Source: Gemmatimonadales bacterium
Lineage (GTDB): Bacteria > Gemmatimonadota > Gemmatimonadetes > Gemmatimonadales > GWC2-71-9
NCBI GenBank assembly: GCA_037189525.1
Contig: JBBCJC010000005.1
Location: 896,001-960,000, forward strand
Length of the DNA stretch: 64,000 nucleotides
Reading direction: 5' to 3'
Both the position numbers and the translations under genes were made by a program. The stretch's first letter is position 1, and each line of letters starts with the position of its first letter. Shown in pieces: positions 1 through 64,000 of this stretch. Below the pieces are notes generated by a model, which did no database searches, had not been told where the DNA came from, and saw only the letters and a list, made by a program, of their open reading frames with translations.

Positions 1-873
1 CGTGAGGCTGACCCCGCACATCAGCCAGCTGTCGGTACAAAGGGTGACCGGAATGCCCAGGTCGAGATAGCGGCGTACCGGATGCGCCGCGGCGCTCGGC
101 ACGACCCGGGTCTGCAGATTGCTGGTCAGGTTGATCTCGATCGGAATCCGTTCTGCCGCGACCCGCGCTTCGAGCGCCGGGTTCTGATAGAGACGGGTGC
201 CGTGCCCCAGTCGCTCCGCATGACACCGGTCGATCGCTTCCGCGATGGACTCGGGCCCTGCCGCTTCTCCGGCGTGAATGGTAATGGCCAGGCCGCCTGC
301 CCGGGCGATATCGAACGCGCGGACGTGGACGCCAGGCATCCGGCCCGCTTCGTCGCCGGCCAGATCGAAGGCGACGACCCCGTGCGTCTGCATCCGGACC
401 GAATGCTCCGCAATCGCTACCGACACCTCGGGCGCGTAGTGCCGCAGCGAGCAGTTGATGATCCCAACCGCGACACCGAAATCGGCGCGCCCCTGACTCA
501 GGCCGCGCCACTCTGCCTCGATGACCTGATCCATCGATAGGCCGACTTTGGTGCTCAGGTGCGGACAGTACCGCACTTCCAGATAGCGCAGATTGTCACG
601 CGCGGCGTCCTCGACCATCTCATAGGCCACCCGTTCGATGGCCTCGGGCGTCTGCAGCAGCGGGATGGTCAGATCGAACCGGTGGAGAAAGTCGGCCAGG
701 TTGGTGGCGTCATCGACCACCATGAAGCGCCGCAGCGCGTCCGGATCGGTCGTGGGCAGCGTCAGGCCCCGTTCGGCCGCCAGGTCGATCATCGTTTCGG
801 CCCGGAGCGAGCCGTCGAGGTGTACGTGAAGCTCCGCCTTGGGCAGTCGGGCGATCAGCTCCCGTGTGATCAT
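1..873 (-). CDS. add: Adenosine deaminase family protein (3' end runs off the window)
   Basis: Not in the ORF track; translated manually from the ATG at 873: MITRELIARLPKAELHVHLDGSLR..., later ITIHAGE, RLGHG, EINLTSN and VTLCTDS. These are ADA metal and catalytic motifs. The start overlaps the upstream stop (ATGA). Confidence 0.92.
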   Translation of the reverse strand, partial: MITRELIARLPKAELHVHLDGSLRAETMIDLAAERGLTLPTTDPDALRRFMVVDDATNLADFLHRFDLTIPLLQTPEAIERVAYEMVEDAARDNLRYLEVRYCPHLSTKVGLSMDQVIEAEWRGLSQGRADFGVAVGIINCSLRHYAPEVSVAIAEHSVRMQTHGVVAFDLAGDEAGRMPGVHVRAFDIARAGGLAITIHAGEAAGPESIAEAIDRCHAERLGHGTRLYQNPALEARVAAERIPIEINLTSNLQTRVVPSAAAHPVRRYLDLGIPVTLCTDSWLMCGVSLT

Positions 874-1109
874 TCGTTCGACGCCGCCTCCGGGAGGTCG
901 CGCGCGGCGCTCACGATGACCCGCAGGATGTCGCCGGCCGCGAGCGATTCGGACGGATCGCGCCGAATCCCGCGGCCATCGGTCAGATAGGCTCGGCCCG
1001 CCTCGGCCGCTTCGGCATAGCGCGCGTCCGCCTGCGCGGCTGCCGCGCCCGCCGTCGTGCCGGGCTCGACGTACAGGGTACTGCCATTCACAAAAACAGG
1101 AATCGTCAC
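870..1109 (-). CDS. Small hypothetical protein, possible beta-grasp/ThiS-MoaD-like fold without C-terminal GG
   Basis: GTG at 1109 overlaps the nucleotidase stop (GTGA) and its own stop overlaps the add ATG. Pattern IPVFVNG...VEPGTT...LAAGDILRVI resembles ThiS/ubiquitin-like proteins. Confidence 0.65.
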   Translation of the reverse strand: MTIPVFVNGSTLYVEPGTTAGAAAAQADARYAEAAEAGRAYLTDGRGIRRDPSESLAAGDILRVIVSAARDLPEAASNE

Positions 1110-2608
1110 CGTTTCACCGGAATCCATCGTTTGTCGGCCGGGCCGTGGACCGGACCGGACTGCTGCTCGAACCAGGTCACCAGCGCATCGAGCGACCCGG
1201 TCTCCGTGACCTCGTGCTCGAGCCCCGCGAACATGGTGTACCCGCTGCCACCCCCGAACAGGAAATCCGACACGGCCAGCGTGTAGGTCCGGTCGGGCCG
1301 GACCAGCGCCCCGGCGGTGGTGCGAATCTCGACGACACGGCGTCCCCGGGGACGACGCGCATCGTAGCGCACCCGGATGCCTGACAGGTGCGCATCGGGC
1401 CGGCCATCCTCCAGCGCGTGCTCCACCATCCGGCGAATCACCGCGCCGCTGGCCCGCACCCGCAGCAGCATGTTGCCGAAGGGCTGCAGCTCGAAGAGGT
1501 CGCCATAGGTGACCGGACCGGCCAGGAGCGGCCGGCGAATCCCGCCGTTATTCATCACGGCAATCTCGGCGCCAACCGCGTCCCGCTGCGCATCGGCAAT
1601 CAGGTTGCCGAGCGTGTACTCGACCCCGCGCGCGGTGGTCAGCGGCGCCGCCAGGTTGGCAACCACCCGGCGAGCCATCGGTCCCGTCAGGGCATCGTAC
1701 CGGGCCACCAGTTCGGCGGCGGCGGAATCGGGCCGCACCGCATCGGCGTAGACCGTTTCCACCCGAATGGTCCAGCGCCGCGCGCCGTCCGGCGCCTGCA
1801 CCAGATCAACGACGCCGACGGCCGTGCCGTTGGCCCGGGCCGACACGATCGGAACGCCGCGCTGGAGGGTGTTGATCAGCGTATGGGTATGGCCAGCCAC
1901 GATCACATCGAATGCGGTCGAGTCGTACTGCCTGGCAAGCGAGACGATTTCGCCGGCGCAGGCCAGCGAATCGCAGAACGCACCTTCGTGCGCCACCAGG
2001 ACGGTGAAATCGGGCCGAGCGGCTTTGACGGCCGCCAGCGCATCGGCAATCGCGTCCGGCGCCTCCCGAAACTCCAGTCCGCGCACGTGGCGCTCCATCA
2101 CGATCGACTTGGTGACGGCCGTGAGGTAGCCGACCACCCCGATGCGATAGGGCCCCTTCTCGATGATCGCATAGGGACGGGCCCATTCGGGCCGAGACCC
2201 GGTCGCCGAATCGAAAACGTTGGCCGCAAGCCAGGGATATCGGGCCTCGCGCACCCGCGCCGCGAGCGTATCGGGACCCCAGTCGAGTTCATGGTTGCCG
2301 AGCGAGGCCGCGTCCAGTCCCAGCAGGTTCATCGCCTCGACCACCGACCGGCCGTACATCAGGTTGGAGCCGAGGGTGCCCTGCATCTGGTCGCCGGCAT
2401 CGAAACGGAGCGTCGTGCAGCGGCAATCGGCCTCCAGGCTGTCCATGAAGCCTTTGACTGCCGCGAGCCCACCGATCGGCCGCCCGTTCGACCAGGGCAG
2501 CACCCGGGGTTGGAGCGCACCGTGGAAGTCGTTGATGGTCAGCACTCTGAGCACCACGGAATCGGCAGGCGCGGCCGCCAGGGCTGCGGCCAGGAGGAGG
2601 GTCAGCAT
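1106..2608 (-). CDS. Secreted bifunctional metallophosphatase / 5'-nucleotidase
   Basis: Signal peptide MLTLLLAAALAAAPA; motifs NDFHG, DAGD, GNHE and GHTH; C-terminal NNGGIR...LQPFGN 5'-nucleotidase domain. Start moved to the ATG at 2608. Confidence 0.93.
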   Translation of the reverse strand: MLTLLLAAALAAAPADSVVLRVLTINDFHGALQPRVLPWSNGRPIGGLAAVKGFMDSLEADCRCTTLRFDAGDQMQGTLGSNLMYGRSVVEAMNLLGLDAASLGNHELDWGPDTLAARVREARYPWLAANVFDSATGSRPEWARPYAIIEKGPYRIGVVGYLTAVTKSIVMERHVRGLEFREAPDAIADALAAVKAARPDFTVLVAHEGAFCDSLACAGEIVSLARQYDSTAFDVIVAGHTHTLINTLQRGVPIVSARANGTAVGVVDLVQAPDGARRWTIRVETVYADAVRPDSAAAELVARYDALTGPMARRVVANLAAPLTTARGVEYTLGNLIADAQRDAVGAEIAVMNNGGIRRPLLAGPVTYGDLFELQPFGNMLLRVRASGAVIRRMVEHALEDGRPDAHLSGIRVRYDARRPRGRRVVEIRTTAGALVRPDRTYTLAVSDFLFGGGSGYTMFAGLEHEVTETGSLDALVTWFEQQSGPVHGPADKRWIPVKR

Positions 2609-2651
2609 GGCCACAAAACATAGACGCAGCGGCCGGTCATGGCGAGACAGC

Positions 2652-2667
2652 GTCACAGTCCTGTCAC
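2652..2667. promoter_or_regulatory. Pho-box-like direct repeat (GTCAC at 2652 and 2663)
   Basis: GTCACAGTCCTGTCAC: two GTCAC half-sites 11 bp apart in the divergent intergenic region next to phoBR; resembles CTGTCAT-N4-CTGTCAC. Confidence 0.7.
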
Positions 2668-2695
2668 ATGCCTTGTAGGCGGGGGTGGCGGCTCC

Positions 2696-2717
2696 CATAT
2701 TCGTTGGGACGCATATG
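2696..2717. promoter_or_regulatory. ArsR-type operator (inverted repeat overlapping the arsR start)
   Basis: CATATTCG-ttggga-CGCATATG, a 7/8 inverted repeat that includes the ATG at 2715. Confidence 0.6.
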
Positions 2718-3071
2718 AGCACCCAGCCATCTTCGGCCGACCTGCTGGCCACCGTCGCCGAGCCGACCCGGCTCCGAATCCTGAACTGCCTCGCGGCGGC
2801 ACCGCTCTTCGTCTCCGACCTCCAGGACGTCCTCGACCTGCCGCAGCCGACGGTTTCGCGCCACCTGACGGTGCTCAAACGCGCCGACCTGGTGCGCGAC
2901 ACCTCGGTGGCGCCGTTCGTCCTCTATCGGCTGAGCCGAGAGACCGGAGTGATGGGGCGCTTGATGCGAACCATTCTTGATACCGTCGCGACCGAGAGCG
3001 ATTTCCGGCGCGAACGAGACCTGGCTCTGGAACGGAGCCGCAGCCGAGGAAAGAAGTCTACGAAGCGATGA
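2715..3071 (+). CDS. ArsR/SmtB family transcriptional regulator
   Basis: AEPTRLRIL...LPQPTVSRHLTVLKRADLV wHTH motif; stop overlaps the phoB ATG. Confidence 0.9.
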   Translation: MSTQPSSADLLATVAEPTRLRILNCLAAAPLFVSDLQDVLDLPQPTVSRHLTVLKRADLVRDTSVAPFVLYRLSRETGVMGRLMRTILDTVATESDFRRERDLALERSRSRGKKSTKR

Positions 3072-3772
3072 GCCATCGCATTCTCGTCGTCGACGACGAA
3101 CCGGATATCACCGCCCTGGTCGCCTACCACCTGGCCAAAGCCGGCTATCGGGTGTCGACCGCATCGAACGGAACCGACGCGCTCCGCGCCGCAGCCGAGC
3201 AGCGCCCGGATGTCATCGTACTCGACCTGATGCTCCCGGGCCTGTCCGGCCTGGATGTCCTGCAGGCCCTCCGCAAACAGGACGAAACCCGCGACGTGGG
3301 CGTCATCCTGCTGACGGCACGGCGCGAAGAAGCCGACCGGATCCGGGGTCTCTCGCTCGGTGCGGATGATTATCTCACCAAGCCGTTTTCTCCCAATGAA
3401 CTGACCCTGCGCGTGGCCGCGATCATCAGGCGGCTCGCCGCGCCCGCCGTCGCCGGCGGCTCGCAGGTTTCGGCCGGCCCGCTCGCCATCGATCGGTCGG
3501 CCCACCGGGTCACTGTCGACGGCGAGGACCTCCAGCTCACGGCCACCGAGTACAAGCTGCTGGTCACGCTGCTCGAGCGGCGCGGGCGGGTCCAGACACG
3601 CCCGCAACTGCTAGAAGCTGTGTGGGATGCGCAGCCCGATATCCAGACCCGCACCGTCGACATGCACGTCCAGCGCCTCCGCACCAAGCTGGGTTCCGCC
3701 GGTGACCTGATCGAAACCGTCCGCGGCTTCGGGTACCGGTTCACCGCCCCCGAGAAAGCCCGCGCCCGGTGA
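3068..3772 (+). CDS. phoB: Phosphate regulon response regulator (OmpR family)
   Basis: REC domain (VVDDE, LDLMLP, KPF) plus wHTH (RTVDMHVQRLR, ETVRGFGY); sits upstream of the pst operon. Confidence 0.9.
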   Translation: MSHRILVVDDEPDITALVAYHLAKAGYRVSTASNGTDALRAAAEQRPDVIVLDLMLPGLSGLDVLQALRKQDETRDVGVILLTARREEADRIRGLSLGADDYLTKPFSPNELTLRVAAIIRRLAAPAVAGGSQVSAGPLAIDRSAHRVTVDGEDLQLTATEYKLLVTLLERRGRVQTRPQLLEAVWDAQPDIQTRTVDMHVQRLRTKLGSAGDLIETVRGFGYRFTAPEKARAR

Positions 3773-5511
3773 CGTACGCCGGCCGGGTTACGACCGGCAC
3801 ACTCCTCGTGCTGGTCGCCACCGTCGTGGCGCTGATCGGCGCCGTCGAGCATTCCGTCAGGCGCGACCTGGAGCGCGACACGCGGGTCGACCTGGAGCGC
3901 GAGGCGGCGCTGGCCGCCATGGCCCTGCCGGACGATTCGCTTGCCTGGCAGCAGACGGTCGAAGAAGCCTCCCGGCGAACCGGCCTCCGCGTCAGCGTCG
4001 TCGATCAGACCGGCCGGGTTCGCGCCGAGTCGGAAATCACCGCGGCCGAGCTCGACCGGATCGAGAACCACCTCAATCGCCCGGAAATCGTGGCAGCGCT
4101 TGGTGGGCAACCGAGCGCCGACCGCCGGCCCAGCGCGACGGTGGGGGTTCCCTACATGTACGTGGCGATTCCGGGCGGCCCCGGCGCGGTGCGTGTGGCC
4201 GTCAGCCTGGAGCAGGTCGATCGGGTAGTGCGCGCGGCGCAGCGCCCGATCCTGATCGCGGGGTTGATCGCGCTCCTGCTGGGGCTCCCGCTTGCGTACC
4301 TGGCGGCCAGGCGCGTGGTACGGCCCCTGGCCGACATCGCGACGGCCGCTCGCCGGATTGCGTCCGGAGAGTCGCCGGAGTTTCCCTATGCCGGCATTCC
4401 GGACATCGACCGCCTGACCGCCGATCTGCACGCCATGCACGATCAGCTGGCGGAGCGCTTCGAGAACCTCCGGCGCAAACAATCGGAAACGGCCGCCATC
4501 GTCGATTCGATGGTCGAGGGCGTCCTCTCCTCGGATGCCAAGGGCCGGATCATCACCGCCAATCCCGCGGCCCGGCGCCTGCTCGGCTTCCGCGACGCCG
4601 AGGCGTTGCCTGAGCTGCCGCTCATCTTTCGCACCAAGGATGCGCGCGACCTGATCGACCGCGTTCTCGAGGGAACCTCGATTGCCGACCGCGAGATTGC
4701 CTGGGGCGATCGGACCTATCTCATGAACGCCCGGCCGCTCCCCACCGGGGGCGCCGTGGTGGTGCTGCACGATCTGACGCACCTCAAGCGGCTCGAAGCG
4801 GTGCGGCGGGATTTTGTCGCCAATGTCTCTCATGAACTCAAGACGCCGCTGACGGCCATCTCCGGCTACGCAGAGACCCTGCTGGCCGACGACACGGATG
4901 CGGACACGACGCGACGGTTCCTGGACACCATTCTCTCCAACGCCCGGCGGATGCAGCGGCTGGTCGACGACCAACTCGATCTCTCCCGGATCGAATCGGG
5001 GGCGTGGACGGCGGCCAACGAGCAGGTCGCCATCGAACCGACGGCCGCCGATGCCTGGGCAGTCGCCGCGTCCGCCTCGAGCAATGCGCCGTCGTTCACC
5101 GTCGACCTGGCCGACGACAGCCAGTTCGTCCCCGGCGACCCCGATGCCCTCCGGCAGATTTTCCGGAACCTGCTCGAGAACGCCATCCGCTACACTCCGA
5201 AGGATGGATCCGTCACCGTCCGGGCCGTGCGCGAGGGCGCCGGGGTCCGGATCTCGGTCTCCGATACCGGCAGCGGGATCCCGTCCGATCACGTGCCGCG
5301 GATTTTCGAGCGCTTCTATCGGGTCGACCCCAGCCGCGCCCGAGCTCAGGGCGGCACCGGGCTCGGCCTGGCCATCGTCAAGCACCTGGTCGAGAATCAC
5401 GGCGGCCGGATCTGGGCCGAAAGCGCCCTCGGCCGCGGTACGACGATTCATATCTGGTGGCCGACCCGCCTTCCCTTTGACTCCACCACGCCCCTGCCCC
5501 ACGTTACCTGA
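3769..5511 (+). CDS. phoR: Phosphate regulon sensor histidine kinase
   Basis: Two TMs, HAMP, PAS, FVANVSHELKTPLT H-box, and N/G1/F/G2 boxes (FERFYRVD, GGTGLGL). Confidence 0.9.
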   Translation: MTYAGRVTTGTLLVLVATVVALIGAVEHSVRRDLERDTRVDLEREAALAAMALPDDSLAWQQTVEEASRRTGLRVSVVDQTGRVRAESEITAAELDRIENHLNRPEIVAALGGQPSADRRPSATVGVPYMYVAIPGGPGAVRVAVSLEQVDRVVRAAQRPILIAGLIALLLGLPLAYLAARRVVRPLADIATAARRIASGESPEFPYAGIPDIDRLTADLHAMHDQLAERFENLRRKQSETAAIVDSMVEGVLSSDAKGRIITANPAARRLLGFRDAEALPELPLIFRTKDARDLIDRVLEGTSIADREIAWGDRTYLMNARPLPTGGAVVVLHDLTHLKRLEAVRRDFVANVSHELKTPLTAISGYAETLLADDTDADTTRRFLDTILSNARRMQRLVDDQLDLSRIESGAWTAANEQVAIEPTAADAWAVAASASSNAPSFTVDLADDSQFVPGDPDALRQIFRNLLENAIRYTPKDGSVTVRAVREGAGVRISVSDTGSGIPSDHVPRIFERFYRVDPSRARAQGGTGLGLAIVKHLVENHGGRIWAESALGRGTTIHIWWPTRLPFDSTTPLPHVT

Positions 5512-5571
5512 ACGTGACGATTCGTTGATGTTTCGGTGACGGAGTCGTCGGAGATTTTACGGTTTCGTTAC
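5503..5571. promoter_or_regulatory. Array of Pho-box-like half-sites upstream of the porin
   Basis: GTTAC 5503, GTGAC 5514, TTGAT 5525 and GTGAC 5536 (11-bp period), then TTTAC 5556 and GTTAC 5567. Confidence 0.65.
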
Positions 5572-5595
5572 TTCTGACTACTACAGCGGGCACTC

Positions 5596-6696
5596 GTGAC
5601 GTCGACTTCGAAGCGGATTTTACTCGGCGCAGTCCTGGCGGCGGGGGTGACGACCGGAGTGTCGGCGCAGCGATACCCAGCCATCGTTCTGAACGGGCGC
5701 CTACAAACCCAGGGATACGCCTTTTCCGACGACAATCCGGGAGCCTCGAGCAACTTTTTCGTCCGTCGAGCGCGAATCCAAGTCGACGCCAACATCACCG
5801 ATCGCATTAGCCTGGTCATCCAGCCCTCGTTCGAGGGCGGCCGGCCCGGTGGCGTCCGACTCCGCGAGGCCTTCGTCGATCTTCGGCTGACCCGGCCGGA
5901 GTCCAAGACCGGACTCTTCATCCGCACCGGTGGTGAAAAGGTCCCGTTCGGACGATACGAGTTGCTCTCGTCCAACAATCTCCCATCGATCGACCGGAAC
6001 GCGGGACGAGGTCTGGCCCCCACAGGCTCCAACAACCTTTTCGAAACGGCCGGGTTCATCCAGACCGATCTCGGCGCCTCACTCCGACTGGTCCATTCGA
6101 TCGGAACCGGACAGGCTCTCTCGATCAAAGCCGGGATCTACAACGGCGAAGGCGAGAGCCTGAACGACGTCAACGACGCCAAGTCCTTCGGCATCCGCGC
6201 CACCGCGGACCTGACCCGGAAACTCGGCGTGGGCTTCGGATGGTATTCCCACGACGGCGTCGTCACGGTGTCACCCGGAACCACGGACAGCGCCTTCCGG
6301 AACCGGGCCATCGGCCTCGATGCCCAGTGGGGCAAGCCCGGAGACCGGGGACTCTTTGCGGTGGTCGACTATATGTCCGGTGAGGATGATTCGCCCGACC
6401 GGCATCGGTTGCGGGGCTTTTCAGCCGTAACGGCCTATCACGTCCGCTTGGCGACGGGCGGGAGCGTCTATGCGGTCGAACCGGCCCTCCGGTTCGACTG
6501 GGCCGATCCGAACGCCGATGCCTCCCGCGACGGCTCCATCCTCCTCTCGGCCGGGGTCAATCTCTATTTGACGCCACGGGCCCAAATCCGACTGATGTTC
6601 GAACGCCAGAACCCGGAGGCGCCCGGCGCACCGACCATTTCAGGTCTTCGGGGCGCCATGACGATCAATTTTGAAACACCGCCGTTCACCCCGTAG
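5596..6696 (+). CDS. Phosphate-selective porin (OprO/OprP-like)
   Basis: Signal peptide, LNGRLQ...FFVRRARI motif and beta-barrel-like pattern; lies between phoR and pstS. Confidence 0.8.
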   Translation: MTSTSKRILLGAVLAAGVTTGVSAQRYPAIVLNGRLQTQGYAFSDDNPGASSNFFVRRARIQVDANITDRISLVIQPSFEGGRPGGVRLREAFVDLRLTRPESKTGLFIRTGGEKVPFGRYELLSSNNLPSIDRNAGRGLAPTGSNNLFETAGFIQTDLGASLRLVHSIGTGQALSIKAGIYNGEGESLNDVNDAKSFGIRATADLTRKLGVGFGWYSHDGVVTVSPGTTDSAFRNRAIGLDAQWGKPGDRGLFAVVDYMSGEDDSPDRHRLRGFSAVTAYHVRLATGGSVYAVEPALRFDWADPNADASRDGSILLSAGVNLYLTPRAQIRLMFERQNPEAPGAPTISGLRGAMTINFETPPFTP

Positions 6697-6721
6697 CAAT
6701 CCCCCAGCCAGATACCCTCTG

Positions 6722-6748
6722 TTGACGTGTTTGTGATCTGATTGTGAC
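6722..6748. promoter_or_regulatory. Pho-box-like triple repeat upstream of pstS
   Basis: TTGAC 6722, GTGAT 6733 and GTGAC 6744 at 11-bp spacing. Confidence 0.65.
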
Positions 6749-6799
6749 CGAGCGCTGGTTAGTTGAAGTGCGGTTTGACTGACCTCGAGCAAGGAGCAC

Positions 6800-7849
6800 A
6801 TGGTGAGGATCGATCGCACGGCAGCGCTGCTCAGCCTGGGAATCGCGTTTGGTGCAGCGGGACCTGCCCAGTGTCAGGCCAATCTGAACGGCGCGGGCGC
6901 CACCTTTCCGAACCCCGTCTACACCCGCTGGTTTCAGGCGTATGCCCAGAAGACCGGCGTCAAGATCAACTACCAATCGATCGGATCGGGCGGCGGCGTC
7001 CGGCAGTTTACGCAAGGTACGATCGACTTCGGTGCGACCGACGGACCGATGACGGATGAGCAGATCGCGGCGGTCAAGGGTAACGTCGCGCACCTGCCGA
7101 CCGTTCTCGGCGCCGTCGTGCTCACCTACAACCTGCCCGGCCTGGGCGCCACGCCGCTCAAGCTCGATGCCCCGACCATCGCCGACATCTTCCTCGGCAA
7201 GATCGCCAAGTGGAACGATCCGCGGATCGCGACGCTCAATCCGGGGATCAAGCTCCCGAACGAAGACCTGATCGTGGTCCATCGCTCGGACGGCTCGGGC
7301 ACGACCTATGTCTTTACCGACTATCTCGCGAAGGTGTCTCCCGACTGGAGGTCTCGCGTCGGCACCTCGACCGCGGTCAACTGGCCGAAGGGTCTGGGCG
7401 GGCGCGGCAACGAAGGGGTGACCCAGCAGGTCAAGCAGCTGCCGGGCGCCATCGGCTACGTCGAACTGGTGTACGCGATGGCCAACAAGCTGCCCCACGC
7501 AATCATCAAGAACAACGCCGGGCAGTTCGTCGATGCGACGCTCGAGTCGGTCACCGCGGCGGCCGCGAGCGCGGCGCTCGCCAAGACCACCGACTTCCGG
7601 GTCTCGATTACCGACCCGAAGGCGGCGACCGCCTACCCGATCGCGTCGTTCACCTGGCTGCTGGTGCATGTCGACAACGCCAACCCGACCAAGGCCAAGC
7701 TGCTTCGCGACTTCACGACCTGGATGCTGACGCCCGAAGCGCAGGGCATGGCCAAGGCGCTCGGCTACGCCCCGCTGCCGGCCGATGTCGTCACGCTGGT
7801 TCGTGAGCGTCTCAAGACTCTCAAGGCCGGCGGCAAGGCCATCGCGTGA
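6800..7849 (+). CDS. pstS: Phosphate ABC transporter substrate-binding protein
   Basis: GAGATFP, YQSIGSGGG, DFGATD, RSDGSGTT and YPIASFTW motifs; AAGGAG RBS. Confidence 0.97.
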   Translation: MVRIDRTAALLSLGIAFGAAGPAQCQANLNGAGATFPNPVYTRWFQAYAQKTGVKINYQSIGSGGGVRQFTQGTIDFGATDGPMTDEQIAAVKGNVAHLPTVLGAVVLTYNLPGLGATPLKLDAPTIADIFLGKIAKWNDPRIATLNPGIKLPNEDLIVVHRSDGSGTTYVFTDYLAKVSPDWRSRVGTSTAVNWPKGLGGRGNEGVTQQVKQLPGAIGYVELVYAMANKLPHAIIKNNAGQFVDATLESVTAAAASAALAKTTDFRVSITDPKAATAYPIASFTWLLVHVDNANPTKAKLLRDFTTWMLTPEAQGMAKALGYAPLPADVVTLVRERLKTLKAGGKAIA

Positions 7850-8826
7850 CCATCGGCTCGGACGGCACTCCGGCAGCGCCTGCGGCGACCGGAGTGCCCC
7901 TCGAGGGGCGAAACATCGGGGATACGATTTACCGCGGCGTTCTGACCGCGGCCGCGATAGCCATCCCCACCCTGCTGATGTTCCTGGTCTACGAATTGTG
8001 GATCGGTGCCGAGCTGGCGATCAACCGCTACGGCTTCGACTTCATCACCGGGACGACCTGGGACCCGGTGGCTGAGGAGTTCGGTGCCTTCCCGCTGATC
8101 GTCGGGACACTGGTCTCGGCGGCGCTCGCGCTCACCATCGCGGTCCCGCTCTCGCTCGGGGTCGCGATCTACCTGACGGAGTTCAGCCCGAGTTGGCTCC
8201 GGCAGCCGGTCTCCTTCGTGATCGAACTCCTGGCCGCGATTCCGAGCGTGGTGTACGGTCTCTGGGGCATCTTCGTCCTGATCCCCTTTCTGCGCACGAG
8301 CGTCTTCCCGTTCCTTCGCGACACCCTGGGTTTCCTGCCGTTCTTCCAGGGACCGATCTACGGCAACTCGATGCTCGCGGCCGGGATCATCCTCGCCATC
8401 ATGGTGATGCCCTACATCATGTCGGTGTCGCGCGAAGTGCTGATGGCGGTGCCTTCCAGCCAGCGCGAAGCGGCGCTCGGACTGGGCGCCACCCGCTGGG
8501 AGGCGGCGTGGACCGCCGTGGTGCCGTACGCCCGCTCCGGCATCATCGGCGCGGTGATTCTCGGCCTGGGACGCGCGCTCGGCGAAACGATGGCGGTCAC
8601 GATGCTGATCGGCAACCGGCACGAGATCGTCGCTTCGCTCTTCGCACCGGGGTATACCATGGCGGCAGTCATCGCCAATGAGTTCAGCGAAGCCTCGACC
8701 GACCTGCACTTCTCGGCGCTGACCTACGTCGCGTTCACATTGTTCCTCGTGACCGTTCTGGTCAACGCCGGCGCGCGACTGCTCATCTGGCGCGTTTCCC
8801 GCGGCGCCGGCGGCAGCTCCGCATGA
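7846..8826 (+). CDS. pstC: Phosphate ABC transporter permease
   Basis: ELLAAIPSVVYGLWG, REAALGLGATRWE and RALGETMAV motifs. Confidence 0.96.
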   Translation: MTIGSDGTPAAPAATGVPLEGRNIGDTIYRGVLTAAAIAIPTLLMFLVYELWIGAELAINRYGFDFITGTTWDPVAEEFGAFPLIVGTLVSAALALTIAVPLSLGVAIYLTEFSPSWLRQPVSFVIELLAAIPSVVYGLWGIFVLIPFLRTSVFPFLRDTLGFLPFFQGPIYGNSMLAAGIILAIMVMPYIMSVSREVLMAVPSSQREAALGLGATRWEAAWTAVVPYARSGIIGAVILGLGRALGETMAVTMLIGNRHEIVASLFAPGYTMAAVIANEFSEASTDLHFSALTYVAFTLFLVTVLVNAGARLLIWRVSRGAGGSSA

Positions 8827-9665
8827 ACCGGCTGATCTGGCGCCGCTGGAAGAGCCGGCTGATGGTCGGCGCGATGATGGGCGCCGTCGTGATTGCGGTC
8901 ACGCCGCTCATCCTGATTCTCGGCACCCTGTTCGCCAAGGGTGCCAGCAGCATCAATCTGGCGTTCTTCACTTCGCTGCCGGCGCCCCCCGGCGAAGCAG
9001 GTGGCGGCGTAGCGCATGCCATCGTCGGCACGCTCCTGATGGTAGCCACCGGCGCCCTGCTCGGCCTTCCGATCGGCGTCGGGGCCGGGATGTATTGCGC
9101 CGAGTATCCCCGAAGCCGGCTGGCAACGGTGAGCCGCTTCGTAGCCGACGTGATGAACGGCACCCCGTCGATCGTCGTGGGTGTCTTCATCTGGACGCTG
9201 ATCGTAGCCAAGCAGAAACACTTCTCCGGATTTGCGGGAAGTGCGGCGCTCGCGATGATCATGATTCCGATGGTGATGCGCACCACGGAAGAGATGATCA
9301 AACTGGTGCCGCATTCGCTCCGTGAAGCGGCGTTGGCGCTGGGGTATCCCTCCTGGCGAACCAGCCTCACGGTCGTGATTCGCACCTGCTTGCCGGGCAT
9401 CGTAACCGGCAGCCTCCTGGCCATTGCCCGGGTGGCCGGCGAAACGGCCCCGCTACTCTTCACCGCCCTCGGCAGTCAGTTCATGAACACCGATCTCGAC
9501 GAACCGATGGCGGCGCTCCCGCTCACCGTCTACACCTATGCAACCGGCCCCTACGAAGAGTGGCACCGGATTGCCTGGGCAACGGCGCTGGTCCTGATCC
9601 TCGTCGTCCTGATCCTGAGCCTGTTGGCGCGGCTCGCAACCCGGCAGCGATTCGATGTCCGATAA
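8823..9665 (+). CDS. pstA: Phosphate ABC transporter permease
   Basis: [15 protein letters not shown] and [10 protein letters not shown] motifs. Confidence 0.96.
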
Positions 9666-10419
9666 ACCGGCTCGCCTCTCTGCCGAGTCGCTCACGGCGT
9701 TCTACGGCAATTTTGCCGCGGTGCGCAACGTCAGCCTCGGCTTTCGCGCCAATCAGGTCCATGCGCTGATCGGACCGTCCGGATGCGGCAAGTCCACCTT
9801 CCTCCGGACCCTCAACCGCCTGCACGAAGTCGGCGGCGGCCGAGTCACCGGCACGGTGCGGCTCGACGATCTCGACATCTACGACGGCCGGGTCAGCCTG
9901 ACCCAGCTCCGTCGCCGGGTCGGCATGGTCTTCCAGAAGCCGACGCCGTTCCCGACCATGTCGATCTACCAGAACGTCGCGGCCGGTCTCAAAGTCGGTG
10001 CGCGCCGATCGCGCCAGGAAACCGACGCCGTCGTCGAGAAGGCCCTCCGATATGCCGGTCTCTGGGACGAGGTGAAAGACCGGCTCACCTCGAGCGCGGT
10101 CGCGTTGTCAGGCGGGCAGCAGCAGCGGCTCTGCATTGCCCGGACCGTGGCGCCCGCACCCGACGTGGTACTGCTCGACGAACCGACCTCGTCGCTCGAT
10201 CCGCAGGGCACCCAGCGGATCGAAGAGTTGCTCTTTACCTTGAAAGAGCATTTCACGATCGTGATCGTGACCCACAATATGCAGCAGGCAGCCCGCGTCT
10301 CGGACACGACCAGCTTCTTCTATCTGGGCCAGCTGATCGAATCCGGACCGACCAAACAGCTCTTTACGACGCCCGCGCACGAGCGGACCGAAGCGTACAT
10401 CACGGGACGGTTCGGATGA
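9655..10419 (+). CDS. pstB: Phosphate ABC transporter ATPase (copy 1)
   Basis: [30 protein letters not shown] and [10 protein letters not shown] motifs. Confidence 0.95.
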
Positions 10420-11195
10420 CGGCCCGGCCGACTCCGACAAGTATGCCGGCCGTTCAAGCGGAAGGGTTCACCTTCAGCTATGGCGACCGCGAAGTGCTCC
10501 ACGGCATTTCGCTCGCCATTCCGGCCCGTTCCGTCACCGCTATCATCGGCCCGTCGGGATGCGGCAAGTCGACGTTCCTGCGGTCGATCAATCGGATGAA
10601 CGATCTGATTCCCGGCGCCCGATACGGCGGCACCATTCGGGTGGGCGACGACGAAGTGGTCGGCGGCAACGTGGATCTGGTCTCGCTGCGTCGCAAGGTC
10701 GGCATGGTATTCCAGCGCCCCAACCCGTTCCCCAAGTCGATCTTCGACAACGTGGCGTACGGGCCCAAGCTGAACGCTCTGGTACGCACATCGGAATTGC
10801 CGGACGTGGTCGAACAGTGCCTGCGCCAGGCGGCGCTCTGGGATGAAGTCAAAGATCGTCTCGACCAGCCGGCACTCGGGCTTTCGGGCGGACAACAGCA
10901 GCGACTCTGCATTGCGCGGGCACTGGGCAACCGTCCCGACGTGCTGCTGATGGACGAACCCTGCTCCGCCCTGGATCCGATCGCGACCCAGCGGATCGAA
11001 GAACTGCTGCTCGAACTTCAGCAGCAATACACCATCGTCATCGTCACCCACAACCTGCAGCAGGCGGCCCGCGTTTCGAGCCGGACCGCCTTCTTCGAGG
11101 CGGGCAACGTAGTGGAGTACGATACGACGAATCACATCTTCACCGCGCCACGTGAGCAGCGGACTGAAGCGTACATTACGGGGAGGTTCGGATGA
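10416..11195 (+). CDS. pstB: Phosphate ABC transporter ATPase (copy 2)
   Basis: Start placed at the ATG at 10416 (ATGA overlap). [23 protein letters not shown] and DEPCSALDP motifs. Confidence 0.95.
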
Positions 11196-11878
11196 GCCCG
11201 GACGTTCATCGGCATTTCCACGAAGAGCTGAGTCAGGTCAAAGTGCGCCTGCTGACGCTTTCGGGAGAAGCAGAAGCCGCAGTACAGGGAGCCGTCGAAG
11301 CGCTGCTCGATCGCGACGCCGAGAAGGCCCAACAGGTCATCCAGGGCGATCGGGTCATCGACGCCATGGAAGTGGAGATCGAGGAGCTCTGCCTGAGCCT
11401 GCTCGCTCTGCAGCAGCCGATGGCCCGCGATCTTCGCCTGCTGGTTTCGGCAATTAAGATCGCCAACGATCTGGAGCGCGTCGGCGACCACGCCGTCAAC
11501 ATCGCGCAGACGGCCGAACGCCTGGTGCAAAGCCGCCCCATCACGCCGGAACCGGAAATCATCGAGATGGCCCGTCTTGCGCGCGAAATGCTGTCGGACG
11601 CGCTCGATGCCTTCGTCCGGGGCGACGCCGCGGCGGGCCGGGCCGTCTGCCTCCGCGACGATAAGGTCGACGCCCTGAACCGCTCCACCTTCCGGATTCT
11701 GCTGACCCACATGATGGAGGATCCGCATGCGATCGGCGCGGCCATGAGCCTCTTCCTCGTCTCCCGTAACCTGGAACGTATTGCGGACCTGGCGACCAAT
11801 ATCGGCGAAGAGGTGGTCTTCCTGGTCGAAGGAAAATCGATCAAGCATCACGCAGAAGAGTTCGGCGACAACGGCTGA
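11192..11878 (+). CDS. phoU: Phosphate signalling complex protein
   Basis: [22 protein letters not shown] and [13 protein letters not shown] motifs. Confidence 0.96.
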
Positions 11879-11977
11879 CCCCGGGGCCGCGTTCGTGACG
11901 CGGCCGTGGGCAATCCGCGACGCCCTGCCCCGTTTCCCCACTGGCGAGGCAGCCGCTTTATCAGGTAACCTTCCCTC

Positions 11978-13561
11978 GTGACCGTCATTTCCAGCGCCTC
12001 GACGCGAGGACGATCCCCCGCCGGCGAACCGAAGACCGAGCGGATTGCCGCGATCGACGTCGGGTCGAACTCGATCCGCCTGTCGATCGCGGAGTACGAT
12101 CGGAACCGTGGCCTCCGCATCCTGGACGAGGTCAAGGACCAACCGCGGCTGGCATCCGGCATCGCCAGCACGGGTGCGCTGGACCCCGAAGCCATGGATG
12201 CCGCGGTTGCCGCGCTCAAGCGCATGCGCGAGATCGCCGATCGCCGCGGCGTGACCCGGATTCGCGCTGTGGCGACGTCCGCGGTTCGCGAGGCCGAGAA
12301 TGGCCGGCTCTTCGCCAAACGGGTCCGCCGCGAAACCGGCCTCACACTCGAGGTGATCGACGGCGACGCCGAAGCCACCCTGTCCTACCGATCAGTCGCG
12401 CATCACTTCTCGCTGGCCGGAACCCGGACCCTGATTGCCGACATCGGCGGCGGAAGCCTCGAACTGATCGGCGTCGTCAACGGTTTGGTCGAGATGACCG
12501 ATTCACTGCCGCTCGGCGCGGTCCGCCTGACCGAGGCGTGGTTGGACGGCGCCCGGCCCGCGACGCGCGCGGTCAGCGATCTGCGGCGCTGGGTCCGCAA
12601 ACGGCTCAAGCGCGCCGTCTCCGGACGGGACTGGAATGCGGCTGCCGTCATCGGGTCGGGCGGAACCTTCACCAACCTGGGCCGGATGATCCGGGCCCGA
12701 CGCGGCTTCGACATCGGCGATGCGGTGCACGGCGAGACGGTCGCCACCGGCGAAATCGAGCAACTGCTCGAATGGCTAACGACCAAAACCTCGGCCGAGC
12801 GCGCCGCCATTCCCGGCCTCAATCCGCAGCGAGCGGACATCATTCTCGCCGGGCTGGCCGTGACCGCCGAGTTGCTCGACCTGACCGGCTCACCGAGCCT
12901 GACGGTCAGCGCCTATGGTTTACGCGAAGGGATCCTGCTCGACATGGTCGGCGATGATCGCGCCCTGACGGTCGATCCGCTTCGGGCCATGCGGGAATTC
13001 GTCGACCGTTGCCAGGGCGACCGCCGGCACGTCGAACAGGTCCGCATCCTGGCCCTGACCCTGTTCGACCGGTTGCAGGACGCGCTCGGCGCGGACTCCT
13101 CCGAGCGCTCGCTGCTCGAAGCGGCCAGCCTGCTGCACGACGTGGGACAGGTGGTGAGCTACCGGCAGCATCACAAGCACAGCTTCCAGCTGATCGTCCA
13201 CGCCGACCGGCTGTCCTTCAACGCGCGCGATCGATTGCTGGTGGCGCTGATCAGTCGGTACCATCGGAAGAAGGGGCCGAGCAAGAAGCACCCGGAGTTC
13301 GCGCGGCTCTCAGAGGCCGATCGCGCCGTCGTCAGGCGTCTGTCCGGTATCCTGCGGATCGCGGATGGCCTCGACCGTGGTCACGCCGCGGTGGTCGACC
13401 AGGTGACCACGCGACTCACCCACGACCAGCTTTTCATTCGGGTGACGCCCAAACGTCTCGGCGCCGACCTGGCGCTCGAAGTCTGGGGTGCATCGCGCAA
13501 AGCAGATGTGCTGGAAGACGTCCTCGACCGTAAGATTCGGATCGCCGTCGCCTCCCCCTGA
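11978..13561 (+). CDS. ppx: Exopolyphosphatase / Ppx-GppA family with C-terminal HD domain
   Basis: AAIDVGSNS, ATSAVREA, DIGGGS, GLREG and LLHDVG motifs. Confidence 0.92.
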   Translation: MTVISSASTRGRSPAGEPKTERIAAIDVGSNSIRLSIAEYDRNRGLRILDEVKDQPRLASGIASTGALDPEAMDAAVAALKRMREIADRRGVTRIRAVATSAVREAENGRLFAKRVRRETGLTLEVIDGDAEATLSYRSVAHHFSLAGTRTLIADIGGGSLELIGVVNGLVEMTDSLPLGAVRLTEAWLDGARPATRAVSDLRRWVRKRLKRAVSGRDWNAAAVIGSGGTFTNLGRMIRARRGFDIGDAVHGETVATGEIEQLLEWLTTKTSAERAAIPGLNPQRADIILAGLAVTAELLDLTGSPSLTVSAYGLREGILLDMVGDDRALTVDPLRAMREFVDRCQGDRRHVEQVRILALTLFDRLQDALGADSSERSLLEAASLLHDVGQVVSYRQHHKHSFQLIVHADRLSFNARDRLLVALISRYHRKKGPSKKHPEFARLSEADRAVVRRLSGILRIADGLDRGHAAVVDQVTTRLTHDQLFIRVTPKRLGADLALEVWGASRKADVLEDVLDRKIRIAVASP

Positions 13562-13731
13562 GAATCGCCGGACCTTCAACTCAAGCACCCAGCGGGAGTG
13601 TCATCGAGGATTTGGTATCCGAGCGCGGTGGCAGCCCTCCTGACGTGGTCGGGGCATGAGGCAGGTTGCTCCGTACCAAACAGAGAGCCGCCTGCCTACA
13701 CCGCGATCAGGGAAATCGGCTCGGCGGAGAT

Positions 13732-14733
13732 TCAGCCGAGGAGGAACCCTTCGTGGAGCGGGTCGTCCCCGCCGAGGACGAACTGATGGAAGCCGGTGAT
13801 GTACGCCGTCCCGACGATCTCGGGTCGTCCAGCCGGATATCCGTCGACCGTAGTATCCTCGAGCACTCGCGCCGCAAACCGTGTTCCGATCACCCCTTCG
13901 ATCGTGATCGACTCCCTAATACCGATGCCATCGCGCGCGCGAAGCAACACGGCCAGCGCGCCGCAACCGGCGCCGCAGGGCGAGCGATCCACCGACCCCG
14001 TTCGCCCGACGATCACGTCCCGAACCTGGCGCTCGCCGGTGCGCTGGTAGAAGAGAGCGAGGGCGAACGGTCCGGGGACAGAACGGTCGGGGTGGCCGGT
14101 TGAAAAATCGCGGTTCGCCGCGGTAAGCACCTGTTGCCCCAGTGCGATCAGCTCGGGCAATCGCTCTCGGCCGAGGTCGAGACCATTTCGGGCCGCGTCG
14201 ATCAGCACGAAGAAAACACCGGAGAACACCAGGTCGACCGTGAGCTGGTGGCCGGACACCTCGAGCCGGGCGTCCAGTTGCTGAATGAATGCCGGCTGCG
14301 TCTTGAGTGCGATTGCCGAGCCGTGGTCTTCCCGCCGGGGCTCGAGCACAACCATGCCGCTCGGTGTTTCGAACCGGAGCTCGCGACGAGAGTCGGTAAG
14401 GGAGAGTGCCCCGGTTTCGAGCAGTGCGACTGCGGCGCCGATCGAGCTATGCACGCAGGTCGGGAGATAACCGCCCGCCGTCGGAAAAAAGATGCCGAGA
14501 TCGGCGGTCGGGTCGGTTGCAGGGGTCACGACCGCGCCGTACATGTCGCGGTGGCCCCGCGGCTCGTTCAAGAGAAGCCTGCGGATCGGATCGAGGTGAT
14601 CCTTGAACCAGTCGAACTTCTCTCGTACGGATGCGCCGACGAGAGCGGGAAGGCCCGACGTAATGATCCGAGTCGGGCCGCCTGCGGTATGCGTGTCGAT
14701 GGTGGTAAAGACGCGACGGATATCCATCGTCAC
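13732..14733 (-). CDS. Proline racemase / hydroxyproline epimerase superfamily protein
   Basis: IDTHTAGGPTR, EPRGHRDMYG, YLPTCVH and DRSPCGAG motifs. GTG at 14733 overlaps the SDR stop. Confidence 0.88.
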   Translation of the reverse strand: MTMDIRRVFTTIDTHTAGGPTRIITSGLPALVGASVREKFDWFKDHLDPIRRLLLNEPRGHRDMYGAVVTPATDPTADLGIFFPTAGGYLPTCVHSSIGAAVALLETGALSLTDSRRELRFETPSGMVVLEPRREDHGSAIALKTQPAFIQQLDARLEVSGHQLTVDLVFSGVFFVLIDAARNGLDLGRERLPELIALGQQVLTAANRDFSTGHPDRSVPGPFALALFYQRTGERQVRDVIVGRTGSVDRSPCGAGCGALAVLLRARDGIGIRESITIEGVIGTRFAARVLEDTTVDGYPAGRPEIVGTAYITGFHQFVLGGDDPLHEGFLLG

Positions 14734-15524
14734 ATCCGAGCGGTTTGCGCCCCGTCCACGATGAGTTCCTGGCCAGTAATGTATTTGGATTGATCCGAAG
14801 CCAGGAAGAGCGCCAGGTTGGCGACGTCCCACGGCTCACCTTGCTTGCCGGTGGGACAGAGGGAGTCGCGGTAGTCGGTCATCTTCGCGATGTTGCCGCC
14901 GTAGGCTTCTGTGAGCGACGCCCGGACGAAGGGCGTGTTCATCATCCCCGGAAGAATGGCGTTGACGCGGACGCCGCGTTTGGCATACTCCACCGCGACT
15001 TCGCGACTGAAGGCGTTCACTCCGGCTTTCGACACGCCGTAGGCGAGAGAAAGGGCGGGCAAGGTTCGAATCGAGTTGATCGAAGAGACGTTGATCACAC
15101 TTCCGCCGCCGCGGGCCACGATATGCGGGATCGCAGCTTTACACATGAGGAAGATGCTCGTCAGGTTGACCGAGAGCGTGCGATTCCATTCGTCCTCGGT
15201 AGCAGTTTCGAGCCCGCCGGCGATCTCGATCCCGACGTTGTTATGCAGGATATCGAGTCCGCCGTAGGTCGCGACACATGACTCCACGATCCGACTGCAG
15301 TCACCGGCTCGGCTCACATCGCCCGCGATGGCGTAGCTGGTCCCCCCTTCGCCTTCGATGATGCGACGGGTGTCTTCAGCAGCCTCGAGGTTCCGGTCCA
15401 CCAGCACGACGCGGGCGCCTTCCCGAGCAAACACGATGGCGGTGGCTTTGCCGTTGCCAATGCCCTCCCCAACCGAACCCGCGCCGGTCACGATTGCAAC
15501 TTTCCCGGCCAACAATCCACTCAT
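14730..15524 (-). CDS. Short-chain dehydrogenase/reductase
   Basis: TGAG...GNG Rossmann motif, NNVG, catalytic YGVSK and ITGQELIVDG. Confidence 0.93.
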   Translation of the reverse strand: MSGLLAGKVAIVTGAGSVGEGIGNGKATAIVFAREGARVVLVDRNLEAAEDTRRIIEGEGGTSYAIAGDVSRAGDCSRIVESCVATYGGLDILHNNVGIEIAGGLETATEDEWNRTLSVNLTSIFLMCKAAIPHIVARGGGSVINVSSINSIRTLPALSLAYGVSKAGVNAFSREVAVEYAKRGVRVNAILPGMMNTPFVRASLTEAYGGNIAKMTDYRDSLCPTGKQGEPWDVANLALFLASDQSKYITGQELIVDGAQTARM

Positions 15525-15849
15525 CCGCGCTCCAATACGTTGGTGTAGATTTCTTATTCAGTCGGATACCAGACCGGCGGGCGCCACCAGGTCCCCGATA
15601 CGCCCCAGCCAGCCCCCGAAGAATCGCTCCTCGACGCACATCGCTGCCATACCCAAACCCGGAAACTCGTCAACGGCACCGCTACCGCAACCGTTCCCGC
15701 CGTATTTTGCGGCGTCTCGGCACCGCAAAACTGGTAGTGCGCTGAGTGGCGTGGGAAAGACGTTAGGTCAGGCCCCGAAATCAAGCCGCAGGATTCCGAG
15801 CGCCGCCTGCACGATCCAAGGCGGCAGAGTCACCGCTGGATGGCCTGCG

Positions 15850-15887
15850 AAAAACAGGCCCGCACGGCGTTGGTCCGCCGGCGGGCC
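15850..15887 (-). terminator. Intrinsic terminator of the S9 peptidase
   Basis: On the minus strand, GGCCCGC-CGGCG...CGCCG-T-GCGGGCC followed by TGTTTTT, just after the stop. Confidence 0.7.
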
Positions 15888-15898
15888 CATCAACCTCT

Positions 15899-18808
15899 TC
15901 AGGGAATCAACGCCGGCTTCTGCTGCCGCGCTTTGAGATGCTCCTCCATCTTGAGACGCGGAATCCCATCCTTCAGCCAGTCCGACGCCTCAACTCCCTT
16001 CAGGTGGTGATCGAAGAACTCGCGCATGCGCCCCGCGTAGTCCTTCTGATTGCGCGGCTGCGCCAATCCGTGATTTTCCCCGACATACTGAAGCAGAATC
16101 ACATCCTTGCCGAGTTCCCGCAGCGTGTTGTAAAACGTGATGCCCTGATTGAAGTCGACGGCGCCATCCTTCTCGTTATGCAGCAGCATCAGCGGCGTCT
16201 TCACGTTCTTGGCGTGGAACGCGGGCGAGTTCCGGATGTACGCGTCGTAGTTGTCGAGATAGTTGCCCTTGAAACGCCCCTGGGAACTCACGAAGATGCC
16301 CTGATTGGGGCCACCGGTATTCCAGTAGACCGAGCTGTACATGCTCACCATATCGGTGAGCGGCGCCCCCGCGATGGCCCCGGCGAAGAGATCCGTCTGG
16401 GTCACGAGGAAGGCCGTCTGGTAGCCGCCCCACGAATGACCATGCAGTCCCACTTTGCTCGCGTCGACGATACCCGTGGCGATGGCCGCCTTGGTGGCGG
16501 GAACCACCGCCCAGAGCGCCGACATGCCCGGGTCATTGATCCGATAGACGATGTCCGGCATCAGCACGGCGTAGCCGGCGCTGGTGTAAACGCTGGGATT
16601 GAGCGCCGTCGTCTCGTTAGGCGTGGCATACTGATGGAGACTCTGCGACAGCCGCTCGTAGATGTAGACGACTGTCGGATAGGTCTTGCCCTCCTCGTAG
16701 CCCGCCGGCAGGAAGAGCGCCGCCTGCAGGGAGTCGCCCTTGTCGGTCACGTAGTCGACCAGCCGCGCCCCCGGTGACCAGACGTACTCCTGCTGCTGCG
16801 GATTGGCGTCGGTGAGCCGCCGCGGCGCCGCGAAATCGCGGCCCGTCACCCAATAGTCGGGAAACTGAGTGAAGGTCTGGCGGGTGAAGAGGAAGGTGTC
16901 GGCGCGACGCGCCTTGGTGACCATATATGCCGCGTCGTCCCAGAGCAGGCGGTCGGCCTTCTTCCCGTTCGGGGCAATCCGCGCCAGACCGGTGCGCTTG
17001 GTGCGCTCGCCGTAGGCCTGGACATACTGCGGGATGGACAGATCGATACCACGCTCCTTCGGGTCCCAGACCAGGCGATTCCGGTAGCGGATCCCCTCCG
17101 CCCGGCCGTCGCCCGTCAGGTTCACGGCAGACGCCCCCGCCCGGACCGGCACGCGCCAGATGTCCCAACCGTCCGAGAGCAGCACGCTTCCGCCATCCTT
17201 GACCCACCCCAGGAACTGGCGCGGCGGACGATCCACGTTGTGATCGTCTTCGACGTTGACGAAGCTGACAGGTAACCCCGCGGTGAGATTCCGGTGCGTG
17301 CCCGTCGCAAACTCGTAGACGCGATAGTCGCCGTCCGCATAGTAGGCGAGTCGGGCCCCGTCGGGCGACGGTGCCGTGACGAACTGCTGCTCAGTGAGCA
17401 CCCGCGACGACGCGCCGGTCGTCAGGTCGATGGCATAGACGTCGCGGCGGCTCGGCCCGATCAGCTCATCGGCGCGCTCGTACGCCCGGCGGTCGGCGCC
17501 GATGGCCCAGCGATCGCCCGGCGCCACGGTTACCTCGGCCAGACTGTCGGAACCGAGTTGAATGATGCGCCGGTCGGCTACGCGATAGAGCGCCAGGAAG
17601 TTGGCCGCCTTGTCGGCAGTCTCCTGCACCTGCTGTCGCGCTTGGAGCCGGCTGTCCTTCGCGTGCCAGATGACGAGCGACGGTATCGAATCTTCCTCGA
17701 CGCCGCCCGTGACCGATGGACGCTGCATCGCGCCGGGTGTGCCGGCCACCGGCTTCACGTCGGGACGCGGCGCGCTGCGCACCGGCGCGGTCGCGACGCC
17801 GAAGTACAGCTGCGACAGGTTCCGCGCCCATGTCGGCGCCCGATCGGGACTCACCCGGAGGCCCGGGACAGCACTATCGACCGTCTGGGTCGAGATCACG
17901 ACGCGACCGGCCGTCGCCGCACCGACCCCCGTAAAGCCGAGCGCGACATAGCTCGTATCCTTGGCGGCGCTATCGACGACGCCGCGCAGCGCCGAGAGCG
18001 CGAGACCGCTATCGGCCCACTGCAGCCGGCGATAGAACGCGTCCTGACTTTCCAGCACGCGCGTCACGCCGGTCTTGGTGTTGCGGACATGGACGCCGTT
18101 GCCGAGCCGGTCACGGGCATCGATCGTGAGCGCCAGCCACTCGCCGGACTCATCGAACGCGAAGTCGCCCACGTTCCCGATGTTGATCGTGCTGCCGGTG
18201 CCCAGCTCGTAGTACAGCAGATCGACCCCGGTGGAACGCCCGGGGGCGGCCGCAGCCCCGGACGGCGGGCCAGCCGGCGCCGCGTCGGGCGGATAACTCT
18301 GAAACACGATGGCCGCGGGAGTATCGCCGGCAAACGCGAAGCGCTGCACCTTGGGAAACTCGCGCGTGGCGCCACTGGCGAGGTCGACCAGCACGGCCCT
18401 GGACTGGACCGGCTTCCGCTCTTTGCGGAGCTGGCGCTGCGCGGCGGCGGTCGGATACGCCAGGAACGCGAGCCAGCGTCCGTCGCCCGACACCGCCAGC
18501 GACGGCGGGCCCACAGGGACGCCGAAGCCGACAAAGCGGGGAGCCGGCGACTGGCCGATCGGAAAGCGGCGCTCGGCGCCTTCGCCGGTCGGGCGTACGA
18601 CCACCTCGCCGTCGCCCTCGTTCGGAACGAGGGTATAAGCAAACCAGCGCCCATCGGGGGTCAGCGACATGGCCCGGATGGTCTTCCAGGCCTGGAGGTC
18701 GGCTGCCGCGAGCGGCTTTCGTGCAGTGGACGGCGCCTGCGCCGCGACCGGCAGCGCAATCAGCGCCGTCACGGTAAGCGAGACGAGATAGGACGAACGA
18801 ACGGACAT
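15899..18808 (-). CDS. Secreted S9 family (prolyl oligopeptidase-like) peptidase
   Basis: Signal peptide, beta-propeller repeats, and catalytic triad GHSWGG / KDGAV / ENHG. Start at ATG 18808 (MSVRSS). Confidence 0.9.
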   Translation of the reverse strand: MSVRSSYLVSLTVTALIALPVAAQAPSTARKPLAAADLQAWKTIRAMSLTPDGRWFAYTLVPNEGDGEVVVRPTGEGAERRFPIGQSPAPRFVGFGVPVGPPSLAVSGDGRWLAFLAYPTAAAQRQLRKERKPVQSRAVLVDLASGATREFPKVQRFAFAGDTPAAIVFQSYPPDAAPAGPPSGAAAAPGRSTGVDLLYYELGTGSTINIGNVGDFAFDESGEWLALTIDARDRLGNGVHVRNTKTGVTRVLESQDAFYRRLQWADSGLALSALRGVVDSAAKDTSYVALGFTGVGAATAGRVVISTQTVDSAVPGLRVSPDRAPTWARNLSQLYFGVATAPVRSAPRPDVKPVAGTPGAMQRPSVTGGVEEDSIPSLVIWHAKDSRLQARQQVQETADKAANFLALYRVADRRIIQLGSDSLAEVTVAPGDRWAIGADRRAYERADELIGPSRRDVYAIDLTTGASSRVLTEQQFVTAPSPDGARLAYYADGDYRVYEFATGTHRNLTAGLPVSFVNVEDDHNVDRPPRQFLGWVKDGGSVLLSDGWDIWRVPVRAGASAVNLTGDGRAEGIRYRNRLVWDPKERGIDLSIPQYVQAYGERTKRTGLARIAPNGKKADRLLWDDAAYMVTKARRADTFLFTRQTFTQFPDYWVTGRDFAAPRRLTDANPQQQEYVWSPGARLVDYVTDKGDSLQAALFLPAGYEEGKTYPTVVYIYERLSQSLHQYATPNETTALNPSVYTSAGYAVLMPDIVYRINDPGMSALWAVVPATKAAIATGIVDASKVGLHGHSWGGYQTAFLVTQTDLFAGAIAGAPLTDMVSMYSSVYWNTGGPNQGIFVSSQGRFKGNYLDNYDAYIRNSPAFHAKNVKTPLMLLHNEKDGAVDFNQGITFYNTLRELGKDVILLQYVGENHGLAQPRNQKDYAGRMREFFDHHLKGVEASDWLKDGIPRLKMEEHLKARQQKPALIP

Positions 18809-18852
18809 GACGACTCCCGACGATGAGGGCGAGCAATGCCCAAGTTTCCGGC

Positions 18853-18880
18853 AAAAGCCCCCCCGAGGCAAGGGGGGGAC
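18853..18880 (-). terminator. Intrinsic terminator downstream of the permease remnant
   Basis: Minus strand reads CCCCCCC-TTGCCTC-GGGGGGG-CTTTT. Confidence 0.6.
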
Positions 18881-18910
18881 CGGCGGAATCGTCAGGGAAA
18901 CACCATACCC

Positions 18911-19629
18911 TCACTCGCTCCGCAGCGCGTCGAGCGGATCGCTGCGCGTCGCCCGCCGAGCCGGAAGGTAGACCGCCGCGAGCACCACCAGGCCCAGCAT
19001 CGCCAGCACGAGGCCGAACACCAGCGGGTCGCTGCCGCGGGCGCCGAAGACAGCCGACTCGATCACCCGGCTCAACCGAACGCCGCCACCAGCCCCACGC
19101 CCATGCCGGCCAGCGCGATCGCCGCGCCGTGCCGCATCACGGCCGACCGCACCCGTCCAGGCGGCGCGCCGAGCGCCATGCGGACACCGATCTCATGGCT
19201 CTGCTGGGTCACGGCGTACGACAGCACGCCATAGAGCCCGACAGCTGCCAGGGTCAGTGCCACGCCGGCAAAGACGCTGAGCAGGAGCAACGTGAAGCGG
19301 TCGCGCGCGCGGTACCGAGCCACGACGTCGTCGAGCGTCCTCGGCTTGAACAGGACCAGGGCGGGGTCGACCTCAGCGAGGGCAACCCGAGCCCGCTCGA
19401 TCGCGGTCCGCGAATCCGTCGCCGCACGCACTGCATAGGCCAGCGTCCAGTTTCGGTCGCCCGCATAGAACCGATGGGTGGCGTACAACGCCGGGGCCAT
19501 CGCGCCACCCGCTTCGTACGCAACATCGCCCACGACCCCGATGATTCGAGCCTGGACGCTTCCGAGGATCGAGACCGATTCACCCAACGGATCGCGGTCG
19601 CCGAACGCCTCCTGCGCAAACCGTTGACT
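18911..19629 (-). pseudogene. 5'-truncated, frameshifted MacB/FtsX (ADOP-type) ABC permease
   Basis: Frame 1 reads SQRFAQEAFGDRDPLG...GLYGVLSYAV...EIGVRMALGA...VAAFG-stop (19072). The shifted frame continues LSRVIESAVFG...YLPARRATRSDPLDALRSE-stop (18911). There is no N-terminal part; an in-frame TAA lies at about 19633. Confidence 0.85.
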
Positions 19630-19659
19630 CCATTAGCTAGTTAGTTAAGATGCTAACTA
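19624..19659 (+). promoter_or_regulatory. Sigma70-like promoter and ArsR operator
   Basis: TTGACT-16-TAAGAT then ATG at 19659; inverted repeat TAGTTAG-N8-CTAACTA (19638-19659). Confidence 0.65.
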
Positions 19660-19982
19660 TGCCTCCGCTCCTCGAGGTCCTCCGCGCCATCGGCAGCGAC
19701 AAGCGCCTGCAGATCCTGACCTGGCTCGAGCATCCCACCAGGCATTTCCCGCCGCAGGTGGATGGCGACCTCGAAACCGATGGCGTCTGCTCGGTCCTGA
19801 TCGCCCGACGGCTCGGGGTCAGCGAGCCGACCACCTCGCGCCACATGAAGATCCTCGTCGACGCCGGGCTGGTTCGCGCCAAGCCGATCAAACAGTGGAC
19901 GTTCTACCGCCGCGACGAACGCGGCATCACCCGGGCGCGCCGGCTGATCGACCAGGCGCTCCGCACCAAGGAATCATCATGA
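19659..19982 (+). CDS. ArsR/SmtB family regulator
   Basis: KRLQILTWL...GVCS...VSEPTTSRHMKILVDAGLV...WTFYRR; alternative start at 19650. Confidence 0.88.
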   Translation: MPPLLEVLRAIGSDKRLQILTWLEHPTRHFPPQVDGDLETDGVCSVLIARRLGVSEPTTSRHMKILVDAGLVRAKPIKQWTFYRRDERGITRARRLIDQALRTKESS

Positions 19983-20458
19983 CGAATCCGGATGACCTCC
20001 CGGAAGCACGCTTGCTCCGGACCGGCCTCGCGCTCCCCGCCATCGGGCCGAGCCCGGGCAGCTTTCTTCCCTTCACCCGCGCCGGACGGCTGCTTTATAT
20101 CTCCGGCCAGGTCCCAATCGGTCCGGACGGACCCATCACCGGCCAGGTGGGCGACACCGTCACCGAATCGGCGGCGCGCGAGTGCGCTCGGCTGGTCACG
20201 CTCCGGATCGTGGCGGTCATTCGGATGGCCCTGGGGTCCCTCGACCGGGTCGAGCGGATCGTCAAGGTCAACGGCTACGTCAATGCCGTGCCGGGCTTCG
20301 GACGTCAGCCGGCCGTCCTCGACGGCTGCTCCGAACTCCTGGTCGAGATCTTCGGGGAGCGCGGCCGCCACGCCCGGGCGGCAGTGGGTGTCGCAGGGCT
20401 GCCCTTCAACGTTCCGGTCGAGATCGAGGCAATCGTCGAAACGGCAGACGAGTCGTGA
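19979..20458 (+). CDS. RidA/YjgF family protein (Rid, catalytic Arg present)
   Basis: LYISGQVP, GRHARAAVG and VPVEIE motifs; ATGA overlap with the ArsR gene. Confidence 0.9.
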   Translation: MTNPDDLPEARLLRTGLALPAIGPSPGSFLPFTRAGRLLYISGQVPIGPDGPITGQVGDTVTESAARECARLVTLRIVAVIRMALGSLDRVERIVKVNGYVNAVPGFGRQPAVLDGCSELLVEIFGERGRHARAAVGVAGLPFNVPVEIEAIVETADES

Positions 20459-21393
20459 CGACGCCGGGCACCGCAGTTCTCTGCCGCGCCGACATCGAGG
20501 AAGCGCATCGGGTCATCGCACCGTGGATCCGTCGGACTCCCGTGCTCACGATCGCCGGCCGCGACCTGGATCTGCCGGTGGAATCGGTCACCCTCAAGCT
20601 CGAGACGCTGCAGCGGGCCGGTTCCTTCAAAATCCGTGGCGCCTTTACCAATCTGCTCACACGAGAGATCCCGCCCGCCGGCGTGGTCGCGGCCTCCGGC
20701 GGCAATCACGGCGCCGCCGTCGCCTACGCAGCTTGCGTGCTTGGTATCCCGGCCCGGATCTTCGTGCCCCGGACGGCGGCGCCACTCAAACTCGATCGGA
20801 TCCGGCGAGCGGGCGCCCAGATCGAAGTGGAAGGCGCCGGCTACGCAGAAGCGCTCGCCCGCTCGGAGACGTGGGTCCGGACCAGTGGCGCCCTCGCGAT
20901 CCACGCGTTCGATCAACCCGAAACCATTCGCGGCCAGGGCACGCTCGCTCTCGAGATTGCGGATCAAGTCCCGGACGTCGACACCATTCTGGTCGGCGTC
21001 GGAGGCGGCGGCCTGCTGGCGGGCATCGCCACCTGGTACGGCGGCACGCGGCGGATCATCGGCGTGGAGCCGGAGGGTTCGCCGACCCTGACCCGTGCCC
21101 TCGAGGCCGGCAAGCCGGTAGACGCGCCGACCGATAGCTTCGCAACGTCGCTCTCGCCCCGACGGATCGGCGAACTGGTATACCCGATCGTCGCACGGCT
21201 CGCGGAGTCACCCGTTCTCGTCACCGACGCCGAGATCGTAGCGGCGCAGCAGGCGATCTGGGACGCAGTGCGCATCTGGGCCGAGCCGGAAGGCGCGGCG
21301 GCCTTTGCGGCCCTCCTGTCGGGGCGCTACCAACCGAGCCGGAATGAGCGCGTGGTCGTCGTCGTGAGTGGCGGCAACGCTACGATGGGATAG
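20455..21393 (+). CDS. PLP-dependent serine/threonine dehydratase family
   Basis: GSFKIRG (PLP Lys), SGGNHG, GVGGGGL and SGGN motifs; GTGA overlap with the Rid gene. Confidence 0.9.
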   Translation: MTTPGTAVLCRADIEEAHRVIAPWIRRTPVLTIAGRDLDLPVESVTLKLETLQRAGSFKIRGAFTNLLTREIPPAGVVAASGGNHGAAVAYAACVLGIPARIFVPRTAAPLKLDRIRRAGAQIEVEGAGYAEALARSETWVRTSGALAIHAFDQPETIRGQGTLALEIADQVPDVDTILVGVGGGGLLAGIATWYGGTRRIIGVEPEGSPTLTRALEAGKPVDAPTDSFATSLSPRRIGELVYPIVARLAESPVLVTDAEIVAAQQAIWDAVRIWAEPEGAAAFAALLSGRYQPSRNERVVVVVSGGNATMG

Positions 21394-21427
21394 GACGAAG
21401 CACGGATGGTGATTCGCCGGGACGATG

Positions 21428-21853
21428 TTACTCCGGCACCGGGCCGAGATCGAGTTGAGCCGCGTTGGCCCGGATCCGCTCATCGTACGAGAGAACGGAA
21501 ACGCTGCCGAGGTTCTCGGCGAAGAGGAGAGCGGTGGCGAGATGGAGGGCGTCCAGAGTGCGAACCGGCTCGAAGGGGAAACGCGCCCGAGCTCGACGCA
21601 GGACCCGATCGGTCAGCTCGTGAACGTCCCAGTTCGACACCGCCACATCGAGCAGGCGAAGGGCTGACAGCTCATCCTTCAGACTGAGACGACCCTGCGA
21701 TCGGCCTCTCGCCAGACCACGCGCACACTCGACCGGTGTCAACGACGAGGTCACGACTCGCGTGGCGCCCGTCAGGATCGTTCGCACATCCTCGGCCGTC
21801 GGCTCCCCCAATAGCCAGGCGAGGACGCTGCTCGACTCCGCATAGATGATCAT
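21428..21853 (-). CDS. vapC: VapC family PIN-domain toxin
   Basis: IYAESS...VE...RTLDALHLATA...SYD acidic PIN pattern; coupled to the antitoxin gene. Confidence 0.85.
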   Translation of the reverse strand: MIIYAESSSVLAWLLGEPTAEDVRTILTGATRVVTSSLTPVECARGLARGRSQGRLSLKDELSALRLLDVAVSNWDVHELTDRVLRRARARFPFEPVRTLDALHLATALLFAENLGSVSVLSYDERIRANAAQLDLGPVPE

Positions 21854-22143
21854 CGATCTCCGCGCTCTTCGGCAAGGACATCCCGAGCCGTGCCAGGGGG
21901 AGAGGTGATCGGCGAAGCAGGGTACGGATCGGGCGATGGCTCCGCCAGGCGAAGCGAGCCATCTGCCGCCATCCGGCTCAATGCACGATGTAAGGGCGAA
22001 TCAGGCACGCTCGACGTATCCGGACGCCGCAGTTCCGCGACTACGCGACCACGATCCGTCACCAGGACCACATCACCGGACTGGACATCCCGGAGGATCC
22101 GGCTCAGGTGAGCCTTGAGCTCTCGAACGCCGACTGTACGCAT
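21850..22143 (-). CDS. Phd/YefM family antitoxin
   Basis: MRTVGVRELKAHLS...VLVTDRGRVVAEL motif. Confidence 0.88.
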   Translation of the reverse strand: MRTVGVRELKAHLSRILRDVQSGDVVLVTDRGRVVAELRRPDTSSVPDSPLHRALSRMAADGSLRLAEPSPDPYPASPITSPPGTARDVLAEERGDR

Positions 22144-22147
22144 ACCA

Positions 22148-22177
22148 CAATGTAGTTACATGTGACTACATTGACAA
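22148..22177 (-). promoter_or_regulatory. TA promoter and palindromic operator
   Basis: 26-bp palindrome CAATGTAGTTACATGTGACTACATTG with one mismatched pair; minus-strand TTGTCA-17-TACATT lies 5 nt before the ATG. Confidence 0.8.
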
Positions 22178-22209
22178 ACAAGGGGGGAGCGACCAGTCGC
22201 CCCCCCCTT
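22175..22209 (-). terminator. Intrinsic terminator of the aminoacylase gene
   Basis: Stem AAGGGGGG.GCGAC/GTCGC.CCCCCCTT followed by GTTTG on the minus strand. Confidence 0.6.
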
Positions 22210-22248
22210 CCCGCCACCGGCTTCGATGACCGAGACCGGCCGATTCGA

Positions 22249-23964
22249 TCAGCGCGACGGCGCCTGATAGCCGAGGCCTCGCAACGCCCGGCCGGGCTTG
22301 GCACCGGTGTGCTTGCCGTCCTTCCACACGGCGACTCCGTTGACCCAGACGTCCCGGACCCCTTCGCTCAGCTGGTGCGGGCTCTCGAAGGTCGCCCGAT
22401 CCGTGATGGTGGCCGGGTCGAAGAGCACGAGATCGGCGATCATCCCCTCCTTGACCATGCCCCGGTCGCGGAGCCCCAGAATCTGCGCGGTGGACCACGT
22501 CATCTTGCGCACCGCATCCTCCAGCGTGAGCAATCGGTCGGTCCGCACATACTTGCCCAGCACTCGCGGGAACGTCCCGTACGAGCGCGGGTGCACGTTG
22601 TACTTTGTGCTGTCGGGGTCGTAACCTCCCGCATCGCTGCCAATCACGACCCAGGGCCGCGCGATCATCATCGCGACATTCTCGTCCGACATCCCGAAAG
22701 TGATCTTACCCAGGCGGTCTTCCTCACCGAGCGTGAGCTCGATGATCGCCTCGTCCCAGGGCAGGCGGAGGTCGGCCGCAATCTCGCTCAGCCGCTTGGT
22801 CTGGTATTTGAGCCATTCGGGTTTCCGGAACCCGCTCACCAGGTAGGCCTCGGGCGGATTGTGCTGGCAGTAGGCCGGCGCGCCCGGGATCATATTCGTC
22901 ATATCCCGGCGAATCCGGTCACGCACGCTCCGATCCGCCAGATTGGCGAGCAGCTTGCCCTCGGCGTGCACCCAATCGGGAATGCAGGACGAGAGATTGT
23001 TTCCGGACGCCGGATACGGATACATCGTCGCCTTGACATCCTGGCCCGCGCTCCGCGCCGAGTCGATCCTGGCCACGGCGGGAACGGCAAGAGGCCAGTT
23101 GGTGCGGCCGCTCACCTTGAGGTGGTAGATCACCACCGGCACATTGCCCTCTCGACCGACCCGGAGCGCCTCGTCGATTGCGCTCAGAATGGCCGACTCC
23201 TCCGAGCGCATGTGGGTGATGTAATGCCCGTGCAAGGGCGACATGGCCTTGGCCAACTCCACCAGTTCGTCCGGACTGGCATACGCACCTGGCGGATAGA
23301 TCAGCGCGCTCGAAATCCCGAATGCGCCGTCCCGCATGGCATTCTGCACCACGGCCCGCATCGTGTCGAGTTCCGCCGGTCCCGCCGGACCTTCCCGCTG
23401 CCCCATGGCATAGGCGCGAACCGTCGTCGCCCCGAGGTAGCTCCCCGCATTGGTGGAGATTCCGTGGCGTTCCATGGCGTCGAGCCAGGCGCCGAAGCCG
23501 TGGACGCCACGGTAGGTACGGACGGCGGCCGCCATACTTCCGGGCTCGGGCTCGCCCGTGCCGTAGAGCGAATCGACGTTGGCATTCGACGGCGCCGGCG
23601 TGGTCGCCTCGCCGAGGATTTCCGATGTCACCCCCTGGGCGACCTTGCCCACCAGGCGTCCGTCGTCGGTCAGCAGCTGGTCCCACGAGTGGGATTGGAT
23701 ATCGATGAATCCGGGTGACAACACCAGCCCGCCTGCATCGACTCGACTCCCGGCAGCGACGCCGGCGAGGGCTCCCTTCGGCGCAATCGTCGCGATCCGA
23801 TCACCGCGCACGCCGACATCGCCCTCGTACCATGGATTGCCGGTACCGTCGACGATACGGGCATTGGCAATGACGACATCGTACGGCGAGGTGTCGTCAG
23901 ATTTCGGGCTGCAGCCCGCGACCAGAACAGCCAGGCCAACGATCGACCAGCGAGTGCGCACCAT
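22249..23964 (-). CDS. N-acyl-D-amino-acid deacylase (amidohydrolase), lipoprotein
   Basis: Lipobox VAGC; PGFIDIQSH, THMRSE, GSDAG, HPRSYGTFPR and ADLVLFDP motifs. Start at ATG 23964. Confidence 0.9.
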   Translation of the reverse strand: MVRTRWSIVGLAVLVAGCSPKSDDTSPYDVVIANARIVDGTGNPWYEGDVGVRGDRIATIAPKGALAGVAAGSRVDAGGLVLSPGFIDIQSHSWDQLLTDDGRLVGKVAQGVTSEILGEATTPAPSNANVDSLYGTGEPEPGSMAAAVRTYRGVHGFGAWLDAMERHGISTNAGSYLGATTVRAYAMGQREGPAGPAELDTMRAVVQNAMRDGAFGISSALIYPPGAYASPDELVELAKAMSPLHGHYITHMRSEESAILSAIDEALRVGREGNVPVVIYHLKVSGRTNWPLAVPAVARIDSARSAGQDVKATMYPYPASGNNLSSCIPDWVHAEGKLLANLADRSVRDRIRRDMTNMIPGAPAYCQHNPPEAYLVSGFRKPEWLKYQTKRLSEIAADLRLPWDEAIIELTLGEEDRLGKITFGMSDENVAMMIARPWVVIGSDAGGYDPDSTKYNVHPRSYGTFPRVLGKYVRTDRLLTLEDAVRKMTWSTAQILGLRDRGMVKEGMIADLVLFDPATITDRATFESPHQLSEGVRDVWVNGVAVWKDGKHTGAKPGRALRGLGYQAPSR

Positions 23965-24063
23965 CGAGCCTCCTTCGTATCGGCCACGTTGAAAGAAACG
24001 AAACGGCGACGGCTCCGGCGCTCCCATCTGCGGGCGCACCGGAGCCGGCACCTGGCATCCCGG

Positions 24064-26124
24064 TCAGGGCGTCGCGCCCGCCGACTGATCGCCGTACTTC
24101 TTGTACCAGCTCATCATGTACAGCTGAGTCCGCATGAAGTTGGACGGTTTGGACGACGTCCCATGCGCCTCGCCGTTGAAGCGCAGCAGCTCGGTCGGCA
24201 CTCCCAGCCGCTTCAGAGCGGAGAAGTACTCCTCCGACTGCGGCATGGGCGTCCGATCGTCGTTCTCGCCCGTCATGATCAGCGTCGGCGTCTTGACGTT
24301 GCCCACGTACATGAGCGGCGAGTGCTTGAGCCACGGCGCCGGATCTTCCCAGAACGGCTTGTCGAAGAAGTTGTCGATGAAGAGCGGCACGTCGGTGGTC
24401 CCGGTCATGCTGAGCCAGTTGGTCACCGGGCACCGCACGGCTGCCGCGGCAAAGCGAGTGGTCTGGCCGATGACCCAGCTCGACAGCACGCCGCCACCGC
24501 TACAGCCGCCCACGTACATCCGTTTGGTATCGACGTACCCCTTCTCGATCACGGCGTCCACACCGGCCATCAGATCGTCATAGTCGACGCTCGGATAGGC
24601 ACGCTCGATGGCGTTGCCGAACGCGGTCCCGTAGCCCGTGCTGCCTCGCGGATTGGTGTAGAGGACCACCATCCCGTTGGCCGCGAAGTTCTGGAACATG
24701 TAGTTGAACGCCACGTTGTACATGCCGTGCGGCCCGCCGTGGATCTCCATCGCGAGCGGATACTTCTTGCTCGGATCGAAGTTGGGCGGCTTGACGATCC
24801 ATCCGTGGACGCGTGCCCCGCCGCTCGAGTTGTACCAGATCTCCTCGACCTCGCCCAGCTTGATCTTGGCCAGCACGTCGGCGTTGACCTCGGTGAGACG
24901 GGTAATCTCGTTCGGCTTGGTGAGCGCAAAGCGGACAACGTCGCCCGGCTGGTGCGGTGAGCTCAGCGTCCCGACCGCAACTCCGTTCCGGGCAATCGAG
25001 GAGACGCCGAGCATGTGATTGCCGGACGTTACCTGCCGATAGCCACCACGGAGCGGCGTAAAGAAGAGCTGCGACGTTCCCTTGTCCTGCGCACCGTAGT
25101 AGACGCCACTCCCGTCCGTTGCCCAGGTGATCCCGCCGACGTCGCGATCGAGATCGCCCGACGCGAGCCGAGGATTGCTGCCGTCGATCCCCATGAAGTA
25201 GAGCTCGGCCGTCTTGTAGCTCTTCCGGGTCGAGTCATAGCCGGCGTACGCGATGGTCTTGCCATCCGGCGAGATCGAGGGGCTGCTCCAGGCGCCCGGC
25301 GTTTTAGTCAGGATGCGCAGGTTGCTCGTCGTCACATCGACGATCGCCAGCTGCGAGTTCCGGTAGTTGAAGTCCGCGTTCCCCTCGTAGAACCCCTCCA
25401 CCACGATCGACTTGCTGTCCGGCGTCCAGTCGTACCCCGCGCCGCCGAAGCCGAGCCGATCCATCCGCGCACCGAGATCGAACTCGCCCTTGGTGACCTG
25501 GCGAGCCGTGCCGCCGTCGGCCGGAACCACGAAGAGGTGCAGGTGCGCAAGCTGCATGAACCCGGCCCGATCCTGACGATAGTGGAGATCGGTGATCCGG
25601 CGCGGCGCCGGCGTCCACTTGGCTCCGGCGGGCGCGGCAGGCATGCTGATGCTCCAGGGACGCTCGTAGCGCACCAGACTGGTGAACGACAGCCATTTGC
25701 CGTCCGGTGACCAGGCCACGCTCCCGGGCGACTCCAGCAGCCGAGTCACCTGCGACACGGCGCCCTCGGCATCCATCCACCGCACGAAGATCTGCGCCTT
25801 CCCGTCCGCCTCGGCGACGTACGCGATCCGCGTCCCGTCGGGCGACCACCGCGGGCCGCCACCCTTGATCAGAAAGCGCTGCCGGGATCCGTCGGCATCC
25901 ATGATCCAGATGGCATTGTCCCAGCGATCTTCGATCGGATTGATCCAACGCCGGGTGAATACGATCTGGGTCCCGTCCGGCGAAAGCTGCGGATCGCCGA
26001 CCTGCTCCCAGTTGAGATAATGCTGCACCGTGAGCAGCGTGTCCGAGGGCACTTCTTGCGCGGTAGCTGCGGCCGCGCTCGCGACGAACGCGATCAACAC
26101 GCCCGCGCTGCGGAAACGACTCAT
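24064..26124 (-). CDS. Secreted S9 family peptidase (acylaminoacyl/dipeptidyl peptidase-like)
   Basis: Signal peptide, WSPDG repeats, IHGGP, and triad GCSGG / DDRTP / EAHG. Confidence 0.92.
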   Translation of the reverse strand: MSRFRSAGVLIAFVASAAAATAQEVPSDTLLTVQHYLNWEQVGDPQLSPDGTQIVFTRRWINPIEDRWDNAIWIMDADGSRQRFLIKGGGPRWSPDGTRIAYVAEADGKAQIFVRWMDAEGAVSQVTRLLESPGSVAWSPDGKWLSFTSLVRYERPWSISMPAAPAGAKWTPAPRRITDLHYRQDRAGFMQLAHLHLFVVPADGGTARQVTKGEFDLGARMDRLGFGGAGYDWTPDSKSIVVEGFYEGNADFNYRNSQLAIVDVTTSNLRILTKTPGAWSSPSISPDGKTIAYAGYDSTRKSYKTAELYFMGIDGSNPRLASGDLDRDVGGITWATDGSGVYYGAQDKGTSQLFFTPLRGGYRQVTSGNHMLGVSSIARNGVAVGTLSSPHQPGDVVRFALTKPNEITRLTEVNADVLAKIKLGEVEEIWYNSSGGARVHGWIVKPPNFDPSKKYPLAMEIHGGPHGMYNVAFNYMFQNFAANGMVVLYTNPRGSTGYGTAFGNAIERAYPSVDYDDLMAGVDAVIEKGYVDTKRMYVGGCSGGGVLSSWVIGQTTRFAAAAVRCPVTNWLSMTGTTDVPLFIDNFFDKPFWEDPAPWLKHSPLMYVGNVKTPTLIMTGENDDRTPMPQSEEYFSALKRLGVPTELLRFNGEAHGTSSKPSNFMRTQLYMMSWYKKYGDQSAGATP

Positions 26125-26196
26125 ACCGTCCTCCAGAATATTGAACTGCGTTGGAACGGACTCCAGCTGTCCTTCTTACCTCTGCCCCGAGCCGGA

Positions 26197-28575
26197 TCAG
26201 GCCCCGTAGGGGATCCAGATATTCTTGACCTGCGTCGCCTCTCGAAGCAACTCGTCCGAAGGCGGCGCCAGTTCGAGCCAGTCGCGCGTCGGCACCCGAT
26301 CGACCCAGGTACGCTTGAGATTACCGGCCGACAGCCGCTCGACCTCGCCGGCCAGCTCCGCCGGACCGCAATGCCAGAATCCGTCGACATTGTCGTGCGC
26401 AGCCAGCACCGGAACGAGTTCGCCGGCACGTCCCGATACGATATTGACGATGCCACCCGGCAGATCGGAGGTGTCGAACAGCTGATAGCAATCGAGCGCG
26501 GCAAGCGGTGACCGCTCCGACGGAATGACCACGACGGCGTTACCCAGCGCGATGGCCGGCATCACCAGCGAGAGAAACCCGGCCAGGCTGGGCGCCTCGG
26601 GCGCCGCGATACCGATTACGCCCAGCGGCTCGACCATCGCGACCGTCACGCTTCGATAGGGCGTCCCGTGCACTCGACCGTCGTACTTGTCGGCCCACGC
26701 CGCCGCATGATAGATCCGGCGCAGCGCCACCTCGAGTTCGAGCTCGGCATCCGCCTCCGATACACCAACCGTCCGGATCAGTCCATGGGCCAGCTCGTCA
26801 CGCCGCTGATCGAGGTTCTCCCCAACGTAGTAGAGAATCTGAGCGCGCTGATGCCCCGAGAGCTTGGCCCACCCCGCTTGCGCCGCGCGTGCCGCCTCGA
26901 CGGCGTTCCGGATGTCCTTCCGGTTGCCGTGTCCTACTTGTCCGACCGGCCGGCCGTCAGGCCCCGCCACCTCGAGCGCGTACCCCGAATCGGGACGGGC
27001 CTGCTTGCCTCCAATGTACAGCTTATAAGTCCGGTCGATCGGCGGCAGCCCGCCCCTGGCCGCGGCACGCCCGCGCCGAACCCGAGGACGCTTGGCGCGT
27101 ACCAGTGAGCGCGGGGTTGCCTTGACGTACTCCCAGAGCCCCTCTTTCCCACCTTCTCGGCCAAAGCCGCTCTCGCGGTAGCCGCCGAAGCCGCTGGCCG
27201 CGTCGAACACATTGGTGCAGTTGATCCAGACCGTTCCGGCCTTGACCTGCGGCGCAATGTCGAGCGCGGTGTTGATGTTCTCGGTCCAGATGCTGGCGGC
27301 CAGGCCGTACGGCGTGTTGTTGGCGAGTTCGACGGCTTCAGCCGGGGTTCGGAACGTCATCATCACGACGACAGGCCCGAAGATCTCCACCTGCGCAATG
27401 GTTGACGCCGGCGCCACATCGGTGAACAGCGTGGGCGGATAGAAGAGGCCGTCCGTGGGACAAGACCAGCTGGGTTGCCACCGCGTTGCCCCTTCCCGCT
27501 CTCCCTGCTCGACCAAACTGCGAATCCGATCGAGCTGCGAGGGCGCTACGATGGCGCCGATGTCGACCGCTTTATCGAGCGGATTACCCACACGGAGCGT
27601 TTCCATCCGGGCGCGAAGTTTGTCGACCAGCCGAGCCGCGATCGGTTCCTGCGCAAGAATGCGCGATCCAGCGCAGCAGACCTGCCCCTGATTGAACCAG
27701 ATCGCATCGACGACGCCTTCGACCACGCTGTCGAGATCGGCGTCATCGAAAACGATGAACGGACTCTTCCCGCCCAGTTCGAGCGACAGCTTCTTCCCGG
27801 TCCCCGCCGTCGCAATCCGGATGGCGCGCCCCACCTCGGTCGAACCGGTAAAGGCGATCTTGTCCACGTCGAAATGCCGCACCAGCGCCTCGCCGGTGCG
27901 GCCGTCGCCGGTCACGATGTTGACGACTCCCGGCGGCAGTCCGATCGTCTGGCAGAGTTCACCGAACAGGAGACCCGTGAGAGGCGTGAACTCCGCGGGC
28001 TTGAGCACCACCGTGTTTCCCATCGCGAGCGCGGGCGCAATCTTCCACGCCAACATCAGCAGCGGAAAATTCCAGGGCACGATCTGCCCGACCACGCCGA
28101 CCGGACCATACCCGGGCAGTTCCTCCTGCATCAGCTCTGCCCAGCCGGCGTGGTGATAGAAATGCCGCGCCACCAGCGGCACATCGATATCGCGCGACTC
28201 GCGAATCGGCTTGCCGTTGTCGAGCGTTTCCAGCACCGCGAAGAGCCGGCTCTGCTTCTGCAGCTGCCGCGCGATGGCATAGAGGTACCGGGCGCGCCCA
28301 TGCCCGCCAAGCGCCTCCCAGGCCGGCTGCGCAGCCCGCGCGGCGCGGACGGCCCGATCCACATCCTCAGCCGACCCCTGGGTAACGCGGGCCACCTCGG
28401 CGCCGGTGGCGGGGCTCGTCGTGACGAAGAGGTCCGGCCCGGGCGCTTCCGACACGCCACCAATGACGTGCCCGAAGCGACGTTCGTGCCCGGCAAGCCA
28501 CGCCGTGACCTCGGCGGTCGACTCCGGGGCGGGACCCCAGTTCATCTCCTGGAACTCATCGCGAACCCGACTCAT
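26197..28575 (-). CDS. Double-domain aldehyde dehydrogenase (ALDH16-like)
   Basis: Full N-terminal ALDH (PWNFP, FTGSTEVG, LELGGKS, GQVCCAGS, EIFGP) plus a second partial Rossmann domain ending KNIWIPYGA. Confidence 0.9.
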   Translation of the reverse strand: MSRVRDEFQEMNWGPAPESTAEVTAWLAGHERRFGHVIGGVSEAPGPDLFVTTSPATGAEVARVTQGSAEDVDRAVRAARAAQPAWEALGGHGRARYLYAIARQLQKQSRLFAVLETLDNGKPIRESRDIDVPLVARHFYHHAGWAELMQEELPGYGPVGVVGQIVPWNFPLLMLAWKIAPALAMGNTVVLKPAEFTPLTGLLFGELCQTIGLPPGVVNIVTGDGRTGEALVRHFDVDKIAFTGSTEVGRAIRIATAGTGKKLSLELGGKSPFIVFDDADLDSVVEGVVDAIWFNQGQVCCAGSRILAQEPIAARLVDKLRARMETLRVGNPLDKAVDIGAIVAPSQLDRIRSLVEQGEREGATRWQPSWSCPTDGLFYPPTLFTDVAPASTIAQVEIFGPVVVMMTFRTPAEAVELANNTPYGLAASIWTENINTALDIAPQVKAGTVWINCTNVFDAASGFGGYRESGFGREGGKEGLWEYVKATPRSLVRAKRPRVRRGRAAARGGLPPIDRTYKLYIGGKQARPDSGYALEVAGPDGRPVGQVGHGNRKDIRNAVEAARAAQAGWAKLSGHQRAQILYYVGENLDQRRDELAHGLIRTVGVSEADAELELEVALRRIYHAAAWADKYDGRVHGTPYRSVTVAMVEPLGVIGIAAPEAPSLAGFLSLVMPAIALGNAVVVIPSERSPLAALDCYQLFDTSDLPGGIVNIVSGRAGELVPVLAAHDNVDGFWHCGPAELAGEVERLSAGNLKRTWVDRVPTRDWLELAPPSDELLREATQVKNIWIPYGA

Positions 28576-28588
28576 GACGGCCTCTCCA

Positions 28589-29572
28589 TCACACCACCGG
28601 GTGGCGGTACGCGGCCGAGTATCGGCCGGTCACGTGGAACTCGAGCTGGCGTTCGATGTCGGCCAGCAAGGTACTGGCCCCGAACCGGAACAGGTCGGGG
28701 TGCAGGTACCGGTCGCCCAGTTCTTCTTTGATCATGGCGAGCCAGTCGAGCGCTTCCTTGGCCCGTCGGATCCCGCCCGCCGGTTTGAAGCCGACGATCT
28801 GACCGGTGCGCTCGCGGTAGCTGCGGATTGCGCGTGCCATCACGAGCCCGACCGGCAGCGTGGCGTTGACGGATTCTTTTCCGGTCGAGGTCTTGATGAA
28901 ATCGGCGCCGGCCATCATGCAGACCAGGCTGGCCCGGTAGACATCGCGGAGCGTGCCCAGATCGCCGGTGGCGAGAATGGTCTTGAGGTGGGCCGGCCCG
29001 CACGCCTCGCGGAAGGCGCGGACTTCGTCGTAGAGCGCATCCCAGCGGCCGCCCAGCACGTGGGCCCGGGTAACTACGATGTCGATTTCGCTCGCGCCGG
29101 CCGCTACCGAGGCGTGGATTTCGGCCAGACGGGTTTCGAAAGGCGAGAGCCCGGCCGGGAAACCGGTCGAGACGGCGGCCACCGGAATCCCGGAGCCGGC
29201 AAGCGCAGCAACCGCAGTCGGGACGAAGGCATGGTAGACGCAGACCGCGCCCACCGTGATCGACAGATCCTGCACACCGAGCGCTTCGAGCAGATCATCC
29301 CGAATCGGGCGCCTGGCTTTGGCGCAGAGGCGCCGCACCCGATCGGCGGTGTCGTCGCCCTGGAGGGTCGTCAGGTCCATCAGGGTCACGGCCCGGAGCA
29401 GCCAGCCCAACTGCCACTCCTTCTTGACCGACCGGCGGGCCGGGAGCGAGGCCGCCCGCCGCTCGACCGCGCTGCGATTGACGCGCGCATCCCGCACCCA
29501 GTCGAGTTCGAGGGGCGTACCCGGATTACGGGCAATGGGGGGTTCCGCGGCCGACCGTGGGCCGTGTGACAT
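28589..29572 (-). CDS. deoC: Deoxyribose-phosphate aldolase
   Basis: DLTTLQGDD, TGFPAG, EIDIV, ADFIKTSTGK, GFKPAGG and FRFGAS motifs. Confidence 0.96.
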   Translation of the reverse strand: MSHGPRSAAEPPIARNPGTPLELDWVRDARVNRSAVERRAASLPARRSVKKEWQLGWLLRAVTLMDLTTLQGDDTADRVRRLCAKARRPIRDDLLEALGVQDLSITVGAVCVYHAFVPTAVAALAGSGIPVAAVSTGFPAGLSPFETRLAEIHASVAAGASEIDIVVTRAHVLGGRWDALYDEVRAFREACGPAHLKTILATGDLGTLRDVYRASLVCMMAGADFIKTSTGKESVNATLPVGLVMARAIRSYRERTGQIVGFKPAGGIRRAKEALDWLAMIKEELGDRYLHPDLFRFGASTLLADIERQLEFHVTGRYSAAYRHPVV

Positions 29573-29631
29573 GCAGAAACTCGGGCGAAGGACCGGCGTA
29601 ATTTAGCCGGCCCGTGCCCAAACGGCTCCCC

Positions 29632-31188
29632 TCAGCGACGGCGTCGCTCGACCACCCTCCGGAACGACGCCCGCTCGGCGGGGGTGAGACCGAACGAGGC
29701 GGTGGAAACCGTGCCGTCCGGTTCGGCGTCGAATCGGACGAACAGGTATGGCAGGAGCGTCCCCATCGAGCCGAGCAGATCCCACCGGAAGGTGTTCCCG
29801 TTCCAGTAGTCGAGACGGCCGGACCACTCACCCCGGGTGGCGATCAGGTGCCCTGCCTCCTCGCGGACCGTGAAGTCGCCGTACATCGCGTCCCGATACG
29901 CGCCAACGTAGCGGGCGGCCGGCGCGGGGGGATTGCCACCGACCCGGGTGCGTTCGAGGGCGCGGGCGCTCGAGTCCTGCATCGCGCGACCCCTCGCGGC
30001 CCGGGTGGCCGCCTCCGCCACCCAATCCCGCAGCGGGGCGCCCAGGTGCCGGTCGAAGACATAGCGCATCAGCGCCGTGGGAGCGACGGTACTCGCGACG
30101 TTGGTCAACACCACCACGCCCACCCGATGTTCGGGGAGCATCGCCACCATGGTCGTGGTGCCATCGGTGGCGCCGCCATGCTGCCAGAGCAGGGCGCCCC
30201 GGTAGTCCTCGACGAACCATCCCATCCCGTAGGTCCCGAAACGCTGCAGCGAGTCGACCTCATTCTCACCGAGCACGATGCTCTGGGGACGGTGCATTTC
30301 GGCCAGCGCCGCGCGACTCATCACTCGCTGCCCGGCAAAGGTGCCGTCGCCCAGCTGGAAGCGAAGCCACTGCGCCATGTCGCGCACGTTCGAGGTGATG
30401 GCGCCGGCCGGCGCGATCCGATCGGCAAACCAGAACTGCTTCCGGTACACGCTGTCGCCGAGCGGCGCGTGGCCCGACGCCAGGTTGGCAAGTCCTTCGA
30501 TCGTCGCCGGATTGACGATCGTCTCGGTCATCCCCAAGGGACGCAGAAGCCGCTGCCGTACCAACTCATCGTATCCCAGCCGGGACACCGCTCCTGCCGC
30601 CTCGCCGGCAGCCAGATACATGATGTTGGAGTAGCCCCAGTGGGCGCGGAGACCAAAGGTGGGCTCCAGATGACTCACCCGCTTGAGGATTTCTGCCCGC
30701 GAAATATTCCCGGCGCCGATCCAGATCAGGTCGCCGCGGGGCAACCCGGTTCGGTGGGACAGTACGTCGCGCAGGGTGACAGTGGCGGTCAGATAGGGAT
30801 CGTGCAGCTGGAATCCCGGCAGCAGACGCACCATCGGATCGTCCCAGCCCATCGCGCTGTCGGACACCATCACGGCGGCGGCCGCGGCGGTGAACGCCTT
30901 CCCGGTCGAGCCGAGCGAGAACAGGGTCCGCTCATCGACCGGCTCGGCGCCGCCAGCTACGCGGACGCCGAAGCCGCGACTGAAGACGACGGAGTCATTC
31001 CGAACCACCGCGATGGCAATGCCAGGAACGCGGAGCGCAGTCACGGCCGTACGCGCATAGGCATCGAGGCCGGCCAGCGGATCGCTCTGGCGCTGCGCAA
31101 TCGCATCGCCAACGCCACCTGCGCATATGGCAACCAGCGCTACTGCCGCGATCCGGTATCCCCAAACCCTGCTGATGTCGTGTCTCAT
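29632..31188 (-). CDS. Secreted serine hydrolase (beta-lactamase/CubicO family with DUF3471-like tail)
   Basis: SxxK (STGK), YSN and HGG motifs; signal peptide. Start at ATG 31188. Confidence 0.88.
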   Translation of the reverse strand: MRHDISRVWGYRIAAVALVAICAGGVGDAIAQRQSDPLAGLDAYARTAVTALRVPGIAIAVVRNDSVVFSRGFGVRVAGGAEPVDERTLFSLGSTGKAFTAAAAAVMVSDSAMGWDDPMVRLLPGFQLHDPYLTATVTLRDVLSHRTGLPRGDLIWIGAGNISRAEILKRVSHLEPTFGLRAHWGYSNIMYLAAGEAAGAVSRLGYDELVRQRLLRPLGMTETIVNPATIEGLANLASGHAPLGDSVYRKQFWFADRIAPAGAITSNVRDMAQWLRFQLGDGTFAGQRVMSRAALAEMHRPQSIVLGENEVDSLQRFGTYGMGWFVEDYRGALLWQHGGATDGTTTMVAMLPEHRVGVVVLTNVASTVAPTALMRYVFDRHLGAPLRDWVAEAATRAARGRAMQDSSARALERTRVGGNPPAPAARYVGAYRDAMYGDFTVREEAGHLIATRGEWSGRLDYWNGNTFRWDLLGSMGTLLPYLFVRFDAEPDGTVSTASFGLTPAERASFRRVVERRRR

Positions 31189-31199
31189 ACGTGTCCTCT

Positions 31200-31853
31200 T
31201 CAAACTCGGACGGGTCGCGCAGAACGGGTCCGGCGCGGCATGGTCGATCGGGCGCCACCCAGCGCCCGGAGCAGGACCTCGTCGCCGGCGGAGCAAACAG
31301 CCAGGACGCGACAACGACCGCGCCCCTTGCGCAGGTAGGCATGCCCCATCGTGCTGTCGAGATAGGCCGAGTCGCCTCGGCGAAGGACGAACGGGGCGTA
31401 ATCGTCGGTGTGGACCTCGACGGCGCCCTCCAGCACGAAGACGAACTCCTCACCTTCGTGCCGGACCAGCGGACCGAACTCCTCCAGCGTGGAGGCGAGC
31501 GGGGTCCCGATCATCGGAACGAATCGCTTCCGGACCAGGTCGGTACTCAAGTACCAGTAGTCGTAGGCCGGGGTCAGCAACTGCTCGCCGCCACCCGCGC
31601 GGTTGATGCTCCGCCGGGCCGCGGGCGTCTCGCGAGTACCGGGGGCCGCAAAGAGATCCGCGATGTCGGCGCCGGCGCCGCGGGCGACCTGGAGCAGCTT
31701 GTCGTACGTCAGCGAGATCTTGCCCCGCTCGACTTTCGACAGGGTCGAGATAGACAAGCCGGTCCGTTCGCTCAACTGGGCCAGCGTCCACCCGTGCTCC
31801 GCGCGCAGGGCGCGGAGGGCCGCCCCGAGGCGCGGTTCAGTTGAATTTGCCAT
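31200..31853 (-). CDS. XRE-family HTH plus cupin transcriptional regulator
   Basis: WTLAQLSERTGLSISTLSKVERG HTH; HEGEEFVFVLEG...DSTMGH cupin. Start at ATG 31853. Confidence 0.9.
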   Translation of the reverse strand: MANSTEPRLGAALRALRAEHGWTLAQLSERTGLSISTLSKVERGKISLTYDKLLQVARGAGADIADLFAAPGTRETPAARRSINRAGGGEQLLTPAYDYWYLSTDLVRKRFVPMIGTPLASTLEEFGPLVRHEGEEFVFVLEGAVEVHTDDYAPFVLRRGDSAYLDSTMGHAYLRKGRGRCRVLAVCSAGDEVLLRALGGARSTMPRRTRSARPVRV

Positions 31854-31862
31854 AATTTTCTT

Positions 31863-31895
31863 TTTTGGCCAAAATTTTCCTGTATTGCGCAATAC
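31863..31895. promoter_or_regulatory. Two palindromes in the AT-rich divergent promoter
   Basis: TTTTGGCCAAAA (31863-31874) and the perfect 14-mer GTATTGCGCAATAC (31882-31895). Confidence 0.5.
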
Positions 31896-32029
31896 TAGCC
31901 CGGCCCGTTTCGCCGCGCCAGGGGAAACCAGCTTCATCGGCATCAGCACCATCGCATCCAACCTGAAACCGATTCATCCGGTCATCCGTTAGGAGCACGC
32001 CGACATCCCTTCATCGACAAGGCCAACTC

Positions 32030-33973
32030 GTGACTCTCACGTTTCCGACCCTCACCCTGGGTCTATGCCTGGCATGGGCGCCGACCACGATACAGGCGCA
32101 GTCGCCGACCGATCCGACGAGCCCTCGATCCGCCCCCGCCCTGACGGCGAGTGATCTGGAATCATTTCTCGACGGGATCGTTCCGCTCGCCCTCAAGAGC
32201 AACGACATCACGGGCACGGTCGTCGCCGTGGTGAAAGACGGGAAAGTCCTGCTCGCGAAAGGATATGGCTACGCCGACCGGGACGCGAAACTCCCGGTCC
32301 GGGCCGACAGCACGCTCTTCCGGGTGGCCTCGATTTCGAAGCTCTTTACGGCCACCGCCGTGATGCAGCTGGTCGAACAGGGCAAGCTCGACCTGGACGA
32401 GGAGATCGACCGCTATCTGGATTTTGCGGTGCCGCGGAAATACCAGGAAAAGATTACCCTGCGGCATTTGCTCACCCACACCGCGGGGTTCGAAGAGGCG
32501 TTCAAGAAGCTGCCGGCCGACTCCGGTAAGAGCGCGCCGCTCGGAGACTGGGTGCGTCAGACGACGCCGGCTCAACAGTACCGTCCCGGTACCGTGACCT
32601 CCTACTCGAACTACGGCACCGACCTGGCGGGCTACATCGTCGAACATGTCTCGGGCACGCCGTTCGCGGAGTACATCCGGCTCCACATCCTCGAACCGCT
32701 CGGCATGCGGCAATCCTCGTTCAGCGAGCCCCTGCCGGCGGCGCTTCGTGCCCAGCTATCGCGTGAGTACCCCACCGCCTCCGATTCGGCCGGCGAGTTC
32801 GAGGTCCTGTTCGGTGAGCCGTCGGGCAACCTCTCCTCTACCGCGACCGACATGGCCAAGTTCGCCATTGCCCACCTTGCGCTCGGCCAATTCGATTCGA
32901 CGACCCGGATCCTCCGGCCGGAAACGGCCCGCCTGATGGGGACCACGCAGTTCCGGACGCATCCTCGGGTTCCCGGCATGGGGCTCGGCTTTTTCGAAGA
33001 AGACCGAAATGGGCTGCGGATCCTCGGGCACGGCGGCGACCTGTCTCGCTTCCACAGCCACCTGTCGCTCCTCATGGACCACGGCGTGGCGTTCTTCGTC
33101 TCCGTCAACAGCAGTGGCCGAGGCACCGCCTTCTACAGCCTCCGGGAAGCGGTACGCGACGCATTCCTCGATCGATACTTCCCGAACCCTGCCCCGCTCG
33201 AACCGGTCGTCGCCAACGCCGTCGAGGTGTCGGCCCCTCACACCGGGTCGTACACCCTCTCCCGACGGGGCGCGTCGACGCTGGGCGGCGTGATTGGGCT
33301 GTTGGTCGACCTGAACGTCACCGCCCATCCGGACGGCAGCATTCAGATCGGATTCGTCGGCGGACCGAACGGACTGCCGCTGCGCTGGTACCCGATCGAT
33401 GAGACGACCTATCGCAGCGACGATGGATCGCAGCTGCTGGGCTACGTAGCGGGCTCGGATGGACTCCCCGACCGCTTCGGCTTCCTGGGCGGGCACGAAC
33501 TCCACCGGGTCGGCACCCTGAGCAGCCGAGGCTTCAACCTGGTCCTGCTGGTTGGCTCGCTGGGCATCTTTGCGCTGAGTCTGTTGCTGTGGCCCGTCGC
33601 CGCCCTGATCCGCCGCCGTTATGGCGCCGGAGTCGTGAATGATGGCGTCTCGCCCCGCTTGCGCGGCCTGACCCGATGGACCGCGCTTGCCGCGATCGGT
33701 TTCATGGTCGCACTGGGCATCTTCATTGCACGCGGCTTCGATGGCGCCATCGACCTGGACAGCCGCTCGGATATCTGGTTGGGGCTGATTCGATTGATCG
33801 GCCTGGCGGCGATCGTCGGGACGATCGCGTCGATCGTGGCGCTCTCGCGTTCATTCCGGCTGGGACGGAGCGGCTGGGCCCGGCTCAAGTACTTGGCCCT
33901 TACTGCTGCGGGGATCGGCTTCAGCTGGATCGCGATCCACTGGCACCTGGTGTCGTGGAACTTTCGGTACTGA
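32030..33973 (+). CDS. Serine hydrolase (beta-lactamase family) with C-terminal TM helices
   Basis: SISK, YSN and HGG motifs; signal peptide; about four C-terminal hydrophobic helices. Confidence 0.88.
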   Translation: MTLTFPTLTLGLCLAWAPTTIQAQSPTDPTSPRSAPALTASDLESFLDGIVPLALKSNDITGTVVAVVKDGKVLLAKGYGYADRDAKLPVRADSTLFRVASISKLFTATAVMQLVEQGKLDLDEEIDRYLDFAVPRKYQEKITLRHLLTHTAGFEEAFKKLPADSGKSAPLGDWVRQTTPAQQYRPGTVTSYSNYGTDLAGYIVEHVSGTPFAEYIRLHILEPLGMRQSSFSEPLPAALRAQLSREYPTASDSAGEFEVLFGEPSGNLSSTATDMAKFAIAHLALGQFDSTTRILRPETARLMGTTQFRTHPRVPGMGLGFFEEDRNGLRILGHGGDLSRFHSHLSLLMDHGVAFFVSVNSSGRGTAFYSLREAVRDAFLDRYFPNPAPLEPVVANAVEVSAPHTGSYTLSRRGASTLGGVIGLLVDLNVTAHPDGSIQIGFVGGPNGLPLRWYPIDETTYRSDDGSQLLGYVAGSDGLPDRFGFLGGHELHRVGTLSSRGFNLVLLVGSLGIFALSLLLWPVAALIRRRYGAGVVNDGVSPRLRGLTRWTALAAIGFMVALGIFIARGFDGAIDLDSRSDIWLGLIRLIGLAAIVGTIASIVALSRSFRLGRSGWARLKYLALTAAGIGFSWIAIHWHLVSWNFRY

Positions 33974-34859
33974 CCCGAAGCGCGCCTGGCGCGCATCGGA
34001 CTTCCACCGGCGAGGCGACCCGAACCGTCTCGCCGTCCATCTCGAACGGCAGGTCGCCCTGCCATTCGAGCACCAGACTGGACACCCGCTGCCTGGTTAC
34101 CAGCGGCGAACCGAGGTGGCGACCGGTCACGACCCGCGCCAGCAATCCCAGCAAGCGCGGGCGGGAAGCGGCGCGGGCAGTGATGCAATCGAGACGGCCG
34201 TCGTCCAGGACGGCCCCGGGCGCAATCGGCATTCCCGCTCCGAACCAGGAGCCGTTGGCGAGCACCCCGGCGGCCAGATGCGCAGCTGCCATGGACGCCT
34301 GATCGAGCGAGAGCCGAACGCTGAAGTCGGCGCCGCGCCACAGAGCGCGAATCGCACCAGCTACGTAGCGACCGGCGGAGACCCGAACCCCGGGCCAGGT
34401 TGCCAGTTCGACCGCACGGGCCGTCAGCCCGAACGACGCCAGGTTGACGAACCAGCGATTCCCGCCGGGCCAACTCACCTGCCAGGCATCGACCAGCCGA
34501 GTCGTCGATCCGCGAAGTGCCGCCAACAGCGCATCCAGTGAGGGACGCACACCCAGACCGCGCGCGAAGTCATTTCCAGAACCGGACGGCCAGACGACCA
34601 GCGTCGGTAGCGGAGCCGTACTAGGCGTTTCCAGCAGGCCATTGACGACGTCGTGCAGCGACCCGTCGCCGCCGACGACGACCACGATGGTCGCCTGTCG
34701 CTCCGAGATCAGGCCGGCCGCGATCCGTGATCCGTCGCCCGGTCCAGCCGAATGATGAACGACGATGTCGTGCTCCGCCCGCACGGCTGCCTCGATCCGG
34801 CTCCATGCCCGGCTGCCGGACGCGGCGGCCGACGACGGATTGACGATGACGTGGATCAC
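33921..34859 (-). CDS. Diacylglycerol kinase family lipid kinase (YegS/DgkB-like)
   Basis: IVNP, GGDG, PSGSGNDFAR, DDGRLD and MDGE motifs. Confidence 0.88.
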   Translation of the reverse strand: MIHVIVNPSSAAASGSRAWSRIEAAVRAEHDIVVHHSAGPGDGSRIAAGLISERQATIVVVVGGDGSLHDVVNGLLETPSTAPLPTLVVWPSGSGNDFARGLGVRPSLDALLAALRGSTTRLVDAWQVSWPGGNRWFVNLASFGLTARAVELATWPGVRVSAGRYVAGAIRALWRGADFSVRLSLDQASMAAAHLAAGVLANGSWFGAGMPIAPGAVLDDGRLDCITARAASRPRLLGLLARVVTGRHLGSPLVTRQRVSSLVLEWQGDLPFEMDGETVRVASPVEVRCAPGALRVSTESSTTPGASGSRSS

Positions 34860-34935
34860 GGAGTCGGGTCACGGGCTACGATGCGGCGGAAGCTACTCCC
34901 GGCGCCCGAGTTCGGAAGAGGAGGCCGGAACGCCA

Positions 34936-34985
34936 TCGCGGCTCGGAACCGATTCGGACAGCGCCGATTCGATCCCGAGCCGCGA
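34936..34985 (-). other. 22-bp intergenic RNA hairpin
   Basis: Arms 34936-34957 and 34964-34985 give 19/22 Watson-Crick pairs, plus 2 G-U pairs when read on the minus strand. Confidence 0.6.
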
Positions 34986-35017
34986 GACCTGCTGCCCCGG
35001 TCGGGGCTCCACTGCTG

Positions 35018-35983
35018 CTAGCGGCGTACCGTCAGAATCCAGTCGGCAATCGACTTGGCCACGCCGGGCCCGAGCGGCAACGACGGATCAGTGTACGATG
35101 CCATCTGCTCCTGCGCCGTCGCTCCCTTGGCTTCCTTGAGAACGTGGTTGATGCCCGGCAGCATCACCAGCTTCACGTCCGGCCGAGCCCCGGCGAGCGC
35201 CTTGGCATCGGCCGCGGTGATCTGAACGTCGGTCTCTCCCTGCACTACCAGCACGGGCAGAGAAAGTCCGCGCACCAGAGCGACCGGATCGGAGGCCTGC
35301 CAGCTCTGCATGAACCGCCGGTTGGCCGGCACGAACAGCATCTCCAACCCGGGTGGCGCCGTATACTCGCCGCCCTCCTTGATATAGCCGGCCCAAGCGC
35401 CATCGAACTGCGCCAGCAGCGCGGGCGGCAGCTGCTTGCTCAGTTGTTCCCGCAGGATGGTCGACGCATCCCGGCCGGCCGCTGCCAGCAGCACCAGTCC
35501 GGCCACGGGCGCACGGTCACGCGCCGCGAGCAACGCCAGCAGGCCCCCTTCGCTGTGCCCGACCAGCACCACCGGCCCGATGTCGCTCCGGGCATCCAGC
35601 AGCTGCGCAGCTGCGGCGGCATCCGCGGCGAAGTCATGCACCGTTACCGACGGGATGTCGAAGCTCCCCTTGCTGCTGGGCAGACCGCGTTTGTCATACC
35701 GGAACGACGCAATACCCCGCTCGGCGAGGGCGGCGGCGAGCATTGCGTAGCTGCCAGGCTTGCCCACCATCGTATTCCCGTCGCGATCGGTTGGCCCCGA
35801 CCCCGCGATGATGATCGCCGTGGGCCACGGCCCCGCCCCGTCGGGCAGCATCAGCGTGCCCTGGAGCGTGATGCCCCCGTTGGTAAAGCTCAGTTCCGAT
35901 TGCCGCGCCTGAGCGTCTGCGTTGCTGCCGAACAGACCGGCGCTCATGGCGATGACTCCAATGACCCGACGAGTAGTGTGCAT
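35018..35983 (-). CDS. Secreted alpha/beta hydrolase
   Basis: GSGPTDRDGN, RYDKRG, GHSEG nucleophile, DVQI and NHVLK motifs; start ATG 35983 abuts the SdpI stop. Confidence 0.88.
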   Translation of the reverse strand: MHTTRRVIGVIAMSAGLFGSNADAQARQSELSFTNGGITLQGTLMLPDGAGPWPTAIIIAGSGPTDRDGNTMVGKPGSYAMLAAALAERGIASFRYDKRGLPSSKGSFDIPSVTVHDFAADAAAAAQLLDARSDIGPVVLVGHSEGGLLALLAARDRAPVAGLVLLAAAGRDASTILREQLSKQLPPALLAQFDGAWAGYIKEGGEYTAPPGLEMLFVPANRRFMQSWQASDPVALVRGLSLPVLVVQGETDVQITAADAKALAGARPDVKLVMLPGINHVLKEAKGATAQEQMASYTDPSLPLGPGVAKSIADWILTVRR

Positions 35984-36630
35984 CACGACCGTGTTCCTCG
36001 ATACCAGAAAATGAACGATGCAGCAAACGGCACCAGCACGGCGGCCAGCACAGCGCTGATGACGACCCGGGGAACCCACGGCCCGGCGACCAATGCGGCC
36101 CCCACGATGACGACGCCGGCCGCGACGAACAGCCACCCGGTCATCCGATGAGTCCGGCGCCAGATCTCCGGATTCTCGAGCGTCCAGGGCGTCCGAATGC
36201 CCAGGAACCAGTTGGGCCGAACCCGGCCGATATAGTTACCGGAAACGGCCATCAGCACGCCGATCCCGCCGGCCGCGACCCGCGAAATGTCGATCGGATA
36301 GCCCACCGACGATGCCATCACGGCAACGTGAAGCAGGCCAAAGAAGAGGCCGAGACAGTTCCCCATGATCCAGTAGGCGTCGACGAACTTTTCGTAGTTC
36401 TCGCGCCGCGGATCGATCCTGGGCAGGACGCGGAGGCCCACCGCAATGCCGGTGACCAGGAGCGGCAGCATCAGCGCCGCCATGATGCGCGGCGACCAGC
36501 CATCCGGCTCACCCCGGACGTTCCAGTGCGTCGGGACCTCGGCGGGCAGCCGGTTCCATGCCAGGGCGGAGGCCAGCGCAGCCACCGCGATGACGACGAA
36601 GAGCAACCACCGACTACGCATCGTCGTCAC
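35983..36630 (-). CDS. SdpI family immunity membrane protein (DUF1648 + SdpI)
   Basis: LPAEVPTHWN...DGW, IDPRRENY and PNWFLGIRTPWTL...WRRTHR motifs. Confidence 0.88.
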   Translation of the reverse strand: MTTMRSRWLLFVVIAVAALASALAWNRLPAEVPTHWNVRGEPDGWSPRIMAALMLPLLVTGIAVGLRVLPRIDPRRENYEKFVDAYWIMGNCLGLFFGLLHVAVMASSVGYPIDISRVAAGGIGVLMAVSGNYIGRVRPNWFLGIRTPWTLENPEIWRRTHRMTGWLFVAAGVVIVGAALVAGPWVPRVVISAVLAAVLVPFAASFIFWYRGTRS

Positions 36631-36895
36631 CGGTCTTGAGCACGTTCATCATGTACCGAATGACCTCCTGATAGACCGTCGTATTGAGGGTGTACCGGAT
36701 GTGCTGGCCCTCTCGCTCCGCAGCGACCAGTCCGGCATCCTTGAGCACCCCCAGATGGCGCGACACCGACGGAAACGCGATAGGGAACTCATCCGCGATC
36801 TCACCGGCGGTCAAATCCCGCCGGGCCAGCAATTCGAGGATCCGCCGACGGGTCGGATCGGCCAGGGCGCGAAATGCGCCATCGCGAGGCACCAT
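36614..36895 (-). CDS. SdpR-like ArsR family autorepressor
   Basis: AFRALADPTRRRIL...LTAGEIA...SRHLGVLKDAGLV...YTLNTTV; directly upstream of the SdpI gene. Confidence 0.88.
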   Translation of the reverse strand: MVPRDGAFRALADPTRRRILELLARRDLTAGEIADEFPIAFPSVSRHLGVLKDAGLVAAEREGQHIRYTLNTTVYQEVIRYMMNVLKTGDDDA

Positions 36896-36902
36896 GATTA
36901 CT

Positions 36903-36930
36903 AATTTAGCAATTTAGCTAAATTTTTCAA
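36903..36930 (-). promoter_or_regulatory. SdpR operator and promoter
   Basis: Perfect 8-6-8 inverted repeat AATTTAGC-N6-GCTAAATT; minus-strand TTGAAA-16-TAAATT lies 7 nt before the ATG. Confidence 0.75.
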
Positions 36931-37050
36931 TCCCGAGTCGGGGCCGACGCAGCGAGCACAGAAACGAGGGGTAAACATCCAACGCCGCCCCAGGGAAACC
37001 AGAGACATCATGTCGTGGTAAGTTTCCCGACCCCTCCTCCTGGACCATCA

Positions 37051-37446
37051 ATGACGCGACGCCTGATCAGTTCCGGATCCACCTTCGAGGACCAGATCGG
37101 CTACTCCCGGGCCGTCGTCGACGGCGACTGGGTCTTCGTGTCCGGCACCACCGGATTCGACTACACCACGATGACCATTGCCGACGGCATCGAAGCCCAG
37201 GCCGAGCAGTGTCTCGAGAATATCGAGGCCGCGCTGACGCAAGCCGGACTCGGCCTGGGAGACATCGTCCGCATCACCTACATCGTGCCCGAAGCCCGCG
37301 AGTTCGAGCAGTGTTGGCCGGTGCTCCGGCGCTACCTGGGCGAGGCCAGGCCCGCCGCCACCATGATCTCGGCCGGCCTGCTCGACCCGCGCATGCGGAT
37401 CGAGATCGAGGCCACCGCAAAGGCCAGACGCGCTGCGCAGGGATAG
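37051..37446 (+). CDS. RidA/YjgF family protein
   Basis: GYSRAV, VFVSGTTG, RPAATMI and IEIEATA motifs. Confidence 0.9.
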   Translation: MTRRLISSGSTFEDQIGYSRAVVDGDWVFVSGTTGFDYTTMTIADGIEAQAEQCLENIEAALTQAGLGLGDIVRITYIVPEAREFEQCWPVLRRYLGEARPAATMISAGLLDPRMRIEIEATAKARRAAQG

Positions 37447-37564
37447 CTGCCACCACCGGCAGCGACCTCGAACCGCAGTTCGAAACACCGGAGGGCGCTG
37501 GTTCCGTATTGTCTGATAGAGTCGCATCCCCGGCAGTCCGAGAGCCGGATGACACCATCAGCCA

Positions 37565-38356
37565 ATGGACCAGATCGCAATGTGGACTACGCCCGTCAGG
37601 CGGTCGCTCCCCTTGTCGTTGTCTGTCTGCCTTGCCCTCGCGCTGCCTGCGACCGGCTGCGCTGCGCAAACGGAGCCCGGCATCGAGTTCCCCCCGGGAG
37701 CGACGCGCGTCCTGTTCATCGGCAACTCGCTGACCTATACCAATGATCTGCCGCGCCTGCTGAGCACCCTGGCAAATCAGGCGGGACACACCCCAATTGC
37801 CACGGCGTCGGCCACCTTTCCCGACTTTGGACTGGAAGACCACTGGCAGAGCGGCACCGCGCGCAATTTGCTGACCAAGCATCAGTGGGATTTCGTGGTA
37901 ATGCAGCAAGGGCCCTCCTCGCTGCCGGAAAGCCAGGTGAACCTGCGGCACTGGACCCTCCAGTTCGCTCCGCTGATCAAGGCCGCCGGAGCCGAACCGG
38001 TCCTCTACATGGTCTGGCCGGCCTCTCAGCGCCGAGGAGATTTTCCCGGCGTCAGGACGTCGTATCACAATGCGGCGGCCGCCGTTTCCGGACTCTTTGC
38101 TCCGGCGGGAGACGCTTGGCTCGCAGCCTGGGACGAAACGCCGAACCGCGCGCTGTACGGACCGGACGGTTTCCACCCGGCCGTCGCCGGTACCTACCTT
38201 GCCGCGCTCGTCATCCTGGAGCGGATCGCGGGAGTCGATCCTCTCTCGCTGCCCGCCACGCTTCCCGGCGCGGGACTCGATCAGGCAGCGATCCGATCGC
38301 TGCAGCGTGCCGCGCGAACGGCACTGGACCGCAACCCGGCACGGCCCACCCCATGA
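37565..38356 (+). CDS. SGNH/GDSL hydrolase, exported
   Basis: FIGNSLTY block I and DGFHP catalytic Asp/His. Confidence 0.82.
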   Translation: MDQIAMWTTPVRRSLPLSLSVCLALALPATGCAAQTEPGIEFPPGATRVLFIGNSLTYTNDLPRLLSTLANQAGHTPIATASATFPDFGLEDHWQSGTARNLLTKHQWDFVVMQQGPSSLPESQVNLRHWTLQFAPLIKAAGAEPVLYMVWPASQRRGDFPGVRTSYHNAAAAVSGLFAPAGDAWLAAWDETPNRALYGPDGFHPAVAGTYLAALVILERIAGVDPLSLPATLPGAGLDQAAIRSLQRAARTALDRNPARPTP

Positions 38357-39642
38357 CCCGGCTCCTGACGTTCCTCCTGCTCACACCCGCCGTCCTCAGC
38401 GGACAGTCGCACCCGGCGGTGGATTCGGCCGCCGCGGCCCGGAGTGCGTGGCAAGCGGCTGTTGCCGCGCAGCGGCAGAGCGACGGCCTCGCAGCCGTAC
38501 GGCATACCCTGGCGGCAACCATCGCCTGGCCCGAACAGCCGTATTACCACGAGATGCTGGGCCTGCTGTCGGCGCGCGCGGACGATACGACCAACCTGCT
38601 CCGAGCGATTCGTTCGCTGACGGCCATCCAGTCCGGCGCGCGTCTGGTCCGCGATTCGTCCGTCGCGCGCTTCCGCCAGGTGGCGGCCGTCAATTCCGCC
38701 CTCGACCGTCTGAGCAACGCGCTCGAGCCCCTGAGCAAAAGCATGGTATGGGCCCGCCTGGCCGACAGCACCATCTATCCCGAAGGCCTCGATGCCGACC
38801 CGGCCACCGGAACCGTCTACCTCTCGAGTATTCGGCATCGCACGGTCTATCGCGTGGCCCGCGGCCAATCCGATGCCGTCGATCTCGGACTCGGCGCGCG
38901 GCCCGATATCGGCGCCGTCATGGGCGTCCGGTTCGATCCGGCGCGTCGGCTGCTCTGGCTGACGACCGTCGGTCTCCCTGCCATGGCCGGATTTCAAAGC
39001 CGAGACACATCGCTTGCTGCGCTGGTGGCGGTCCGCCCCGATGACGGCACGATCCTGCATCGATTCGACCTCCCGGCCGGCGAACCCCACATCCCGGGCG
39101 ATCTGGCTATCGGTCCCTCCGGCGATGTCTTCGTCACCGACTCACGAAGCCCCATCGTCTTTCGCCTGCCTCCCGGCGGCCAGGCGCTGGAGAGCATTCG
39201 CCACCCGCTCTTCCGGTCGCTGCAGGGCCTGGCTCCGACCCGGGATGGCCGCTATCTGTACCTGGCGGACTATGCGCATGGCTTGCTGCGTATGGATCTG
39301 TCGAGCCGCGCAGTCACCCGGATCGTGTTGGCAGACGAGGGCTCATCCCTTGGCATCGACGGGATGGCTTTGGCGGGGACGAGCCTCTACGCCATCCAGA
39401 ACGGCGTGGCGCCCCCGCGCGTCGTTCGCTTCGATCTCGGCCGAGATGGCCTCACCGCGCGTGTCCACGTGATCGATCGCCACCTTCCCGCTGCCGACGA
39501 GCCCACCATCCTGACGATCCTCGGCAATCAGGTCATCTACGTCGCCAACAGCCAGTGGGAGAAGTACGACGACGCCGGGGCACGACGGCCGGGCACGACC
39601 TTGACCGGCCCGATCCTGCTCGCCCTTCCCATGGTCCGCTAA
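38353..39642 (+). CDS. Secreted beta-propeller protein (SMP-30/gluconolactonase/NHL-like)
   Basis: Signal peptide; YPEGL, GDVFVTDS, LYLADY, GIDGM and AIQNGVAP repeats; ATGA overlap. Confidence 0.7.
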   Translation: MTRLLTFLLLTPAVLSGQSHPAVDSAAAARSAWQAAVAAQRQSDGLAAVRHTLAATIAWPEQPYYHEMLGLLSARADDTTNLLRAIRSLTAIQSGARLVRDSSVARFRQVAAVNSALDRLSNALEPLSKSMVWARLADSTIYPEGLDADPATGTVYLSSIRHRTVYRVARGQSDAVDLGLGARPDIGAVMGVRFDPARRLLWLTTVGLPAMAGFQSRDTSLAALVAVRPDDGTILHRFDLPAGEPHIPGDLAIGPSGDVFVTDSRSPIVFRLPPGGQALESIRHPLFRSLQGLAPTRDGRYLYLADYAHGLLRMDLSSRAVTRIVLADEGSSLGIDGMALAGTSLYAIQNGVAPPRVVRFDLGRDGLTARVHVIDRHLPAADEPTILTILGNQVIYVANSQWEKYDDAGARRPGTTLTGPILLALPMVR

Positions 39643-39687
39643 CTGGCGCCCCGCAGCCACCTTCGCACCTGACGCGTCACTTTCGCC

Positions 39688-39723
39688 GGGGGCTGGACAG
39701 AATCGTCCGCCCCCCTTCTTTTG
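39688..39723 (+). terminator. Intrinsic terminator
   Basis: GGGGGC.GGAC...GTCC-GCCCCC followed by CTTCTTTT. Confidence 0.55.
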
Positions 39724-39774
39724 TGTCGTTCCCGATCTCCGTAGTCGGAGATCTCCGTCCGCATCTCCAGGCCG

Positions 39775-42027
39775 GTGACGATGCCCGCCAGTGTTTTTGT
39801 TCGTTCATCATGCCGTCGGCACTCGCCCTGGACCGGTGCGAGCGCCGTTCTGCTGTCCCTCCTTGCAGGCCCGGCCACCGCACAAGAGTCCACGACCCGT
39901 CCGGCGCTCCGAGCGGTCAGGGTCGAGGCCGCACCTGTGATCGACGGCCGGCTGGACGACCACGTCTGGCAGGCGGCGCGACCCGCAACCGACTTCGTCC
40001 AGAATGCCCCGCTCGCCGGCAGCGCTGCGTCGGAGCGAACCGAGGTCCGGATTCTCTATGATGACGCGGCGCTTTACGTCGGTGCGTGGCTGCTCGACTC
40101 CGAGCCGAGCGGCATCATCGCGGGCGAATCGCGACGAGACGCGAGCCCGAACGAAACCGATGCGTTCCTGATCCTGCTGGACACCTTCCTCGACGGTCAG
40201 AACGGTTTCGTCTTCGGCACCACGCCCAACGGGATCGAGTATGACGGCCAGGTTGCGCAGGAAGGGAGTGGCGGCGGGGGCTTCAATCTGAATTGGGACG
40301 GCAGCTGGACGGTGGCCACCAGTCGCGACGGCGCCGGCTGGTACGCCGAGTTTCGTATCCCCTTCTCGACCCTCCGCTACGGCAGCGGTGAGGTTCAGAC
40401 GTGGGGACTCAACTTTTCCCGCCGGATCCGCCGCCGGAACGAGCAGTCGTTCTGGTCGCCCATCCCGCGACAGTTCGATTTGTACCGGGTTTCCATGGCG
40501 GGCCAGCTCCACGATCTCGAGGCGCCGTTCCGTCATACGGCCACGATCATCCCCTACGTCCTGGGCTCCGGCAAGCGCGACTACCGGCTCCCCGGCGACG
40601 CCGAGTTCAACGGTGAAGTGGGTGGCGACGCCAAGATTGCGCTGGGGCCGAGCCTGAGCCTCGATCTGACCGTCAACACCGACTTTGCGCAGGTCGAAGC
40701 GGACGACCAGGCCATCAACCTGACCCGCTTCGATCTCTTCTTTCCCGAGAAGCGCCCCTTCTTCCTCGAGAACGCCGGGATCTTCGCGGTCGGCACCAGT
40801 CAGGCGACCGACCTCTTCTTCAGCCGGCGGATCGGGATCGAACGCGGTCGTGAAGCGCCGATCCTGGCCGGGACCCGTCTGACCGGACGCGTCGGCGAGA
40901 CGATTGTCGGACTGATGAACGTGCAGGCGCGCGGACTTGAGGTCGACGACCCCGTCACCGGACGACCGACGACCTGGTCGCCCGCCAACAATTTTTCCGT
41001 GGCCCGGGTGATCCGTGAGCTGCCCAACCGTTCGCGCGTGGGCGCCATCTTCGTCTCGCGCCTCAATACCGACGACGGCAGCGACTACAACCTGACCTAC
41101 GGCCTCGATGGCCGGCTTGGGCTCGGCACGGCCTGGACCATCGACGGCTACGCCGCGCGAACCAGCACGCCGGGGCTGGACGGCGGACAGTACGCGGCCA
41201 GCGCCAATGTCGGTTACAACACCGACAACTGGAACAGCAGCCTTTCTTATCGCGAGGTCGCGGAAGGGTTCAACCCGGAGGTCGGCTTCCTGCCCCGCAG
41301 CGAATATCGATTTCTGTCGGCGAGCCTGATGCGGCGGGTCCGCTTCGACCGGACGCCCTGGTTCTACGAATGGCGGCCGCACGTCAGCTATCGGGAACAC
41401 TTCGCGCTCGATGGTTTTTCGGAGAGCCGCTTCATCCACATCGACAGCCATTTCCAGTTTGCCAACGGCGCGTTCTTTCAGCTGCCCGCCGTCAACCTGG
41501 TCCGCGAGGGGTTGCGCGAACCGTTCGAAATTTCTCCCGGCATCGTGGTCCCTCCCGGAACGTACGACAACTTCGAGTGGGGTTTTGCGTACAATTCGAA
41601 CCTGAGCGCTCCGCTGCGCATCGAAGGCCAGCTCGATATCGGCGGGTTCTACAATGGGATCCGAAAAGGAGGGAGTGCCACCATCAGCGGCCAGCTGACC
41701 GATGCGCTAGTCTCGTCACTGCGGGTCCAGTACCACGATGTCGATCTCGACACCGGGCGATTCCAGTCTGCGCTGGCAGCCCTGCGGGTTGCCTACTCCT
41801 TCACCCCGCGGGTCTACCTCCAATCCCTGATCCAGTACAACGACCGGAGCCGCAATCTCTCGAGCAACATCCGCTTCGGGTGGCTCACCACGGCGGGAAC
41901 GGGGTTGTTCGTGGTCTACAACGACCTCGAACATGTCGGTCCCCTGTCACGGAGCGGGATCGACGGAGGCCCGCTCGAGCGCGCCCTCATCGTCAAGTTC
42001 ACCCGCCAGTTCATGCTCGGCGGGTGA
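39775..42027 (+). CDS. CBM9-like + DUF5916 outer-membrane protein
   Basis: APVIDGRLDD...W, AEFRIPFSTLRY, DLTVNTDFAQVEAD and FFPEKRPFFLE motifs; beta-barrel-like C-terminus. Confidence 0.8.
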   Translation: MTMPASVFVRSSCRRHSPWTGASAVLLSLLAGPATAQESTTRPALRAVRVEAAPVIDGRLDDHVWQAARPATDFVQNAPLAGSAASERTEVRILYDDAALYVGAWLLDSEPSGIIAGESRRDASPNETDAFLILLDTFLDGQNGFVFGTTPNGIEYDGQVAQEGSGGGGFNLNWDGSWTVATSRDGAGWYAEFRIPFSTLRYGSGEVQTWGLNFSRRIRRRNEQSFWSPIPRQFDLYRVSMAGQLHDLEAPFRHTATIIPYVLGSGKRDYRLPGDAEFNGEVGGDAKIALGPSLSLDLTVNTDFAQVEADDQAINLTRFDLFFPEKRPFFLENAGIFAVGTSQATDLFFSRRIGIERGREAPILAGTRLTGRVGETIVGLMNVQARGLEVDDPVTGRPTTWSPANNFSVARVIRELPNRSRVGAIFVSRLNTDDGSDYNLTYGLDGRLGLGTAWTIDGYAARTSTPGLDGGQYAASANVGYNTDNWNSSLSYREVAEGFNPEVGFLPRSEYRFLSASLMRRVRFDRTPWFYEWRPHVSYREHFALDGFSESRFIHIDSHFQFANGAFFQLPAVNLVREGLREPFEISPGIVVPPGTYDNFEWGFAYNSNLSAPLRIEGQLDIGGFYNGIRKGGSATISGQLTDALVSSLRVQYHDVDLDTGRFQSALAALRVAYSFTPRVYLQSLIQYNDRSRNLSSNIRFGWLTTAGTGLFVVYNDLEHVGPLSRSGIDGGPLERALIVKFTRQFMLGG

Positions 42028-42137
42028 CGGCGCGCCGTTTGCACGGCTGCCCCTGACTGTCTGGTTTCACTACCGAGATGATCCCTTCCGGGGGCGTCCT
42101 GCGCCTCTAAGGAGTCACCTGCCAACACAGGGCATCC

Positions 42138-44366
42138 ATGTACAATACTCTCAGATCGATTCGGCCCGGCCTGGCGGCCGTTGTTACGAGCACGCTCATC
42201 GCCTGTGGCGGCGGCTCGACACAACCGAACCCGCCGCCGCCTCCACCGCCCCCACCCCCGCCACCGCCGGCGGCAGTCGCCTCGGTCGCGGTTCAGCCGG
42301 GCACATTCTCGCTGGCCCCACAACAGACGCAACAGCTGACCGCCACGGTACGTGACGCCCAGGGCAACGCCCTGACCGGCCGGACCGTGACCTGGGCCAG
42401 CGATGCTCAGATCGTTGCCACGGTCAGCAACGCAGGTCTGGTCACCGCCGTTGGCGCCGGTACGGCCCGCATCACGGCAACGAGCGAAGGGCAGAGCGCG
42501 TCGGCCACGCTCACCGTGGTCAACGGCGTCCAGGTCGGATCTGCGGGCGGAAGTTTTGCCTTCGAGGACAGCACCGTCATCCTCACGATCCCCGCGGGCG
42601 CGGTGCCCAGTACGACCGTCCTCACCGTCACCCGCGTGACTACTCCGACCTCGACCGCGCCATCCGGATGGCAGCGCGTCGGTCCGGTCTATGCACTCGG
42701 CCCGGCCGGCGTTTCCTTTGCGCAGCCAGTGACCGTCACGCTGCGGTACGACATCGCGGACCTTCCGGCGTTCACGATGAGCGGCGATGTCGGCGTCCAG
42801 CAATGGACGGCCGGGACGGGGCGCAATCTGACGGGCGTGGCCGTCAATACCCAAAACCGTACCATCTCGGGACGGACCAGCAGCTTCGGGACCGCCGCCA
42901 TTGCGGGCGCGGCATCGTACGGATTGTTTGCCACCGGGACGGCCGCAGGCGACGAATCGGAAGTCGCGGTGATCGTCCAGGACCCGACCGTCAGCGTGTC
43001 TCCCGGCGAGTCGAGCGTCAACAGCACCCATCGGCACGCGAACTTCACCGTCGCCGTCGAGGCTCGCGGTGAGGGCGTCCCGTTGCCCGAGAACACCCCG
43101 GCTCTGCTCTACCGCTGGAGTTCGACGAATCAGCACGGCGGGCTGGGCATCGATGCTCCCGGAGCCAACCAGTGGACCGAGACCACCTCGGTCGAGTATG
43201 TCGCCACCAATCCCCAACTCGGGCAAATGAGCGGCCCAATCGATCAGGTGCGGGTGGAGGTATTGCTCAACCCCGAGTCGCTGACCAATCCGGCCGCAGG
43301 GCCGCAGCGGATCGTATCGGCCGAGGCCGTGGTCAATGCCGATCTTCAGGTGACCTACGACATCACGCCCGAGCGGAAGACGATCAAGCAGGGAGCGGAA
43401 GCGGACCTGCGTGCGCGCATGCGGGACAAGGAGGGCCGCGAACTCAACTTCGGCAGCGATATGAAGGCGACATGGGAAACCTCCGGCAATCACGGAGAAC
43501 TGCTCGAAACGGTCGGCCAGCAGGTGAAGTACCGGGCCTTCGAGGAGTTCGAGTTCCCTCCGCCTCGGGTGGACCGGGTGGTGACCGTGATCACCGAAAC
43601 GCGGCGCCACGACGCCGTGATCCGGGAAAAGAAGGCCATCACCAACACGATTACCGGTGAGAAGCACGCGCTGCTCGAAGCCGTGGACCTCGAAACCGAA
43701 CTGGTGCGCGGGGTCGATACGGCATTCGTCACGGTCGAGGTGGAGTACGAGGTCGAACTCACCACCAGCCGCGACACGATCCGGCTCGGCGAGACGGCGC
43801 AGCTCCGGGCCACCGTCGATCCGGAGCCTGAAGCGGAAGTCCGGTATCGGTTCACCTCGGCACAAACCCAGGGCTCCCTGACGCCGGCCAGTGGCACGCT
43901 GTCGCAGTCCTCCACGGCCCAGTACCAGGCGCGTCAGAACGCGACCGGAGGCACTGAGCGCGTCAAAGTTGAAGTCCTGAACGAGGCGCTCGAAGTGATC
44001 GCCGAAGACGAGGTGGAAATCGAGGTTGATGCGTGGCGATCGGGCAGCTTCAACGTATTCAGCCAGGATGTGAACTGCGTCGTCCCCTACATCGTCATTC
44101 CGAAGGTGGCGGGCGCAACCAGCTACGAAGTGCTGGCCGACCGGTTCAATCATCCCCAGCTCGGCACGCAGTATACCCGAACCTTCAGTGGAGCGGAGGG
44201 TGGCAATGCGCTCTACTCCGTCCAGGACATGGGCAATTCCTGGCGGATCCGTATGGAGGGCGGCGGGTGCGCCATCAGCGACGCAGCCCGTGACGTGATG
44301 CGCCAGGCCATGTTCACCCGGTTTGCAGGAATCCGGGTTCGCTTCCGGGTCACCGGAGGCCCATGA
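42138..44366 (+). CDS. Lipoprotein with poly-Pro linker, Big_2 Ig-like and ZU5-like domains
   Basis: Lipobox LIAC, 13 consecutive Pro, VTWAS...VATVS..GLVTA (Big_2) and LTIPAGAV...LGPAGVSFAQPVTVTL (ZU5-like). Confidence 0.8.
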   Translation: MYNTLRSIRPGLAAVVTSTLIACGGGSTQPNPPPPPPPPPPPPPAAVASVAVQPGTFSLAPQQTQQLTATVRDAQGNALTGRTVTWASDAQIVATVSNAGLVTAVGAGTARITATSEGQSASATLTVVNGVQVGSAGGSFAFEDSTVILTIPAGAVPSTTVLTVTRVTTPTSTAPSGWQRVGPVYALGPAGVSFAQPVTVTLRYDIADLPAFTMSGDVGVQQWTAGTGRNLTGVAVNTQNRTISGRTSSFGTAAIAGAASYGLFATGTAAGDESEVAVIVQDPTVSVSPGESSVNSTHRHANFTVAVEARGEGVPLPENTPALLYRWSSTNQHGGLGIDAPGANQWTETTSVEYVATNPQLGQMSGPIDQVRVEVLLNPESLTNPAAGPQRIVSAEAVVNADLQVTYDITPERKTIKQGAEADLRARMRDKEGRELNFGSDMKATWETSGNHGELLETVGQQVKYRAFEEFEFPPPRVDRVVTVITETRRHDAVIREKKAITNTITGEKHALLEAVDLETELVRGVDTAFVTVEVEYEVELTTSRDTIRLGETAQLRATVDPEPEAEVRYRFTSAQTQGSLTPASGTLSQSSTAQYQARQNATGGTERVKVEVLNEALEVIAEDEVEIEVDAWRSGSFNVFSQDVNCVVPYIVIPKVAGATSYEVLADRFNHPQLGTQYTRTFSGAEGGNALYSVQDMGNSWRIRMEGGGCAISDAARDVMRQAMFTRFAGIRVRFRVTGGP

Positions 44367-44397
44367 CAGAGCACAAGCTACGCAGGAAGTAGACATG

Positions 44398-44434
44398 GCA
44401 ACGGGGGGCGTACCAAGCGTACACCCCCCGTTGC
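44398..44434. terminator. Hairpin between convergent genes (probable bidirectional terminator)
   Basis: GCAACGGGGGGCGTAC-caagc-GTACACCCCCCGTTGC. Confidence 0.6.
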
Positions 44435-44466
44435 AATGTAGCGAACCTCGAAATCAGCTCGAAAAG

Positions 44467-44919
44467 CTAGCTCTTGAGCCGTTCGACGACGACGACCTTG
44501 AAGACATCCTCATTGCAGCGGAAATGCCGGGTGATCGTCTGCGTGTTCCCGGGCAGCTGCATCCGGTAATCGGAGCCCTCGACCACCACGGGCAAGCCGA
44601 GTTGGGAGGGAGCCGGCAGCAGGCCCTTCAGGTTGCCGCCGACCACGTTCGTCAGCTCGGCAAGGGCGTCCTGCAGATCCTGCCGTGTGAGGTCGTCCTG
44701 CGGCGTCGCAAACATCGAACTGGCCGCCTGCCGCCCCATCGTTTCGGTCATGAAGACGCCGATCGCGCCTTCCCAGGTACCCGAGACGGTCACGACGCCC
44801 GCATAGGGCAGCGACGACGTGTGCGACGCATCGGGATCGTCTTCCCACACCGGCAACTGCAGCATACTCTCCCAGGTTCCCTGCACGATCGGCAAGATCG
44901 ACTGCTCGAGCTCAGACAT
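44467..44919 (-). CDS. cheX: Chemotaxis phosphatase CheX
   Basis: DALAELTNVVGGNLKG...LGLPVVVEG motif; start at ATG 44919. Confidence 0.88.
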   Translation of the reverse strand: MSELEQSILPIVQGTWESMLQLPVWEDDPDASHTSSLPYAGVVTVSGTWEGAIGVFMTETMGRQAASSMFATPQDDLTRQDLQDALAELTNVVGGNLKGLLPAPSQLGLPVVVEGSDYRMQLPGNTQTITRHFRCNEDVFKVVVVERLKS

Positions 44920-45757
44920 ACTGTTTCCTCGTGTTGGTTGCCGCATACTGGTAGACGACCGCCGATCCGACCGGAGCGCGTTCGAACGCATCATCGAGCG
45001 CCATGGTCGTCTCGGCACTGCCGAGCATGAGATAGCCCTCCGGAGACAAAACCCGGCGCACCTTTCCGAAGATGTCGCGCTTCATCGCGGCGTCGAAATA
45101 GATCAAGACGTTGCGCATCAGCACGAGATCCATGGGCGGCATCACCGGCCAGGGCGCCGCCAGGTTCATCACCTGGTAGTCGACCATGGCCCGAATGTCT
45201 TCCCGGACCACCCAGTCCATCCCGACCTTCGTGAAGTATTTGAGCAAAAGCGGGGCCGGGAGCCCACGGTTGACCTCGAGCTGGGAAAACCGGCCCGCCC
45301 GGGCCCGCTCGACCATGGTGCTCGACAGGTCCGTACCGAGGAACGAGATCCGCCAATTGGCCAGCTGCGGAAAGTGCTCCTTGATGATCATGCAGATGGT
45401 CACCGGTTCCTGCCCCGAGGAGCAGGCCGCCGACCAGATGTTGAGCCTCCGCGTAGCCGCCCGGGCCTGAATCAACTCGGGCAGGATCGTCGTGCGAAGC
45501 GCCTCGAACGGATGCACGTCGCGGAAGAACGTGGTCTCATTGGTCGTCATCGCCTCGACGATTTTGGTGTGCAACGGCCCCGGAAGCCCCTTGGCAAGTT
45601 GCTCGACCAGCTCATCGACGCTCTTGAATCCCTCCGTCCGCGCGAGCGGGGCCAAGCGGGATTCCACCAGATATTCCTTCCCCGTTTCGAGTACGATTGC
45701 TGCGCGCTTCTCCACCAGAGTGCGCACGTACTCGAACGTGCCTGACTGAATTGCCAT
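44912..45757 (-). CDS. cheR: Chemotaxis methyltransferase
   Basis: TTNETTFFRD, IWSAACSSGQEP and RNVLIYF motifs. Confidence 0.96.
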   Translation of the reverse strand: MAIQSGTFEYVRTLVEKRAAIVLETGKEYLVESRLAPLARTEGFKSVDELVEQLAKGLPGPLHTKIVEAMTTNETTFFRDVHPFEALRTTILPELIQARAATRRLNIWSAACSSGQEPVTICMIIKEHFPQLANWRISFLGTDLSSTMVERARAGRFSQLEVNRGLPAPLLLKYFTKVGMDWVVREDIRAMVDYQVMNLAAPWPVMPPMDLVLMRNVLIYFDAAMKRDIFGKVRRVLSPEGYLMLGSAETTMALDDAFERAPVGSAVVYQYAATNTRKQYV

Positions 45758-45758
45758 A

Positions 45759-46877
45759 TTACCGCCCCGAAGCTGCCGGCGTCGTGCCGACGAAACGTCT
45801 GTTCGCCGCCGTCAGTCGGATGATCTCACCCGCGATCTGATTGAGCGGCAGTACGGCATCGGCCAACCCGGCCGACGCAATGAAACCGGGCATGCCCCAG
45901 ACGACCGATGACGCCTCGTCCTGGACCACCATTCGGCCGTGAACCTCGCGGATCCGCTCGGTGCCGCGGAGGCCGTCCTGCCCCATTCCGGTCAACACCA
46001 CACCTAGCAAGGCCGAACCGTAGATGCTTGCTGCGGATCGGAACATCGGATCGACGGCAGGCCGGCAGGAGTTCTCGGGCGGATCCTGGGTCAGTTTGAC
46101 CCGGACGCGCGGACCGTCCCGGACCAGCAGCATGTGCCAGTCGCCGGGGGCGATCCAGCCCGCACCCGGCGTGATGATCGCGCCTTGCGTGGCTTCGTGA
46201 AATGGGATCTTGCAATGCGCCGTGAGCCGTTCGGCCAGGAGTCGGGTAAACATCGGCGGCATGTGCTGGGTAATGACGATCGGAACCGGGAAGTTGGCCG
46301 GCAGCTGCGCCAAGACTTCCATCAGGGCGTTGGGCCCTCCGGTCGACGCGCCGATCGCGAGCAGATCGACCCGGCGCGCGCCATCGCCGCCCAGCGCCTG
46401 GCCGGTCCGCGGCAGCGCAGGAACCGAACGTGCCGCCGAGACGAGCGTAGCCGCCGGGATCCCGGCCGCCCGCGCCGCGAGCGCCTTGATCTTCGGCACC
46501 ACCTCGTCGCGAATCCGCTGCTGCGCCACGGCAACGCTGCCCACGTTGGCCGGCTTGGCCACGTAGTCCGACGCCCCGCGCGAGAGCGCATCCAGCGTGG
46601 CCGCGCCGCCCCGCTCGGTGAGCGTACTGAACATGATGACCGGCAGCTTGGGCCACGTCTTCCGAATCTCGGAGACGGTCTCGAGCCCGTTGAGTTCGGG
46701 CATCTCGACATCGAGCGTCACGATATCCGGATTGACCTGCGGAATCTTCTGCAGGGCGATCCGGCCATTGGCAGCCGCGCCGACGACCTCGAGCTCCGGA
46801 TCGGCGGCCAGCACGTCCGTGAGCATGCGGCGGACGACGACGGCGTCGTCCACCACGAGCACGCGAATTTTGCGCAT
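45759..46877 (-). CDS. cheB: Chemotaxis response regulator methylesterase
   Basis: REC domain plus GASTGG, QHMP, RPAVD and LTGMGQDG motifs. Confidence 0.96.
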   Translation of the reverse strand: MRKIRVLVVDDAVVVRRMLTDVLAADPELEVVGAAANGRIALQKIPQVNPDIVTLDVEMPELNGLETVSEIRKTWPKLPVIMFSTLTERGGAATLDALSRGASDYVAKPANVGSVAVAQQRIRDEVVPKIKALAARAAGIPAATLVSAARSVPALPRTGQALGGDGARRVDLLAIGASTGGPNALMEVLAQLPANFPVPIVITQHMPPMFTRLLAERLTAHCKIPFHEATQGAIITPGAGWIAPGDWHMLLVRDGPRVRVKLTQDPPENSCRPAVDPMFRSAASIYGSALLGVVLTGMGQDGLRGTERIREVHGRMVVQDEASSVVWGMPGFIASAGLADAVLPLNQIAGEIIRLTAANRRFVGTTPAASGR

Positions 46878-46887
46878 CGGGTGGGTA

Positions 46888-47262
46888 TTACGCGGCCGAC
46901 GCGAGGCCGAGGATCTCGAGCTTGCCCTGCAGCGAGTCCTTGGTAAACGGCTTCATCAGATACTCGTTGGCGCCCGCCTCCATGGCCTGGCTCACCTGCG
47001 AGGCCTCGGTTTCAGTGGTCGCCATCACGATCTTGAGCGCGTTGTACTGCGCGTCGGCGCGGACCGCCTTGACGAACTCGAGTCCGTTCATCTCCGGCAT
47101 ATTCCAATCGCAGAGGACGACATCGGGTGCTCCGTCCTGCTGCAGCTTCGCGAGCGCTTCTTTCCCGTGACCGGCTTCACCACACGTGAATCCGAGCTCG
47201 GTCATGAACCGGCTCAGCATGATGCGCATCGCGCGAGAATCATCGACAATGAGGGCGCGCAA
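46888..47262 (-). CDS. cheY: Single-domain response regulator
   Basis: TTG start with AAGGAG RBS; IVDDS, DWNMP and KPF motifs; inside the che operon. Confidence 0.9.
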   Translation of the reverse strand: MRALIVDDSRAMRIMLSRFMTELGFTCGEAGHGKEALAKLQQDGAPDVVLCDWNMPEMNGLEFVKAVRADAQYNALKIVMATTETEASQVSQAMEAGANEYLMKPFTKDSLQGKLEILGLASAA

Positions 47263-47383
47263 CGTAACAACTCCTTGAGTGATGGTGATCGTCCGAATCC
47301 CGTTCTACGAGACCGCACGCTGTGCTTAGTGTCGGCCTCACGAGAACAAACTTGAGCTTCAATTCCGTATTAGATCGCCCGTT

Positions 47384-48273
47384 TTATTCCAGCCAGACAG
47401 CAACCGTCTTGGCTCCGGTATCACACCGGAACAGCGGGCCCTCTGCGAACCCGCTTACGACCGCGCCGCGGGCAATCTCGGCCACGTCGACCCCGTCTGC
47501 CGCGAGGCGGTACGCAAGATCTTCCGGGACCATGTCCGGCAGATCCGCGGCGCGATGCGCGGCAAAAGTCAGCTAGACCCGCCGCTCGCCGGCTTCGGTT
47601 ACCCGAAGCTTGAGGTGCGTCGAAGCGCCGCGCTGTGGTACGGACGGCCGCACCGGAACGGCTGCTGCGCCGCACGCTCGCACGATCGGCTCCGGCACCG
47701 CGAGACCGCGGACACGCGCCACAGCCCGGAACCGCCGAAGCATCTCGGCCTCGCCCCGATAGTCCAATTCACGCCGGAGCATCGCACCAACTTCCGCGCG
47801 GTACGCCGCGGCGTCGAACCGGCTCAGACCACCGAAGGGAAGCGTGATCCACTCGAGCGCCTGCAGATCCAATGCGAGGATCCTTCGATGTCCGGATACT
47901 TCACTTTGACGGCCACCGCGCGACCATCCGGCAGCCGCGCCCGATGCACCTGCCCGATCGACGCCCCGATACCCGCGGGGTCGAACTCCGCGAAGAGGTG
48001 TTGCGGATCGGTACCGAGCGACGCGCGGATCGCGCGGGCGGCTTCCGCCGCCGACAGAACCGGACCGGTGTCGGCGAGTTCCGGCAGCGAGGGCGTGCTC
48101 GAACCCAGGTCGACCGTGTCCACCACCTGCCCCACTTTGCGCGGCAAGCCACGGAGCGAGGCGAGGCGGTGAACCACCTTGGCCCGGAGTCGAGCGTCGT
48201 CCGGCTTCTGCTTGAGGAGGAGCATGTCTTTCGCCAGTCCCCCCAGCTGCGCCGCGCGCGTCAGCGTCGTCAT
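47384..48273 (-). pseudogene. ABC1/AarF/UbiB atypical kinase pseudogene
   Basis: N-terminal LRGLPRKVGQ...ASIGQVHRA...AVKVKYP; frameshift at about 47880; continues ELDYRGEA...VPEP; catalytic core absent; in-frame TAG at 47573; the same frame continues 62 codons to ...VAVWLE-TAA (47384). Confidence 0.8.
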
Positions 48274-48324
48274 ACGAGTGACGCCGGAACGGCCCAGAGC
48301 CGCCCCGGCGTCTCCCCCGTCGGC

Positions 48325-49944
48325 TTACGCCGACTTGTTCTGCACGAGCCCCTGCAGCTCGGCGGCCATCCTCGTGAGCTCCGCCGACGCCTTGAGCGAG
48401 TCGTTGGCGCCCTGCGAGGTCGCGATCGCCGCCTGCGCGACGGCCGTGATGTTCTCGGCGATCTCCGCCGAGCCCTTGGCCGCTTCGCCCACGTTACGGC
48501 TCATCTCGTTCGTGGTCGCGGTCTGCTCCTCCACCGCGCTCGCGATCGTGGTCTGGATCTCCGCGATCCGGTTGATCACGCTGGAGATCTCCTGAATCGC
48601 GGTGACCGAGCCGGCGGTATCCTGCTGGATCGCCTCGATCTTCTGGCTGATGTCCTCGGTGGCCTTGGCGGTTTCCTTGGCCAGCTCCTTGACCTCGTTG
48701 GCCACGACCGCGAAGCCCTTGCCGGCCTCACCCGCGCGCGCCGCTTCGATCGTGGCGTTGAGCGCGAGGAGGTTGGTCTGCTGCGCAATCGAGGTGATCA
48801 CCTTGATGACCTTACCGATCTCGGCGCTCGATTCACCCAGCTTGGCGATGGTGCCGTTGGTCGTCTCCGCCGCCCGGACGGCCTGACCGGCCACCCGTGA
48901 CGCCTCGGAAGCGTTGGAGGCGATTTCGCGAATGCTCGCGCTCATCTGCTCCGTACCGGTCGCGACCGTGACGACGTTCTTGCTGACCTGCTCCGACGCC
49001 GCCGACACCACATTGGCCTGCGCCGCGGTCTCCTCGGCGTTGGCGCTCATCTGCTGGCTCACGGTGTTGAGCTCTTCCGCGGCCGCCGCGAGCGACGTGG
49101 CGCTCTCACGCACCTTGCGCTCCAGTTCGACCTTGGCCGTGATGATTTCCCACGTCACCATCGGGCCCACGTAGGTGCCGGTGGAGTCGTAGATCGCGCT
49201 CGCCAGGAGGTCCAGGGTCTCCGGACCAACCCGGATCTCGGCACGATGCGGCAGGTTCTTCGGGTCGCCCAGGAGCCGGCGCTGATGCGACGGATCCTTG
49301 TGGAAGATGTCGATGTTCGAACCGAGCACCTGCGCCGCCTTCACGGGGAGCCACTGCTCGATCGAGGCAAGCGTCTTGGTCGACGCCGGATTCATGTACT
49401 GGATCCGGAGATCGCGGTCCGCCATCATCACGTTCATGGGCGCGTTCTCCATCATGGTCATCGCGAGCGCGGCTCTCTTGGTGGCCGAGATGTCCGACGC
49501 GAACTTGACGACCTTGAACGGCCGGCCCGCCTGATCGACGATCGGGTTATAGGACGCCTGGATCCAGACTTCCTTTCCGCCCTTACCGAACCGCTTGAAC
49601 TCCGCCACCTGCGCTTTGCCCGCGCCAAGGTCCTGCCAGAACGTCTGGTATTCCCGGGACGTGGCGTACTCGGGGTCGACGAAGAGCCGGTGATGCTGGC
49701 CCTTGATCTCCTCGAGCCGGTAACCCAGCACGGCGAGAAAATTATCGTTGGCCGTGATGACGGTACCATCGAGTTCGAACTCGATGACCGCCTGCGTCTT
49801 ATTGACGGCGTCGAGCTTCGAGTTGAGCTCGTTCAGTTCGTCCGCAGCGATCTCGACCGTCTCCGATTGTCCGGTGAGCTCGGCTACTCCCTGGCTAATG
49901 TCCGCAGCCCGGCGATTCCGGGCGGGTGCAGTCGCTTGCTTCAT
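48325..49944 (-). CDS. Soluble methyl-accepting chemotaxis protein with two PAS domains
   Basis: No TM; PAS1 AVIEFELDG...[11 protein letters not shown]2 NVMMAD...[11 protein letters not shown]; signalling hairpin [30 protein letters not shown]. Confidence 0.93.
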
Positions 49945-50035
49945 ACCTTCCCCTTTCTGACCCCGGCCTGGCCGGCGTTGGTTGTGACGATTGACGACAT
50001 GGTTTGTTTCGGGTTCATATTGCTTGGAATCTGCT

Positions 50036-50491
50036 TCACGGCCGTCCCACGCCCGCCATGAGCAACGAGGCGTGTTCGGCCGGCTGGTCGAGATCTTCTA
50101 CCTGCGCATACGTCGGTTCGGGCGACGAGATCATGTAGCTGGTGGCGTAGTTTGCCAGTCGTAACACCACGAAGGCCATGCCCAGGTATCGATGCGCCAG
50201 GTGGGATGAGACGCCCGATCGCAGCTTCCGGACACCCAGGCCGACCTGGACGAGATAGATCAGCAGCACCAGCACCGAGGCGACGATGTGGAAGGTCAAC
50301 ACCGCACCGAGCGGCGCGGTGGTGACTTTCTCGACGGCGGACCGGGTCAACTCGATGTAGAGCACCAGCCCCAGGTCCACGACGAGCGCGGCGACCATGA
50401 ACGCGAGATGGATTCTCGCGCGGCGGCGGAAGTACAAGCCGAGTCCGACCAGGACCAGCACCAAGGTGGAGAATGCATGCAACCCGGTCAT
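50036..50491 (-). CDS. Small 4-TM membrane protein with His residues (DUF420-like)
   Basis: Four hydrophobic helices; His at about 5, 28, 68, 97 and 100; ATGA overlap with cheW. Confidence 0.7.
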
Positions 50492-50928
50492 TTTGCACTG
50501 GCCGGCTCGAGAGCCGTTGCCCGGGCCGTGTCGAGCACGAGCAGCAGGCGGCTGGGGAGCTTGTAGACGCCATTGATCAGAATCTTGGCGCTCGGCGGCA
50601 GCGTTTCGGGCGTCGGTTCGTAGCTTTCGTCCGAGGCTTCGATCACGTCGCCGATCTCGTCGACGAGGAGACTAATGGCGCCGTCGTCGCTCCGCACGAC
50701 GACATTCATCGGCTCGACGCCTTCGGGACGCGGCGCCAGGCTCAGCCGGGTCCGCAAGTCGATCGCGGTGACGATCTGGCCGCGCAGATTGATCAGCCCG
50801 TTCACAGCCGGCGGTGCGAGCGGTACCCGGGTCACTTGCAAGCTGCGAATCACTTCCTGGACTTGCAGTACGTCGACGCCGAAGTACAGATCGTTCACGT
50901 AGAACGTACAGAACTGTTGCGTGGCCAT
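50488..50928 (-). CDS. cheW: Chemotaxis coupling protein
   Basis: VQEVI...TRVPLAP...GLINLRGQIV...LLVDEIGDV motifs. Confidence 0.95.
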   Translation of the reverse strand: MATQQFCTFYVNDLYFGVDVLQVQEVIRSLQVTRVPLAPPAVNGLINLRGQIVTAIDLRTRLSLAPRPEGVEPMNVVVRSDDGAISLLVDEIGDVIEASDESYEPTPETLPPSAKILINGVYKLPSRLLLVLDTARATALEPASAK

Positions 50929-50930
50929 GG

Positions 50931-53246
50931 TTATCCCTCCGCCCCGGCGCCGGCCGGCACGCGGCTATCGACGTGATTCAAGCCTGCCAGACCGACCACC
51001 GCTTCGATGTCGAGCAGGTCGGTGACGCGATCCTGGACGACCGCCGAACCCGCGACGGCTCGCCCGTTGGAGCGGCGATCCACCACGATCTGTTGTTCCA
51101 CGATATCGGTGATCTGATCGACCATGAGGCCGATGCTCTGGCCGCGATGGGCGTACACGACGACCTGAATCGGGTCCTCGATCTCGTTATGCCGGGTAAC
51201 CCCGTCGAGGATCTCGTCCAAGCGCACCAAGGGCATGATCTCACCGCGGTATTGCACAACGCGCCGTGTGCCCGCGAGTTCGGTCGACGCCACCGGGAAC
51301 TCCTCCAGCCGGGCAATCTCGGAGAGCGGCACCGCCAGCCGGCGATCCTGGCCCGCGCGGAACAGGAGCAGAGTCCGCCGATCGCCGTCGTCGCTCGCGG
51401 TGCCGGCGGTTGCCTCGGTTCGGGCCCGATCGTGTTCCGATTGCAGTACGCCCGACTGCTGCGCCAGACCGCCCACATCGAGAATCAACGCCACTTTGCC
51501 GTCGCCCATGATGGTTGCTCCCGCAAAGGCCGCGATCCCCTTGAGCTGCTTGGCGAGCGGCTTGACCACGATTTCTTCGGTATCGTTGATCTCGTCCACC
51601 ACCAGGCCGAACTGGGTCCCGTCGGCCTGAAGCACCACCACGTTCACCGCTTCGCGCCCGGCGACATCCCACCGCTCCGCCGTACAGCCCAGCGCGTGAT
51701 TGAGCACCACGAGCGGAAGGAGATTGCCCCGGAGCCGGTACACCGGCGCTCCGTAAATCAACTCGATGCTGCGTCCGATTTCCTCGCCCTCGAGGCGGAC
51801 CAATTCGAGCAGGCTCACCTGCGGAATGGCGTAGCGGTCGCCGTGCGAAGTCACGATGAGGCCCGGGATGATCGCCAGCGTCAGCGGAATCCGAATCCGC
51901 AGCGTGGTTCCCTGCCCCGTCACGCTGTTCACATCGACCGTGCCACCGATCTTCTCGATGTTGGTCTTGACGACGTCCATGCCGACTCCGCGACCCGACA
52001 CGTTCGTGACCTTGGCCGCCGTCGAAAACCCGGGCGCGAAGATCAGGTTGAACGCCTCACGGTCGTTGAGCCGCCCCGCCTGCTCGGTCGTGAGCAGTCC
52101 CTTCTGGACGGCTTTCTGCTTGATCACGGCGGGATCGATCCCGCCACCGTCATCGCTGATCTCGATGTTGACCTGCCCGCCCTCATGGAAGGCGCGCATG
52201 AAGATCCGACCCTCGGCCGGCTTGCCGCGCGCGAGCCGGACGTCCGGCGCTTCGATGCCGTGGTCGGCCGAGTTGCGGACGATATGGGTGAGCGGATCCT
52301 TGATGGCTTCGATGATGGTCTTGTCGAGCTCGGTCTCCTTGCCTTCCATCTCCAGCCGGATCTGCTTACCACAGCTCGAGGCGAGGTCGCGCACGACGCG
52401 CGGGAACTTGCTCCAGACGTTGCCGATCGGCTGCATCCGCGTCTTCATGACGCCTTCCTGCAGCTCGGTGGTAATCAGGTTGAGTCGCTGCGACGTGGCG
52501 CCGAGCGTGTGATCGGCGCTGGTCGTGAGGTGCTGCAGGATCTGGTTCCGGGCCAGCACCAGCTCGCCTACCAGATTCATCAGCCGGTCGAGGAGACCCA
52601 CGTCGACGCGAATGGTGCTATCGGCGACGGACGAGGCGGCCCGGCTCCCTTCCGCCGCTTGCGTTTCCAGCACCTCGGCGATGACCTGCGGCGGCACCTG
52701 GGCCTGCTCGACCAGGATCTCGCCGATGTGGCGCGGGTCGCCGGAGAGCTGCCGTTCGGCGGCCTCCCGGACATCGTCCTGCGTCACGAGCCCCCGTTCC
52801 ACTAGATGGTCTCCCATGTTCTTGGGCGACCCGGCCTCATCGGGAGCCGACGACGCCGCCTGATCCTCCTGCAGCGCCGTGAGCCGCGCAATCAGGGCGG
52901 TATAGTCGACCTCCCCCTCCGCGCCGGTCGACTCGATGCTCCCCAACATCTGACGCAGGGCATCGACCAGCTGAAGCAGCGCACTGGTTCGTTCCGGGGT
53001 TAGATCCCGGACCCCGTCCCGCAGCAGCGAGAGCAGGTTTTCACCGACGTGGCTCACCGATTCGAGCTTCTTCAAGCCCAGAAAGCCGCAGGTCCCTTTG
53101 ATTGTATGGACGCAGCGGAAAATCCGGGCAAGCAGCTCCTGATCCTTGGGACGCTGCTCCAGCGCGACCAGGTCGCGATCGAGCTGGTCGAGGCCTTCAT
53201 TGCTCTCGACCAGGAACTCCCTCGTGATTTCATCTAGCTCGTGCAT
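50931..53246 (-). CDS. cheA: Chemotaxis histidine kinase with MshEN-like insert and two CheW domains
   Basis: HPT (FRCVHTIKG), dimerisation (LMNLVGELV), HATPase (RNSADHG, GFSTA, SGRGVGMDVV), P5 and an extra CheW domain. Confidence 0.96.
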   Translation of the reverse strand: MHELDEITREFLVESNEGLDQLDRDLVALEQRPKDQELLARIFRCVHTIKGTCGFLGLKKLESVSHVGENLLSLLRDGVRDLTPERTSALLQLVDALRQMLGSIESTGAEGEVDYTALIARLTALQEDQAASSAPDEAGSPKNMGDHLVERGLVTQDDVREAAERQLSGDPRHIGEILVEQAQVPPQVIAEVLETQAAEGSRAASSVADSTIRVDVGLLDRLMNLVGELVLARNQILQHLTTSADHTLGATSQRLNLITTELQEGVMKTRMQPIGNVWSKFPRVVRDLASSCGKQIRLEMEGKETELDKTIIEAIKDPLTHIVRNSADHGIEAPDVRLARGKPAEGRIFMRAFHEGGQVNIEISDDGGGIDPAVIKQKAVQKGLLTTEQAGRLNDREAFNLIFAPGFSTAAKVTNVSGRGVGMDVVKTNIEKIGGTVDVNSVTGQGTTLRIRIPLTLAIIPGLIVTSHGDRYAIPQVSLLELVRLEGEEIGRSIELIYGAPVYRLRGNLLPLVVLNHALGCTAERWDVAGREAVNVVVLQADGTQFGLVVDEINDTEEIVVKPLAKQLKGIAAFAGATIMGDGKVALILDVGGLAQQSGVLQSEHDRARTEATAGTASDDGDRRTLLLFRAGQDRRLAVPLSEIARLEEFPVASTELAGTRRVVQYRGEIMPLVRLDEILDGVTRHNEIEDPIQVVVYAHRGQSIGLMVDQITDIVEQQIVVDRRSNGRAVAGSAVVQDRVTDLLDIEAVVGLAGLNHVDSRVPAGAGAEG

Positions 53247-53372
53247 TCAGTCTCTCACGCAAACGGGTTCCCAAGGGCCCGGCTGTCGCCGACCGCCCCG
53301 ATCGTCCTCGGTTCTGCCGCGGTGGCCCGCAGCCTCGTGAAGATTGCCGGACAGAAATCTTCGCTAACCCAA

Positions 53373-53390
53373 CATGAAGAAATCTTCATG
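53373..53390. promoter_or_regulatory. Palindromic site upstream of cheA
   Basis: CATGAAGA-AA-TCTTCATG (8-2-8); overlaps a sigma54-like TGGCATG-N4-TTTCT on the minus strand. Confidence 0.45.
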
Positions 53391-53550
53391 CCACAATCGT
53401 GCAGATTCGTTCACCCCGTGGTTTTGCCGCTTCGCAAGGTTCAACCCCGGAAAGTCGTGCCGAAAATAGCCCACTTTTTCCTACCACTCGGAAGAAAGTG
53501 GTCCACTCCGTCGGGCATTTTCAGCATATCGATGTGATATTTTCGATGGG

Positions 53551-54807
53551 TCAGTCGACGATCTGGAGGCCGACGAGGATCTGTTCTCGCGCAGCAGAGC
53601 GAAAAGCTGCATAATGCGGCCAGGATGTCGCAGCCTTCGCAGGCGCGTCGGTGACGTTCGTAGGCAAGCCCATCTTGAGATCGAGGTCCCGCAGCAGCAG
53701 CGACGCGCGAATCCGCCCGGCCAGGGTATTGGTGAGCTCGTTGAGCACGTCGACGGCGCCTTCCTCGAGGGTCAACTCGGTACCGAGCATCTTGGCCGAC
53801 AGGCTGAGCACGGAGGGCTCGTCGCTGAGCAGCGAGACCTCGAGCCTTACCTTGGACTCGTCCGAGCCCAGGACCAGCGTCGAGCGGATCGGCAGCGCCA
53901 GGGTCGCGGCCTCTTCGGCATCGAGCTGGACGAGCTCCTGGCCGATCAGAACGCCGATCGTCTGCTGGGTAGCCGACAGCACCTCCGGCTCCAGTTCACC
54001 CTCCAGAAGCGCCGTCAGCTTCTCCTGGGGAGACATCGACTTGAGCACCACCCGCTGGATCGCCGCCGTGAACTGTTCGGGCACGAACGTCTTCTTGAGC
54101 ACGCCGCTGAAGAGTTTGGCTTTCTCGGGGTCGACCGAATCGGCCTGCGTCGTGAGGTAGATCTCCGGCGGATCGGCCTTGAGCCGCGCGGCAATCCGAC
54201 CCAGCGTCTCGATCATCTGGATCTCGCTGAGCAGCGGCAACCCCTCGGGTACCAGCACGACGCGCGGCGTCGGATTGCGCTCCTGGAAGAGCGACGCCGC
54301 CTTGGGCGCCGAGGTCGCCTCGAGCACGTCGAAGTGCGCGGCCAGCAAGGGTTTGGCAAACGCCAGGAAGTTCGGATCCGTCTCCACCAGCAGCATCTCG
54401 GTGGCCGCGCCCGCCGGGGCGCGCTGCCGCCAGCGATCGGCATTCTTGAGCACGGCGCGAAGCCGTGGCACCGCGATGTCCGGACGGAGGGGTTTAAGCA
54501 GGAAATCGCTGATCCCGATCTGGATCAGCTCCCGAATCACTACATCGTCGCTCACGGCGGAGATACAGACGACCGGGATGTCCCGGTACTTCTCCGAGGA
54601 ACGGATCGCGCGGAGGGTCTCGAGGCCGTTCAGGATCGGCATTTCGATGTCGATCACAAGGAAGTCGACCTTGGTCTTGCCGTCTTCGAGCATCGAGAGC
54701 AACTCGAGGCCGTTCTCGGCTTCGCGCGTCTCGACATCGAGCTGCTGCAGCACCCGCCGCAGCACGGTGCGCATGCTTCGCTCGTCGTCGGCAATCAGCG
54801 CGAGCAC
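53551..54807 (-). CDS. Response regulator: REC + degenerate REC + CheX-like phosphatase domain
   Basis: Probable GTG start at 54807 with GGAG RBS; IADDE, IDIEMP and KP motifs; second REC-like MLLVETD...LKK; C-terminal DVLNELTNTLAG...MGLP. Confidence 0.8.
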   Translation of the reverse strand: MLALIADDERSMRTVLRRVLQQLDVETREAENGLELLSMLEDGKTKVDFLVIDIEMPILNGLETLRAIRSSEKYRDIPVVCISAVSDDVVIRELIQIGISDFLLKPLRPDIAVPRLRAVLKNADRWRQRAPAGAATEMLLVETDPNFLAFAKPLLAAHFDVLEATSAPKAASLFQERNPTPRVVLVPEGLPLLSEIQMIETLGRIAARLKADPPEIYLTTQADSVDPEKAKLFSGVLKKTFVPEQFTAAIQRVVLKSMSPQEKLTALLEGELEPEVLSATQQTIGVLIGQELVQLDAEEAATLALPIRSTLVLGSDESKVRLEVSLLSDEPSVLSLSAKMLGTELTLEEGAVDVLNELTNTLAGRIRASLLLRDLDLKMGLPTNVTDAPAKAATSWPHYAAFRSAAREQILVGLQIVD

Positions 54808-55270
54808 GAGTCGACTCCGCGCCGGCCGGCCCCAAAGGCCTCGAACCGATATCGTCTTCGCAGCGCTCGCGGGCATGCGTGCCCTGCCGGCGCCCCGGTC
54901 TTTTTTGGTGTGTACTGCTGTATTCGCATGTTCCTCGCTTCGACCGTAGCAATCGGCTATCGACGGACCGCGTCCCTGGCCGATCGTCCGTGTCTGGCGT
55001 ACCCATCAGACATTATGTCGCACGGCGCCCGGGTCGGCGTCGTACCAGTTCGGGGGCAACCATCGCATGCCTGGTGCCACGCCGGCCGGAAAGCTCGTGC
55101 TGACGAGTCCGGCTATACTCCCTGCGATGTGATTGCTGGACGTTTCATCCTGGACCGGCACGCAACAGGTCCCCCGGACGCCCCGGTTCTTCGGGCCTAG
55201 GTATCGGAGAGAAGGTTGCCGAGCTTTAAAGTTCGCCTTGTTGAACAACGCCCGGGCGACGGGAGGCCCC

Positions 55271-55495
55271 ATGCAACCCTACGGCAACCGAAGCGGTCGA
55301 TCGGGAGTCACCCACTACGAAATCGGGCCCGATTTCATTCGGGTCCGGTTTGGGACGCCGACGATATACGTCTACGACTACACCATACCGGGTAAGGATG
55401 CCGTCGAGCACATGAAGGAGCTGGCGCGCACGGGTCGCGGGCTCAGCACCTATATCAGCCAACACATCCGGGAGCGATACGTCCGCACGGAATAG
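55271..55495 (+). CDS. Small conserved hypothetical protein (KTSC-like)
   Basis: GGAGG RBS; SGVTHYEIG.DFIRVRF...YVYDY...MKELA..GRGLSTYI pattern. Confidence 0.65.
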   Translation: MQPYGNRSGRSGVTHYEIGPDFIRVRFGTPTIYVYDYTIPGKDAVEHMKELARTGRGLSTYISQHIRERYVRTE

Positions 55496-55766
55496 GTTCA
55501 CTCGCGCGTCAGCAAATTACCGATGAGTGAAGTCGGAATTTTCTCTCGTCCTTAAATTTCTCAATCCTCCAGAACGGCAGTCGGTACGTGCGCGCACGCG
55601 CGTGCGCTCATGAAGACGGCCTCATAGTCACTCAACGTTCACTTCACGCCCTCCCCGAGAGATTCCGGCGCCAACATCGTCATCCCCCTCACCCCTGAGG
55701 GGGACCGGTGCAGTACCGGTGGACCCCGGGGGTCCGACGATCAGGATCACGACAAGGAGATCGGGT

Positions 55767-57983
55767 ATGGGCGGATCCGCCGTCGGGACCGCGGCGAGCG
55801 AGGGAGTGCTCGACGAGTTCACCTACGATGACGCCATCGTCCGGAAGTTCCTCATAGCGACGGTCGTATGGGGCTTGGTGGGCATGCTGGCCGGATTGCT
55901 GGTGGCGCTGCAGATGGCCAATCCCGCTTTCAACCTGGGGATCGAGTGGACCTCCTTCGGTCGACTCCGCCCGCTGCACACCAACGCGGTCATCTTCGCC
56001 TTCGGTGGGAACGCCTTCTTCACCGGCGCCTACTACTCGACCCAACGGCTCCTCAAAGCGCGGATGTGGTCGGACGGGATGTCCAAGTTCCACTTCTGGG
56101 GCTGGCAGGCCATCATCGTGGCCGCGGCGCTGACCCTTCCCCTCGGCATGACCCAGGCGAAGGAGTATGCGGAGCTGGAGTGGCCGATCGACATCGCGAT
56201 TGCCGTGGTATGGGTGGTCTTCGCGGTGAACTTCATGATGACGATGATTCACCGCCGCGAACGCCATCTCTACGTCGCGATCTGGTTTTATGTCGCGAGC
56301 ATCATCACGGTTGCCATCCTGCACATCTTCAACAACCTGTCGATTCCGGCGGCCGGACACTTCAAGAGTTACTCGCTCTACGCCGGGGTCCAGGACGCTT
56401 TCATGCAATGGTGGTACGGCCACAATGCCGTCGCCTTCTTCCTGACGACGCCATTCCTCGGCCTGATGTACTACTTCATGCCGAAGGCCGCGGAGGGGCC
56501 GGTCTTTTCCTACCGGCTCTCCATTCTGCATTTCTGGTCGCTGGTCTTCATCTATATCTGGGCCGGCCCGCACCACCTGCACTACACCTCGTTGCCGGAG
56601 TGGGCCTCCACGCTCGGGATGCTCTTCTCGGTCATGTTGTGGGCCCCGAGCTGGGGCGGCATGATCAACGGCCTGCTCACCTTGCGTGGCGCCTGGCACA
56701 AGGTCATCGACGACCCGATCCTCAAGTTCTTCGTCGTCGGCATCACGGCGTACGGGATGAGCACGTTCGAAGGACCGATGCTCTCGATCAAGAGCGTCAA
56801 CGCACTGGCCCACTACACCGATTGGATCATCGCGCACGTCCACACCGGCGCGCTCGGCTGGAACGGCTTCATCACCTTCGGCATGGTCTACTGGCTCCTG
56901 CCGAGACTGTTCCAGGCCCCGCTCCATTCGAAGAAACTGGCGGAGGCCCATTTCTGGATCGGCACCCTGGGCATCATCCTCTATGTCCTCGCGATCTACT
57001 CGGCCGGCGTGACGCAGGGCCTGATGTGGCGCGCGTTCGATGATACCGGGCGGCTCACCTACCCCGATTTCGTCGAGACCGTGGTCAGGCTGATCCCGAT
57101 GTACTGGGTCCGCGTCGCGGGCGGCTCGCTCTATATCGTCGGCGTCGTCCTGCTGCTCTACAACGTGATCATGACGTGGCGGAAGCGGCCGGTCCGGTAC
57201 GAGGTCCCGATCATCCGCGCGGCGCCGTTGGCGCCGAAATTCACGGCCCCCGAAGCGGCCCCGGTTGCCGGCGGCCTGCTGGCGCGGTTCCGTTCGCTGG
57301 CCTTCCATCGCCGGTGGGAACGGATGCCGGTGCTCTTCACGGTGCTGACCACTCTGGCCGTGATCATCGCGTCGCTGTTCGAAATTCTGCCGACCTTTCT
57401 GATCCGGTCGAACGTGCCGACGATCGCATCGGTCAAGCCGTACACCCCGCTCGAGCTGTATGGCCGCGACATCTATATCCGCGAAGGGTGCTTCAACTGC
57501 CATTCGCAGCAGATCCGTCCGCTCCGCTACGAAACCGAGCGCTACGGCGAGTACAGCAAGCCGGGCGAAGCGGTGTACGAGCATCCCTTCCTCTGGGGCT
57601 CGCGACGGATCGGTCCGGACCTGGCACGCACCGGCGGCAAGTATCCCAATCTGTGGCACGTCCGGCATTTCGAGAATCCGCAGGAGATCGCGGCCGGATC
57701 GATCATGCCGTCGTACCGCCACTTCAGTACCCGCAGCATCGACTGGGATGTGCTCGGCAAGCGGGTCGGCACCATGGCAATGCTCGGCGTGCCCTACGGT
57801 GATGCCGTGACCCAGGCTGCCCCGATGGCCAAGGCGCAGGCGGAAACGATCGCCCGCGATATCGAAGCGGCTGGCGGCCCCAAGGCGCTGGGCGACAAAG
57901 AGATGGTCGCGATCATCGCATACATGCAGCGGCTCGGTCGTGACATCACGGCCGGCAGCTCCGCAACGGCGGGTGCCCCGTGA
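55767..57983 (+). CDS. ccoNO: cbb3-type cytochrome c oxidase, fused subunits I/II
   Basis: AAGGAG RBS; RLRPLHTNAVIF, QWWYGHNAV, WAGPHH and IIAHVH, then REGCFNCHSQ and WGSRRIGPDLAR. Confidence 0.96.
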   Translation: MGGSAVGTAASEGVLDEFTYDDAIVRKFLIATVVWGLVGMLAGLLVALQMANPAFNLGIEWTSFGRLRPLHTNAVIFAFGGNAFFTGAYYSTQRLLKARMWSDGMSKFHFWGWQAIIVAAALTLPLGMTQAKEYAELEWPIDIAIAVVWVVFAVNFMMTMIHRRERHLYVAIWFYVASIITVAILHIFNNLSIPAAGHFKSYSLYAGVQDAFMQWWYGHNAVAFFLTTPFLGLMYYFMPKAAEGPVFSYRLSILHFWSLVFIYIWAGPHHLHYTSLPEWASTLGMLFSVMLWAPSWGGMINGLLTLRGAWHKVIDDPILKFFVVGITAYGMSTFEGPMLSIKSVNALAHYTDWIIAHVHTGALGWNGFITFGMVYWLLPRLFQAPLHSKKLAEAHFWIGTLGIILYVLAIYSAGVTQGLMWRAFDDTGRLTYPDFVETVVRLIPMYWVRVAGGSLYIVGVVLLLYNVIMTWRKRPVRYEVPIIRAAPLAPKFTAPEAAPVAGGLLARFRSLAFHRRWERMPVLFTVLTTLAVIIASLFEILPTFLIRSNVPTIASVKPYTPLELYGRDIYIREGCFNCHSQQIRPLRYETERYGEYSKPGEAVYEHPFLWGSRRIGPDLARTGGKYPNLWHVRHFENPQEIAAGSIMPSYRHFSTRSIDWDVLGKRVGTMAMLGVPYGDAVTQAAPMAKAQAETIARDIEAAGGPKALGDKEMVAIIAYMQRLGRDITAGSSATAGAP

Positions 57984-58207
57984 AGCTCTCCGATATCGTA
58001 GGTAATGCCGGCCTTTCGGCCTATGCCGAGGTAGCGCTGGTGTTCTTCCTGATCGCGTTCGGGCTGATCGTCTGGTGGGTCTTTCGCCCCTCGGCCCGCT
58101 CCCGATGGCAGGAGGACAAGATGATTCCGCTCGACGACGGCCGGAACGGGACCGTCCCGAACGGTACGACACCGAACCACTCCAGGACCCCGGCGAGGCA
58201 CGGATGA
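57980..58207 (+). CDS. ccoQ: cbb3 oxidase small subunit
   Basis: Single TM plus IPLDD; lies between ccoO and ccoP. Confidence 0.8.
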   Translation: MKLSDIVGNAGLSAYAEVALVFFLIAFGLIVWWVFRPSARSRWQEDKMIPLDDGRNGTVPNGTTPNHSRTPARHG

Positions 58208-58758
58208 GCGACAAGGATCGGTTGGTCGAGCACGAATATGACGGCATCCAAGAGTACGACAATCCGATGCCGCGGTGGTGGGTCACCATCTTCTGGGTCA
58301 CCATTGCGTACTCGATCGTCTACGCCCTCAACCTCGGCGGCCTCGGCAGCGGCAAAGGCCGAGTCGCCGAATACGAATCGGACATGGCAGCCTGGCGCGA
58401 GGCGCACCCACAGGGCCCGGGCCCGGCCGATCCCGCCGCGCTCCTTGCCATGGCCGAGGATCCCGCCGCCATGGCAGAGGGCAATACGATCTACCAGCGC
58501 TATTGCGCCGCCTGCCACGTGGCCGACGGCGGCGGACTGATCGGCCCCAACCTGACCGACGATTACTGGCTGCACGGCGGCAGCATCGATAGCGTCCACG
58601 CCGTGATCGTCGAAGGGGTCCTGGCCAAGGGCATGCCGCCCTGGGGCAAGACGCTGAATGCTGCGCAGGTCAATCAGGTCACCGCGTACGTCTGGGCGCT
58701 GCACGGCACCACGCCCAAGCAGGCCAAGGCCCCCCAGGGAGTGCGCGTCCCCAGGTGA
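58204..58758 (+). CDS. ccoP: cbb3 oxidase subunit III (mono-heme)
   Basis: HEYDGIQEYDNPMPRWW, a single CAACH, GPNLTD and GMPPW motifs. Confidence 0.9.
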   Translation: MSDKDRLVEHEYDGIQEYDNPMPRWWVTIFWVTIAYSIVYALNLGGLGSGKGRVAEYESDMAAWREAHPQGPGPADPAALLAMAEDPAAMAEGNTIYQRYCAACHVADGGGLIGPNLTDDYWLHGGSIDSVHAVIVEGVLAKGMPPWGKTLNAAQVNQVTAYVWALHGTTPKQAKAPQGVRVPR

Positions 58759-60161
58759 GCACGAACGCCCCCGCGCCTGCCGGACGAGTCCTCCCGACCC
58801 TCAACGAGGACGGGAGCCGCAACTGGCTCCGCCCCAAGCCCTCTCCGGGACGCTGGTGGCACCGGCGGCGCGTCGTGGCGTACCTGTTGATGATCACGTT
58901 CATCGCGCTGCCGCATCTCAAGATCAACGGCAAACCCGCGATTCTGCTCGACGCTCCTCGGCGCGAGTTTACCCTGTTCGGCACCACCTTCCTGCCGACC
59001 GACACACTGCTGCTGATGCTCCTGCTCGCGAGCATCGTGATTGCCGTGTTCCTCTTCTCGGCGCTGTTCGGGCGGGTCTGGTGCGGCTGGGGTTGTCCGC
59101 AGACCATTTACCTCGAATTCCTGTACCGTCCCATCGAACGCCTGATCGAAGGCGGCCGAGGCGGCTCGCTTCGGCTCGATCGCAGCAAGGGACACTTCCA
59201 CCCGCGCCGGTTGCTCAAGTACGGGATCTACCTCGTACTGTCCCTGCTGCTGGCGCACACGTTCCTGGCCTACTTCGTCGGTGTCGATGCGCTGGCCGAA
59301 TGGGTCAGGCTCTCACCCCGTGAGCACCCGATCCCGTTCCTGGTCATGGCCGTAACCACGGGGCTCGTCTTTACGGACTTCACCTGGTTCCGTGAACAGA
59401 CCTGCCTGATCGCGTGTCCCTATGGACGGTGGCAGGCTGCGCTGCTCGATCGGCAGTCGCTGGTCGTCGCGTACGACTACAATCGCGGTGAGCCGCGGGG
59501 CCGCGGCAAGGTGCGCAGCGAAGGCGCGGGTGATTGCATCGACTGCGTGGCTTGCGTCACGACCTGCCCCACCGGTATCGATATCCGGAACGGGCTCCAG
59601 ATGGAATGCGTCCATTGCACCCAGTGCATCGATGCCTGCGACAGCATCATGGCGCAGGTCGGGAAGCCCCCCGGCCTGATCCGGTACGCTACCCAGGATG
59701 CGTTGGCCGGCAAGCCCGCGAAACGGCTCCGGCCCCGGGTCATCATCTACCCGCTGGTGCTGGCGCTCTTCCTTGGCGCCTTCGTCGTCGTGCTGGGCAC
59801 CCGATCGAGCGCCGACATCACGCTGCTGCGCAGCACCGGCGAGCCCTTCCAGCTGGACGCCGAGGGCCGCGTTACCAATCAGATCCGAATTCGGATTGCC
59901 AATCGCAGTCAGCAGGATCGGAGCTACGACATCGTCGTCGATGGAGCCGAGATGGGCACTGTCATCGCTCCCGAGAGTCCGCTCAGCATCGAGTCCAACA
60001 AGCTGCGCACCACCAGCGTCTTCATCCTGCTGCCGCGCGAGGCATTCACCCAGGGGCGTCGTGATGTGACCGTACGGATCAGCGACGGTAAAGGGCTCGA
60101 TCAGCGGCTCCCCTTCAATCTGCTCGGTCCGACCGACACCACCGGAGGCCTCGAACCATGA
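58755..60161 (+). CDS. ccoG: Cytochrome c oxidase accessory ferredoxin-like protein
   Basis: GRVWCGWGCPQT, CPYGR, CIDCVACVTTCPTGIDIR and CVHCTQCIDAC motifs. Confidence 0.94.
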   Translation: MSTNAPAPAGRVLPTLNEDGSRNWLRPKPSPGRWWHRRRVVAYLLMITFIALPHLKINGKPAILLDAPRREFTLFGTTFLPTDTLLLMLLLASIVIAVFLFSALFGRVWCGWGCPQTIYLEFLYRPIERLIEGGRGGSLRLDRSKGHFHPRRLLKYGIYLVLSLLLAHTFLAYFVGVDALAEWVRLSPREHPIPFLVMAVTTGLVFTDFTWFREQTCLIACPYGRWQAALLDRQSLVVAYDYNRGEPRGRGKVRSEGAGDCIDCVACVTTCPTGIDIRNGLQMECVHCTQCIDACDSIMAQVGKPPGLIRYATQDALAGKPAKRLRPRVIIYPLVLALFLGAFVVVLGTRSSADITLLRSTGEPFQLDAEGRVTNQIRIRIANRSQQDRSYDIVVDGAEMGTVIAPESPLSIESNKLRTTSVFILLPREAFTQGRRDVTVRISDGKGLDQRLPFNLLGPTDTTGGLEP

Positions 60162-60721
60162 GCCGCCTGTTCCGTAAAGACCGGATCTGGCCCGCAGCCA
60201 TTACCCTCGTGTTGCTGGGTAACGTGGCCCTCGGCGTCACCCTGATCCGGGTCGCCTCGGCCGACCCGCACTTTGCCGTCGAGCCCGACTACTACCGCCG
60301 GGCCGTGGGGTGGGACACGACCCAGGCGCAGGTCCGCCGCTCGGCAGCACTCGGCTGGCAGGTCCATCCGACCCTGGCCCCGGTCTCCGGCGATTCGACC
60401 CCGCTGGTCATCCTGCTCACCGACCGGGATGGCGCGCCGCTCGATTCGGCGCAAATCGAGATCGTGGCCCGGCCCGTGGCCCATGCGGACCGGACCGTTT
60501 CCGGTACACCGACCGCATACGGAGCCGGGAGATACACCGCAACCATGGCAATCGATCGCCCGGGTCTGTGGGAAGTGACCGTCACCGTCGACCACGCCGG
60601 CGAGCGGCTGGTTGCGCCGCTCCGCATCGATGCCCGTCCGGATGCCATCGGGACGCTGATCACCAGCCGCCCGGGCCAGCCGGACCCGGCGCGCGTCGCC
60701 GCTGGACTCCGGCGGGAGTAG
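60158..60721 (+). CDS. ccoH: FixH/CcoH family protein
   Basis: N-terminal TM, VEPDYY and PGLWE motifs; position in the operon. Confidence 0.78.
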   Translation: MSRLFRKDRIWPAAITLVLLGNVALGVTLIRVASADPHFAVEPDYYRRAVGWDTTQAQVRRSAALGWQVHPTLAPVSGDSTPLVILLTDRDGAPLDSAQIEIVARPVAHADRTVSGTPTAYGAGRYTATMAIDRPGLWEVTVTVDHAGERLVAPLRIDARPDAIGTLITSRPGQPDPARVAAGLRRE

Positions 60722-60723
60722 CC

Positions 60724-61437
60724 GTGACCACCCTCGCCTTTGCCGTGCTCGGCGCTTCGCTGCTCGGCAGCGTGCACTGTGCCGCAATGTGCGGGGCGTT
60801 TACCTATCTCTATACCGACCCGGGTCGCCAGGGTCGAGCCGCCCTAAACCATCATGCCGCCTACAATCTGGGGCGGCTGGCTTCGTACCTCCTGCTCGGC
60901 GTGACGGCCGGCGCAGCGGGTGCGCGGCTCGGGCCGGTAGCCGCGCTGGTGACCGGTCTCCTTCTGGTCGGCTGGGGCATCCATGCCCTGCTCCGCGCCA
61001 AGGGCGTCAGACTCGGCGCCCCCCGGGTGCCCGAGGTCTGGCAGCGCGCCATGGGCAGTGTGCTGCTCAGGTTCCGGAACCGTCCGCCCGCGCTGCGCGC
61101 CGCGGCCACCGGACTCGCGACCACACTGCTGCCCTGCGGCTGGATGTGGGCGTTCGTGACCGTGGCCGCGGGAACCGGATCAGCGCTGACGGCCGCTCTC
61201 GTGATGACGATGTTCTGGGCCGGCACACTGCCCATGATGCTCACCATCGGCGCCGCTGCCCAGCGACTGACCGGGCGGTACCGCACCCGACTTCCGCTCG
61301 TGAGCGCCGCGGTCATCATCCTGCTCGGGTTGACCTCGATCGCGCTGCACTTCGGCGTCCTGCCAGGCGGAGACGCGCTGCACCGTCTGCTGCCACCGGT
61401 ACCCGGCTTCGAAGCCGCCCACCATCATGGCACCTGA
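60724..61437 (+). CDS. DsbD_2 / TauE-SafE-like membrane protein (cbb3 assembly)
   Basis: GSVHCAAMCG, YNLGRLASY, LLPCG and FWAGTLP motifs. Confidence 0.85.
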   Translation: MTTLAFAVLGASLLGSVHCAAMCGAFTYLYTDPGRQGRAALNHHAAYNLGRLASYLLLGVTAGAAGARLGPVAALVTGLLLVGWGIHALLRAKGVRLGAPRVPEVWQRAMGSVLLRFRNRPPALRAAATGLATTLLPCGWMWAFVTVAAGTGSALTAALVMTMFWAGTLPMMLTIGAAAQRLTGRYRTRLPLVSAAVIILLGLTSIALHFGVLPGGDALHRLLPPVPGFEAAHHHGT

Positions 61438-63907
61438 CGTGAGCGCGACCATCGGCATGCCGTGCGCCCATTGCGGCCTTGCGGTTCCTCCCGACGCCGT
61501 CCGCGCGGACGACCAGCCGTCGTTCTGCTGCGCCGGCTGCGCAACGGCCTGGGATATCCTCCACGCCGGAGGGCTCGAGCGGTACTACGAGCTGAGTGAA
61601 CGGCGCGGAACGGCCGTGGCCAGCAGTGGGCGGAGCTACGACGAGTTCGATCACCCGGCCTTCGAAGAACTGTACGTTCGTCGCGATGCCGACGGCACCG
61701 CCAGCGCCGAGCTGTATCTCGAAGGAGTCCACTGCGCCAGCTGCGTCTGGCTGGTCGAACGGGTTCCGCTGCTCGTCCCGGGTACGCTGAGCGTCGAACT
61801 GGATGTCCGCCGGGCCCTGGCGCGGGTGCGCTGGTCTCCCGAACAATCGGCACTCTCCACCATCGCGCAGACGCTCGATCGGCTCGGCTATCCGCCCCAT
61901 CCGTTCCGCGGCGTCGCCCGCGAGACGATGCGCCGGCGCGAGGACCGGGCAGCCCTGGTCCGGATCGGGGTTGCCGGCGCCATTGCGGGCAACGTGATGC
62001 TCCCTGCGCTCGCGCTCTACTCGGGAGAGTTTCACGGCATGGAAGAGGCCTATCTCGGCCTGTTCCGGTGGGTGTCGCTCCTGCTGACCATCCCGGCGTT
62101 CCTCTTCCCGGGTCGCGTCTTCTTTACCGGCGCGCTCGCGTCCCTGCGCACCAGGTCATTGCACATGGACCTGCCGATCGCCATTGCTCTGGCCGCCGGG
62201 TTCATTCGCGGAGCCATCAATACCATCACCGACAGCGGGCCGATCTACTTCGACGGGCTGACCATCCTGATCTTTGCGCTGCTTGCCGGGCGATACCTCC
62301 AGCAGCGCGGCCAGCGCGCCGCCACCGATGCTTCCGAGTTACTCTTCTCGCTCGCTCCCAGTGTCGCGCGTGTCGTCGCCGCTGATGGCACCGAGCGGGA
62401 ACTGCCGGCGGTCGCTCTGCTGCCCGACATGGAAATTCTGGTCCGCGCCGGAGAAACCTTCCCCGCCGACGGGCTCATCTCCTCCGGCGCCACGACAGTA
62501 AATGCTGCGCTGCTGACGGGCGAATCCGAACCGATCCGAACCGGGCTCGGCGATCGTGTCTATGCCGGCACCCTCAACGTCGCCGCTCCGGTCCGGGTTC
62601 GTGTCGAAGCCGCCGGTAGCGGTTCTCGGCTCGCCCGCCTGCTCCGCCAGGTCGAAGATAGTGCCTCGCGCCGAGCGCCCGTCATCGCATTTGCCAACCG
62701 GCTCTCCGGCATCTTCATCGCCGTCGTGCTGGCCCTGGCTACTATCACGTTCCTGATCTGGCTGCCCCGTGATGCGGCCGCCGCCTGGGACTACGCCATT
62801 GCGCTGCTGATCGTCACCTGTCCCTGCGCGTTGGCCCTGGCGACCCCGCTGGCCGTAACCGTCGCCGTCGGACGCGCTGCCGGCCAGGGGATCTACATCA
62901 AGGGCGGCGACGCGCTCGAGCAGCTGGCGACTCCCGGAGAACTGATCCTCGACAAGACCGGCACCCTGACCGAAGGGCAGACGACGCTGGTCGAGTGGTA
63001 CGGCGACCCGGCTGCACAGGAACTCGTGCTGGCCCTCGAAGCTGGATCGTCCCATCCGATTGCCGATGGCTTCCGGCGCGCTTGGACTGCCGCGCCCCGA
63101 CAGGACGCGACCGACATCACCCATGTCACCGGCGGCGGGATCATGGGCACTGTCGACGGACGCCAGGTGGTGCTCGGCTCACCCGCCTTCGTCGCGCGAC
63201 ATGCGCCGGACAGCGAGCGCTGGCTGCGCATGCTGACCCAGCCGACGCTGACACCGGTGCTGGTCGCGGTCGACGGACGCGTGGTGGCGGTAGCGGGCCT
63301 GGGCGATCGGATCCGAACGGACGCCCAGGCCGCGCTGACGGCCCTCCGCGAGCGCGGCTGGCGCACCCTGCTGCTCTCGGGCGACGATCCCAGGGTTGCC
63401 AACGCCGTCGGCGCCACGCTCGGTTTTGCGCCCGACCAGATCATCGGCGGTGCTACGCCGGAAACGAAACAGGCTGTGGTCGAAGCCCGCCGGCGGTCCA
63501 GCGGACGGACGGTCGTGATGGTGGGCGACGGCGTCAACGACGCCGCGGCCATTGCGGCGGCCGATGTGGGAATCGGCGTCCACGGAGGCGCCGAAGCATC
63601 GTTGTCCAGCGCCGATGCCTACCTGACGACGCCAGGTTTGACGCCGCTGGTGGAGTTGGTCGACGGGAGCGCCCGCACCATGCGGGTCATCAAGCGGAAC
63701 ATCACGTTCGCACTGGGCTACAATGCGCTCGGGGTGCTGTTTGCCATGACTGGCTTTCTGTCACCGCTCGTGGCATCGATTCTGATGCCGGCTTCGTCCA
63801 TAACGGTCGTCACAGCCAGTTGGTTCGGGCGGACGTTCGGGCAGCGGAAGCCTGCAGACACGATCGAGCCGCTGAGTCGCCCTTCTCACCTGGCGGAGGC
63901 TGCATGA
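61427..63907 (+). CDS. ccoI: Cu-translocating P1B-type ATPase for cbb3 assembly
   Basis: CAHC...FCCAGC, HCASC, TGES, CPC, DKTGT and GDGVND motifs. Confidence 0.93.
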   Translation: MAPDVSATIGMPCAHCGLAVPPDAVRADDQPSFCCAGCATAWDILHAGGLERYYELSERRGTAVASSGRSYDEFDHPAFEELYVRRDADGTASAELYLEGVHCASCVWLVERVPLLVPGTLSVELDVRRALARVRWSPEQSALSTIAQTLDRLGYPPHPFRGVARETMRRREDRAALVRIGVAGAIAGNVMLPALALYSGEFHGMEEAYLGLFRWVSLLLTIPAFLFPGRVFFTGALASLRTRSLHMDLPIAIALAAGFIRGAINTITDSGPIYFDGLTILIFALLAGRYLQQRGQRAATDASELLFSLAPSVARVVAADGTERELPAVALLPDMEILVRAGETFPADGLISSGATTVNAALLTGESEPIRTGLGDRVYAGTLNVAAPVRVRVEAAGSGSRLARLLRQVEDSASRRAPVIAFANRLSGIFIAVVLALATITFLIWLPRDAAAAWDYAIALLIVTCPCALALATPLAVTVAVGRAAGQGIYIKGGDALEQLATPGELILDKTGTLTEGQTTLVEWYGDPAAQELVLALEAGSSHPIADGFRRAWTAAPRQDATDITHVTGGGIMGTVDGRQVVLGSPAFVARHAPDSERWLRMLTQPTLTPVLVAVDGRVVAVAGLGDRIRTDAQAALTALRERGWRTLLLSGDDPRVANAVGATLGFAPDQIIGGATPETKQAVVEARRRSSGRTVVMVGDGVNDAAAIAAADVGIGVHGGAEASLSSADAYLTTPGLTPLVELVDGSARTMRVIKRNITFALGYNALGVLFAMTGFLSPLVASILMPASSITVVTASWFGRTFGQRKPADTIEPLSRPSHLAEAA

Positions 63908-64000
63908 GCATCCTGTTCCTGGTCCTACCGCTGGCGATCGTCATTGCCGGGATAGCGGTATGGGCCTACGTCTGGTCGGCGCGGGAGGGGCAGTTTGACG
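63904..64000 (+). CDS. ccoS: cbb3 oxidase maturation protein (partial)
   Basis: Manual translation MSILFLVLPLAIVIAGIAVWAYVWSAREGQFD, with the GQFD motif. Confidence 0.88.
   Translation, partial: MSILFLVLPLAIVIAGIAVWAYVWSAREGQFD

Follow-up and report, generated by a model that had tools for sequence, protein, structure and literature searches.

A predicted oxygen-sensing F5-type chemosensory operon of a Gemmatimonadales bacterium and its possible heme-supply genes

Described systems and the layout of the operon

An ABC1 gene inside a chemosensory operon has been described in silico in the Cc-5 cluster of Corallococcus coralloides, which reads CheA-CheW-MCP[globin+PAS]-ABC1-ABM-CheB-CheR and for which a role in aerotaxis was proposed (PMC6194562). 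That report gives ABC1 as absent from all related clusters and takes its presence as a one-off tied to ubiquinone. Among soluble oxygen receptors, Aer2 holds its heme through H234, while its own part in aerotaxis is a matter of debate (PMC13401364); this review of aerotaxis does not mention "ABC1" or "heme loading". The studied DUF420 protein, CtaM, is required for aa3/caa3 oxidases (PMC9145763) and is now proposed to be a copper exporter (PMC13344008).

The window analysed here is a stretch of 64,000 nucleotides, in which a chemosensory operon lies on the minus strand. Its first gene, cheA (50931..53246; Pfam, motifs), encodes an F5-type kinase with Hpt, dimer, HATPase and two CheW domains. 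It is followed by cheW (50488..50928; Pfam), by the gene of a DUF420/CtaM-like four-helix membrane protein (50036..50491; Pfam match below cut-off, alignment, AF2 model), by that of a soluble two-PAS MCP of 38H length (48325..49944; Pfam, PDB sequence matches) and by an ABC1/UbiB pseudogene of a COQ8-like subfamily (47384..48273; lesions read from the sequence). The series ends, from Pfam and motif searches, with cheY (46888..47262), cheB (45759..46877; REC and methylesterase domains, catalytic motifs present), cheR (44912..45757) and a cheX phosphatase gene with an ELTN motif (44467..44919). Intergenic distances from cheA through cheX range from -8 to 121 bp. On the same strand, 304 bp upstream of cheA, lies the gene of a regulator composed of a REC, a degenerate REC and a CheX-like domain with an ELTN phosphatase motif (53551..54807; Pfam, motifs), which is probably a separate transcription unit. 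This regulator matches its paralog at 69%, and the paralog precedes a second copy of the che operon, found 50 kb away and devoid of ABC1. Pfam and gene calling thus bear out the originally predicted gene order, with the REC-CheX regulator ahead of it, and the predicted solubility of the MCP agrees with the absence of a hydrophobic segment.

The cheA-cheW...cheB-cheR order is the one given for the F5 class (PMC10746217), and the CheA has the second CheW domain which this class requires (Pfam); no P2 domain was found in it by Pfam or motif searches. The C-terminal arm of the receptor, 133 residues long, corresponds to 19 heptads and thus to 38H, as a heptad count and not a class HMM result. On these sequence features, the operon is of the F5 type. 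A flagellar gene cluster is present in the same genome. In the related genomes G196, G189 and G367, cheA is found at the end of the flagellar cluster, the same site being empty in G000, and at two further loci (L028, L034) the che operon comes after fliP. The operon has moved, been duplicated and, in G189 and G367, been trimmed to a cheA fragment.

Two other inputs had been proposed from the surroundings and from CheA itself. The description of the operon as back-to-back with a cbb3 oxidase operon is loose: the two are indeed neighbours, but a 74-residue ORF (55271-55495) lies within the ~900 bp between the che-side and cbb3 starts. The association is not conserved, ccoNO being beside cheA in 0/96 cheA loci (ccoNO query only), and no FNR-like box was detected between the operons (54658-56777; up to two mismatches), so that the cbb3 link has been discarded. 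A scan of 44300-56000 found no sigma-70-like promoter and is uninformative at this GC content.

Binding of c-di-GMP by an MshEN-like insert of CheA, which would tune the kinase and is independent of the other explanations, looks unlikely. The insert (about residues 142-195) does contain two tandem 24-residue motifs, in which the terminal Gln, the hydrophobic positions and the first of the Gly residues are retained. Fusions of MshEN with CheA have been catalogued before (PMC5013675), and the genome contains 10 GGDEF matches. Genuine MshEN domains are defined here by two RLGxxLxxxGLIxxxxLxxxLxxQ motifs joined by a five-residue linker. In the insert, both motifs are degenerate: Asn and His stand in place of the two arginines, motif 2 has Ala for its turn Gly and the linker is six residues long, while Pfam does not call MshEN at E<=0.5. 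The pattern fits 14/68 of the related CheAs, just 3 of them with an Arg. The predicted c-di-GMP input is thus doubtful, since the motif lacks both arginines.

Receptor, membrane protein and broken ATPase

The second PAS domain of the receptor, PAS2, encoded at 49132-49470, matches Aer2 PAS structures (6ceq, E 1.7e-20; 4hi4, E 9.6e-16) and keeps FHK.P.HQ, with both pocket histidines, as well as the C-terminal Trp. This Trp is part of the criterion for Aer2-type heme PAS domains. PAS1 is closest to the PAS domains of MmoS and Aer. Neither a HAMP domain (Pfam) nor a globin domain was found in the window receptor; the receptor of the paralogous operon is longer by about 65 residues at the HAMP-equivalent place. 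From its sequence, the receptor likely senses O2 through heme at PAS2, and this Aer2-type PAS domain supports the oxygen/heme link of the original prediction. It likely works like Aer2 but is not an Aer2 ortholog; the HAMP domains flanking the PAS domain are absent. Aer2 systems belong to the F7 class.

The four-helix protein scores 17.8 bits against PF04238 (gathering cut-off 30.5, E 0.0044), whereas its relatives at L112 and L115 pass. H28, H68, H100, D39 and E47 are invariant and M32 nearly so among 150 relatives. The prediction of a four-helix membrane protein stands, and its "His-rich" character amounts to the three invariant histidines. A fourth His is present in 45/96 relatives, and the b561 di-heme type has four heme-ligating histidines. 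In a Foldseek search with the AF2 model, b561 comes top at an E value of only 0.37; the superposition on Dcytb (Z 11.4, rmsd 4.3, 124 aligned residues) stands among those on generic bundles. No PDB sequence matches the protein, and the Atlas yields unnamed clusters plus a DUF420 lead covering 40% of one cluster.

The "ABC1 kinase remnant" of the original prediction is indeed a pseudogene with three lesions: a frameshift near 47883, the loss of about 220 codons at about 47685-47692, which removes the catalytic loop with the HxD and DFG region, and an in-frame stop at 47573-47575. Relatives of ~95% identity are free of the frameshift, and their reading continues beyond the deletion point. The lesions are also present, with zero differences, in a 24.9-kb contig of depth 104 from run X1, which may be the source sample. 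An assembly error is unlikely in view of the three separate lesions and this identical contig, with the same reservation as to its source. The assumption that ABC1 is a working component in this genome is therefore not supported. With a broken ABC1 copy, the window is a weak example of the gene module; better exemplars are L034 and L108, the latter from the same genus.

The intact relatives form a COQ8-like ABC1/UbiB subfamily, which keeps KxGQ, the Ala-rich loop, VAVK, HxD, DFG and the COQ8 fold. COQ8 is the nearest in sequence (9tvk, E 2.8e-63) and fold (4ped, Z 31, rmsd 3.6, 367 aligned residues). An Arg aligned with COQ8B R431, an equivalence mapped by hand from the 9tvk match, is kept in 86/87 subfamily proteins vs 11/41 of the outgroup; R431 has been linked to carboxyl-ligand preference (bioRxiv 10.64898/2026.02.03.703536). 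An extra C-terminal domain of ~80 residues is present in 85/87 subfamily and 0/41 outgroup proteins. It has no Pfam match, its top Atlas score (0.79) is below lead level and the whole-model fold search barely covers it.

The subfamily is rare in four phyla (3/401, 3/301, 1/301 and 5/301 genomes) and is carried by 36/61 Nitrospinota genomes. All 16 Nitrospinota loci fetched follow an M16 peptidase gene, with no che or heme gene seen in any, and the proteins keep the R431-equivalent Arg. Outside Nitrospinota, 20/23 distinct ABC1 loci adjoin che genes, or 17/20 once the three reached through cheA are dropped. Exclusivity to chemotaxis is ruled out by Nitrospinota and by L112/L113, L117 and L153.

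Co-occurrence with heme-type receptors and competing explanations

The accessory genes recur together with a particular kind of receptor. Among CheA-picked loci, ABC1, DUF420 or hemA is present in 7/24 with a globin or Aer2-like PAS domain vs 0/41 without (Fisher p 5e-4). This test covers 65 informative loci sampled in a non-circular way; kin among them are not independent, and the seven positives span four phyla. Around ABC1 outside Nitrospinota, 19/23 loci adjoin a heme-type receptor, globin, DUF420 or hemA, and three of the four others have at most 707 bp of upstream DNA. In 5/5 genomes tested, a further hemA is found elsewhere. Some loci are less typical: at L087, hemA and ABC1 adjoin a receptor with neither Aer2-type PAS nor globin, the PAS domains counted as heme-type at L121, L122 and L130 lack the pocket His, and the hemA of L130 is short. 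A strict tie of ABC1 to globins is ruled out by genome G000 (98% complete, no Bac_globin match) and by a relative at ~95% identity whose ABC1 is probably intact and whose receptor has the same start, devoid of a globin.

The original view of ABC1 and the four-helix gene as non-standard chemotaxis members is supported, and both recur in related che operons, ABC1 in only 3/80 CheA relatives. The module is dispensable, given this minority status of ABC1 and the lack of all three genes in 17/24 heme-type operons. ABC1 and DUF420 have also been lost independently (ABC1 only at L034; DUF420 only at L001, L016 and L081).

The explanation that we favour, with somewhat less than even confidence, is that the F5 operon steers the flagellum toward a preferred O2 level through its predicted heme receptor, the extra genes being an optional heme-supply module. 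Quite probably, O2 bound at PAS2 would alter CheA activity and hence the action of CheY-P on the motor, with adaptation through CheB and CheR and resetting by CheX. In the complete module, it is tentatively proposed that the extra HemA would raise tetrapyrrole flux, the His-containing protein would hold heme in the membrane, and the COQ8-like ATPase would extract this carboxylated hydrophobic cofactor and pass it to the PAS or globin domain. The hand-over is proposed by analogy, COQ8 doing so for quinone precursors. After the recent ATPase loss in this strain, the operon would depend on the housekeeping heme supply.

The same oxygen-taxis core could be accompanied by genes that serve respiration and share only its low-oxygen regulation, DUF420 acting in copper handling or oxidase assembly and ABC1 on quinones or lipids. 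The roles of CtaM, the three His and Met of the four-helix protein, which fit both copper and heme, and the quinone precursors handled by COQ8, the nearest solved relative, all agree with this. So do the multicopper oxidase and YHS genes ahead of DUF420-ABC1 at L112/L113 and an SCO gene near ABC1 at L089. It is nevertheless unlikely: the cheA loci scanned contain no ccoNO, the recurring ABC1 neighbours are hemA and globins instead of oxidase subunits, and in the CheA-picked set the accessory genes are restricted to operons with heme-type receptors. No quinone-synthesis gene was noticed among the scanned ABC1 neighbours, which point to heme supply and not to the quinone/redox-sensing part originally predicted for ABC1.

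A more direct part of ABC1 in signalling appears improbable; in that view, ABC1 would read membrane redox or quinone state and affect the array through phosphorylation or through binding, for which its C-terminal domain might serve. The gene commonly lies directly behind that of the receptor (28-100 bp in 9/23 non-Nitrospinota loci), the catalytic residues are intact in relatives, the C-terminal domain is subfamily-specific, with a stand-alone copy preceding ABC1 at L074, and COQ8 has elsewhere been described as a CoQ sensor. However, the KxGQ domain, which in UbiB proteins fills the protein-substrate site (bioRxiv 10.64898/2026.02.03.703536), is kept, the window operon and its paralog exist without an intact ABC1, and the hemA and globin neighbours are left unexplained. 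Quite improbable too is a mobile low-oxygen block of passengers, landed a few times in F5 operons and now decaying with no array function. The pseudogene in the window, the rarity of ABC1, its quite different neighbours in Nitrospinota and at L117/L153, and the mobility and reduction of the operon would fit, but the confinement of the accessory genes to heme-type operons would not. In a quick tree, moreover, che-linked members stand on both main subfamily branches, and a 16-row clade (SH-aLRT 99) is entirely che-linked, across phyla and at ~40% identity.

Significance and comparison with known systems

To our knowledge, heme acquisition by soluble heme sensors and the cargo of most bacterial UbiB/ABC1 proteins are both poorly understood. 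An ABC1 subfamily found in the company of globins, heme-type receptors, hemA and DUF420 suggests heme or porphyrin as a candidate cargo, provides a candidate acceptor and allows an easy read-out. It is a bolder and rather unlikely proposal that the COQ8-like subfamily, the DUF420 protein and the second HemA constitute an undescribed heme-delivery machine for soluble O2 chemoreceptors, with an ancestral link to chemotaxis. If true, this would provide a non-quinone cargo for the UbiB family and a new class of maturation factors for chemotaxis. A literature search, with subscription journals mostly outside its reach, did not turn up any account of ABC1, DUF420 and hemA recurring as a module. The analysis widens the link between ABC1 and chemotaxis, which PMC6194562 took as unique to one myxobacterium.

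The locus shares with the F5 class (PMC10746217, PMC10782961) its AW...BR order, two-CheW CheA and 38H-length receptor, to which it adds cheX, the REC-CheX regulator, the degenerate MshEN-like insert and the accessory genes. With the Aer2 of P. aeruginosa and V. cholerae (4hi4, 3vol, 6ceq; PMC13401364), it has in common the PAS2 sequence, the pocket His and a soluble receptor in its own che operon; the window receptor differs by the lack of HAMP, the added Aer/MmoS-like PAS and the F5 context. The resemblance to CtaM/YozB (DUF420; PMC9145763, PMC13344008) lies in the four-helix membrane architecture and the DUF420 neighbourhood, whereas the window protein is below the Pfam cut-off and lies in che, not oxidase, operons. 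COQ8A/COQ8B and Mycobacterium Rv3197 (9tvk, 4ped, 5yjz) share the fold, KxGQ, Ala-rich loop, HxD, DFG and R431-matching Arg with the subfamily, which is set apart by its C-terminal domain, the window copy being broken. The closest precedent is the Cc-5 cluster (PMC6194562), an operon of AW...BR order in which an ABC1 gene, Cc_4973 (WP_014397686.1), directly follows the gene of a soluble receptor of the heme type. In contrast to Cc-5, the link described here recurs in four phyla, and DUF420 and hemA replace ABM.

An F5-type operon with a putative oxygen receptor

Gene calling and Pfam searches bore out the che gene order originally claimed for the minus-strand operon: REC-CheX, cheA, cheW, a DUF420-like gene, a two-PAS receptor, an ABC1 remnant, cheY, cheB, cheR and cheX. 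Intergenic distances range from -8 to 121 bp from cheA through cheX, and the REC-CheX gene lies 304 bp upstream of cheA. CheA, CheB, CheR and both CheX domains keep their active-site motifs, and the nearest CheA relative among the matches listed (83%) is a Gemmatimonas MAG protein, which makes Gemmatimonadota the probable phylum of the genome. The F5 class has been described by three marks (PMC10746217, PMC10782961): the AW...BR gene order, a CheA that carries a second CheW domain, and a 38H receptor. All three are present here, the receptor C-arm of 133 residues being of 38H length. The operon core probably belongs to the ordinary F5 type, and its receptor likely senses O2. A lipoprotein-like gene with a proline run and Ig-like and ZU5 domains (window 42138-44366, plus strand) is convergent with cheX.

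No hydrophobic segment was found in the window receptor. Its first PAS domain is closest to 3ewk and E. coli Aer, both of which bind FAD. The second matches Aer2 PAS structures at E 1.7e-20 to 8e-15 and retains both FHK.P.HQ histidines and the C-terminal Trp; in Aer2, b-heme is reported to be bound via H234 (PMC13401364). The predicted O2-sensing function can accordingly be retained as likely, as judged from these sequence features. Other receptor architectures were encountered: in L119 (2006-5956), the soluble receptor encoded upstream of cheR-cheB-cheD-ABC1-globin-hemA carries seven Aer2-type PAS domains in tandem. A split receptor, with a short signalling-domain protein encoded after a small PAS protein, occurs in the window's own genome (G000:C2:864601-866072) and in the loci L089, L093 and L095, an arrangement that resembles CetA/CetB.

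Two further points of the original prediction were not supported. In the MshEN-like insert of CheA, proposed to sense c-di-GMP, both Arg and one turn Gly are missing; MshEN-CheA fusions as such have been listed previously (PMC5013675). The proposed link with the cbb3 operon, which is single-copy in this genome (fused ccoN-ccoO, ccoQ-like, ccoP, ccoG, ccoH, a membrane gene and ccoI; window 55767-63907, plus strand), found no echo among relatives, ccoNO being present in 0 of 96 cheA loci. A 74-aa plus-strand ORF with no Pfam hit (window 55271-55495) separates it from REC-CheX, and a search for an FNR-like box between the che and cbb3 operons found none.

A flagellar gene cluster is present in the genome. 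In three related genomes (G196, G189 and G367), cheA ends the flagellar cluster, flanked by two genes which adjoin each other in the window's genome, and in L028 and L034 fliP precedes the che operon; flagellar output is therefore likely. Of the flagellar-site operon of G189 and G367 (L134, L135), apparently only cheA residues 1-454 remain. The entire operon occurs a second time in the window's genome (L081:8646-19575, i.e., G000:C5 ~994.6-1005.6 kb), ~50 kb from the first copy, with 69-84% identity for 8 of 9 proteins; the DUF420-like gene is kept and ABC1 is absent. Both copies seem to have left the flagellar-cluster site. The second copy has a longer receptor, DUF454 (YbaN-like) and HDOD genes upstream, and synteny with L001.

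The ABC1 subfamily and its broken member

The subfamily to which the intact relatives of the ABC1 remnant belong was defined by a search with the L034 protein (best 120 of 2901), where 87 clusters at E<1e-63 precede a fall to 1e-44. Its members are ~510 aa long, with a C-terminal domain in 85/87 versus 0/41 outgroup proteins. By sequence, the nearest solved relatives are COQ8B and COQ8A; by fold, COQ8A is nearest (Z 31; model pLDDT 91). COQ8 is described in a 2026 preprint as an ATP-gated chaperone whose pocket contains R431 and which pulls carboxylated quinone precursors out of membranes (10.64898/2026.02.03.703536). The equivalent Arg, placed by hand from the COQ8 sequence alignment, is found in 86/87 subfamily, 16/16 Nitrospinota and 11/41 outgroup proteins. 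In a quick tree of 55 rows, the subfamily groups as a single clade (SH-aLRT 100); each of its two main branches includes che-linked members, and the Nitrospinota members are nested; an old link with chemotaxis fits, in a sampling that started from a che-linked query. A free-standing 81-aa gene, whose match is limited to the C-terminal domain, lies directly upstream of a full gene (L074:10682-10927), and a 230-260 aa protein without Pfam family recurs near ABC1 in che and non-che loci (L074:9884-10666, L091:7057-7746, L153:10099-10893).

Full-length members were found in 3/401 genomes of the window's phylum (four other matches there being generic), 3/301 Verrucomicrobiota, 1/301 Acidobacteriota, 5/301 Planctomycetota, 1/331 Myxococcota (matches in the other 39 genomes being without the C-terminal domain) and 36/61 Nitrospinota. 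Most searches scored just 3 to 5 candidates per genome, so that members may have been missed in these counts.

The window carries this key module gene only as a broken copy. Relative to intact relatives, it shows a frameshift near 47883, a deletion of ~220 codons, with the HxD and DFG motifs gone, and an in-frame stop at 47573. A contig from run X1, possibly the source sample, is identical at the remnant. Low-depth contigs of 92-95% relatives from three other studies, none spanning the whole gene, show no frameshift, and the deletion point is read through in the partial contigs of two of them. The loss looks recent and strain-specific.

Gene neighbourhoods of CheA and ABC1

Homologous cheA loci were scored for the accessory genes, as originally suggested; these do recur there, at low frequency, with ABC1 in 3/80 and the DUF420-like gene in 4/80 (best 80 of 597). 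Together with 16 family loci, the 80 make up the 96 loci, of which 65 have an MCP plus cheB or cheR, a filter excluding L021 and L028 even though both carry accessory genes. Where a globin or an Aer2-like PAS is present, ABC1, DUF420 or hemA occurs in 7/24 loci, versus 0/41 of the others, kin among them not being independent and the pocket His being missing in some PAS domains of the 24.

Starting from ABC1, 27 non-Nitrospinota loci were reduced to 23 by removing near-duplicates (L088, L092, L093, L113). A same-strand core che or MCP gene lies within 5 kb in 18/23, and two further loci have cheY-cheC directly downstream, which brings the total to 20/23 (17/20 after excluding three found via cheA). 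Nearby are a heme-type receptor in 14/23, a globin in 10/23, DUF420 in 8/23 and hemA in 5/23 (that of L119 identified by Pfam), at least one of these being present in 19/23. L108, from the window's genus, has the window gene order with ABC1 intact and a globin-containing receptor. The exceptions are L112 (ABC1 among multicopper oxidase, YHS and DUF420), L117 (ABC1 between two globins) and L153. The non-che L117 (4184-8401) also holds a CDGSH protein and a glyoxalase-like gene; the non-che L153 (4362-13949), read by eye, places ABC1 among apparent small-GTPase and roadblock-like genes. In Nitrospinota, ABC1 directly follows an M16 (pitrilysin-like) peptidase in all 16 fetched loci (of 36; L137-L152), with no che or heme gene beside it in these 16. 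The M16-ABC1 pair is conserved, the peptidase N-terminus is signal-like and an EamA transporter is often upstream.

Possible roles of the accessory genes

What is new is that the ABC1 subfamily, the DUF420-like protein and a second hemA recur in heme-type chemotaxis operons of four phyla. These genes may be passengers, or may take part directly in signalling. An additional hemA was present elsewhere in the genome in 5/5 genomes checked; a che-linked HemA, used as a single query, had no match in the window's genome at E 1e-8.

The DUF420-like protein, modelled as four helices, conserves H28 (144/144), H68 (150/150) and H100 (147/150) in the aligned rows of 150 relatives, D39, E47 and M32 being likewise near-invariant. 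Fold searches returned generic bundles alone, cytochrome b561 coming first with a non-significant score. Its ligand may be heme or copper. CtaM, the studied DUF420 protein, is described as required by heme-copper oxidases and as a proposed copper exporter (PMC9145763, PMC13344008), and respiratory or copper support may also be the role of the accessory genes. The most parsimonious role is heme supply, held tentatively and with slightly less than even confidence: the three proteins would together provide heme in these heme-type operons.

A comparable cluster is on record in Corallococcus coralloides, CheA-CheW-MCP(globin+PAS)-ABC1-ABM-CheB-CheR, whose ABC1 is absent from related clusters according to its authors (PMC6194562).
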